Positions 1 to 54,768 of a stretch of 54,768 bases of DNA are shown here, piece after piece (the first letter of the stretch is position 1; each line of letters opens with the position of its first letter). The notes under the pieces were generated by a model. It was not told where the DNA came from, made no database searches, and worked only from the letters and a program-made list of their open reading frames with translations. The translations under genes and the position numbers were made by a program. Source of the DNA: Prorocentrum cordatum (lineage: Eukaryota); the NCBI GenBank assembly GCA_963575745.1, contig CAUYUJ010000213.1, forward strand, positions 62,001 to 116,768, read 5' to 3'.

Positions 1-569
1 AGGACGCGCGCGACACGCCCGGGGAATCCCCGGGGAATCCCGGGAATCCCCAGAAATCCCCAGAAATCTTGGGACATCTTTGTGTAAGTGGTGGACTGGG
101 CCTTTAAGACCTTATAGAACCCTACACTCTGAACTTCTCAGGGCTGCATGAGCCTTGGGGCACTCCACTACGTGCTGCAGGCACGGCGGATGATTGGTGT
201 TTGTTATCGATGGTGGCTATTTGTCTGGTATACGTTTATGTTTGCCAGTTCGTGGTGAAAGTGAACGGTGTCTTTTATTTGATGTAGTATGTTGGCAGTG
301 GTTGCTGTTGGTGGTTGTCCTCGATGCATTTTGGCAGTGTGACGCTTGCGAAACGCTGTGTCGCCTACACCTCCATGGTGGGGTTGTCGGTGAGTCCCGC
401 CTTTTCTATGCGTGTCGTTGTCTGCTAATTCTTTATGATATATAATGGTCTTCGGGCTCAGGTTGCCGGTCAAAAGGTCTGTTGGATGCTCGTGGAGATA
501 TTGCGAAGGCCTGACGGCCGGTACCGCCGACCCTGAGTGGCGACGGCGACGACGACGACGACGATGAGC

Positions 570-2020
570 GCTCTCTGAGGCCTCTTGGGGGTAGTTTTGG
601 GGCCTGTTGGGTGGCTCTCGGGGGCCGCTTGGGTGGCTCTTGGGGGCCTCTTGGCGCTTCCTGGGGGTCTTTTGGGGGCTTCTTGGAGCCTCTTGGGGGG
701 CTTCTTGGGAGCCTCTGGGGGCCTCCTTAGAGCTTCTCAGGGGGGCGAGGGCTCGAAATGACCGTTCGGGTCCCCCGTCTGGGCTCTCTTTTGGAGCCGT
801 CTTGGGGGGCCTCTTCGGCTGTCTTGGAGGCCTCTTGGGCGGTCTTGGGGCCCTCTTGGGTCGTTTTGGGCCCCTTTGGGAGGCCTCTTGGGCCATCTTG
901 GGGCGGTCTTGGGGACCTCTTGGCCCGTCGTGGAGCGTCTGGAAGCTGACAAAGCGACAATGCCGAAATCTTTCAAAAACCTTAGGGAAATCTGTGAATT
1001 TTGCCCTTTGGTGTCCTCTTGGAAGTTCTCTTGGAATCCTCTTGGGGCTTTTTGGGAACATGTTTGAGCCGTCTGGAGGCTACTGCGGCGACTTGGACCG
1101 ATACTTCGGCGATTCGGAGCCCTCGAGGTCCGTCTTGGGGGCATCTTGGTTGGGGCACTTTTGCCGCGTCTTGGGGATTTTCTGGGCCCCCGAACCGCCC
1201 GGGGGGGACGTTGTATCTGGGTGGCGGCCACCCCCGGGACCCCCCCGGGACCCCCTCTCCCGGGCTACCCCCCGCCCCCCCCCTTGCGGGGAGGGGATAA
1301 AATGGAAGGGGCTTCCCTTTGACTCAACTACAACATTGCTCAATTTCGCTGTGGCTGGCGCGCTCGAGGAGGAGGGCCTGGTGAAAGTGGGGGGAGCGGC
1401 GTCGGGCCTGGAAGGGGAGGGGTAGCGGCGAAAGCGACGTCGACGATGACGACAACGACCACGACGACGACGGCGAGTCAAACGGAACAGCCCGTGGAGA
1501 TAGTTTTTGGAGGCCCCTCGGAAGCCACGTGGGGGCGGCCTTGGGGGTGTTGTGCAGGCCTCTCGTTTTTGTTTCTAGGAGGGCCCCCTGGGGCTTGATT
1601 GGGGGCCTTCTTTGGAGCCTCCTGGGGCTTCCTGTGGTGCCCTGGGGGACCTCCTGGCGGTTTGGGGGAACTATCTTGGTTATACGAGAATGCGACATGA
1701 CAGTTCGCGTTTCCCCTCTTTGGGATCTCTTGGGCTATCTTGGGGCGATCTTGGAGGTCTCCTCGGCCGTCTTGAAGCATCGGGCGCCCGAAAAGGCGAG
1801 AACTGTAAAAGAATTTAAACACCTGCGGAACATATATGATTTGGGCATCTCGGGCCCTTTTGGGGGGGCCTCTTGGAGCCTTGGGGCGTGTTGGGGGCGC
1901 CTTAGGCCATCTTACGGCCGGCCATCTGAGGTGTTTTGAAACGCCCTTGGGCCTTCTCGGGGGTCTTTGCGGATTCTTCGGTAGGCTTCTTAGGGCCAGG
2001 GGCCATTTTGGCATGTTTGG
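570..2020. repeat. Two adjacent copies of a CTCTTGGG-rich dispersed repeat; a fragment also at ~37590-37770
   Basis: Iterated GGCCTCTTGGG/GTCTTGGG submotifs with the same internal layout at ~570-1260 and ~1500-2020. Confidence 0.7.
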
Positions 2021-2216
2021 GGCTGTTGGCGAGCTCGCCCTGCACTCCAGTACGCTCCAGGATCGCCGGGGAGATTCTGGCAGAGGGTTGGCCAGGCCAT
2101 TCAGAATGGTACAAGCTGAGAGTCCCTGTACGACGCACAGTGTCAGGAGCCTTCGGGCACTCCATTACGTGCCGAACGCACGGTGGCGACTCTGTGTGCT
2201 TGCTCCTCTTTGTGCA

Positions 2217-2306
2217 TGGGAAGTGGGGGGGAAGACAAAAACCCAGAAAATATTGGGAATCTTTTTATTTGTGTGTATTTATTTGTGTGTCCCAGGGCCC
2301 CTTCAT
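2217..2306 (+). repeat. Dispersed repeat end; second copy at ~30993-31092
   Basis: Shared GGGAAGACAAAA.CCCAGAAAATAT...TTTATTTGTGTGTATTTATTTGTGTGT...GGGCCCCTTCAT. Confidence 0.75.
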
Positions 2307-2967
2307 TGGTGTCTAATCTGTGTGTAGGCCCTGGAAGTACAAGCGGGAGGCGCGGCAGCACGGGCCGCTGTAGCAGGGGGAGGACGAGGAGGAACAGGGT
2401 CAGGATGATGATGATCAGGATAAGCGGCGCCAGGAGCTGAAGGGAGGACGGGTACACCTGGCGTCTGCGAAAGCGTCGGCGGCCTCCACGACGACGGCCA
2501 CACCATAACCCCGACCACGATCGCGGCCACAGTGACGACGGCAGCGATTGCGAGCGCGTCGACGGCGGCCACGACGACGGCGACCCGCGTCGGTCAGGTC
2601 GGCCAGAGGCCTCTGGTCGGGCGGGGCTAGGACGGAGGATGAATTCGCTCCAGAGCGTTGCGGTACGCTCTCAGAGCATTCCGGAACGCTCTGAGAAGGC
2701 CGCGGCGCCCGATACAATTTGCAGAGCTGCCGGATCTCCGAGATTCTCGATTCAGCCTCACCCGATTTCGCCCTCGTCTTGGCTGCGTCTTGCTCCGAGG
2801 GTCTCTGGTGGAGGTCCCCGCAGGCCCCTATGGCCCTGCATGGGGCAGAGCCGGCGTCCAGAGTCCAGAGGCCGCCGGAGCCCGGCCAGAGCTCCCAAGC
2901 GCTGTCCGAGGGCAAGGCGGGCCGAGGCCGAGGCCGAGGCCGAGGCCGAGGCCGAGGCCGAGGCCGA

Positions 2968-3099
2968 GGCATCGCTCGGACGTGTGCATTTTTTTTTTTT
3001 CTCGGCGAGGACCATCGAGGACCATCCTGGACCCTCGAGCGACCAACAACACGCGCGAAACCGAAAATGTGCACGGGAAGTGGACGTCCGAGCGATGGC
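2968..3099 (+). mobile_element. MITE-like family A copy 1
   Basis: CATCGCTCGGACGT...ACGTCCGAGCGATG inverted ends; internal TCGGCGAGGACCATCGAGGA. Confidence 0.75.
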
Positions 3100-3183
3100 G
3101 GCCAGAGGCCGAGGCCGACGCCGAGGCCCAGGCCGACGACGAGGCCGATCGTGAGCAGCGGCGGGCGCTGGCGGCACCGCCAG

Positions 3184-3299
3184 GTGCAGGACCAGCGCCT
3201 CGCTGTCGTGGCGGCGGGCGCGTCCGAGGCCTCCGCGCCGGCGGGCGCCGAGGCAGCCACGGGCGCCGGCAGCAGAGACGCGGCGCCGCAGCGCGAAAG
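3184..3299 (+). CDS. Putative exon of host membrane-protein gene (VQDQRLAVV...QRE)
   Basis: CAG|G acceptor, AG|GT donor; phase 2 fits the next exon at 3996. Confidence 0.35.
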
Positions 3300-3995
3300 G
3301 TCCTGGCGCGGCCGTCGTCGCCGCCGCCGCCGTCGTCGTGGCCGTTGCCGTCGGCTGCCTCGTCGTCTTCGCCTTCGCCGTCTTCGTTGCCGTCGGCTGC
3401 CTCGTCGTTGTCGTCTTGCCGTCGGCGTCGTCGTCGTCGTCGTCGTCGTCGTTGCCGTCGCCGTCGCCGTCGTCGTTGCGGCCGCCGCCGCCGTCGTCGT
3501 CTCTGCCGTTCGCCGTCGTCTTTTGCCTCGCGTTCATCCTCGCCTTTGTCGTCCACGTCGCCACCCTCGTCGTCGACGTCGTTGTCGTCGTCGGAGGTGG
3601 ATCGGGGTCTAGAAACATTTGAGCATGTTGATAAGACCCTAGCTCTGGAGGGGGCATATTCTAACGGGTTTCACTGGTACCCGGGTGGTTCAGCGGAGGA
3701 GGAGGAGGAGAAGGAGGAGGAGGAGGAGCAGGAGGAGGAGGAGGAGGAGGAGGAGGAGGAGGAGGGGAGCGATCGTGAGGGAGCAGGGTACGAGGGCGAG
3801 GAGGGAGGCGGGAGAAGGAGGCAGGAGGCTCATGGCTGAGAGGGGGCGAGGGGAAGCATGTGGGTGTGGATGATGCTGATGATTCAGGAAGACAAGGGGG
3901 CTACTGGGGTGATGCAGGGAGCACGGAGCCGAGGGAGGCTCCCGCGCGCGAGGGGGCTCGCGCGCGCGCGCCCACCTCGCGCCCGCTCCCGCGAG

Positions 3996-4050
3996 CGGCT
4001 ACGCCAGCACGAACCGCTCCACTGTGCCGTCCTGGATCCGCGACGAGCAG
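3996..4050 (+). CDS. Exon of host membrane-protein gene (GYASTNRSTVPSWIRDEQ)
   Basis: AG acceptor, CAG|GA donor; joins in frame to VIDKG at 13639. Confidence 0.6.
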
Positions 4051-4533
4051 GATCGGGGCGGGGCGGGGCCGTCGTCGTCCTCGATCGAGGAGCAGCGGGG
4101 GGATGCTGCTGATGAGGGGATGAGTCAGAGACCCGCATCATAAGGGGTAACTCGGGTCAGGGCCAACTCGGGTTCGTGTTTCGGGAGTCCGAACCCGAGT
4201 CATCCCGGGCCCGAGTTACCCTGGATATTTCGGGCGTCCAGAGCCCCGAATCATCAGGGGTAACTCGGGTCAGGGCTAACTCGGGTTCGTTTTTCGGGAA
4301 TCCAAGCCCGGGTTACCCCGGACCAGAGTTACCCCGGATACTTCGGGCGCCCAAGTCGTCCTCGATCGAGGAGCAGCGGGGGACGCTGCTGATGAGGGGG
4401 GTGCATGGCGGTCGTGGTCGTCGCCGCTGGAGGAGGTGGCGGGGTGGTGCGGCGCGTGGGGGTTGCTGGGATGTCGGGGGGGGGGGAGGAACGAGGTGGG
4501 CGACGTAGACAAAGCGGGGTCGTCTGCATCAAT

Positions 4534-4680
4534 CTTGGCGCGCAGGCTGCCCGCGTAAGATCGCGCGTGAGCGCCCTCGTTTCCCAAGAGGTGCGCTGCG
4601 CTGGCGGCCCGTGTAAGGCTTCGCGTAAGGTTACCATGCCATCTCGAGTACGACCCGTTTCTTTTCGTCGCTCAGGGGGT
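4534..4680 (+). repeat. Dispersed repeat; second copy at ~28735-28885
   Basis: Shared GCTGCCC..GTAAG.TCGCGCGT.AGCGC.CTCGTTTCC...GCGCTGGCGGCCCG. Confidence 0.7.
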
Positions 4681-5839
4681 TCTTAGCACAAAGACTTAAA
4701 CATACATTTTGGCAGGATCTGCGCTGGTCCCCCCTGCCGGGGCATCGGGCGTCGCCCCTGGCGCGGTCCGCGCGCCAGGGAGGGGGGTCCAGCGCGAGTC
4801 CAACAGATTTCCGCGCGGACCTCCGCAAGTGTACAGTGGGGGCGCGCATCAGGAAACCAGATGCTTAGGGCACCGTGGGTTTAGGTTCGTGAATTGACTA
4901 CAGGCGGTCCATAGGAAAACCTGCCGAACTCTTCAAACCATCTTCGGCCGGAAGTTCAAACTCCAAATTCTTTTCAATAATCTTGAATGGGAAACTCAAA
5001 ATCTAAGACAGCCTGAGAAAATCTTCGCTCCGCGCGCTGCGCGGTGACTTCCCGCAGCCGTTGAAGAAACTGCTGCTCTCAGGGTGCTCCCGGTTCCCCC
5101 TCAGGTGCGCCCCGCGCGCGGGTGTTCAGGGTCGGGTTTCTCTTGCGAGGGTGTTTATGTTTATGCAGCTGATTGCTCCTCTACAGTCGGGCCGCTGAAG
5201 CAGGAAACCTTTTCGTTTGGGAGAGGCTCCGTGTTCCTCAGTTGTTTTGCAATGCTCCTTGGGTTTTCCTGAGCTGTTCAAGGGAACATCGGAGTTTAAC
5301 TTATGGGAAAAAGGGACCTCGTTCCTTATTTATCGCTCCTTAGGTCAAGGCCCCGACTGTACGCTTGGGTTGTCTGAGGGCGCGGCGGGGAAGAGCATAA
5401 CGGCATGGCATCAAGCCCAGGCGGCTCTGCCGCAGGATGGGGGAGTTCGACGGAGGGGCCAGCCTTGGCCACTGCGGCGCCCGCGCAGGAGGGGGCCGAG
5501 AGGAGGGAGGATGTGGAGGAGTAAGGGCGATGGGGGGAGGAAGATGATGAGGATCTGGAGCAGGCGGTGGAGGAGGCGGCCGGAGGAGGAGTGAGGGGGG
5601 AGTTGTGGGAGGTGGCTGACGAGGAGGAGGAGGAGGAGCAAGGGGAGCATGGAGGACGAAGCCTGCAGGAGGTGGAGGAGTAGCAGCCCGCGCCCAGCTC
5701 TCGGAACGCCGCGAGCGCTGACGCGAAGGACTGCGAGCTCAGGTCTAGAGGCGGGCACCCTCGAGGAGCAAACGTGGGACCTCCTTCTCCGCGCTGGCGA
5801 GGGCAGGCATCCTCGTGCACAAGCAGTGCGCGGGCACGC

Positions 5840-6112
5840 CTTGGGAGAGGCGAGCGTCAGCGCGTTGAACAGCGGTGGCAGGACGAGGCGGGTCTTGGCG
5901 ATCAAGATGACGTGGGGAGCCACGGCGAATGGCATCCCATCCCGGCTCCGCCTCGTCTTCCAGAGGTGTGCGTCAGGTAACAGGCCCATGGCCGCCACGC
6001 GGGCAAGCAGGCCAACCGGGCGAAAATTGCACCGGGCCGTCCGACAGAGGACGTGCGCCGCCGTGCTGGTCTCCTCGCGCATCTCCGGCAACGTCAGCAA
6101 GGTCCGCGTCAT
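5840..6112 (-). other. Possible isolated antisense exon (91 codons) inside the host intron
   Basis: Pyrimidine tract + CAG acceptor, AAG|GC donor, one open frame; no recognised product. Confidence 0.25.
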
Positions 6113-6504
6113 CTGAGAGAACGCGTTTCACGGGCGCTTGCCCTGGGAACACTCGGCGGCGCGTTTCGGACTGGGGGGTGGCCCCCCCCCCGACACTCGG
6201 CGCCGTCGATCAAAACCAGGGGGACTCCCCTCCCCCCAAACCCCCCCCCCTCCCGAACTCCCCCCCCCCCCCCCTCCTCCCAAGGGGGGGGGTGTTAAAA
6301 CCCCCCCCCTCCCCCCCCCCTTTGGCGCCAGCGCCGGCGGCCGCCAGCAGCGCCGACAGCGGGGACGCAGCGACGATGACCAGAGGCAGCCTAGGGGGGG
6401 AGGGGGGAGGGGTTCAAACCCCCCCCCCTGGCGCCGGCGACGGCGACGGCGCGGGCGGCGGCCAGCAGCGCCGGCGCCGGCGACGGCGGGGACGCAGAGA
6501 CGAT

Positions 6505-7095
6505 AAACCACCACTACCACCACCACCACTTCGCTACCACCGCCACAACCGTCTAAACCCACCAGAACCACCACACCCACCACCAACCCACCACACAACC
6601 ACCACCACAACCACAGCCACCACCACCACCGACCACCACTACCACAATCCACCATCGCCGCCGCCACAAAAACCTATCACCACTACCAGCCTCGCAACCC
6701 ACCACCATCACCACAAACCACCACACCACCACCACCACCGCTGCCACCGCCACCACCACCACCAGTACCACCTTCACAAATCACCGCAACGACCACAACA
6801 CACCACCACCACCACCACCACAAACCACTACCATACCACCACCAAGCCACCACCATACCACCACAACCCACCCCACCACCACAACCACAAACCACCACAA
6901 CACCACCACCCCACCACCACCACCACCACCAAACCACCACCACCACCACCACCACCACCACGTCCACCACAAACACCACCACCACCCACCACAACCACCA
7001 CCACAACAAACCACCACACCACCACCACCACAACCACCACCACCAAAACCAACACCACCAAAACCCACCACCACCACTACCACCACCACTACCAC
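6505..7095. repeat. Degenerate (CAC/ACC)n microsatellite
   Basis: Direct inspection. Confidence 0.9.
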
Positions 7096-8237
7096 CGTCG
7101 TCCTCGTCGACGCTTCCCGCCGCCGCCGCCCGCCGCCCCAGGCGCCGGCGCCGGCCCAGACAAGGGAATCGTCGTTTTTGCCGCCGCCACCAGCCGCCGC
7201 CGCCGCCAGCCGCCGCCGACGCCAGTGGGGGGGTGTTCGAACCCCCCCCCCGCCACGGGAGGTGAAGGGGGGGTCCGGTTCCGGACCCCCCCTCCAGGCG
7301 ACCACTGAACGCGCTCATTCCGTCATTTCCGACACGGGATGATTCGGACGTGGCGTTCCGGGACCCCCCGGGCATGTGGGGCGTCTTCCGTCAGCCAGCG
7401 GGCGCAATGAACGCCCCGGCGTACCACGCCATGCAGTGGATGATCTGTCTCCGCACTGGCGTCGCAGTCGCTGTCAACAGCGATGGCCGGATCTGGTGCC
7501 TCACGGGGTCTATGCCCGTGTCAGAGGTTGAAGCGGCGGAGGATATTTCGACTGGCCGCCTCGGGGCGCGCTGGACCGTCTGTGCACGTTCGGTGCGGCA
7601 CGCCTTGCGCGCTAGCGCGCCAGCTCAGCCAGCCCCTGTTTGTTTCGTTCGGCAGCCCCCTGCTCGCGGCCTTGCAATGCACGCAGGCGGCGGCGGCCCC
7701 CCTGGCTCGGCGCGCGGGGCGGCGCCGGTCACGCACACCAGGGTCGGCGCGGCACTCGAGCAGTTGCACTTGGCGCTGCGAGCTGCGGAGGAGGAGCGAT
7801 ATTCGTCGGCTTCGCAGGCGGCCTTCCAAGGCCCGACCCCCGGCACACCGACGCTGCGTGGAGCGGCGGCCCACATCTGGGCAGCGGCGTCTCGCCACGA
7901 TCTGTCCAGCCTTTACGGGGGGGCCGCTGGGGCGAGGACGCCACGGCGCGCGCGCTGCCAGGCATTGCAGGCGCCGCCCGCGCCCTGGCCCAAGGTCGCC
8001 AGAACACCGCGCAGACGATGAAGCGGTTCGCGGCCGCCACTCCCGGTCGGCGCATGGCAGCCCCCAGGTCTCCGTGCGACGGCTTACTCGGGCCCAGTGA
8101 GAGAGGCCACACGGCGGGCCGAAGCGGCGCCTCTGGCGCGACATGGTAGCTGCCCCCTCGTCGGCGGCGTCGGCGTAGGCCTCTCTGGGAGCGCAAACCC
8201 TGCCGGCGCGATCCCGGCGCTCGCGCTCGAGCTATGG

Positions 8238-8409
8238 TCGGGGGTGGACAGAACCATCAACAGTGACACGTCGATTAGTGAATTGTCCGTTGTCGGTTCT
8301 CGAGATGGCGCCGTGGCCGTTATTTCCCAGGCTTGCGCCCGCCAGGTTTGGGCCTCAGGTCGTTTTCACTAAGCCACGTTGTACTGAAGGGGAGTCTGTC
8401 CATTCCCGA
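8238..8409. mobile_element. MITE family B copy 1, with 5-bp TSD TATGG
   Basis: TIRs TCGGGGGTGGACAGA / TCTGTCCATTCCCGA; TATGG at 8233-8237 and 8410-8414. Confidence 0.75.
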
Positions 8410-10177
8410 TATGGTGAGATCTCGGCATCTTGATGGGCTCGCTCGGTGTCGAGTTATTCGTCTGCGCTGAGTGTTATCTACTCGAGGGCGCAGACCTGGG
8501 GCGCCGCCTTCCGGATTCCCCCGTTTCGCCGCGCGGCCCGTGGACAGCATCGCATGGCGTAGCGTGCGGCTTCAGCGCTCAAGGGGGGTCGCCAGCCCAC
8601 TGGCTGCAGTCGGCGTCGAACGCCGAGCGCGTCGCGCGGTTCGCCGTCGGCCCCGCCCCGATCGCTGGAGGTTTCGCGATCCCGGCCGAGGGCCCCGAGG
8701 CGCCCGCGGAGACGCGGCGGGGCCTCGCGAAGTGCGACGCCCTGTGGGCCAGTCCATCTGGTCCAGCGCCAGTGGCAGGATCGTTGCTCGCAGCGACCTG
8801 GGCCCCCGCCCCGCGCGCGAAGCCGCGCGCCGCTCTGGGCTTGCCAGCCGGGGCCTCCAAGATCTGGCGCGGCAGGGCGCGCCCGCCCACGCCGAGGGGA
8901 GGGGGCTGAACGTCGCGCGGGGAACGGGGCCAGCGAAGCGGACGGCGGCCGCCCACGCTGGCAACCACTGTCGGGGCCAGGGCTGCTCCGGGGGGCGCTG
9001 CGGCAGGCGCCTGGAGTCGTTCGGCAGGAGCGACCTCGACCATGTCCCAGTGGCCCCGCCCCTGGCGCGGGGGCCCCCAAGACTAGGGGCAGCCGTGAAC
9101 GGAAGGAAGGCGCGGCCAGCAGTGATATTGGTTCTGGCGCCGAGACCCTGCGGAGTGGCAAGAGGTCGGAGACGCGCGCCTCAGGCAGTGCCCCTGGGCG
9201 GCGGCGCCGGAGCTTGAGCGCTGCGCGCGTCGCGAGGCCAGCTGGCGAGCCTGGGGCGCCCTTGAGATGGCAGTCGCGGCAGCCTCGTGGGCATGGCGCG
9301 CCGCCGTGGCGCCCGCCGCGATCCACGGGTAGTTCACTGGCGTCGCGCAGGGCGCGGGCAGCGCGACCCCCAGTGCCCTGCCCCAGGCGCTCGCCCGAGA
9401 GACCGCCTCGGCACTCCGCGCCCGCGTTGCGGGCCACGCCAAAGGTGCTTCTGGGCCGCGACGCTGGGGCCCCGGAGGTCTACCTGGCGAGGCTGCTGCG
9501 GGAGCGGGGGCGCCAGCTCCCAGATCCTCGGGGCCCAACCTACTCGAGGGCGACGCGGCCATCGCAGATGCGGCAGAGTACATTGCGGAGCGCGGGGCTG
9601 ACAGGGAGGTGCAGCGGCCGGGTCTCGACGAGGGGGAGATCGATCCGGGCCGCCTCCGCCCGCCGGCTGGACTCCCGAGCCGAGCGGCGGCCATGGCGCG
9701 ATGCGCGGTGCAGCGATCGCGTGGCGTACGCCAACGAACAATCCACGGGTGACATGGATCACATCCGCGCGGGCCGCGCAGCAGCGTGCCTACCCTGCGC
9801 CGCAGTCGCGCTCCTCGCGCCGAGCAGCTTGGCCTTCTGCTCGCGGCGCAAAGCGCGCCCAGATTCTTCCGCGCGATTCCGCGGGAATGGAATGCGCAGC
9901 CAACGTGTCACAAGCACAGGGCGGGCCGGCCGCGGTCGGCCTGTAGCTGCTACTGGACGTTCAGCACCATTACATTAGAGCTCGGAGTGGCTGCGGAGCT
10001 GCGGGCGCGGGGGGCTGAGTCAGATACGTTGGAAGCCGCAGGGCGCGCGCAACTGGGTCGCGAAGATGCTTTGCGCGCGTCGCATTGGAGACGAGGCTTG
10101 CGAGAGGGGCACTGGATCTGCTCATCGGGGAGTGCTTCGCCGACCTGGCCAGCGCGTTTGACGCAGCCTTCCCATGC

Positions 10178-10346
10178 TCGGGGGTGGGCAGAACCCCCGC
10201 CCTGACACGTCGATTAGTGAATTGTTTGTTTTCGGTTCTCGAGAGGGCGCCGCGGCCGTCATTTTCCAGACTGGCACCGGCCAGGTTTGGGCCCGAGGTC
10301 GTTTTCGCGAAACCACGACCTTACAGGGGGTTCTGCCCATCCCCAA
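10178..10346. mobile_element. MITE family B copy 2
   Basis: GGGGTGGGCAGAACCCCC / GGGGGTTCTGCCCATCCCC inverted ends; shared TGACACGTCGATTAGTGAATTG core. Confidence 0.7.
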
Positions 10347-11755
10347 CAGACGCTGCGGTCGCGGACATCCGCGACGTCGCCGATCTTCGCGGAGAAGCTC
10401 GTGTCCTCCCGTCGCAGATGTTTGTTGGGGCGGCCACCCGAGTGACTTCGAAGCGCTTCGTTTCTGCCGCGGTGGCCCGGGCGCGACGGATGGTCGCCGC
10501 CTCGCGCCGCGCTCTTTTGGCCGCCTCGCCCATCGGTTCGCGGGGGCTGAAGAGGGGCGCGCTGGTGCCGGCCCCGCCGGGAGAAGCCAAGGGCGCTGGC
10601 GCCGCCCTCCGGCGGGCGGCGACGCGCGGCTGCCTCGTTCGGGAAGCCCCGGCGGCGACGCGCGCCGGCCGCGCGGGCGCCCGCGGCTGGAATGCGCGCG
10701 TGGCCGACGCAGGCGGCGATCAAGGAAAAGCAAACGGCCTTTGACATGTTGATCTGCCCGACGCACCCCTAAATCTAGGCTCTTGTTCGCGCGCGGTCGA
10801 CGCGTCGAGGTCTTCCATGTCGGGCGCGCGTTTCAGGGTGCTCTGGTCTCGCGAGGGTCGACCTTGAAGGGCCCGCATGGTCGGGGTTCACAGTTGAACC
10901 CCCGCGATCGGGTCTGTATTCGAGGTCCTTCGCGCAGGCTTATCTTCGGGGGGCTTGTTTTTGCGTTTCGCCGAAGCGACGACCGGAAGCCGCGCGCCCT
11001 GGGCGCAGCCGTTGCCGCGCACACCGGTTTCACCCAATTGCCTGGGGGCGCGCGCTCGACGACGGGTCTGGATGGCTGGCCTGATGCGGCAGGTGGAGCG
11101 CCGACCGCAGCGCGGAGGGGGCGGTTTACTGACGTGGAGTTCCTCTCAGGCCTTCCCATGCGCATCCCCCTGCGCGCGCTCCCGGTGCGGGTGCAGCCGC
11201 GCGCGTGCCTCGCGGTGCCGCTGTTCCTGGCGCGACCGGACTGGGGGGCCCGCCTTTTTGCGGCGCCGGACCGCTGGGTCACCTGACCTCCCGATCCAGA
11301 GCAGCCCGCCCCCCGCGCCCAGCTCCTCCGCGAGCCCGGATGCCCGCTGCGACTGGCGACGACGATCCCGCTGGCGGCTGTCGGTTACGCGGCGCGGCCC
11401 CCGGCCAGCGTCCAGGATCGCGGCAGTGGCGGGCCCGCGCAGTCAAGTTGGTTCGCCGCAGTCCACCACCGACACATCAGTGGCTTGGCGCCCCCCGTGC
11501 CCCCGCGCACCCGGCGCGGGCTGAGCGCGAGCGCGGCCTCATCCCAGGGGCGCGGGCGACGCGCGGGCACGGGAGAGCCCGCAACCGCCCAGCGGACGCG
11601 TGTCGCCGCGCGCTACCTGGACGCAGCCGCCCGGCCAGCGCTGATCCCTAGGGGCTCGGCCTGATGAGAGCGGGAGGCCCCCCGCCCCCCGCGGCGCGGC
11701 CTCCAGGCGACGGCGGCGTTCGCAGCGGAGACGGCGGCCCCGCCGGCCGCCATCC

Positions 11756-11929
11756 TCGGAGGTTGATAGACCTCCTACCCTGACACGTCGATTAGCGAGT
11801 TGGCCGTTTTCGGTTCGCGAGAGGGCGTCGCGGCCGTCATTTTTGCGGGTCGCAGCAGAAACGGCGGCCCCGCTGCCCGCCATCCAGACATCTGCTCAGT
11901 TCTAGATCCAGGGGAGGCTCACTTCCCGA
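11756..11929. mobile_element. MITE family B copy 3 (diverged)
   Basis: Same 5' core CCCTGACACGTCGATTAG; ends in TTCCCGA. Confidence 0.5.
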
Positions 11930-13638
11930 CGGGGCGCGGGTGCTGCCGTGTGCGCCCGCTGCGGGGTGGGCATGCTCCACGACGGTGTCCACCCGTTCGG
12001 GAGCGGCCCGCGCGCCGACGCAGCCGCGCGCGATGCCGCCGCCGGCACCTCCTGGGCGGGGGGTGCCTCCGACGAAATCTCGGCCGCCGTGCGCGCAGGC
12101 GGCGACGCGGACGCGGGCATGGCGGTCGCAGGGGCGCTGGCGCGCGAGGCGCAGGTGGCCCAGGACCTGGGCGCGACAGCAGAGTAGGGGGGAAGAGACA
12201 AGATATCCGTTAGCGGCCAGTGGTTGCTCCAACTGACATGTCGTCGTCGCGGACTGTTACGCCCTGTTGAGCTGTCCGGCAGTGTCAGATGGTCGGAGTT
12301 TACATAGACGGTTATGCTTGCGCTGAGCCGGTTTGCTGGCCAGTGCCGGCGAGTACCCAATCGTTGCCGAGCACGAAGAAAGGGGGAGCTGCGGCTGAGG
12401 AGATGGAGGGAGGGGAACTAAAAGGATGATGCTATGGAGGCGGAGCAGGAGGCGAAGGAGGAGCAGGAGGAGGAGGAGGAGGAGGAGGAGGAGGAGGAGG
12501 CTGCGAGGCGGAATGGGAGTCGGAGGGGAAGGATGTACCGTGTGAGGGGGGAAGGAAGAGGCCGAAAACTAGGAGGCGGGGGTAGGATTAGGATGACTAG
12601 GCTGAAAGCCCGCAGGGCCAGGACAAAGCACACGAGCATCCGCTCCAAGCGTCCGCGGACGGTTTATCTGCCCTCGGGGAAGCGAGCCATAAAATGTTGC
12701 AAGCAGTGAGAGTTGGCTAGTAGGGGTTGGACGTGGGGCTGTCTTGTGGTTTCCTGGGTGCCGTTTCGGATCTCTGGATTGCAGCTGTGCCTCGCAAGGG
12801 GTCTCTGGGGGCAGTGTTTGGCGTCCCCTGGAAGGAAGGTAGCCCTCCTTCCGATTCGTTTTTCCGGCTCCTTCCCCCCATGCACATTCCATGCGATTCT
12901 TTCTCTACGCTGTCGTCCTCCCGCCTTCGTCCGCCTCCCCCCGTCCTCCCACCTTCATCCTCCTGTCCCTCCGCCTTCTCATGTTCCCCGTCTCGCTCGT
13001 TCTCTCCCGCGGCAGTAGCACCATGTGAGTATATCGCTGTGTTCCCTCTCCCCCGAAGACGGCCTGAAAGCCGCGGGCCCACCTGTGCGTACCGTGTTTT
13101 TCTGCATGTGGCGGGCCCGATGTGTGTTTCGTTTGTTCGTGTGCGCCTTTTCCACTCCAGACGAGTTCGGTCCTTACACGCATTTTGCTCTCGCCGCACT
13201 GTGGGCCCAGTTTTCGGATCTCGGGTCAGGGCTTTTGTTTTGTTCCCGTCGTTAAAGGATGGCGTTTCTCTCTCTCCACTGCGGGCCGCTTTTCTGGATC
13301 CGTGTCCTTCCACCTCCGTGTCGCCCCCCTCCGTTCCCCTCCTGTGCCTTCCCCACGTACTCCTGCTCCTCACGCTCCTTCCAGTCCAGTTCGTGCTGTT
13401 GCTGTACGTCCTTGTCCTCGTCCGTTCTCGACCTCCTGTGCATCCTCTTTACGCAGCTCCGCTTTTCCAACTGCGCATGAAACGTTGGGGTCTTTTTGGG
13501 ACTCCAGGGCCGGTATGACACGCGTCTGCGTCAGCACAGTGTGACGGGATGTGTGGGGAACGCGATCGCACCTAGTTTGTTCCACGTCCCCTCCTCCCCT
13601 CCCCTCCAGATCGCTGTTCTGTCAGACGGGGACGGCAG

Positions 13639-13689
13639 GTCATCGACAAGGGTGACGGAGATGGCATCGACTTGGACATGGACGTGTTG
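13639..13689 (+). CDS. Exon of host membrane-protein gene (VIDKGDGDGIDLDMDVL)
   Basis: CAG|G acceptor, G|GT donor, phase 0; 3' boundary uncertain. Confidence 0.55.
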
Positions 13690-14589
13690 GTGATCCTTTG
13701 CGAACCCTTCCTGATGGGGGCATGAAGTTGGAGGATGAGGGGAATGGTTCCCAGACTGTCGAGGTTCGATGTTTCGGGCTTTCTGATGGGCTTCAACTTT
13801 TTTAGGCGGCAGCATTCGCCTCGATGATCTGGCCAGCACGCATTCTATGTTAGTCAGGCCATTGCCTTGGAGGCCCAGGAGGAGGAAGTATGAGAGGGAA
13901 GGGGATGGTGAGGAGGAGGCGGGGGAACGGTACGAGAGTACCTCGCGCTCGCGAATGTCTGAATACACATCTTGAGGGGCTCTCGAGTCGATTGTTCGCC
14001 AGGCAAGAGGAGTGATGAGCAGGGAGAGGAGGGAGAAGGAAGAATGAGGAGCAGGACGGGTGGCGGAGTTTTATTTCGTATTATTTCTGAAGTCCCAAAG
14101 TTCCAAGAGTTTTGAGTTGGCGGGGTGATGCGGCCTTCGGGAGATCGATGGAGTACCAGGATCAAAAAGGGGACACGATGAGAAGGAGGATGGATGGTGC
14201 AGACGAGGATGGAGATGGAGGGAGCAGTCGGTGATGCGGCGCTTCTCCGCCACCCCAGCTCCTCTCTCTTCTTGTATCGCCTCCTGATTCTCCACATTTC
14301 GTTTTCCGATTTTGCAGAGGCCCTATCGGCACCATCGCGTCCCAGCGCGCGGAGAAACATGGGGAGGATCGAGAAGGAGGAGGAGGAGGAGGAGGAGTCG
14401 TGACCAGAGTAACACCGAGCTGCATCAGTGATACCGCGACGCACCCTCCCGTCCCCAAAGTCCCTACAAGCTTCTCCTCATACTACAAAGGGTGCCCAGG
14501 TGAACGACCACTACCCTATGTCTGATGCTGGCCAATCTTGATCGATCTTGTTTGGAGCGGCTGGTTGTGGTTGTCTGGATTATAATAGA

Positions 14590-14742
14590 CATGATAATGC
14601 TGGTCAGTATGGTGATGGCGATGGCGATGGCGATGATGGCCCTGCTGATGATGATGACGATGCTGATGATGCTGTGATGATGATGGTGCTGATGATTGTG
14701 ATGGTGCTGATGCTGATGCTGATGCTGATGCTGCTGCTGCTT

Positions 14743-14796
<54 letters not shown>

Positions 14797-14930
14797 GGAA
14801 GTGTAATGGTAATGGTTCATGTAATGGTAATGGTGGTGATGGTGGTGGCGGTGATGCTAGTGATGACGGTGACAGTGATGATGACGATGATAATAATGAT
14901 GATGATGTTGATGTTGATGATGACGATTCC
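14590..14930. repeat. (GAT)n microsatellite region
   Basis: Direct inspection. Confidence 0.9.
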
Positions 14931-15471
14931 GATTTTATTACGAGACGAACCTCTGACGAACGTCGGACACTTGGTGTGAGGAAATGACGAAATAACACAA
15001 ACTCGCTGGTAGCTGACTTCAACACCTGAACCCTGAATGCTGTGTGTTTTCAAAATTATGGAAGCTAAACATCGTTCATAATGTGGCATCATGGTTTTGT
15101 TCATGTGTCCTACGAGCGCCCATGGGTCCGACAAGACTGGCGCAGCGCCGCACTCGTAGTGAATGTCAATCGAGTCTCGTTCATGATTTCGTCGCAGTTG
15201 CTCCAGGAACCGTTTGAGGTGGGACGCCATGGGACGTCCTAGCTCCGTTTTGCAGGGGGTGCAGCGTGGGCAAAGCGGACGATGGAGGAGCAATCGCGGA
15301 CCTTCGTCGCCGCCGCCAGGACCGTCTTCCAGCCGTGGTGGCGAGGGCCACCACGAGGCCAGGACCGAACGGCACGCTTCCGAATCCCTCCTCGTCGTCG
15401 GCTCGGCGCCGACGCATCGTCCTCGTGGGCCGCCCGCGCCGTCCGCGAGCCCCCCCTTGCGCGGCGCCGAG

Positions 15472-15531
15472 GGCGACCACGACAGTCAAGATCAGCCCGA
15501 GCACTTCCGGGTGCTCCAGGAGAAGCAGGAG
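15472..15531 (+). CDS. Exon of host membrane-protein gene (GDHDSQDQPEHFRVLQEKQE)
   Basis: GAG|GA donor sharing AG|GAC with the next acceptor; 5' boundary uncertain (15472 or 15496). Confidence 0.6.
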
Positions 15532-16129
15532 GACCGGCCCCGTCCACCTCGCCACCTCGCTATGGAGCAAGCGGCACACGAGGGACCTTCTCCGCCTCCT
15601 CCGCCGCCTCCTCCTCCTCCTCCTCCTCCTCCTCCTCCTCCTCCTCCTCCTCCTCCTCCCCCTCCTCCACCTCGCCATGGAGCAAGCGGCACACGAGGGA
15701 CCTTCTCCTCCTCCTCCGCCTCCTTCTTCTCCTCCTCCTTCTCCTCCTCCTCCTCCTCCTCGTCCTCGTCCTCCTCCTCCTCCTCCTCCAGGAGGGGGCT
15801 CTGAGGTCTCTCGCCGTGGGAGGAGCGGCACCGCCCTCCCCTCCCCCTCGCCGTGGGGCAGACGGGGCCCGAGGGAGAGAGGGGCACTTCAGGAGGACAA
15901 AGAGACACAGGCACAGCTGAACGACGGCTTCCCCTCCTCCTCCTCCTCCTCCTCCTCCTCCTCCTCCTCCTCCTCCTCCTCCTCCTCCTCCTCCTCCTCC
16001 TCTCTCCTCCTCTCTCCTCCTCTCTCGTCCTCCTCCTCCGCCTCCTCCTCCTCCTCTTCCTCCTCCTCTCTCCTGCTCCTCCTCCTCCTCCTCCTCCTCC
16101 TCCTCCTCCTTCTCCTCCCTTCCCCAGCT

Positions 16130-16920
16130 GAACGGGGGCCGTGGGCGGAGGTCCCCGAGAGGCCACGCACCATGTGAGGGGTGCGCCGGAATGTGCGAGC
16201 GGGGCCGTGGGTTGAGCTTCGCATGAGCTCACGAGCCGTGTCAGGAGTGTGTGTCGACATGGGGGGCGTCGGGGCCACACAGGCGCCCGCACAATGTCGG
16301 TGGGTCAACGACCCTCCCCCCTGGAGGGCCATGGAACGTGTGAGGGTCGTGCCGGGGTTGGGGCGTCGGGGCCATAGTGGCGCCTTCATTGGGTCTGCAG
16401 CTGAAGCGTCTTTATTGAAGGCGCTATGAAGCGTGGGAGCCAGAAGTCCACGACACTCGGATAGCACAGCGCAGGCATGGAAGACCACGCCAGCGGTGGT
16501 GCGACGACACATCACAATTTGTACAAAGTCGAATTGGGGGCATCACTCAACATTGGCTGGACTATGCATGTGATTAGATACTTTGGGGCAGTTGGGAAGA
16601 CGACTTCTCAAGGCCCACCCACGCTGCTCCTAAGGGGCCCGCCGGCCGGCCGGCGGACTCAGCGCGCTCCGCTCCGCTCCGCTATGAAGCGTGTGAGGGA
16701 TGTGCCGAAGTGGGGACGGCGGTGCCAACAGGCGCCGTCACTGGGGCCGCAGGTGGAATTCCCAGTGGGGCCACGAAACGTGTCAGGGGTGTGCCGTAGT
16801 TGGTCGGTGGCGTCATGCGAGCGCCCTCACGAGGGCCGTCGGTAGAGCTCCCAGTGGGGCCACGGAACGTGTGAGGGCTGTGCCGAAGTGGGGCGGCGGC
16901 GCCGTTTGGGCGCCTTCGCG
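16130..16920 (+). repeat. Degenerate GGGGCCACGAAACGTGTGAGGGGTGTGCCGAA-type iterated repeat
   Basis: Motif recurs about six times. Confidence 0.65.
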
Positions 16921-17156
16921 TGGGTCGTCATGTTTCGACCCTCTTTCGACAATTTTCCGGGTGCTCGCAAATCTTTCTGGGATGTGGCTCCTGAGTACGA
17001 TGGGAACAACGTAAAAGTAGGCCCGAGCTGGAGGCTGGGGATGTCTCGAGCGAGAGGGGGGACCACACCAGCAGGGAGACCTCCCTTTGTCCTCGCATCT
17101 CCTCGCCCTGTTGGTGCTGGTGTCGCCTTTCCTTGTCCCTCCCTCACTCCGCCCCA

Positions 17157-17372
17157 GGCCAGCCTTAAGGCGGGCCTGTCCCCCTACAGGGGGATTGTCG
17201 ATGAAAAATACAAAATATTCAAAAATAGTTTTTAAAAAGTGTCCAAAAATAGTCGGGGGATTATTTTTTATTACTTTTTGACTTTTTTGGGGCATGTTTG
17301 GGGTATTTTTAATTTTTCGTCGAAGATCTCCCTGTAGGGTGTAGGGGGACACGCCCGACATAAGGCCAGCCG
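17157..17372. mobile_element. Fold-back MITE-like element with AT-rich interior
   Basis: Imperfect ~55-bp inverted ends built on TGTCCCCCTACA / TGTAGGGGGACA. Confidence 0.55.
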
Positions 17373-18717
17373 GCTCGCCGCCCACCGGAGACGGGTCGCG
17401 GCGCCCCCGCCTTTTGGGGGCCTCCCGGGGGGCCTGTCTCTGGGGGGCCCTCGCGTGGCAGCGTGCGCCAGCACGCGGGGGCAGCCTCGGACCGCGCCAG
17501 GGCCTCGGCATTGCGGGCCCCTCTTTGCCCACGGCAGGGCTGGACCTACACGGTGCTCCTGGCGATCTCGTGGGCCGTTTTTTCGTTTCGGCTTCGCTTT
17601 TTGCGGCACGGGCGGACTCGAGACAACAAAGCGAGGGACAGCGAAACCGAAGCGAAAACGAAAATCACCGTTCAGGTTCAGCTCTAGTTCATAGCATGTG
17701 TCTAGTTTCTGCGCAGAGGGCCTTCGGGGAACCGGAGCTCACTTCGACTCTTCCGATTCGTTCTTGGTTTGAGTTCGATGGCTTCCGATTCCGATCCCAT
17801 TCGGCTTCGGATTCCAATTCGGAATCTGGGTTCATCGGAGGCATTAGTGACCTTCGATTCCCGCCGATTCGACGCCGATTCGTTTTTTCTCAATTTGGCT
17901 GCCGTTCTCCGCCGATCCGATTCATTTCGATCGCCGATTCGACTCATCGAGTCGATTTTGGGTTCTCCTGGGGACCTGAAGGCACTGCATACGAACTGCG
18001 CTGCGAAGTCGCGCGCGCGAAGTGCCACACCAAGGTCGGCCCAATGTCGTGCGCACGAGAACCATTGCGGTGTTCTAGTTTTCTGGGACGTTCGCAGGCG
18101 GTGTCGGGCGCCCGCGAGCTACTCTTGGTAATCAATTTCGGTCCTTCCTCACACAGCCAACTTGGGCGTCAAATTCTGTTCAACTTTGTTCGTCATTTGT
18201 TTGCAATCAGGAAGGGGCGACATTTGTCGCCGCCTCCATCCTTCCCCCCACCCGTCTATCTCCATCCTCCTGATCATCCTCATTTTTCCTGTTCTTCGTC
18301 GCGAGCGTCGCCACTTGTCCCCGCCACCAGGTTCTGGTAACGCTGATGGCTGATGGTCGCAGTGACGATGGTTCGCCTGGTTGCGACAATTCATGCGATG
18401 CCGTAAAGCTCAACGGCCACGCCGACGGCGGCGCGCCATGGGTTTGCATTCCACCGTGGCCTCGAGGTGGACGGCCAGGGCATTTCGCGCCCCACTCCGT
18501 GTTGGGGATAGTCTCCAAGGCATCGGCCTCTGCGATAGTATTAGTATGTGGCTGTGGTTGCGGGTTTTGTTTGCTGACGCCGTTCTGTGGAATGGAGGGT
18601 CAATGCTGCCAGCGTTCCTGGCCACTCTCAGCAGGGGAGCGTGGGGAACGGTTGACGCAAAGGCGTGGGCCCTGTCGTATGTCTCTTGATCGGTCCACTT
18701 GCGACCCGCCCATGCAG

Positions 18718-18786
18718 GACTGGTACAACTACGACATCTATGCCCGCGTCTGCATGCTCTACGGATCCTGCCACTTCCTGTATGCG
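18718..18786 (+). CDS. Exon of host membrane-protein gene (DWYNYDIYARVCMLYGSCHFLYA)
   Basis: CAG|G acceptor, G|GT donor, strong C-ending codon bias, 23 whole codons. Confidence 0.75.
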
Positions 18787-18903
18787 GTGGCAGCGCGCGG
18801 GATAACCCCCTGGCCAAGCACCGCAGGGCCAGCAGCAGGGGGGACCAGCAGGCAGACGGGGCCACCCACAGGCCGGGCGCGGGTCGTGGGCGTCCCAGAG
18901 ACT

Positions 18904-19042
18904 TGGCATCGCTCGGACGTGTGCGATTTTCCTTCGGCGAGGACCATCGAGGAGCATCCTTGATCATTTGGCGAAAAAAACACGCACCATTTGACGAAAA
19001 AACAAAAGAAAACACAGGAAATGGACGTCCAAGCGATGGCCA
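18904..19042 (+). mobile_element. MITE-like family A copy 2
   Basis: Same ends and core as 2968-3099. Confidence 0.75.
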
Positions 19043-22000
19043 GGAGGGGGGTGAGGGTTGGTGGGGAGGGTGATAGCATGGTCTGAGCCATGACATCTCC
19101 CCAGATTTCAAAAACACGTGTGGGACCCGTACCCCCCTGAACCCGACATTTGGGTCTTCGGGTTAGCTTGGGGTGGTCTGGCAGGTAGTGAGCTCCGGAC
19201 CTCTTTCGAGTGCCACGAGCGTCGATTCGCGCTTAGTGGGGGGGCGTCGCTTCACGGGGGCGGCGATAATTGGTGGGGGAGAACGGTGCACCTTTCGGGC
19301 CCTGGAGGCCACCCCATGTCTCACGGCCTGTGTCTCGCGGCCCAGCAGATCCGGACCCGTTAGAGTGCCAATAGCGTCGATTCGCTTTTAGTAGTCGATG
19401 AGAATACGCCGATTCAGCACAGATCTGCGCCGATTCAGCTTCGATGTGCGTCGATTCGCAGGAGCCAACAAAGCGGTATGGGAGGCTCCGATGGATGTCG
19501 CAGAAGATGATTGCCAGATCAACCGTTCTTTTATCCAGTTTCGGGCTCCAGGAACCTCACATATCGATCTGGCTCGAAAAGTGGAGCAGAAAGATGGTTC
19601 GGGGCTCCAGTCATGATTTTTCGCGATGTCGAAGTTTACTCGCAACGCCAGATCAGAGGGGAGAACGCTTTTTTTGTTCACCCTCTGGGCCATAACGCTC
19701 GTGATGCTCCCCGGATAGCATAACGCTCCCCCCCCCAGTGCGTCCCTGGCACTGCCGCAAGTGCGTCCGTCATCATAGGTCAGGGGCGGCAAAGAGGGGG
19801 GTGATGACTAGGGGGGGGTGGATGTCATGGCGGGTGCCATGATAGTTCCCCTGATTTATGGCGCCTCTTCTTGTTTAATTACGTCCCTGGCCACCCCCCC
19901 TGGGCCGCGCACATGCATGCCGCTGGCCATGATTTGCGCCCCCCCCCTCTTTGACGCCCCCCTCTTGGCCGCCCCCGAGTAGGGTGGGGGGGGCCCTCCC
20001 CCCCACAACGCCGCTTATCACCGTGAGTCAAACATTCTGCAATGGGAAGGGACAGGGTACAGGATGGGGAGGGACGGAGGCGGGTGAGGGAGAGTCAGTC
20101 AGGCCCCCAGAGACCAGGACACAGATAAACCAGGACACGGAAAACCAAGGAAACGACATCCTTTCCTGCAAAGTTACGTTTTTCAGCACCCGTGCATGCT
20201 TTGTTTGCTGCACTGCAGGATTCGGGATTGTGTCCAGGGTTAGGGGGTTCTTGCAGGCTTTTGAGGTCTGTGTCCGGGTTTATTATGGAAATGCTGCAGT
20301 ACAGTATGTTGTTCGTGCCGCCGTATGGAAAAACTGGTTTCGAGGGATGTTGGGTGTCCAGGTCTAGCGTGTCCGGGTCTACGGGGCCCTGAGTCAGGAG
20401 GAGGAGGAGGAGGAGGAGGGAGGAGGAGGAGGAGGAGGAGTGAGGAGGAGGAGAAAACTAATGCTGCCATACTGCCCGCCTCGACACGGCCTCCTACCTG
20501 CCGTGTCGGCCGTTGCTGCCTGCACCCGCTTTCATTCTCGCTATCATGCTGTGGACGCGGAAGCCACGGCCTGCGGTCGGGCTGCTTTCAGCTCCGTTCG
20601 GCGGCGAAAATCAAACCCTACACTCGCCGACCAACGATTCAGGCAACTCGATGGGCGGCGGGGTTAGTGTTCGGAATTCGTCGAACCCACGGAGAAGCCC
20701 GAACCCTGTCCTCCCCGCCCTCCATCGATCCAGGGAAATCGATGGTCGGCGGGGGTAGGGCTCTGATGTCACTACCCAGCGAGGAGAATGTCCTCTTCCT
20801 CGGCGCGCGCCCGTGTCACAGCCCCCCGGGGCCACCACTGCCCGTGCTGTGGTGGCCCACCCAACCTCCCTATTGCCCGAGGCGTGGTCTCATCCGTACA
20901 GTGCCGTTTTTACTACATGCTCCGCGTGCGGATCATGTATGACAAAATGCAGGGATTCAGTCTTACAAACAACGATAAGTTCATGCATACATTTATTCAT
21001 GAACTCATCATGTATTAAACATCCCATATGTTTGAACATCCCATGTATGAAAAAAACTGCCCTGTACGGAATCCCGGCCAAGCTCCCGAGGCTTCTGGAA
21101 GCGTCCCGCGGGGCGCCCCGAGAGCCGCCTGGAGCGTCCCAGGACATGCGCCCATCGGGCTTCTGGGCCCCCTCACAGAGCGTTCACGGGGCCCTTCCCG
21201 GGCCCGGGTACCGTCAAAAACAAGGGCTCGGTATGAAGAACCTGGGTGGCCACATGTCAGCCCTGACCCCCACCCCCCCCGAATTCGAAGGGGGGGTCAC
21301 TTCTTTCAGGAGCTCCCGAGCGGAGTGAACCTTCCACCCCCCCCTTGAAATCGTTCGGGGTTGGGGTAGGGTTCAAATGTGGCCACCTAAAACGGGTCCC
21401 GGGGAAGGGTCCAGACATCGGGGGGTCGACGTTGCGAAACAAACGCGATGTCGGGGGGCTTGGTACGGCACCGCTCAAAGAAGCAAGCACGGCAGACATG
21501 TATAAACGTTCGGCGATCCGCGAGGATTTCTAGGATTTGCGTTGGACTCCCCTGGCGGCGCCTCTGGCGCCGCCCCTGGCGCGCTCCGCGCGACAGGGCG
21601 GGGGGCTCAGCGTAGATCCAAGAAATCAGCGTCGAGCTCCGACAGTTCACATGTATGCCGTATTGCGGTGGTTATCATGCGGCGGAAGGCCAAGCATGTG
21701 TTGTGTCGATGTCATACGCCACTCGACGTCCAGGGGTCCCTCGAGTCTACAGTATGATCAGCAATGTAGGCCGATCTGCACAAGGACCGAGTACAGTCTT
21801 CATAGCCGGGCATGTTGCGTAGGAGTTCGTCTGGCTCGCGCTTGTTTCCAATCGCCAGATTCATCCGGGCTGGATTTGGCAAGGTCTCCAGGCGCGCCAT
21901 GGCGTCAAGCATTTCGGGCAGCAGGATGGGGGCTGTGACAGTCAAAGGAGGGAGGAGAGAGAGGGAGGAAGGATGAGCAGAGAGTCGGGAGAGGGGGAGG

Positions 22001-22067
22001 AGGACGGAGGGTCGGGGAGGAGGCATGCACAGGCAGGAGGGAGGGACAAGGCAGGAGGAGGCTGGCC

Positions 22068-22190
22068 TGGCATCGCTCGGACGTGTGCTTTCTCGGCGAG
22101 GACCATCGAGGACCATCCTGGACCAGCGAGCAACAACACCACGCGCGAAACCGAACAATGCACGGGAAATGGACGTCCGTGCGACGGCAA
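22068..22190 (+). mobile_element. MITE-like family A copy 3
   Basis: Same ends and core. Confidence 0.75.
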
Positions 22191-22594
22191 GCTGGAGAGT
22201 GAGGGAAGCACGAGGAGGCGGGACGAGGCGGGACGAGGGCTGATGCAGGAGGGCGAAGGGAAGCACCACCACAGAGCCAAGCATCCGGAAGGACGCGCGG
22301 GCAGAAGAGCGCGCAATTGGCAGCCATTCGGAAATTATTGAAAGAGGCACGGAAAACAAAGCGCCACACGATTGTGAAGCAGAAAACAGAAGCGCCCGAC
22401 TGTAAGACGGGGAGGAGGAGGAAGAGGAGGAAGAGGGGATCCTGCCTGGATGTAACATGTAAAGGGGGTGGGGTCTCCATGGGCGCCGCCATGGAAGCCA
22501 TACGCACGTGTGGCGGCAGGAGACACACGAGACATGCGAACGCAGCAAGCCTGATAAGGGGGAGCCCCTGAGCACCACGCTCGGCGCAGCCCAG

Positions 22595-22684
22595 GTGACC
22601 TACTACTCGATCGGCACCACCATCTGCGAGCTGCGCGGATTCTGGATCATGTGGTCCCTGCCGATGCTCTTCATGACCGCGCAG
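22595..22684 (+). CDS. Exon of host membrane-protein gene (VTYYSIGTTICELRGFWIMWSLPMLFMTAQ)
   Basis: CAG|G acceptor, CAG|GC donor, hydrophobic TM-like segment in frame with the previous exon. Confidence 0.75.
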
Positions 22685-25600
22685 GCGCGGGGACTGGACG
22701 GCGGCTGTGCTCGAGCTGCTTTCCCCGTCGTCATCCGCCATCGTCGTCAGCAGCCCCCCCGTCTCGTCCTGTCTTCCTCTCGCCCCCCTCCCCTTCTCTC
22801 CCTCTCCCCCATCTCTCCCCCATCTCTCTCTCCCTCTCTCTCTCTCTCTCGCTTCCCCCTCCCCTCTACCGCCCCCTTCTTCCTTGCTTCCCCCTCCCGT
22901 TGCTGCCCCCCCTCTCCACGTCTATCCTCCCCCTCTCCCCCGTCGGCCCGCGGAAGAGGAGGAGGACCTGAGGAGGGGGAGCCGCAGGATGTCTGGGGGA
23001 GCCATGTCGTAGCCCTCCAGGAGACGCATCACTCGGAGGATGCCAAGGCCTTGCGGAGTCAGTCCTGTCTACGTCTGGGCCCACTCCGTCTGGACTCGGC
23101 CTCTCCTGATAGGATGCGAGGTCCGCACGGAGTGCTCAGCATCCGTCTGGGATCTGTCCCGCCTGGACTCGGCCTTTCTTGACACTCGGACCCGCGCTCC
23201 CGGGCTCCTCTGCTGCCCCGCAGCATTCCTCGGCTCAGGGGCTGCGGTTCCATTGGTCGGCTGCCCCCCGTCTGCCGGCCCCCCTCCCCCCCCCCCCGAG
23301 CCCCCCTCCTCCGATGTGCCTCCCGAGCAGCCCCGCCGGGCGGCCCGAGAAGCGCCCGCGCTGCGGCCCGGCGCCGGGCGGCCAGGAGCCGGGGCTTCCG
23401 AAACGGTGGAGCTTTGGTCCTCCTCCGCCTGCTCTTCCTCTTCCTCCTCTCCTCCTCTTCCTCCTCCTCTCCTCCTCCTCCTCCTCCTCCTCCTCCTCCT
23501 CTCCTCTTCCTCCTCTCCTCCTCCTCCTCCTCCTCCTCCTCCTCCTCCTCTCCTCCTCCTCCTCCTCCTCCTCCTCCTCCTCCTCCTCCTCCTCCTCCTC
23601 CCCCTCCCCCTCCCCTCCCTCCTTCTCCTCCTCCTCCTCCTCCTCCTCCTCCTCCTCCTCGCTGCCTGGGGAGGGGGGGGATCACTGGGGGGGGAGAAGG
23701 GTGCATTTTTCGGGCCCGGAAGGCTCCTGCTTTGGGCCCTGAGGAGCTTCTTTGGGGGCCCTCCATGGCCTCTTTTCTGCATCCCTCGCTGCCCCCCATG
23801 TAGCGCCCCCCCCTCCCATTTTCGCGACGCCCAAGAGTCGGCCACGCGTAACTAAGAGTGTCCTTTTGCTGTGGTGAGCCTTGGTGCGGGCCCACAGGGG
23901 TGGCTCCAGCACTGGCCCGCGCGCGTGAATTTGTTGCCCTTCGCGGCCACCCGAAGCCGCGCAGCACAGGTCACTCGTTGTCCAGGTGCACTCGTTGCAT
24001 GTAGCCGATGGAGGGACCTGGGCCTCCACCTTCGTGTTCGCCTCCTGTCGCCTCCTCAACCCCCCTCCTGCCTCCTTCTTCATCCGCCCCCCTCCTCCCT
24101 CATCCTCCTCCGCACCCCAGGAGGACGCGTCCTTGCAATAACCCGTGTCGCATCAACACGCCTCCTCTTGTTTCCACCTTCCGTGGGAGGTGAGGGGATC
24201 GGCATGTGGCGATTCGCTCTCATAATCGCCTCTAGTCCAGGTCAGTGAAACACGTAGACCCCGCCCCCGAGACAGCGACGTATTACCGAAACTTGGGCTC
24301 CGTAGTGCCAGTCTTGCCGGTGGGATAAGGCATGTGCTGCACAACCATCGTTATCCAATCGGGTTAGTTGGAAGAGGAGGGAGGTTGGCTGGAGGAGGGG
24401 AAGAGGGGAGGGCCGTAGGGAAATAAGACGTGTCGCTTCGATGGTTCGAAGGCTGAACCCTCCAGCTACGATGGTTCGAAGGCAGACCCTGCACCGCACA
24501 GCAGCCAACAGGCCTGAAAGCCTTGTGGAAGTCGATTAATGGAGAGGAAGCATGCTGCCAAATAATTTCCAGATGTATGAAATATGAAAGTTGTTTCAAC
24601 TATGCTTTAACTATGTTAAACGCATGCTTGAAACATGTTTGGAACATGTTGTACACATTTTAAACACAGCTGGAATTCAATTCTAGGATTGTTTGAGTGT
24701 CCATTGTCGTGGCATCCACAATGAAAGCCCAACCTCCCAGGAGGAAAAACGCCATCCCCGCGGCTCCTCAACTCGCACGCCCGCGGCCCGCGCCCAGCCC
24801 GGACGGCTCGGCGGAGGAGGGGAGGAGAGCGTCAAGCAGTGGCGACGCGTCCTGGCTCGCCTATAGCCCCAACAAGCAATGTTCTAAGAACCTGTCGTGG
24901 TTTCCACGAGATGTTCTTAGAACGTGTCTGGCGAAGTCTGGCTCGTTTTGACACATCGGGCTTATGTTCCAAGAACATTGTTGTTATTCTTAGAACATTT
25001 TGGGGTTCTAAGAACATTTCGTGGTAGGACTATAGGAATGCCGGGACGGTCGGTCCCTGCTCAAGAAAGGACGCCTTTTTTGTTGCCGTGGCTTGCCCGG
25101 CAAGCGGGGGCGGCGCAGCGACGTGTCCGAGGGCGACGGTGCTTTCAAAACGGTGCGCGAGCGCCGGCTACCACCTCAGCAGTTTTTTTCCCAATCGTCG
25201 AGCAGATCGACCATCGAGTGCTGACGGCGTCAAGACTCCCTCTTCCAGCTGTGTGCGTTGAAAGTGCTCCTGAGGCTGGCCTCCATCTTGGCTCTTGTCG
25301 CCATCTCCTTCTCCGTATCCTCTCCCCTCCTCGAGGATCTTCTCGAGGCGCGGAAGAGGCATGAGCAGTTCCCGAGCTACGACGAGCTGGTGCAGCATCA
25401 GCAACAAGAGAACCAGCGGGGATATTGCCAGAGGCCGCACCACAGACCACCTTGGCCTTGCCCTTGCCGTTCCCGATGGCCTTGCCCTTGCCCTCACCGC
25501 CCTGAAAGTGGGGCCCACCACTTGGGCCTCGGCTCTCGCGAGCTGCACGAGGGCAGCCAGATACTCCAGCAGCACCAGCAACTCCAGCAGCAGCAGTAGC

Positions 25601-25816
25601 CACGGAGACCGTGACACAGCTGCCCAGAAGTTCAAGTGCCCAGCGGACGCGAGCAGCATGCGAAGCTCTGCAGTCTCCCGCTTCGTCACGTTGAGCTCGC
25701 GCCGCAGCTCGGAGAGACCTCCGAGGCGCCCCCCACACCACCTGGAGCGGAGGTGCGGTGCGCGACGCTGACCTGGCGCAGCGCCATCAGTCACTGCACG
25801 AGACGGGCGGTGGCCT

Positions 25817-25944
25817 TGGCATCGCTCGGACGTGTGCATGTTTCCCTCGGCGAGGACCATCGAGGAGCATCCTTGATCATTTGGCGAACAAGCCACGCAC
25901 GAAGCCGAAAAAAACACAGGGAATGGACGTCCGAGCGATTGCCA
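25817..25944 (+). mobile_element. MITE-like family A copy 4
   Basis: Same ends and core. Confidence 0.75.
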
Positions 25945-28900
25945 GGGGGCTGAGGGGGTCGACCCGAAAAGTTGACCCAGAGCGGCAGCTTGGGCAGTGT
26001 CGCAGGAAGAGGGAGGGGAACGATGAATGTAGAGGGAAGATAGGACGGGGCTAGGATGAAGATAAACCCATTCCAGAGCGTTCCCGAACGCTCTCAGAGC
26101 GTTCCAGAACCGCGGCGAGAAGGCCGCGGCCCCCGGGAGCCCATCCTCCAAAGCTGCTTGAGCTGGGAGATTCTCTATCATGCATTTTCCTGCGAATTCA
26201 TCCTCGTTCGAACAAGAGTTGATCCTCGTCCTGTCTTCGTCTTAGAAGAGGAAGAAGGGATAGTACATGGCCTCCGGAGGAGGGACGGACGCCTCTGAGA
26301 GGGTGGAGGTGGATGGTTGCAGGAGGGGGGGCGCAAGTCGCACAGATGTCGAAGATGGAGTGTCCACTCGAGCGCGCGAGACGTCGGGGCTTGAAACCGA
26401 CGGCCCCATGGGAAGGTCCGGGGACTTGCTGGATCGCCCCCAATCAGTAGCGCGAGCGATATTCTGCAAACGCAACTTGCAATGCGGGCGGTGTGTTCAG
26501 TGTCTGACTTTGTACTGCGATTGTCTTTGATCGTAGTACGGGTTCTGCTTGAATTGCCGTCGGTCCACACACTTCCCCCCCCTCCTCCCCCTCCTTGCTC
26601 CCTCCAGAATCCACCCTCCTCGTCTGTCTTTTTCCCGTCCTCAGTGGGCATCGCAGTCAGAGCCCAAACGTCGTATCTTTTCGACTGGGCCTCCCCTGGG
26701 GCATTCCAGCGCGTAACTATGCTTCCACGTACGCTGCGCAGCAGAAGGCAGACGGCGACGCCGAACGTGAACCAATATGGGATTAGGGCGCCGCGTTCCC
26801 ACGTGCGCCCCAAATTCGCACCAGACTCCTTAAATCAAAATATTGGGGACCTCTTCGTGGACGAGGCTAGCCGTGGCCGGAGAAGCGGCTTCAGGACGTC
26901 TGCTGGCCCCATGTGCGTGAGCGTGCGTGCGTGCTCGCTGCCAGGGGCTGTCCTATGGCTTGGCCGCCCCGCGCGTCCCCTCGCGACCTCGCCGCGTGAG
27001 CGCGCCCTCCTCTCCCGCCTACCGTCTCCGCGGCCGCCCCTCGGCTGTTTTCCTCTTGCGTGCGGTCCAACTCGCATCACCGTAGCCCGAGTTGCCTGGA
27101 CGCGCGTGCGGGCCGGACCGCCTCTGCGGCGCTGCGACGTAAAAGTGAGTGCGTGTGCGGCCCTCAGCTCCACGGATCGATTCAGCTCCACCGATACAGT
27201 CGGGCTGCTGAAAGAAGGAACGCTAAAATGAGGAACGAAGCCCCTTTTTGGCCCTGTAAGCGCCTCCGTGCCCCAGGAGGGCAAGAGGAACAGCGCGGGG
27301 GGAACCTAAGGAACATCGAGCCCCTTCCGAAGCCAATGTGTTCCTTATTCCAGCGTCTTGATTGTAGAGCGCAGCATCTATGCGGCGCCTGCGTCGTATC
27401 GATGGGCTTCGGTGGTCAAGCACCCGACGGCGCTGGCACGCGTCCCGAGGATCATCGACGGAGGCTTGGAGTTGTTTCGAACGGGGCGCCGCAGTGCGGG
27501 GGGGACCGCGCCACCTGGAGGAGTCTCCTTGGATCCCAGGCGGTGGTGGGGGTTTGTGCCGACCTTCGTTGCCCCCGCCACGGGCGGGCGGATCCCCGCG
27601 CTCCCCGCGCCTAGGCTTCCCAAGTGGGGTCCGAGAGCGTGGGGTCGGAGGATCGCTCCGCATCGCCCATGCATTGGCGATGCGGCCCGATGCGGAGCCA
27701 GATTTTCTCCACGCTGGCGTCGCCGATCCATCGGCGACGTCGCCGACGCATCGCAGATCCATGGGCGATGCTTCGGCGATGCACCGGCGATGCGGCGCGG
27801 TTTTCTCGACGCCTTCTACAGCCACCCCGCATGGTAAAGATGAGCGACGTTTCGAGGTGACCCTTGCATCTTCCCCCTTCGGCCCATCCTTGGCCGCTTT
27901 CGCTGGCCGCGCCCCGTTCGCAAAGTGTCCACATGGTTGTCCGAGGCCCTCGCATCCGGATCGTGCGTCATCATTATACGGGTCGACTGCACCCGACCTC
28001 CAGCTGCGAGGCCTCTAAAATGCCAGTGGTTGTGCCGGTCGGTGTTGCCCCCCCCCGCCAATGGCGGGCGCATCTCCACGCCCTCCAGCGTCTTTCCCTG
28101 CGGCCTGCGAGCCGCAGCCCCCGACCCAGACCGAAAAGGGAACGCGCAAAAACCTCGGCTGGCCGCGCCTGGCCCGCCGTCGCGGGCGCGCGCGTGCAAG
28201 GCGAAGACTTCCCCCGCGGCAGACCCCGGCCGCCCCCGGCGCAGGAGCGGGGCGCGGAGGGCGCGGCCGGCGAGGGGCAGCTGGCCTGGCTGCTGGAGCC
28301 CGCGGCCTCGCCCGCGCGGTTTCTGCGGGAGGCCCCTTGGCCACCAGGGGGGGGGTGCCGAGGCCCGCTCGCGGCGTGAAGCAATCACGACGGGAGGTTT
28401 TTAGCTCCTCCTCGGCTTCCTCGCTCTCCTCCTCCTCCTCCTCCTCATCCTCATCCTCCCCCTCCTCCTCCTCCTTTTTGTCGGTCTGCGGGGGCCCTTA
28501 CTGGGCTTCTGTGCCGTCAAGCAACGACGCGCGACGGGAATCCGGCCCCGGGGAAGGGCCCCAGACCTCCGGGGGTCGACGTGGCGAAGAAACTCTGTCT
28601 TCGGGTATCTGGGACAGCTGCACATAAGCGGGAGATGCAGAAAATTCGTCGCCGCAGCAGAGCGCGCGGAGGCGAGGACACAGGGACGATCCATGGTGAA
28701 CGACGTAAGAAAACGGGACCGTCTCCATCGATATTGGTGCGCAAGCTGCCCTTGTAAGTTCGCGCGTAAGCGCACTCGTTTCCTTCCAATGGGCCGTGGC
28801 GCGCTGGCGGCCCGCGTAGGCCGCCGCGTAAGTTCGCTATGCCGTCTCTTGTAAGACCCTTTATTGTTGGCCGCTCAGGTGGGGTCCGAACAGATAGGGT

Positions 28901-29133
28901 TGGAGGATCGTGAAGTGTCGGCGATGCAGCTCGATGGAGCCCGTTTCTTTACTGCTTGGGGCATGACTGGCGTCATGGCCCCTGGCCCCCCCCTTATAAC
29001 GTAACGCTCCCCCCTCCGGTGCGCTCCGGGCACTGCCCCCAGTGCGCTCCGAGCACTGCCGCTGTGCGCATTGGGATCCGCGTTAGTGTCCGCGTAGAAA
29101 TCCGCATAGGAGTCTGGTCCGCAGTCGTCGTCT

Positions 29134-29173
<40 letters not shown>

Positions 29174-29351
29174 TCGTGGCTTGTCGCTCGTCGCTCAAAG
29201 TCGTCGTGCGAGCGGACGCGGCTGCAGCCTTTTTTTCATTCTGGGCCGATGACGACAATCATCCTAGGGGGGGGGATGGAGGGAATCGATGACGTGACGT
29301 TTCGCGCTGGCGGCGTTTGGGAATGCCCAGGAATTACGGAGCACGGGTAGC

Positions 29352-30405
29352 GCCAGCATGTAGGTGGCGATTTGCACCACAATGCTTGTGTGCACCACAG
29401 TGCCTGCGTGCACCACACAGCGCCTGTGTACACCACCGCCTATGTACACCACAGCAGCCGCGTGCAATACAGCGTCAGTTTGTGCCACCGTGCCTGCGGG
29501 CACAACAGCTCTTGTGCACACCACAGCGCTTGCGTTCACCACATCAGCCGTGTGCGACACAGCACCAGTATACACCACAATGCTTGCGTGCGTTGCAGTG
29601 CCTTTGTAATCCACGTCGCCTGTGTGCACCACAGCAACCGTGTGCAACACAGCACCATTGTTGTATATAGAATGTGAGAACGAATCCTTATGACAAAATG
29701 CAGGAACTATATAAAATAATCCTGATGGACAACGGAGCGCCGCTGGAATCGACGTGCCCTCCCGAGTCCGCCCGCATCACCGTAACTCCTCCCTTTGTGT
29801 CCAGGAGGTTCCAGCTAAATTGGCCGTCCAAGAACCACATGGACCAATTCAATAGACCATTCAGCGGTGCGCGCTGAGATGCGCACGTGCGCTGCAGCGC
29901 CAACCCGCACGACAGGGGGTAAGGAAGAGGAGGAAGAGGAGGAGGAGGTGGAGGAGGTGGAGGTGGAGGAGGAGGAGGAGGAGGGAGAAGGGAAGAACGT
30001 CGCATTCGATTATCAGCAATTTCCTGGCGTGGCGTCTAGTTGTCTGCATCAGATCCTCACGTACATGCTCCTTCTACGTGTCATATGCACGCAGGCGTTG
30101 TGGTGTACACCAGCGCTGCGTTGCACGCGGATGCTGTGGTGTAGGCACGCGCTGTGGCGTGCACAAGCGCTGCGGTGCATGCACGCATTGTGGTGTACTC
30201 AGGCGCTGTGTTGCACATGGTAGCTGCGGTCTGGAATTGTACGCCGGCGCTGTAGTGTACGCAAGCATTGTGGTGTACACAGGCGCTGCGGTGCACACGG
30301 TTGTTGCGGTGTACGCAGGCGCTGTGGTATACACTCGCGGTGTGGTGCACGCGAGCGTTGTGGTGTACACAGGCGCAGTGGGGCATATCGCTACCTACAT
30401 GCTGC
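29352..30405. repeat. Two oppositely oriented arrays of an ~18-bp GTGCACCACAGC-type unit
   Basis: 29352-29660 and 30085-30405 are reverse complements, including CAGCATGTAGGT.GCGAT / ATCGC.ACCTACATGCTG outer ends. Confidence 0.75.
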
Positions 30406-32267
30406 TCGCGTCGTCGACGTCGACGTCGTCGTCGTCATCGTCGTCGTCGTGGTCGTCGTCGTCGTCGTCGTCGCTCGTCGCTCGTCGCTCGTCGCGCGTG
30501 CGGGCGCGGCTGCGTTGCCAGAGCCACACGGCGGGGGGGGGGCGTTACGTCATAGCCCCCCTCGCCCCCCCCCCCCATGACGCCCGTCATCGCCGAACAT
30601 AAAGAAACGCGCTCATGTGGGGCCCCATGCGTCGCCGATCCATCGACGTCGTCGCCGATTTGGCGCCGATGCACCGCCGATGAATCGGCGATGCGGCGCG
30701 ATCCTTCGACTCCGTCTGCTCTTGCCCCATCCCAGGAGGCCTCTACCCTTTGGCCACCGTGGAGAGAACCCACGTCACCCGCGCGGGCGCGCGGATACTC
30801 GTGCCTCGTGCGTCGCGACCTGAGCCAGGGCATGAGCGCGGCGCGAGGGCGCGAGGGCGAGGAGATCATCGCGCGCTGCGCATCGTTGGGCGCGGCTCGC
30901 GAAGTTAGATGACCCATGGACCAGGTTCTGTCAGGAGAGGGAAAAACACAGACACAATGAATCGTCGATCCCCCAGAAAATATGGGAAAATATGGGAAGT
31001 GGGAGGGAAGACAAAACCCCAGAAAATATAGGAAAATATGGGGAATCATTTTATTTGTGTGTATTTATTTGTGTGTTCTGGGGCCCCTTCATCCTGGTGG
31101 ACATGGGCTCTGGCGCTCCTTTCCGTCGGCGCATCGGCTACACGTCGGAGTGACCTGTGGTGCGGGCCCGCTTGGGCCCCCGATTCCCGAGGGCGGTGCG
31201 ATGGCAGCGGCCGGCGCGCCTGGAGGCGTCCCCCACGGGCCCTGCTGCGGCCGCGCGCCAGAGACCACCCTTGCCTGGGGCCTCGGGCCACATCCTGCAC
31301 GCAGCCGAGGGAATCCGAGCATTTTCTCTGGGTGGAGGGCAAAGGGTGAGATCTGAAATGCCGCTTCGACGGATGTTCGAGGCTCGAACCTGCAAGAGGT
31401 GAAGGACAAGACGGATTGATTCTCGAGGTGCAAGAGCCCATATGGATTTCACCCTGAGCCCTCCACCCTAAGAAAATGCTCAGGGGATGCCCAGGCTCCG
31501 GGACGAGCAGGCGTCCAGGGCTCTGGTGCCGGCAGGACCCGTTCCAGCCCGCGTGGCGTCGAGCCGACTGCGCGTAAGAGTGGACCTTCGCCGGAGTGGC
31601 CCTCAGTGCGGGCTCGTCGGGGCTCGAGAGGCGGGGGGTCAATGCAACCTGGGGTCAGTCGGAGCGCAGGATCTCGCAGGATCCTGCAGAGCCAGGGGTG
31701 CACTGACTCGGATTCGGTGCAGGATCCTGCAGGAGACTGGCCCAGGTCTGGATTAACCTGGGTCGGTAGATCCCCGAGGGCTCATCGGGGTCCCGCCGAT
31801 CGCTGAGCGCGATGCGATAGCGGCTGCTTGCACGCTTGGATTTGGCCACCTTTGATCCGCGCACCAGAGGTGTCACCCTTTCCAATGGTCACTTTTGCGT
31901 GTATTCGAGTCCTTGTGGCGGTGGTCGTCGTCGGCCCTGAAAGAAGGTCGGGAGCGGCCAAGAGGATTAGATATTAAATCGCGGAAGGTTCCGCTCGTCC
32001 TGGATTGATTGCATGGCGCCCAATTGTGCTTAATAGCGTCAGATAGCGCCCGGATGTGCCGAATCAGCCTCCAAATAGCGCTCAAATAGAGCCACTAACG
32101 ACCACTAGAGCGCACAGTAGCGCCATGTGAGCGAGATATATTCTGTCAGTTTTGCGGGCTGTCGGGTGTCATGGGGATGCCTAACCGCTCTCGTGACTCA
32201 ATATCTGAAAGAGGGGGGGCTATTTAGGCTGGCGGATCTCATGAGCCATGCTGTCCACCCTGATTCT

Positions 32268-32431
32268 AGGCCTCCTAGATGGGGTCCGAGTAGATGGGGT
32301 TGGTGGATCGCGCCGCATCGCCGATGCATCGACGATGCGGCTCGATGTGGAGCCCGTGTTTCCCCACACCGGCGTCGCCGATGCGGCGCGATCCTTCGAC
32401 CCCATCTACTCGGACCCCATCTAGATGGCCT
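32268..32431. mobile_element. Palindromic MITE-like element (family C); diverged relatives at ~27610-27830 and ~30620-30750
   Basis: Perfect inverted TAGATGGGGTCCGAGTAGATGGGGT / ACCCCATCTACTCGGACCCCATCTA, extending imperfectly. Confidence 0.7.
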
Positions 32432-33338
32432 CTACTGATGGCGGGACGAGATCTCCCCAAATTTCATGGCTCTTGCTTCGCTGCGCCCTCGGGCCCCCTT
32501 GGTTGGGCTGCACACATGCCTCGGGCCATGCTTTGCGCCCCTCAAGGAGGAGGAGGAGGAGGAGGAGGAGGAGGAGGAGGAGGAGGAGGAGGAGGAGGAG
32601 AGGAGGAGGAGGAGGAGGAGGAGGAGGAGGAGGAGGAGGAGGAGGAGGAGGAGGAGGAGGAGGGAGAGCGAGTGGAGGAAAGAAGTGCCTGGGGCAAGCT
32701 GAGAATGTCTTGGAAAAACGAGGCCTGGGAGCGCGCCGCCCTGCACGTGCCCAGCTCCCCGGCGCGCCGCCGCTGGGCCGAGGCCCTCGCGGCTGGCTTG
32801 GGGGCACGGCGAGCGCCAGCACGGCCTGGGGAGGGGGAGGAGGAGGGGGAGGAGGAGGAGGGGGAAGAGGGGTAGGAGGGGAAGGAGGAGGAGGGGGAGG
32901 AGGGGTAGGAGGAGGAGGAGGAGGAGGAGGAGGAGGAGGAGGAGGAGGAGGAGGAGGAGGAGGAGGAGGAGGAGGAGAAGGCGTATCGGCTGAGGGCCGC
33001 CCCTAGGGATTGGGGGGCAGCCCTACCCGCCGTGGCCTCACGCGTGGCCCCCGGCCCGCGCGCGCCATAGCCCGTGGATCCCCGCGGCAGCGCTGCCTGC
33101 AGGCGGCGCAGCGCACCCGCGGCCCAGCCGCGGCCACCGCGGCCTCGCCGCGGTCACGCCGCCATTCAAGCGGCGGCATTGGCGGCGTTTTCGTTCACGA
33201 GAGCCCGCCAAGCACAGACGTGAAAGGAGAGCCCGCGGACAAGCGCGACTGCTCGTAAGGGCGGTAAGCGCTCGAGAGTTGCTCCTACGTCACCACAGCG
33301 CCCAGCAACCACGGCGCCAGACCGACTGTGCAGAAGAC

Positions 33339-35691
33339 ATGGCTGGTACCTGGCAGTGTGCGTGTGGGCGCCATGTATCAGAGCGGCACTGGACGTGCCG
33401 AAGTTGCAACGGGCACTACAACCAGAGAAGGCGACGCCCCGCATCGCGAGGGCGACCACCACAGCAGCAAGCAGCAAGTTCTGCCATTCCGAGGCGGGCT
33501 TCCCAGCCCGACCCCTTGGCGAAGAAGCTCATAACCAAGACGCTACCTCTCCCCAAGAGCGAGGCAGAAGCGCACAAGGTTTACGAGGTCTACGGCAAGC
33601 CTCCGACCGACCCAGCGGCGCAACGCCAGTACAAAGACGAGATCAAGAGCCGCACTTACGACGTAGCCAACCTCATTTGTGCGGCCAGGCGGGCAAACAA
33701 GCCCTGCGACGAGGAGCTAACCGAAGTTGCAGCGCTCAAGTTCCTGATGGGACTCACCGAGAAGCGCAAGGACCATATCCAGGCCCTCAAGGACAAGAAG
33801 GCCACTTACAAGGAGACACTTGGCAATATTCGGGAAAGCATCAAAGAGTTCAAACAGCAAGAAAAACAGGTAGAGGCGGAGATCGCCAAGTCCGACGTCT
33901 GCCTAGCCGAACTCGAGGATGCCCCAGACACGGAGGACGACGAGCCCGACGACGCTGCCCAGGACCACCTGACAGCGGACGGCCCAACCTCGCACAACGT
34001 GGCACCACCGCCACCCCCAGCAGCGCCTGGCACCCAAATGGCACAGATGCAGGCACAGCTTGCCGCGCATCAAAGCATGATCAGCCAGCTGTTGGGACTT
34101 GTCCAGCCAGCCGCGGGGGCTTGCATCCAGGGCGTCCCTGGAGTGCCCCCGCCCGTTGCGGGCGCGGTCCCTCCACCGCCCCCCAGCACATCTGATCCAG
34201 CATATGCAGACCATGGCGCCTGGCACCTTTCCCCCCCAGCAAGTGTTCAGCCAGCCCCAGCAAACCCAGCAGGCGCAGCAGGGCTCGCCGGTGAGGTCCA
34301 AGTCGGCGACAGGCCAAGCCTACATGGCGGCGAAAGGGAAAGGCAAGGACGGCAGTGCCGCGGGGTTTACCCCAGAGGGGGCGGTAGCCCCCATGGCAGT
34401 AGACCAGACGGGGGCCGCGCCTGCAGCGACGGGCCTTGCAGCGCCGTCCCCGATCGCGGCAGCGGCGCCACCGGCGCCACCGGCTACAGACACCAAGGCC
34501 CCACCAGCAGCGCCACTACAGATGGCGCCAGCCGCAGCCCAGCCGCCAGCAGCCCCGCTTGCAGCTGCCCCGCAACAGGCAGCCCAGCAGCCACCAGCCG
34601 CTCCACAGCAGGCAGCGATGGCAGCACAGCGGCAGCAGGCGGCCCAAGCTGCGCACCGGCAGCAGCAGGCGGTACCAGCGGCAGCCAGGTCGGCCGCGGC
34701 CGCGACGCCCGCACCCGAGGCGGCGAGGGCCCAGGCTCCAGCCGGGGGCCAGCCCCCAGCCCAGGGACCGGGGCAGCCGCCAGCCCTACTCCCTGGATGG
34801 CCAGGCCCCCGCCAAGCCCAGCGCGAGCTGACGCACGCCACAGCGGCAGCAGAGGCCGCCGGGATGGACCATGCGACGCCACACAACATGGCCCCAGCGA
34901 TGGCCACGCTGGACGAGTACATGAGATACCTGCCAGAGATGGGGATCTGCACGGACCCAGTGAAGATCAGGGAGCTGCATGCCCAATTGGAGGCAGCAAG
35001 GCGGACGGGACCGAGCCAGGGGGCGATCACTGTGCAGTCGTCCCCGACCCAGGCGATCGCACCGACCCCGCATGCAGACTCGCAATCAGCCCTAAGCCCA
35101 CAGCTGCAGGGGTTGGACCGAGTTGTGCAGGCCGCCACGGCCGCATTTTTCCAGAGGCAGCGCGAGCTCCAGGAGCAGGCGGAGGCAGCCAGAAGACCAT
35201 GCCCTACCTCTCCGCCCAGAGCCCCCCCGCACCACAGCTCGCCTACCGAGCAGCCCGTGCCAACAGCAGTGCCGAGTCCCATCTTGCCACCAGGGCAGGC
35301 AGCCCAAGGGCAGCCACCAGCGCTACCATCTCCCACGGAGATCACAGTCCCCAGCCAGCTGGGCTCACCGTCGGAACCTACGCTGGTACGCAGCCCAGCC
35401 TTTGCCACGGCAGCGGGGTGCTCACCCACGGCGCCCTTCCTCCCGGAAGCCCACGCGCCGGGATTCCTTTCCGCTCCGACTCAGCTAGCATCGCAGACCC
35501 AACCAGAGACCCAGGTTGCAGCAGATGCGCCCCCAGGACCAACAACGCCCGATCGCCAGCAGCCAGCGGCCCTCAGCCCCACATCGCCAGCCGACCCAGC
35601 GTACGGCCAGAACGCTCACGACTGGGGGCCGCTGGGGCAGCCACCAAGGAAGTCGGCGTGCGCCCCAGGCACCATGAAGGACGACATCTGA
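33339..35691 (+). pseudogene. Retroelement ORF1/gag-like gene: N-terminal RanBP2-like zinc finger, coiled coil, Q/A/P-rich tail; one frameshift near 34185
   Basis: MAGTWQCACGRHVSERHWTCRSCNGH, then a K/E-rich helix. Protein-like sequence switches to the 34099-35691 frame at a C-run. Intronless; the region ends at the transposon TIR. Confidence 0.55.
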
Positions 35692-35833
35692 CCTTCCGCC
35701 CATCAGTCTCGTGGGGGCGCACCTTCTTCTGCTCGTACGCCCAGCCGGCATACGACGATGAAGAAGGATATCAACACCTACTCCATCATCAGACTGAGCA
35801 GAGTGAGCCACCTGCCGCGATTTTTGAGGGGTT

Positions 35834-35886
35834 CCCTGAGGGTCTTTGGGCTTAGATTTTTGAGCCCCACGTTTTGGGCTTATCTT
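35834..35886 (+). repeat. Left terminal inverted repeat
   Basis: Exact reverse complement of 45016-45068; TGGGCTTA motif occurs twice within it and once just inside. Confidence 0.95.
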
Positions 35887-36154
35887 GTGTTGGGCTTAAA
35901 TTTGAAATATACGCCCAAAACAGCACTTCGCGAACGGGCGACAGTCAACGGAACATATATGTTCCGTTGCGACATCCGTCCACATATGGACGGATATCTC
36001 AATCTGAGGTCGTTGCCCACGCGATATCGCGGGGGCAACGACCGCGCATGAAATTGCCGCGCATGAAATTGCCGCGCGCGAGCGGGGCAATTGGCAGTGG
36101 GCGGATGCGAAATCGTAAATGAAAAATAAAGAATGTAAAGAAAAATAAAAAAAA

Positions 36155-36231
<77 letters not shown>

Positions 36232-36237
36232 AAAAAA

Positions 36238-36284
<47 letters not shown>

Positions 36285-36300
36285 AAGAAGTAAATAAAAC

Positions 36301-36331
<31 letters not shown>

Positions 36332-37009
36332 AAGAAAAACATGAAATATAAACGCGCGAAATTGCGGGGCAAATTGGCAGTGGGCGGATGCGAAATCGTA
36401 AATGTGAAACACACGCGCCGAAATTGTTGAGATCTTTTTGGGGGTATACCGAACTTGTTCGAGTTTCTGGGTTGCTGCAGCCTGAACCAAAATGGTTCGA
36501 GTCCATTGCGCAACGTGGGGTCGCGCGAATCGCGGCGCTAGGTAACGCCAGCAAGAGTATCACGTAGTGCGTAGTTCTACTTCGGGACACTTGCGCAAGG
36601 CGGAACAAATGCGCAACAGAGCCTACCGTAGTCATCCGCGGGCTCGTAAGCTTGGCGAGCGAGCGACACAGACACACCACAGCACCACACAGACGCAACA
36701 CCAGGAGGAGAGAGAGGAGGAGCACCATCATAGTGGGCAAACAATTGAACGACCCGCAGCCCGAGCTTTGGCGGGCACAAGTCGCGGGAAAATAACCGTG
36801 CCGTTTTGGGGCGCGGAAGGAAAACGGCACGGTTTTTTTGTTTGGTTTTTCCACGCGGAATGGCCCTCCAGGCCCCCCTGGGCGAGGCCCCGCGGACCGT
36901 GGGAAAACGGCTGGCAAGACCGAATCAGAAGAGGAAAAGAAGAAGGGAGGAAGAGGGCGGGCGCAGAAAAGGCTGGAACCGTGGCGGTTGCAGACCGCGC
37001 GGCCTTCCT

Positions 37010-37295
37010 GATGGTTGTAGTGTGTTGGTGGCAATGCTTGTGGTAGTGGTAGTGACAGTTGTGATGGTTGTAGTGGTGGTGCTCGTTCTTGTAGTGCAGT
37101 GGTAGTGATAGTGACAGTTGTGATGGTTGTAGTGTGTTGGTGGCAATGCTTGTGGTAGTGGTAGTGACAGTTGTGATGGTTGTAGTGTGTTGGTGGCAAT
37201 GCTTGTGGTAGTGGTAGTGACAGTTGTGACGTTTGTAGTGGTGGTGCTCGTACTTGTAGTGTAGTGGTAGTTGTAATGTGTTGTAGTGTGTTGGT
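37010..37295. repeat. ~54-bp GTAGTG-rich tandem repeat inside the transposon
   Basis: GTAGTGTGTTGGTGGCAATGCTTGTGGTAGTGGTAGTGACAGTTGTGA x3 plus variants. Confidence 0.85.
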
Positions 37296-37880
37296 AGATG
37301 CACTCGAATTGTTCACGCTTCGCGAATCCCCACCAGCCCATCCTAAAACAGCCACTTTAGCAAAGAGTACCGACTGTCGGGATTTGTTTGTTCAATGATG
37401 CCCAGAGGAGTTGCTTTGATTCGATCAGGGAAGTGTGGGAGCATACAGAGAAACGAAGGACAGGGGATGCCGCCATATCCCAAGAGGGGAGGATGGAGGA
37501 GGAATCGGAGGAGGAGGTGGGGGAGGGGAGGAGGGAGGAGGAAGAGGGGGGGGGCGGACGAGGAGGGGAGGACGAGCAGAAGGGCCAGAGGCCTCTTGGA
37601 TGCATCGCGGAGTCTCTTGGGATGTCTTTGGGGAGCCTCTTGGAGGCCTTTTGGGGCGTCTTGGGGGCCTCTTGGCGGCCCCAGGGGCTTCTAGGAGCGT
37701 CTTGGGTGCCTTGGGAGAGCCTCTTCGGGCCTCTTGGGAGCTTTTTGGAGGCCGTTTGGGGCGTCTCGACAGCGGGCCTGCTCGGAAATCCCATCATGGG
37801 GGTCAGCACGAACACCTGGACCACGAGGACCCCCGTCCGCACACGGGAGATCGTGATGATGATGATGATCGTGATGATCG

Positions 37881-37927
<47 letters not shown>

Positions 37928-37964
37928 GTGGTGGTGATGAAGATGAGCATGCATGATTTCCTTT

Positions 37965-38247
37965 TTATTGCTCTAGCATTCGTTTGCGTTTGCGTGAAGA
38001 TGCGCACTTCGACCACGTTTGGAGCACGCGTCGGGCCCAGACCAAGCGGTGAGCCCGCTGGGCCACTGGCACGAGCTCTCCATTCAAGGATTCGTCCTCC
38101 CAACACGCGTAGCGCCCAGGCCCGCCGTGCCACAGCAAACGAGCACCCAGCTCCAGAAACATATGGTGTTTGAACTTGGGGTCGATGCCAATACGGGGCA
38201 GGCACCGCACGTGAGCCTTGGCATGGTCCATGAACGCCTGGTGATCC

Positions 38248-38280
<33 letters not shown>

Positions 38281-40179
38281 GCCTCCTCCTCCTCCTCCTC
38301 CTCTTCCTCGTCCTCCTCCTCCTCTTCCTCCACCTCCCCCTCCTCCTCCCCCTCCCCCGTATCGCCACCCGTCGTCGCCGCCGGCCTCGGCGTCGCCAGC
38401 ATCCACCACGGGGCAATCACCCATCTTCTTGATGAGGCGCAGCACCTCTCTGAGAGAAACACCTGCAACGTTCAAATCAAGGAACAACGTGCGATCTAAG
38501 AAACTCTGTTTTGTTTGCACAAGGTCGACAACAAACTTTGTGAACGCAACGGTTTCGGCTCCATGCAAACCTATCTGGTGGTGGTACGACGAGCCAATCA
38601 TAGAAGTCGTTAGATTTTGGACCCGTGTATGGTCCTTGCGGCCAGCAGCAACTTCTTTTGCGTACCACCTGAACAATTCCGCACGCAAACTCTTGACCGA
38701 CGCATCGAGCATCACTGATTCTGGTGCGTTGGACACTTGGAACGCATTGGCACTAATGAGGGCGTGAGCAGCACGAGAACAGAAGTATTTGCAGACACCG
38801 AGCGCTACAGTGTGCAGGGTATCCACACCCAGCACATGGGCAGGCACCACGCCCAGACAGACAGAAAACAGCGGGTTCCTATGTCGGGCTGCGGTTTCTT
38901 GCGAACGCCTCCAAAACGTTGCAACGAATGGCCTTGGCCTTGAGAAAAACGAAGACACAAACATCATGCTTGGAGTGGGTTCGAGCCTGTCACCGATTTG
39001 CAAATTCACTCCACCCACGGCCACGTCAGCGACCAACGCCCAACCTCTAGACTTGTCTTTCCGCCTGTCTGGGCGCAACGCGGCTCTAAGCAGAGGGAAT
39101 GTCTCGTCCGTCACGCCAACCGTAATCTCGCAGCGACTGCAGGCGTCAGAATATTGTTGCCAAGTCTTGGCGACATCATTGCCTAAAGCACTGAAGTGGC
39201 GAATGCCTGGAAGCGATGCAGTCGGCAGCGTGCAAAGGGGGCACGGATGTTCAGATGAGCTGCAGCCTGGTAACCCCATGGTCGTTGCATACTCTGCAAT
39301 GTCACACTTGATCAAGATAAGCGCCACGATGAAACCGAGCGGGGTCCCAGCCAGACCAGCTCTATCTGCATCGTCGTCCCAATTACTGCCGTCGTGCCGT
39401 CGATCGGGGTATCTGTTATCAGCGCAAGCCTGGAAAGACCAGCTGAGAAGCGTCATCAGGGGAAGCACCGTGCACCAGCCCAGGCAGCCACACGCGCACA
39501 TTTCAGACTTTCTCAACACAGCCACCAAAATTCGTTTGCCGCTGTGGACTAGATAGGTCCACACGCCCACGAGACCGTCGTGGCGAGCAAAGGGCACTCC
39601 GTCCACGAAGAGCGCAGCAGGCAATACAACAACTCCAGCAGGGGCGCCCTGCACGACAGGGTGATCGTAAAAAGAACGAGGGAGCTTGCCCTGTTCACGA
39701 TCGGCCGCGGCGCGGCGTAACAAGCTGGGGTCGCCCCGAACCTCGTCGACGAAAGCTTCATGAGGCAGAACTGCAGGAAGTCGCAACTCGACGGAAGAAG
39801 CATCTGCACGTAATTGACCAGACGCTGTAAATGTGTACATCGAATCATTACATATATCTTTATTGACCACGCAGTCGAAATGCTTGGAATACGCACCGCT
39901 GCTTTTGTTCGGCCCGAAAGCCAACGACCGTATCTCGCCAAGAGCGCCCGACTTCGAGGCCCAGAATGCGATGATGCAGGCTGTTTTCGCCGAGATCGTG
40001 CCGCTATGTTTCAGGGCGACAATGTAATCAAAGAAACACTCCTGAGCTATGTCAGGTTGAACGTCATCGTAGTCGAAGGCGACGTCTGAGTCTGACCCAG
40101 CGCCGTCCTCGTCAGCATACCTGCGAGCCAACCACGGCGCATCGTCCTCCCAAGGATATTTCGAAGCAGAGCTGGCCAT
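37965..40179 (-). CDS. DDE transposase (CMC/Plavaka-like), ~688 aa, 2 exons: 40179-38386 and 38237-37965
   Basis: Exon 1 motifs: LFVDGVPF (D), IKCDIAEY (D), HPCPLC (CxxC), GVDTLH..LGV. Exon 2 motifs: PKFKHH..HGGP..WEDESLNG (E). Joined in phase 0 by the GAG|GC...CAG|GC intron at 38238-38385. Family assignment is by motif recognition, not a database search. Confidence 0.8.
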
Positions 40180-40207
40180 GCACTGGACTGGCTTGTGTCA
40201 ACGCTGG

Positions 40208-40229
40208 CTTGAGCTAAACTGGCTACGGG
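40208..40229 (-). promoter_or_regulatory. Genomic spliced-leader relic upstream of the transposase
   Basis: Minus strand CCCGTAGCCAGTTTAGCTCAAG; 19/21 to the SL core; 28 nt before ATG 40179. Confidence 0.8.
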
Positions 40230-40471
40230 ATCCCCAGGCTCGGTATGCAGAAGATATGCAGCCAACGTTTGTCAGGCCCCCTGGAGTGGCCAGAGGGGTG
40301 GAGGGGTGGCGATGACGGGGGCAAAGGGGCTCAGGCACGCCCACGCGGCCCCCCCTCGGGCGAGGGGCCACGACGCGAACTTCGGGAGGGGTAGTCTTGC
40401 AAAGCCATACCACATCACAGCAAATATGCGGACCGACGTCAGCTTTCACGCTCGAGATCTGTAGTTCCACG

Positions 40472-40636
40472 AAGTACTAAAATGTACTAAAATGTTCTAG
40501 TACATTCGAAATGTACTAATTAGTACTTGTTGTTCTAAACCTTGATTTCTAGTGTAAATATCAATGTAAACGCAAGTACTAAAAATGTACTAACATGTAC
40601 TAGTACTAAAATGTTCTAAAATGTACTAATTAGAAC
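40472..40636. repeat. AT-rich GTACTAAAAT iterated motif between transposon genes
   Basis: About a dozen GTACTA/GTTCTA copies in both orientations. Confidence 0.8.
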
Positions 40637-41101
40637 TCTCGTGAAATTGGCTCTGGACCAGCGCCCAGGCCAAGAAATCGTTGAACTAGGGCACGTCTGG
40701 TCTGAGCTCCAGTGGGTTCGAGGCGCAGCGGATGGCTGAGGGCACGGGCGAAACCGTTTCACGATCAAATGCCATGGAAATCCTTTGCAGCGCCTGCTCA
40801 CGAGAACGCATTCCGACAGAATGGCGCAGGCCGCTGGCAACACTTGCGTCGACCCCGATCGACGCCCACGGGGGCGGGAGTAGGAGGCGGAGGAAGGTGC
40901 ATGGCAGGAGACTTCCTGCTCGCGTTCCTCCTCCTCCTCCTCCTCCTCCTCCTCCTCCTCCTTCTCCTCCTCCTCCTCCTCCTCCTCCTCCTCCTCCTCC
41001 TCCTCCTCACCCTACTCCTACTCCTCCTCCTCCTCCCCCTACTCCTACTAGTAGTAGGAGGAGGAGGAGGAGGAGGAGGAGAGCTCGCTAGAACGCACGG
41101 T

Positions 41102-42355
41102 TCACTGCGAGGCGCTCCCGTCGTCGTCGTTGTCGATGCGTTGGCGGTGCATGTTCTTCAGCTCGTCAGCGCGCTTCAACAGGGACGCAACCTTCTTCTC
41201 GAACTCATCCAACTTCTTGATCTCCCTCCGCACCACCGTCTCGTCGAGGCCCTTGCGAACCTGCTTCGGGAAATCCTTGCCGTGCATCGCCAGGGTCGCC
41301 CAGAACGAAATCTCCTTCATCGCCTCGACCCTGGCACGCGCCTTTTTCAAAGGCTTCAGTACCTCCTCGTTGTCGGCCCACTTCCATTTAGGGCCCTTGC
41401 CGATGAGGCTCAAGACGTCGGCACACGAAGAGCAGGCCGAGTCCATGTCGATCTTCGCCTTCACGCACTGCTGCAACTTCTTGTCGAGCTCCTTATTGGC
41501 CGCCTTCTTGTCCTCGTCGTCGTCGCAGTGCTCCTCGGGGCCTGGGTCAATAGCTGAGGCCTTGCGCTTCTGCGAGCTGGGCTTCGCGGACGCCTTCGCC
41601 TTCGTCTTCGCCTTCGGGGTTGCACTGGTCGGGGCATCATCACCGCGGCTGCCGCCGCCACTTGGACACAGGCTGATATTGCCAACCGTGGAGTTGTCCA
41701 AATCGATGTCGACATCATCCATTATCTTCCAGCAGTCCTGGACGATGTCGGAAAAGCCAGTCTCCAAGTGCAAGAACTCGCATCGCTTGCTGAAGGCATT
41801 CCACTGGACAAAAGGAACTCCACTGCAAGTAATGTTCTTCCTCCAGAGGGCGATGCACGTACGACAGATGTTCGAGGCAGCCTTGACCGCGCATGGATCG
41901 GAGCCTTCGTCCCTGACAATCACGCTGAACGGCTTGAACTTGCCCTTCTTGAAATTCTCGAAGCTCGTTGTCTGCGTCCTCTGGCGCTTCGCGACCCTCT
42001 TGTCGAGCTCCCTCTTGGCCCAATTCACTTTGAACTCGTCGCGCATGTCCTTTGACTTCTTGGTCTTCTCCCAGTTCTCCTTCAGCTCCTGGTCGCAGCT
42101 CTTCTGGTACATGAACGCCTTCCCGAGTTTGGAGTGGACGTCGAGCGAGCCTGTCTGGATGACGCGCTTGAGGTCCTCCTCCTCAGCCGTTGACGGCGGG
42201 CCTCTGGTCTTGCTGTCCGCCAGCGAGGCCTGCAGCGCCCTGCCAAGCCCGTCCTCGACACCTGCAGCGGTCTGATTCGCCACTGCGCCATCAAGCGCCG
42301 CCAGAGCCTCAGGAGGCACGAGGCTCTCAAGCGTGAGCTCAGGTGGCGAGGACAT
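41102..42355 (-). CDS. Transposon accessory protein, 417 aa, unknown function (basic, C-terminal coiled coil)
   Basis: Intact, complex-composition ORF with GC3-biased codons, inside the TIRs; near-perfect SL copy 45 nt upstream of the ATG. Confidence 0.8.
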   Translation of the reverse strand: MSSPPELTLESLVPPEALAALDGAVANQTAAGVEDGLGRALQASLADSKTRGPPSTAEEEDLKRVIQTGSLDVHSKLGKAFMYQKSCDQELKENWEKTKKSKDMRDEFKVNWAKRELDKRVAKRQRTQTTSFENFKKGKFKPFSVIVRDEGSDPCAVKAASNICRTCIALWRKNITCSGVPFVQWNAFSKRCEFLHLETGFSDIVQDCWKIMDDVDIDLDNSTVGNISLCPSGGGSRGDDAPTSATPKAKTKAKASAKPSSQKRKASAIDPGPEEHCDDDEDKKAANKELDKKLQQCVKAKIDMDSACSSCADVLSLIGKGPKWKWADNEEVLKPLKKARARVEAMKEISFWATLAMHGKDFPKQVRKGLDETVVRREIKKLDEFEKKVASLLKRADELKNMHRQRIDNDDDGSASQ

Positions 42356-42400
42356 GTCTGGGTGAGGAAACGTATCCCAGAAGCTGGCCGACCTCTAGAA

Positions 42401-42422
42401 CGTGAGCCAAAATGGCTACGGA
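42401..42422 (-). promoter_or_regulatory. Genomic dinoflagellate spliced-leader copy (21/22 match)
   Basis: Minus strand reads TCCGTAGCCATTTTGGCTCACG vs DinoSL DCCGTAGCCATTTTGGCTCAAG. Confidence 0.9.
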
Positions 42423-42908
42423 GGAGGATGGTGATGGGGAGATGGAGGAGGAGGATTGTTCCGAATCCACTGGTGAGCTCCAGAGGGCCCGCGAGGAGGA
42501 TTGTTCCGAATCCACTGGTGAGCTCCAGAGGGCCCGCGAGGAGGGGGAGAGCCCCAGGGGAGGAGCGGCTGAAGGTTTCAGCGTCGTTTACGGAGACGGT
42601 CCCCAGGAACATCGAGCCTTGAAAATGTGCTTCTGGACGCCCCCGAAGAAGCCTGGGACTCCAGGCAATTTTCACTCACTACCCGTTTGCTGTCCCGCTG
42701 AACTGAACGAGGAGGAGGAGGAGGAAGAGGAGGAGGAGGGGGGGCGGGGGAAGAGGAGGGGACAGCAGCAGCAGGAATGGAAGCATGACCAGCAGCAGCA
42801 TCTATAACATGTTTTACTCGGCACGTCGGAATGCCATTGCCCTGCAGCAGAGGCTCAAGACGTCGGATCAAGCACTTGTCTCTTTTTTTAGGGCCCCCAG
42901 GCTCGCGA

Positions 42909-44414
42909 CTAAAACGTCTGCGACTCTTCAAAGTCGCACTCGTCCAACTGCAAGGAGCCATCGGCAATGGCCTCGAAGGCCTCGTGAAGGCCCGAGGCCG
43001 GCACGGTGAAGGAGGACGCAGCTGTAGATGTACTCGTAGATGTACTCGTCGGAGCAGCCAGCATCTTCTTGTTAGGCTTGGCGGGGGTGCCATCCACGAC
43101 GGTGCACTTAGTGACGCCAGTCTTCGCCGACATCTTCTGAGTTTTCGTTGCTGGCGCATCAGTCGGGATATCGGTATGTGTTCGCTTACCTGTGGTGTAG
43201 CCGTACTTCGCTATCAACTCGTCCCTCTCGGCGGTCGCTCCATCAGGCGAGATGGTGCCGTCCGCGATCTTGCAACTGATCAGTTTGGAGGTGGCCAAGG
43301 CATTCTGTCGCGATGCTACCATCGCGCGTTTGGTGGGCGTCTTGATGTCCTTCTCGCCCTTGTGCTCAGGCCCCCACTCGTCGTCGATGATGCAGTTCTC
43401 GATGATGAGCTGGCTCAGCTGCGAGCGCTTCTGCTCCTTGCGGGGTTGATCTGCGTTCTCCGCCAAAAAGAGTATCAGCATCTCCTGCTTTCTCGACGTT
43501 GCCTGCTTCCAGGTCTTGTGGATCTCGATGGCCTTGGTCTCGTCATCCTTGCATTTCATGACTCTCAAGGGGCCCCTGTGGCTCTCCCACTCGACGGTCA
43601 TCATCTCGACGTACTCCTTGACTGTGACCTCCTGGACCTCCCGATGCAGCTCCTCGCCGACCGCGGTCTTGCCCCAGCGAGCCTTGACGGCGTCATTATC
43701 CTTCATCTGCGGCTCGATGTAAAGATCCATCGTGTAGTCAATCGCCTTCGGGTCGCTAGAGAGAGCCCTCCAGACAGCCCTCTTCTCGTCGCAGAAGCCG
43801 TAGTGGGTAGCCACTGTTCCAGCCCGCTGGCCAGCGGCCTGGTCGACAAGGGACTTCTCGCCATCGTCCTCGCTTCCGCCGTTGCCTGGGAAACCGAGCT
43901 CGTCTTCGCTGTAGTACTGCGAGCTCTCATCGCCACCTGCCTCCTCCTCCTCCTCATCTGCTGGATCCTCTTCTTCTTCGTCCTCGCCTGCGTCGGCCCC
44001 GTCCTCTGCTGGATCGTCGTCGCCGTCGGCGTGTGTCATTTTCTCCACCCATCTCGGCAGCGTCGGCCTGCGCAACACCTTGGCGTAGTGCTGGCAGACC
44101 AGCATCATGCGCTTGGCGTGCACATGTGTCCACTGTTTCACGTGCTTCTTGTTCAGCGGCTTCTCCCACGTATCTCCGTTGTCGGCAATCTCCTTCAGCG
44201 CCGCTTGGAAATCGGTGATCTTGAAGGCGAGGGGATCGTAGAGGACCTTGAGTTTCTGCAGCCACTGCCTGGTTTTGATGATCTTCTTGACATCCATGAC
44301 CTTGGCGTCCTCTGGGTAGTCCAACCACGTCGCGCACGTCACGCTGTCCTGGATCGCAGCAACAATGGCGGCGACGCCACCTGCGAAAGCCTTCCCTCGA
44401 GGCTTCTTGCCCAT
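42909..44414 (-). CDS. Transposon accessory protein, ~501 aa (MGKKPRGK...), unknown function, central acidic tract
   Basis: Long complex ORF inside the TIRs. Start placed at ATG 44414, downstream of a degenerate SL at 44473-44496, rather than at the ORF-track start of 44693. Confidence 0.75.
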   Translation of the reverse strand: MGKKPRGKAFAGGVAAIVAAIQDSVTCATWLDYPEDAKVMDVKKIIKTRQWLQKLKVLYDPLAFKITDFQAALKEIADNGDTWEKPLNKKHVKQWTHVHAKRMMLVCQHYAKVLRRPTLPRWVEKMTHADGDDDPAEDGADAGEDEEEEDPADEEEEEAGGDESSQYYSEDELGFPGNGGSEDDGEKSLVDQAAGQRAGTVATHYGFCDEKRAVWRALSSDPKAIDYTMDLYIEPQMKDNDAVKARWGKTAVGEELHREVQEVTVKEYVEMMTVEWESHRGPLRVMKCKDDETKAIEIHKTWKQATSRKQEMLILFLAENADQPRKEQKRSQLSQLIIENCIIDDEWGPEHKGEKDIKTPTKRAMVASRQNALATSKLISCKIADGTISPDGATAERDELIAKYGYTTGKRTHTDIPTDAPATKTQKMSAKTGVTKCTVVDGTPAKPNKKMLAAPTSTSTSTSTAASSFTVPASGLHEAFEAIADGSLQLDECDFEESQTF

Positions 44415-44472
44415 GAATCTGGGTGCGTCGCCAACGAAAGCCGAGAGGTACCGAAACCGCGTGGCGCAATCG

Positions 44473-44496
44473 CTTCGAGCCAAAATACGGCGACGG
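44473..44496 (-). promoter_or_regulatory. Degenerate spliced-leader relic upstream of ORF 42909-44414
   Basis: Minus strand CCGTCGCCGTATTTTGGCTCGAAG; SL with one substitution and small insertions; 58 nt before the ATG. Confidence 0.6.
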
Positions 44497-45015
44497 CGAG
44501 GACAGTGGGAAACTGACCAAGGTGAAGTAATGTTGGACATGAGGACATGAGGACATGGCGCGTTCTTTGTCTCTGGCGCGTTGCACATTAATGTGCAACG
44601 CGCCAGAGACAAAGAACGCGCAGGAGCTCCTGGCTGGTCGGGGGTAATACCCCGCTTGCCCGCATATTGCGGGCACCGAACGCCGAAGGACATTTTCCAG
44701 AATCCGTATCCTGAGCCCTTTCAAAGCTCTATTCTGTAGTACTCCATATGCTTCTTTCCTGGCTACAGCTATCCTGAGCAGCCCCCCCCCAACACACACC
44801 ACCACCACCCCACTTTGAACGCTATGTTAAAGCATACGTCCTTTTCAACAGTGACGATTCGTTGTCGACCTTGCAAAATGCGCGTCTACGTCCTTTCAGC
44901 AGTGACGTTTCGTTGTCGACCTTGCAAAATGCGCAAGTAATATGCCATCCATGGAAACACTACCTTTGAACTACACGCAAACAATGATGTCTTAAATTAT
45001 AAGCCCACCCAAAAA

Positions 45016-45068
45016 AAGATAAGCCCAAAACGTGGGGCTCAAAAATCTAAGCCCAAAGACCCTCAGGG
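45016..45068 (-). repeat. Right terminal inverted repeat
   Basis: Exact reverse complement of 35834-35886; TAAGCCCA x3 including the copy at ~45000. Confidence 0.95.
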
Positions 45069-48000
45069 TCTGCGACTGTTCCGACTGGTTGGGCCCGCCG
45101 CAGGAATCGTCTATGGCTTCGCGAGGCGCGGCGGCTACTGGGGCACGGAAGCCTGGCGGGGACTTGCGGGTTGGCGCGGGCCGCGCGGTTGGCCGCCAGG
45201 TAAAGGCCGAGTCGCCTCCAGCAGCTGGGGCGGAGAGGAACGCTGCAATGTGGTAAGCGGGGGCAGGCCCCTCCCGTTGGCGCTCGCCTTCAGACCCGCG
45301 CCCACCCTCGTCCACGAGCGCGCCCCCATCTGTCGCAGCGTGGCCTTCGCCATGTGCGGGAGTGCTGCGGGTCGCACCCGGCCCGGGCACTTTGTCAGAC
45401 ACCGTTTCTTTCGCCAAGACGAGAGTCGCCTTCCTCGGCGTGGCCCGGCCTTCGAGAGGGAGTGGCTGCGGTTCGCTGCCCGTTCGGGCGGATTCGCTGA
45501 CAGGGGAACGAGGGCGAATGGGCGCGAAGGGACTTCTCTGGACAAGCTGGCGGATGGCCTCGATGTCCTGCCTCTGCAAGGCATGTTCGTGATTCCCCAG
45601 CGAGGGGCCTTCGAAAGTGCCAGGGGCGGCGGCGGGCGGAGTCGCAGCGGGGCGTTGATGGGTCTCGCCGCCAACCAGATGCATCGACAGCCCCAGGCTT
45701 TGCAAATAATGGGCTCCGCATCGGCCGTCGGCCACGGGGATGGCCTCGGAGGCGTTGGCTGGAGGGTCTGCGCCGACCGCAAACGCGCGCCCGTCTGTGG
45801 CCCGCGCGCACCTCCAGGAGTCAAGCGAAACCTCCAATCGTGAGCAACCAGGGCCGCTGTCAGTCACACTTTCGCGCACCCCCACGACGCGAGAACTGTG
45901 GCAACTGACGGCCGCGTTTGGATTTACGACCTCTTGGCTGTCTGTTGCGCGCGGAATGTACCCGATTTCCGCAGTGCCGTCCGCAGCATTCCGAACTGCC
46001 GTCGCGATGCTGTTGCCAGGAGAGCGCGCCATTTCGGGCGCATATTCGGCGTCCGCCAAGACTCTGCTCCCAGGGCGCTGGTAGGAGCGAGGGGGCGCAA
46101 TTTCGGCCGCATCTTCCGCCTCAACAACGAGACCGCCCCCGGGGCGCTGATAGGAGTGAGGGGTTGTAGGAACGCCTGCGCGGTTGTCTCCTGGAGGGGA
46201 AGGCACCGGCGCGCTGTGGCTGACGACCGCCTGTTCGGTCTGTAGCACTCCCAGGGGGCTACTGCAGCTGAAGGCCGCACGTTCCAGTGTGAACTCCTGA
46301 CTCTCTATGCTGCGAAGAGGCTCTAGATATCCTCCACCATCCGCTCGGCGAAGCGTCGTGGACCTCCTCTCGGGAGGGGGCTGGTCTCCGAGCGCAGGCG
46401 CACCCTCTGCGGCATCCCCGACTGTCGCCACGATACTGCTGCCGGGGGGGCACGCAATTTCGGCCGCATCTTCCGCCTCAACAACGAGACCGCCCCCGGG
46501 ACGCTGATAGGAGTGAGGGGTTGTAGGAGCGCCTGCTCGGTTGTCTCCTGGAGGGGAAGGCGCCGGCGCGCCGTGGCTGACGACCGCCTGTTCGGTCTGT
46601 AGCTCTCCCTGGGGGCTGCTGCAGCTGAAGGCCGCGCGTTCCAGCGTGAACTCCTGACTCTCTTTGCTGCGAGGAGGCTCGAGATATCCTCCATCATCCG
46701 CTCGGGGAGGCGTCGTGGACCTCAATTCGGGAGGAGGCCGGTCTCCGAGCGCCCGCGCGCCCGCTGCGGCATTCCCGACTATCGCCACGATGCTGTTGCC
46801 AAGGGGGGGCGCAATTTCGGCCACATCTCCCGCCTCAACAACGAGACCGCCCCCGGGACGCTGATAGGATTGAGGGGCTGTAGGAGCGCCTGCGCGTTTG
46901 TCTCCTGGGCGGGAAGGCGCCGGCGCGCTGTGGCTGACGACCGCCTGCTCGGTCTGTAGCTCTCCCAGGGGACTGCTGCAGCTGAAGGCCGCACGTTCCA
47001 GCGTGAACTCCTGACTCTCCATGCTGCGAGGAGGCTCGAGATATCCTCCATCATCCGCTCGGGGAGGCGTCGTGGACCTCCTTTCGGGGGCAGGGCGGTC
47101 TCCGAGCGCAGGCGCGCCCTCTGCGGCATTCCCGACTGTCGCCGCGATACTGTTGCCAGGGGGGCGCGCAATTCGGCCTCATCTTCCGCCTCATCAACGA
47201 GACCGCCCCCGGGACGCTGATGGGAATGAGGGGCTGTAGGAACGCCTGCTTGGTCATTTCTTGGAGGGGAAGGCACCGGCGCGCTGTGGCTGACGACCGC
47301 CTGTTCGGGCCGTAGCACTCCCAGGGGACTGCTGCAAAGGGGATGAGGAGGGTGGAAGGGGGTAGTCAATGAGGGGGGGGACCAAGCAGGGGGGACATGG
47401 GGAGGGAGGGTAGAGGTGGAGGGAAAGAGGGGAAATAGGGGTGAAGGGAGTGAGAGGCGTGAGCAAACAATGCGATGACAGGGAAGGGTAGGGCAAAAGG
47501 GAGGAGATGAGGAGGGAGGGTGGGGGAGGGGGGAGTGAGAATTAGTGAGGGGAAGGGGGCGGGGAAGGGGGGGCGTGGAGGAGGGGAGGGAAAGAGCGGA
47601 GAGAGGCTGAAGGCCGCACGTTCCAGTGTGAACTCCTGGCCCTCGATGTTGCGAGGAGGCTCGAGATATCCTCCACCGTCCGCTCGGGGAGGCGCCGTGG
47701 ACCTCTTCTCGGGAAGAGGCTGGTCTCCGACCGCGGGCGCCCCCTCAGCAGCACCCCCACCTGTCGCCGCGATACTGTTGCCAAGGGGGGGCGCAATTTC
47801 GGCCGCATCTTCCGCCTCACAACGAGACCGCCCCCGGGACGCTGATAGGAGTGAGGGGCTGTGGGAACGCCTGCTTGGTCTCCTGGACGGGAAGGCACCG
47901 GCGCGCTGTGGCTGACGACCGCCTGTTCGGTTTGTAGCTCTCCCAGGGGGCTACTGCAGCTGAAGGCCGCACGTTCCAGCGTGAACTCCTGACTCTCTTT

Positions 48001-51000
48001 GCTGCGAGGAGGCTCTAGATATCCTCCATCATCCGCTCGGGGAGGCGTCGTGGACCTCCTTTCGGGAGCAGGCCGGTCTCCGAGCGCGGGCGCGCCCTCT
48101 GCGGCATTCCCGACTGTCGCCACGATTACGCTGCCAGAGGGGGGCGCAATTTCGGCCGCATCTTCCGCCTCAACAACGAGGCCGCCCCCGGGGCGCTGAT
48201 AGGAGTGAGGGGTTGTAGGGGCGCCCCTGCCTTTGGGTTTGTGATCTGACCGTCTTCTCGCAACCATCGCGCCTGTGGCACACGACCCACCTGCTTCGTC
48301 TGTAGAGCTCTCCAAGTGTACTGCTGCAAGCCGGGGGGGGGGGGGGGGTCGGGTGAAGTGGGGGGGGGGGGGGCGCAAAGGGAGTGGGTACGGAGGGGAA
48401 GAGGGCTGAAGGCGCACGTTCCAGACCCAAAAGAGAAAGAAGAGAGACTAAAACAAGGATTCCACCTAGGCACCAAGAGGCAACAACAGAGCCAAGGCCA
48501 GCACAACAAACCCCCCCAAAAAAAAAAAGAGTACCACCAGAGTTCAGGAAGGGCCACCACCCGAAGAAAAAAGAGCTAGAGGAGTGCAAGGCGTGAACTC
48601 CTGATTCTCTATGCTGCGAGGAGGCTCGAGAAATCCTCCATCATCCGCTCGGGGAAGCGTCGTAGACCTCAATTCGGGAGGAGGCCGGTCTCCGAGCGCA
48701 CGCGCGCCCTCTGCGGCACCCCCACCTGTCGCCACGACGCTGTTGCCGGGGGGGGGGGCGCAATTTCGGCCACATCTTCCGCCTCAACAACAAGACCGCC
48801 CCCGGGACGCTGTAGGAACGCCTGCTTGGTCATTTCTTGGAGAGGAAGGCGCCGGCGCGCTGTGGCTGACGACCGCCTGTTCGGTCCGCGGCACTCCCAG
48901 GGGACTACTGCAGGCCGCACGTTCCAGCGTGAACTCCTGACTATCTATGCTGCGAGGAGGCTCGAGATACCCTCCATCCACCGCTCGGGAAGGCGTGGTG
49001 AACCTGATCTCGGGAGGAGGCCGGTCTCCGACCGCAGGCGCGCCCTCCGCGGAGCCACCGCCTGTCACCGTGACGCTGCTACTAGGAATGGGCGCGCTGT
49101 CGGGGGCATATTGGGCCTCCACCAAGACTCTGTGCCTGGGGCGCTGATAGGAATGAGGAGCTGTAGGAACGCCTGTCTGCCTGTCTCTGACAGAAGGAAG
49201 AACCGACCCGCTGCGGCTGACCACCGCGCGCTCTGTCTGTAACTCCCCCTGGCGACTGATGCAGCTAACGGCCGCTGGTTGGCGACTGTCTTCAGGCGAA
49301 ACGCCACCTCCAGATTTGCAGCAATCGTCAACCTCAGATTTACGATTGTCTTCAAGCGGGTCGGTTCTGCGTCCAGGGAGCGCGCTCGCGACGGCGTCCG
49401 CCGCGCGCCCAGCAGCCCGGGCCAGGGCCGCGACAGCCGTCCAGAGGGAGGCCTGCGCAGCCTTTCCGGCGGCAGCGGCGCAGGCACCAGCGTCGGCGGC
49501 GAAGGCGGCGCGGGGCGCGGGCCGCCGGACACGGACGGCGCCAACTCGCCCGAGGGCGTCGGCTGCGTCCGCGGCCCTGGTCGGTGCGCGCGCGTGGGCC
49601 GCCGCAGCCACGTCGGCCCCCCAGAAGGCGCTGGCGGCGGAGGCCGCGGCGGGGCAGCCATCGCCAGCGGCGCCAGCGGCGTTGGCGGCGCAAACGGCGG
49701 CGGACGCGCCCCAGGGAGAGGACGCCTCCGACGCGTTGGCAGCGCCAACCGCGCTGGCCGCGCGGGCGAGCCCAGGGGGGCGGCCGCCGGCCGCGGCAGC
49801 AGCGCCCAGACGGCGCTGATTCGCAGCACGCCCTTGTCGGCGCCGCCGCGCCGCCGCAGTCTCCATCGCCCGGGGCTGAGCGCCAAACGCGCATGGGGGG
49901 AGCGCGCCGTCTTGACTGCCAGGATTACCAGGGTTGCGACTGAAGGTCGCCCTTTCACTCTTCACCGCCAGGCATCTGCTTGGGGCCCCGCTACTTCCTC
50001 GGCTGAGGGCCGAATTGTTACTCGCACTGTCGCCAGGAAACACGGGATTAATCGGCGAATCCGAAGTGGGATTGATCGGCATGCTGGGGACTGGATCTGT
50101 CTGAGACGCTGGCTGCGCTGCACGGCAACGACCCAGGGGGCAGCTGAAGGCTGCACTTCCAATGGAAGAATCCTCCAGATAGTCGTCAGTCGCCCTGGTC
50201 ACCACGGCTGGAGCCGCCTCGAAATTCTGAGTTCCTGGTCCCCTGGGGCTGGTGCTGCTGCAGCTGCTTCGGCTGCTGTTGCTGCCGCTGCTGCCCTGCC
50301 GGTGCGTCTGCCCGCTGGGGGCGCGTTGGTGCTGCAGCGGCGCGGCCGCGGCGGCGCCAGCCGCGGCGGGCCCAAGCGCGGCAGCGCGGGCCACGGCGGC
50401 CGCGGCGCCGGTCGCGTGGCCCGCGGCCGCAGCGGCGGCCGCCTCCGCCGCGGCCGCGGCGAGCGGCGGCGGGGGCGGCCGCCGCGGCGCCTGGGCGGCC
50501 GCGGGCGGCGCGGCGGCACCTGGGCGCCGAGGCCCGCGGATCAGGGCGCCCAGCGGCGCCCGCGGCGCCGGCGACGCCGCGGAGCCATCGGCCTCGCCGT
50601 GTGGCGCGGACGCCAGCGAAGGGGGGGGGGGGGCGCCCCGGCGCCAGCGCGCCTGGCGGCGCCACAGGCGTCGGCGGCTGGACGCGAGCGGCCACAAGGC
50701 GGCGGCGTGGCGCGGCCGCGGAGCCGACGGCCGCCGCCGGCGCCAAGGGGCCGCAGCGGCGCCGCGGCGCCCGTCGGCGCAGAGGCGGCCGCGGCGGCGC
50801 ACCGCGCGGCCGTTGAGCGGCGCCGCCGCGGCGGCGGCCGCGGCGCAAGCGGTGGGGGGCAGCGCCAGCGTGCACCAGCCGCAGGAGAGGCTGGCGCCGC
50901 GGCGGGCCGCGCAGCCAGGCTGCCAGCAGTGGGCGGCAAGCCTCGCGCGGCCGCGTGCGTGGGCGCGCGGCCGCGCTGTCACAGGGCGCCGCGCGGCGGC

Positions 51001-51282
51001 CCGGCGGCGGCCCCGGCCGAGCAGCCGGCCGCCGCGGCGGGGGCGGCGCAGGCGGCAGCCAAGTGCAGCGGAAGGCCAGGCGGCGGCGCCGCGGCGGCCA
51101 CGGCAGCCGCGCCGGCGGTGCCAGCTCGGCGTGCGGCCGCCGCCCGCCGCTGCTGCCGCCGGCAAGCCGTGCGCGCCGACGGCGACATCAAAGCGGTGCT
51201 TGCGACACAGAGACCCACGGCCGCGCGAGGGCTCACCGTGGGGATCGTGCGAGAAGAAAGAAAGCCTGCTGCAGGCGCGCAC
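45069..51282 (-). pseudogene. Decayed long ORF (probable mobile-element ORF) with 119-aa repeats, cut by the right TIR
   Basis: Collinear ORFs 48784-51282, 47542-48417 and 44992-47022 share the ESQEFTLERAAFSCSSP repeat; the last one reads into the TIR. Confidence 0.4.
45950..49260. repeat. ~357-bp tandem repeat, about 7-8 units
   Basis: Anchor TGCTGCGAGGAGGCTC recurs at ~46307, 46664, 47021, 47647, 47999, 48611, 48947. Confidence 0.9.
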
Positions 51283-51452
51283 GCCTCGGGCCAGCCCCTT
51301 AAGCCAGGGGGGGGGCTACGGACCCGGTGGGGATACGCGAATCGTCAAGAATTTACTGGCAGCGCAAAGGGGAGGGGGACGGAGGGATTAGTATTGCGGG
51401 AGCTTTACAAGCGACAAGAATTGCATGGCGGCAAGAGTCCTCAGCGCCCGCG

Positions 51453-51468
51453 CTTAAGTCAAAACGGC
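51453..51468 (-). promoter_or_regulatory. Possible degenerate SL relic
   Basis: Minus strand GCCGTTTTGACTTAAG; 13/16 to GCCATTTTGGCTCAAG; upstream of the long minus-strand ORF region. Confidence 0.35.
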
Positions 51469-52689
51469 AAATGGTGATGATGATGATGATGACACCGTTC
51501 TTCGGGGCCACATGACTCTTAGGCCTCGCAGGGCGCAGCGGGCTCGTGGGTCTTGTGGAACTCAGAGGGCTGTTCTGGTTTATCGGGATAGTGGGGCCCA
51601 GAAAGCGCATATGGCTCGCACGGCTCAAAAAGCTCGAAAGGGCTTGTAGAACTCGAAGGCATAGCGGGTCATGGAACCCGCAGGGCTCAACAGGTTGACG
51701 GAGCTTGTAAGGCTCATGGGGCTTGTAAGGCTCATAGGCCGCATTGGGCCCTGCAGGGCTTTGAAAACTTACGGGGTTGAGAAGATTCGTAGAGTTCGTC
51801 TTGTAGGGCTCGTGGGGCCCATGAGCCCGCGAAGCTGAAAAAAAACTAAGGTCTGGGGGGGGGGGGGGCTTCTAGGCTCCGGGGGGGTTGCGTGGTTCGC
51901 AGGGCACGTAGCGCTCATGAGGCTCAGAGGTGGCATAGGGCTCAGAGGGCGCACAAGCAAGGTAAGGCTCGCGGGGCTCATGCGGCTCTCCCGGCCCCCG
52001 CGATTCATTGGAGCCATAAGGCTCATATGGCGAATTGGGTTATGCGTCTATACATTTATGTTGATGTACACACATTGCATTCAAGACGTGATTCGCAAAC
52101 GTGATCATCAGAAAAACTCTGGCCCGCGAGTGCCGACACTTCGCCACACATACTCTTTATGACTTGAGCCTCCCAAACCTCCTTCCCAACGTCTTCGCCC
52201 CCCGGCGATCATCGACCCACTGGCGAGCAACAGGACGTGGAGGAGGAGGAGGGGGAGGAGGAGGACACATGGCCTCACAACGCGTGGCGTCAGCCACGAA
52301 TACTGGACCCGAAAGGCTTTTCGTCCCGACTTGTCTCTCAATGCGGCCCCAGGCCCGTATAGCAGGGAAGAACCAGAAGGGCCCCTCCTCCTCTGGCACC
52401 TCTCTCCCTCACGCTGAAGCACGCGGCCGCCCGTCGATCCACAGATCTTCCACCGCGCGCGGGCCCTGGGGGCCAAACGGTCGCGGGTTGGTGGCGCGAG
52501 AGGCCAGCGGATGTGCGCATTCTATGTTGCATTCGCTTCGTCGCTGCACTGATAATGCATTCGTAGGTTGTCGGATTGCCAGGAAGTGATATAGCTATGT
52601 AAGTGTATGAAAATTTGTACATGGCCCCAAATATGTAATATGTGTATATACATATACATATACATATACGATTGGAGATCTTTCCAGTA

Positions 52690-53940
52690 CAATATGTTCA
52701 ATTAATTCAATTTATTGAATTTATTTAATTTATTCATGTGGTTTAATTAAATAAATTAAACAAATTCTATGTATTTAATTTATTTAATTTATTTAATGTA
52801 TTTAATTTATTTTTGTCGGCCTCCCTCGCGGAGATCACGGCAGGCTTCAGGTGCGCCAGAATTTATTTAATGTATGTAATTGCTGCGTTTTCAATAAATT
52901 AAATAATAAAATAACTTAAATAATATATTGGGCCCTGGTGATCGCCAGAATCGCCGCCAGATAGCCCGAAAAAAATAAATCAAATAAATTAAATTAATTA
53001 GATAAATTAAATAAAACAAATAAATAGAGTTTATTGAATTTATCTTTTTTTACAAAAAAATGTGGGTTAATTAAATAAACTAAATAAATTCTATGTATTG
53101 AATTTAATTAATTTATTTATTTTATTTTATGGTTTTTAATTTATTGTTGTCATCCTCCCTGGCGGAGATCACGGCAGGCTTAAGGTGCGCCCGAATATGT
53201 ATAATTTATTTAGTTGCTGCGTTTTGAATGAATTAAATAATTAAATAAACTAAATAATATACTGGGCCCTGGCGATCGCCAGGATCTCCGACAGATAAGC
53301 CGAGAAATAAATTAAATAAATAAAATAAATTAAATAAACTAAGTAAATTAAATGAATGGAATTTATTTAATTTATTTAATTTATTTATGTGTGTTAACTA
53401 AACAAATTAAATAAATTCTATTTATTTAATATATTTAATTTTTTGGGGGGGGGGTAAAAAAAAAAAAAAACAAAAAAAAAAAAAGTTAATGTATTTATTT
53501 GTTTTGCCTCCCTGGCGGAGATCACGGTGGGCTTCAGGCGCGCCCGAATTTATTTAATGTATTTAATTGCTGCGTTTGAAATAAATTAAATAATTAAAAA
53601 CATTAAATAATGTACTGGGCCCTGGCGATCGCCAGGATCTCCGCCAGATAGGCCGATGGATAAATTAAATAAAGTAAATAAATTGAATAAATTACGTAAA
53701 TTAAATACATAGAATTTATTTAATTCATTTAATTCATTTATGTGGGCTCATTTAAAAAATTAAATTAATTCTATTCATTTAATTTATTTAATTTATTTAA
53801 CTTATTTCATTTATTTTCTCGACCTCCCTGGCGGAGATCATGGCGGGCCTCAGGCGCACCCGAACTTATTTAATGCATTTAAGTGCTGAGTTTAAAACCA
53901 ATTAAATAAATTAAATAAACTGAATTAATTAAAAAAAAAT
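52690..53940. repeat. AT-rich tandem array of ~335-bp fold-back units (3.5 copies)
   Basis: GAGATC anchor at 52831, 53165, 53518, 53834; CTGGCGGAGATC pairs with GATCTCCGCCAG within each full unit. Confidence 0.9.
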
Positions 53941-54768
53941 AGGTGCGGTCGTGGCGGTGTCCAGCATTTGAACATGTTATATATGGTTTATTAGTTTTTT
54001 CCCCCCCCAATATTCTCCCGCCGAGGCCGGGGGAATAATCAATCGTAAGTGGTGAGGTAATACCGCGCCGTTTTATGAGTTTTTCTATTCCCTGGGAGTT
54101 TACCTGTTTACTTTCAAATGTTCGAGATAGCCTTTAGGAAGCTTCAATATCCAAATCTTATTCCCCAGATTCCTATTCAGAATCGCACGTCCAATGCCAT
54201 CCATAATCATACGCAGAGCATTTCTCTGAATCCTTCACAAGGTCCCATTGTGTTTTGAAGATAATCTCAATAGAGCTCCCCGATAGCCCTCATTAGGCCA
54301 CGCAAAGACGAGGAGGAGGAGGAGGAAGAGGACGGGGAGGAGGACGGGGAGGAGCAGGCGTTCGCAACCCACGTCTCGGGCTGCACGCTGGCGAGTGGCA
54401 TCGAGGGGGAAGGCGAAAAGAAAGCGTAGCAGGAGGAAGAGGAAGAGAGGGAGGCCCGTTTCGCGTAAGACAATCTCGGAAGCCTGGGCCCGATATGACA
54501 ATGAGCAGTCTCGCCGATGACGTCAACATCATCATTCAGGGTACCAACATGTGTGTTCTCAAATACTTATGGCCCATTTCGCGTGATACATTCTCAACAC
54601 TTTGGGGTCGGATATGTTTTGGTTTGATGCGATTTGGCCGCGGTCGCTTGAGACATCCTCGCAACTTTGAGCTCGCATTTTTTCCGCCAGTACTTAGGAC
54701 AACGTTGCTTTAGTCAGCAGGCCGCCGCAGCTTGTTCATTGAATGTTTGCCCCTCGGTTCCGCCAGTG

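Follow-up and report, generated by a model that had tools for sequence, protein, structure and literature searches.

Relics of the dinoflagellate spliced leader precede each gene of a three-gene DNA transposon in Prorocentrum cordatum

Introduction

Why should each gene of a DNA transposon be headed, in the genome itself, by a copy of the spliced leader that dinoflagellates use (DinoSL)? The question is raised by a window of 54.8 kb from Prorocentrum cordatum (the whole stretch of DNA analysed here, 54,768 nt; contig CAUYUJ010000213.1, positions 62,001-116,768 of the forward strand), in which an earlier note had pointed to DinoSL-like sequences before three ORFs. DinoSL relics of recycled mRNAs were reportedly described by Slamovits and Keeling in 2008, as cited by Song et al. 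2017. Song et al. 2017 (PMC5585692) report such relics upstream of 22-23% of the gene models in two Symbiodiniaceae, and for Prorocentrum minimum the count of retrogenes in a transcriptome survey is 477 (PMC12014239). As the former source describes known relics, a poly(A) tail is not a required hallmark and tandem relics reflect repeated rounds of recycling (PMC5585692). A literature search returned no description of DinoSL relics inside a multi-gene DNA transposon family.

Results

For detection of leader-like sequences, an edit-distance scan with the 21-nt DinoSL core was applied to both strands of the whole window. Exactly three sites lay within 4 edits, where 0.12 sites per window would be expected by chance and a maximum of 1 was obtained across 100 Markov shuffles. 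All three proved exact as the earlier note had quoted them, on the minus strand and at 28, 45, and 58 nt before their ATGs. Relic A (40208-40229, CCCGTAGCCAGTTTAGCTCAAG) has 2 mismatches of 21 and is the one 28 nt from the ATG of ORF A (40179); relic B (42401-42422, TCCGTAGCCATTTTGGCTCACG) has 1 mismatch of 21 and lies 45 nt from the ATG of ORF B (42355); and the degenerate relic C (44473-44496, CCGTCGCCGTATTTTGGCTCGAAG) lies 58 nt from the ATG of ORF C (44414). Relic C differs from the core by 4 edits (1 substitution and 3 inserted bases) and has lost the internal AG; weak when taken alone, it is credible given its strand and position. Relics A and B were recovered by a pattern search as well, which gave 0 matches in 100 shuffles. 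A fourth SL-like site (36481-36501, minus strand), at 5 edits, fell within chance (2.25 expected) and was rejected.

The window relics comprise the whole 22-nt leader; its first base is present too, as T, C and G in the window and mostly as T in the relatives described below. After the leader come CC, TT and CG, with a GT donor at 0 of 3 relics, and an Rfam search of 35000-46000 reported no SL RNA match (Rfam may hold no dinoflagellate SL RNA model). For these two reasons, the relics are not regarded as SL RNA genes.

The relics lie within a 9.2-kb DNA transposon (35834-45068), in which three co-oriented ORFs are enclosed by 61-nt terminal inverted repeats (TIRs) of the kind that marks class II DNA transposons. 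The left TIR (35834..35894, outer end CCCTGAGGGTC) is 97% complementary to the right TIR (45008..45068), or 96.7% by BLASTN, and BLASTN found no further copy elsewhere in the window. In DNA run X1, one contig followed 44646-45070 with zero differences and then continued with 28 letters differing from the window. The interior of the element had a depth of ~10-12 in this run, with one variant contig at ~99%, and its flanks were repeats. No target-site duplication of 2-9 bp was common to the flanks GAGGGGTT and TCTGCGAC. The gene order on the minus strand is C, B, A, and 486 and 872 nt separate each upstream stop codon from the relic that follows it. Both the element and its relatives have arrays of subterminal repeats; a cluster of AGTACT-type short repeats (40440..40640) lies ~200-400 nt upstream of relic A, and in two related loci, L005 and L008, GTACTAGTACTAG runs lie immediately upstream of their own relics.

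ORF A (38272..40179, minus strand, 635 aa) belongs to a family of 3739 representative clusters at E values up to 0.001, the invariant residues of which include D193, C228, C230, C232, D293, C313, and C316. Using its structure model (pLDDT 79.5), Foldseek gave RAG1 as the best match (E 1.2e-3), and VIA-align placed RAG1 (Z 10.1), BbRAGL (Z 8.3), and HzTransib (Z 6.9) above the best-scoring unrelated chain (Z 5.4). Residues 113-595 of ORF A align with 533-963 of RAG1 at Z ~10 and an rmsd of 5 Å over 321 aligned positions (PDB 9jpu, 6xny, 6b40, and 6pqx, all RAG1/Transib recombinases). None of the 22 family members examined had a Pfam match, nor did a PDB sequence search find a chain, RAG1 included, that matches ORF A at the sequence level. 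The modelled fold, together with the invariant D193 and D293, identifies ORF A as a predicted DDE transposase whose catalytic core is RNase H-like. There is a C..C pair 20 residues past the second invariant Asp and an H..H..DE motif at the C terminus, an arrangement that may correspond to the residue spacing of RAG1 itself. The enzyme may work like Transib or RAG1, yet it is not classed here as a member, the likeness being one of fold only. The window TIR starts with CCCTGAGGG rather than a CAC heptamer, the 5-bp duplication was not seen at its flanks, and the element has three genes instead of one.

The C-terminal part of the transposase was found in another reading frame (37965..38243, minus strand), where the C termini of homologues match 38243-37971 and the H..H..DE motif of the family is located. 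The frame change falls within G-runs of a GGA-type repeat at ~38345-38360 and could mean that the copy is broken, that the assembly is one base off, or that a short intron is present. Because the third acidic residue sits in this out-of-frame part, the window copy may be inactive.

ORF B (41102..42355, minus strand, 417 aa) is a conserved and mostly helical accessory gene with one homologue, 53% identical. Matches to ORF B by tblastn were located upstream of the transposase in loci L007 (E 1e-11) and L004 (E 1e-9), and the alignment of four sequences has 32 invariant columns; its structure model is poor (pLDDT 62, pTM 0.34). ORF C (42909..44414, minus strand, 501 aa), the first gene of the array, matches an 'unnamed protein product [Prorocentrum cordatum]' in two pieces (100% and 98%) that omit the acidic stretch 43923-44078, and its N terminus is weakly like the first ORF of L004 (E 0.03). 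Pfam gave no family above cut-off for ORF C and none known in ORF B. ORFs B and C are single and uninterrupted, with only ORF A broken in frame within the G-rich repeat; an intron-free coding region does not discriminate between origins, however, because relatives without relics are also single ORFs.

Recurrence of the relics was then examined in 80 metagenome loci (241 kb) encoding relatives of ORF A at 30-49% identity. At up to 3 mismatches, 16 sites were found on the gene strand versus 0 on the other; at up to 5 edits, the numbers were 36 and 7, respectively. Of the loci, 66 (several of them near-identical) extended 150 nt or more upstream of the inferred ATG. A relic (up to 5 edits, up to 300 nt upstream of the transposase ATG, gene strand) was present in 20 of these 66 (30%), and the reverse complement of the same stretch held a site in none. 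Relic quality ranges from 0 to 5 edits, the relics are scattered over a quick tree of the family, and full and truncated relics stand in tandem in L042, L012, L045, and L005/L008. Units that are bounded by inverted repeats and contain relics were found in the window, L009, and L042; relatives are also flanked by inverted or subterminal repeats.

The array layout recurs in two long loci. L004 has a relic at 574-594, a C-like ORF, a second relic at 3100-3120, a B-like ORF, and the transposase, and L007 has a relic at 302-322 followed by a B-like ORF and the transposase. Counted by array, all three genes of the window element have a relic before them, as do two of three in L004 and one of two in L007. 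The order B then A is common to all three arrays, the transposases of L004 and L007 being ~40% identical.

In five alignments, including those of genes whose proteins are 22-49% identical, the relic forms the sole conserved island in otherwise unalignable upstream DNA. Relic A is the sole conserved block shared with its nearest relatives, L005 and L008, and G14 is changed to A in all of them; relic B is the sole conserved block shared with the stretches preceding the B-like genes in L004 and L007. In L045 and L048, T17 is changed to C in both relics. In a set of 32 distinct relics, conservation of the TTTTGG core does not exceed that of other positions, and two of the three most poorly conserved among the 21 positions are the G in the internal AG (65%) and the last G (75%).

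Discussion

In our view, the three sequences are probably DinoSL relics of trans-spliced mRNAs that were reverse-transcribed and recopied into the genome. The genes of the element would be transcribed, every mRNA gaining the 22-nt leader; a host reverse transcriptase would convert these into cDNA, the 5' part of which would re-enter in or beside the resident gene; and the relic would thereafter move with the element as DNA. Fresh transcripts would be trans-spliced again, giving the tandem relics of some relatives. Tandem full and truncated relics are a classic sign of repeated mRNA recycling, and the varied relic quality and scatter on the tree are as would be expected from recurring events of different ages. 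Re-entry would presumably be local, 5'-sided, and free of a poly(A) tail, and present-day expression of the genes is likewise presumed. If the relics acted as promoters or acceptors at all, this would be a secondary gain.

Apart from an A7 run 19 nt past the stop of ORF C, no poly(A) remnant follows the window genes, and an A-run of at least 8 was found after the gene in 0 of 13 relatives checked; no direct repeats surround individual genes. Plain single-mRNA retroposition should scatter genes, and B-then-A order is nonetheless kept at ~40% identity. The retrocopy origin considered in the earlier note needs qualification: full-length relics in the usual place, strand bias, and tandems support it in kind, but a single assembly of the element from three retrocopied mRNAs fits poorly, because L004 and L007 have the same order at that divergence. 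The note had also held that equally good matches at random positions, or upstream of ordinary genes, would undo its reading. At random positions they are not common, whereas upstream of ordinary genes relics are reported at 22-23%, and the 30% at transposase loci is not clearly above this rate.

The explanation that survives next best, although we consider it unlikely, is that the SL-like cassettes are a selected expression module for each gene, which arose through a cDNA event all the same and was then maintained long-term by function. The module might be a TTTT(G) promoter-like motif, an Sm-site-like ATTTTGG, or a ready trans-splice acceptor, making the array expressible wherever it landed. 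In its favour are the relic as the only conserved island upstream of such diverged genes, the relics at several genes of one array, and the changes common to sister lineages (G14-to-A in the window and L005/L008, T17-to-C in L045 and L048). The lone conserved block would fit repeated fresh acquisition and would fit selection too. The derived changes hint at inheritance with constraint; neither is significant alone, and at one position per pair they could be coincidence. A promoter role has been proposed for the relics of host retrogenes (as presented in PMC5585692 and PMC6050394). Genome-encoded DinoSL in a Symbiodinium +ssRNA virus has been interpreted as mimicry (discussed in PMC9651163); this too is a parasitic element with the host leader in its own genome, although, as portrayed there, the virus has an RNA genome and a single leader at the 5' end, whereas the window contains a DNA transposon in which each gene has its own relic.

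Several results speak against selection. A recognisable relic is present at only 20 of 66 transposase genes, near the reported host-gene rate; the TTTTGG core is not better kept; the internal AG is gone in relic C; and tandem relics show that fresh acquisition occurs. The low conservation of the AG guanines argues mildly against a putative splice-acceptor role, and the idea of cis leaders or trans-splice acceptors put forward in the earlier note gains nothing from the way the relics are conserved. More doubtful still is the wider proposition that a widespread dinoflagellate transposon family keeps a hard-coded host SL before each gene as a selected portable module. If it were true, the element would bring, as promoter-like TTTTGG, Sm-site, or splice acceptor, its own fit to host trans-splicing at any insertion site.

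We regard it as improbable that the ORFs are host retrogenes, either flanked by chance by a short repeat in two inverted copies or taken up by a non-autonomous element. The missing target-site duplication, the low interior depth of ~10-12 between repeat flanks, and the lack of known domains in ORFs B and C would suit such an origin, but ORF A is a transposase-like DDE protein of a very large and diverse family, in L004 and L007 a B-like gene lies upstream of the transposase and shares its strand, and relatives are likewise bounded by inverted or subterminal repeats. That the matches are due to chance or are SL RNA genes has a negligible probability: the third site does need 4 edits, but three sites against 0.12 expected, on one strand and directly before ATGs, refute it, as do the absent GT donors and the lack of a reported Rfam match.

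With mRNA recycling as the preferred explanation, the relics are ordinary DinoSL relics, and what is new is their setting inside a multi-gene DNA transposon family. Like those described for dinoflagellate retrogenes, they are genomic copies of the full or partial 22-nt leader, placed on the coding strand some tens of nucleotides before the ATG and at times in tandem; the relics described there sit at host gene models, whereas here relics stand before each gene of a TIR-bounded transposon and recur in its family (compare PMC5585692). Dinoflagellate mRNA recycling would thus extend to DNA-transposon genes, and relics between inverted repeats can be carried and spread through transposition, which bears on relic counts as a dating tool for retroposition bursts. 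The annotation pipeline described for P. cordatum drops TE-containing genes from its training set (PMC10666404), which may help to explain the poor coverage of TE genes in surveys that rely on annotation. The promoter role proposed for relics could be tested naturally in this gene family, since its diverged copies are many and include some that have a relic and some that lack one.

A DDE transposase family, unnamed and very large, also emerges from the locus: in dinoflagellates it combines a RAG1/Transib-like fold with a conserved three-gene layout, and it is of interest to transposon classification. CACTA/En-Spm and Plavaka/KDZ elements are multi-gene TIR elements with short subterminal repeat arrays and a D..C..C after the second catalytic Asp, all features shared by the window element; unlike CACTA/En-Spm, it has no CACTA terminus, and the 3-bp duplication was not seen. 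Neither the window ORFs nor the 22 family members matched Transposase_21 or Plavaka in Pfam; the nearest named ESM Atlas cluster is Plavaka (0.87), a lead only. The SLACS/CRE/CZAR retrotransposons of trypanosomatids are likewise tied to spliced-leader sequence, but they insert into SL RNA genes, whereas here the leader sequence lies within the element. A GGA-type microsatellite recurs throughout the element, and its complement makes up the pyrimidine run that the earlier note had pointed to upstream of relic B.

Spliced leader relics before the genes of the element

The element is a 9.2-kb unit bounded by a pair of 61-nt terminal inverted repeats (TIRs), at 35834-35894 on the left and 45008-45068 on the right, which are 97% complementary to each other. 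Within this unit, ORF C (42909-44414, 501 aa), ORF B (41102-42355, 417 aa) and ORF A (38272-40179, 635 aa) follow one another in that order on the minus strand. An earlier note had quoted a sequence resembling the spliced leader of dinoflagellates (DinoSL, 22 nt) before each of the three ATGs. All three were found in the window exactly as written, on the minus strand, with gaps of 28 nt for ORF A (site at 40208-40229), 45 nt for ORF B (42401-42422) and 58 nt for ORF C (44473-44496). The sites before ORFs B and A have one and two mismatches, respectively, to the 21-nt DinoSL core, a quality seen in none of 100 shuffles, and the site before ORF C carries one substitution and three inserted bases. 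The possibility that matches of this quality are equally common at random positions was not borne out; when both strands were scanned by exact edit distance, the whole window yielded three sites within 4 edits of the core, compared with 0.12 expected by chance. Taken by itself, the site before ORF C would not convince; it gains credibility from where it lies and from its strand. A GT donor directly after the leader was absent at all three sites, and an Rfam scan reported no SL RNA match, returning only sub-threshold miRNA-like matches on palindromes and repeats. As read from their sequence, the three sites belong to the established class of DinoSL relics and are not SL RNA genes.

Several other features were observed near these sites. 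A fourth SL-like site within the element (36481-36501, minus strand, reading GAACCATTTTGGTTC) lies downstream of ORF A and, at 5 edits, is within chance expectation; its G6-to-A and C16-to-T changes jointly keep the leader's small AGCCA/TGGCT hairpin, and the same pair is present in the relic of one metagenome locus, L034. About 60-150 nt upstream of the relic of ORF C, at 44554-44625, there is a near-perfect palindrome of ~64 nt (GCGCGTTCTTTGTCTCTGGCGCGTTGCACATTAATGTGCAACGCGCCAGAGACAAAGAACGCGC) to which miRNA precursors match below threshold on each strand (for mir-5595, the match scores 53 bits and the gathering score is 100). Directly upstream of the relic of ORF B, a 48-nt unit (GGAGGATTGTTCCGAATCCACTGGTGAGCTCCAGAGGGCCCGCGA) occurs twice within 42440-42540, and the bin around this stretch had ~10x the depth of neighbouring bins in DNA sequencing run X1.

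Relics in related metagenome loci

Relatives were examined in 80 metagenome loci (241 kb) encoding ORF A homologues at 30-49% identity. Sites with up to 3 mismatches numbered 16 on the gene strand and 0 on the other strand; at up to 5 edits the counts were 36 and 7. In 66 loci, several of them near-identical, the inferred ATG is preceded by 150 nt or more. Of these, 20 had a site of up to 5 edits no more than 300 nt before that ATG, compared with 0/66 for the reverse complements of the same stretches; 20/66 is a lower bound, because the fuzzy-regex scan is slightly insensitive and missed the third site of the window. The relics lie within their contigs, often preceded by hundreds of bases, and are therefore genome-encoded rather than the 5' ends of mRNAs.

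In the 8.9-kb locus L004 the layout is like that of the window: the relic at 574-594 is followed by a C-like ORF that begins at 605, and the one at 3100-3120 by a B-like ORF that begins at 3224, with the transposase starting after these at about 6785. Locus L007 has a relic at 302-322 followed by a B-like ORF and the transposase, and in L009 and L042 inverted or subterminal repeat arrays flank the relic together with the gene. In L042, L012, L045 and L005/L008, a second, truncated relic comes after a full one, a pattern that the available literature credits to repeated rounds of recycling. It was also noted that L004 contains a 28-59-nt motif (..AAGATTCCACCTAGGGACCC..) in both orientations before and between its genes (217-275, 434-492, 1931-1974, 5741-5768 and 6520-6560), which the GGACCCC-type arrays of L042 and L009 resemble; these motifs and arrays may be transposase-binding subterminal repeats.

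Origin of the relics

In the available text of the two sources, 22-23% of the gene models of two Symbiodiniaceae have a relic no more than 500 bp upstream (Song et al. 2017, PMC5585692), and 477 retrogenes were counted in Prorocentrum minimum in a 2025 transcriptome survey (PMC12014239). The relic rate in the transposase family (30%) is in the same range as that of the Symbiodiniaceae gene models, so nothing suggests a transposon-specific mechanism. What is unusual is that, in a single TIR-bounded element, each of the three genes has a relic, an arrangement that recurs where the proteins are only 22-40% identical.

We prefer an account based on recycling, whereby mRNAs of the element would have been trans-spliced and reverse-transcribed, local copies of their 5' parts would then have been placed back in the resident genes, and the relics would thereafter have travelled along with the element. 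The graded quality of the relics (0 to 5 edits), their scattering over the family in a quick tree and the tandem relics all speak for this account. Against it stand the lack of convincing poly(A) remnants, the preserved gene order and the relic being the sole conserved island in otherwise unalignable upstream DNA. Because that DNA is unalignable, inheritance and re-acquisition are inseparable in two clades.

A conserved island is also what selection on a cis element would give, and it is conceivable, if rather unlikely, that the relics are kept in this way. Two sister pairs each share one derived change, G14-to-A for the window with L005/L008 and T17-to-C for L045 with L048; these changes point in the same direction, but are too few for significance. 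The leader's TTT(T/G) motif has been proposed to supply a promoter (PMC5585692, in the text available). Among 32 distinct relics, the TTTTGG core is no better kept than other positions. Across the same 32 relics, conservation over the 21 positions is lowest at the G of the internal AG (65%), and the final G shares the next lowest value (75%); this and the loss of the internal AG before ORF C speak mildly against an acceptor role. The pyrimidine run that the earlier note had remarked upon upstream of the relic of ORF B proved to be the complement of a GGA-type microsatellite found all over the element.

In the available text of the literature on the dinoflagellate spliced leader, relics, transposases and transposons, no description of leader relics in DNA transposons was found. 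Among parasitic elements that encode the leader, the nearest precedent in that text is a Symbiodinium RNA virus discussed in PMC9651163, which, like this element, carries the leader in its own genome. The finding is real and moderately interesting, and offers a good entry point for asking whether relics are functional.

The transposase and its accompanying genes

No Pfam family was above cut-off for ORF A or for any of the 22 members of its alignment, a PDB search by sequence profile gave nothing relevant, and ESM Atlas gave only unnamed clusters together with weak Plavaka and RAG1 leads. In an exhaustive search, the family comprised 3739 representative clusters at E ≤0.001, with 811 of these at 1e-30 or better, bringing into view a large unnamed transposase family. 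Residues D193, C228/C230/C232, D293 and C313/C316 are invariant in the alignment of 22 members. The AlphaFold model of ORF A (pLDDT 79.5, pTM 0.70) gave RAG1 as its best Foldseek match (E 1.2e-3), and VIA-align superposed RAG1 with Z 10.1 and an rmsd of 5.0 Å over 321 aligned residues, followed by an amphioxus RAG-like transposase (Z 8.3) and Helicoverpa Transib (Z 6.9), with the first unrelated chain at Z 5.4. From these structural matches, ORF A is predicted to be a DDE-type transposase with RAG1/Transib-like architecture. The likeness lies in the fold of the predicted model, and at the level of sequence ORF A is not a member of RAG1/Transib or of any other named family. The C-terminal part of the transposase, which holds the family's H..H..DE motif, follows a G-rich repeat in another reading frame (38243-37965, minus strand); because this part is out of frame, the copy may lack activity; alternatively, a one-base assembly error may lie at the frame break.

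ORFs B and C likewise had no Pfam family above cut-off. The best match for ORF C, Peptidase_A17 (E 0.025), was below cut-off and was taken as noise, and ESM Atlas gave no usable match for this ORF. The structure model of ORF B was poor (pLDDT 62, pTM 0.34) and unfit for structure search. Judged by its relatives, ORF B is a conserved accessory gene; in both L004 (E 1e-9) and L007 (E 1e-11), an alignable B-like gene precedes the transposase on the same strand. ORF C weakly resembles the first ORF of L004 at the N-terminus, and is matched in two pieces, at 100% and 98% identity, by an NCBI entry named 'unnamed protein product [Prorocentrum cordatum]'. The public gene model skips an in-frame acidic stretch (43923-44078) as if it were an intron, which is possibly an annotation artefact, since the stretch is open in the window.

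Termini, copy number and surroundings

The termini of the element (CCCTGAGGG) differ from those of Transib and CACTA and match neither. No target-site duplication was visible at its flanks, nor were further copies of the TIR or flanks found within the window. Just inside the right TIR, at 44836-44935, two tandem copies of a ~48-nt unit (ACGTCCTTT..GTCGACCTTGCAAAATGCGC) were read by eye and may be subterminal repeats. To the right of the element, long minus-strand ORFs (44992-48267) encode repeated protein units (ESQEFTLERAAFSCSSP..).

The window is GC-rich, at about 55-70% over most of its length, and its source is, or is very close to, Prorocentrum cordatum; at its right end (52001-54768) GC drops from about 0.65-0.80 to 0.27-0.45. 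Depth and variants were taken from X1, the only DNA run containing most of the stretch, in which the ORFs of the element interior had a low depth of about 10-12 and one variant contig was ~99% identical. Neither a second full copy nor a joint across the element was found in four DNA runs. Within the element, a satellite-like repeat of very high copy number, at 37202-37935, reached a summed depth of 7,000-14,000 in X1, where the ORFs had about 10-12; it was also the principal part matched in two metagenome runs. The flanks at 35000-35733 and 45069-46000 consist of repeated DNA at 4-15x the depth of the element interior in X1. A freshwater (X2) and a marine (X3) metagenome run contained short contigs that match the element with 0-5 differences, some of them covering the relics of ORFs B and C, so copies nearly identical to it occur beyond the source assembly.
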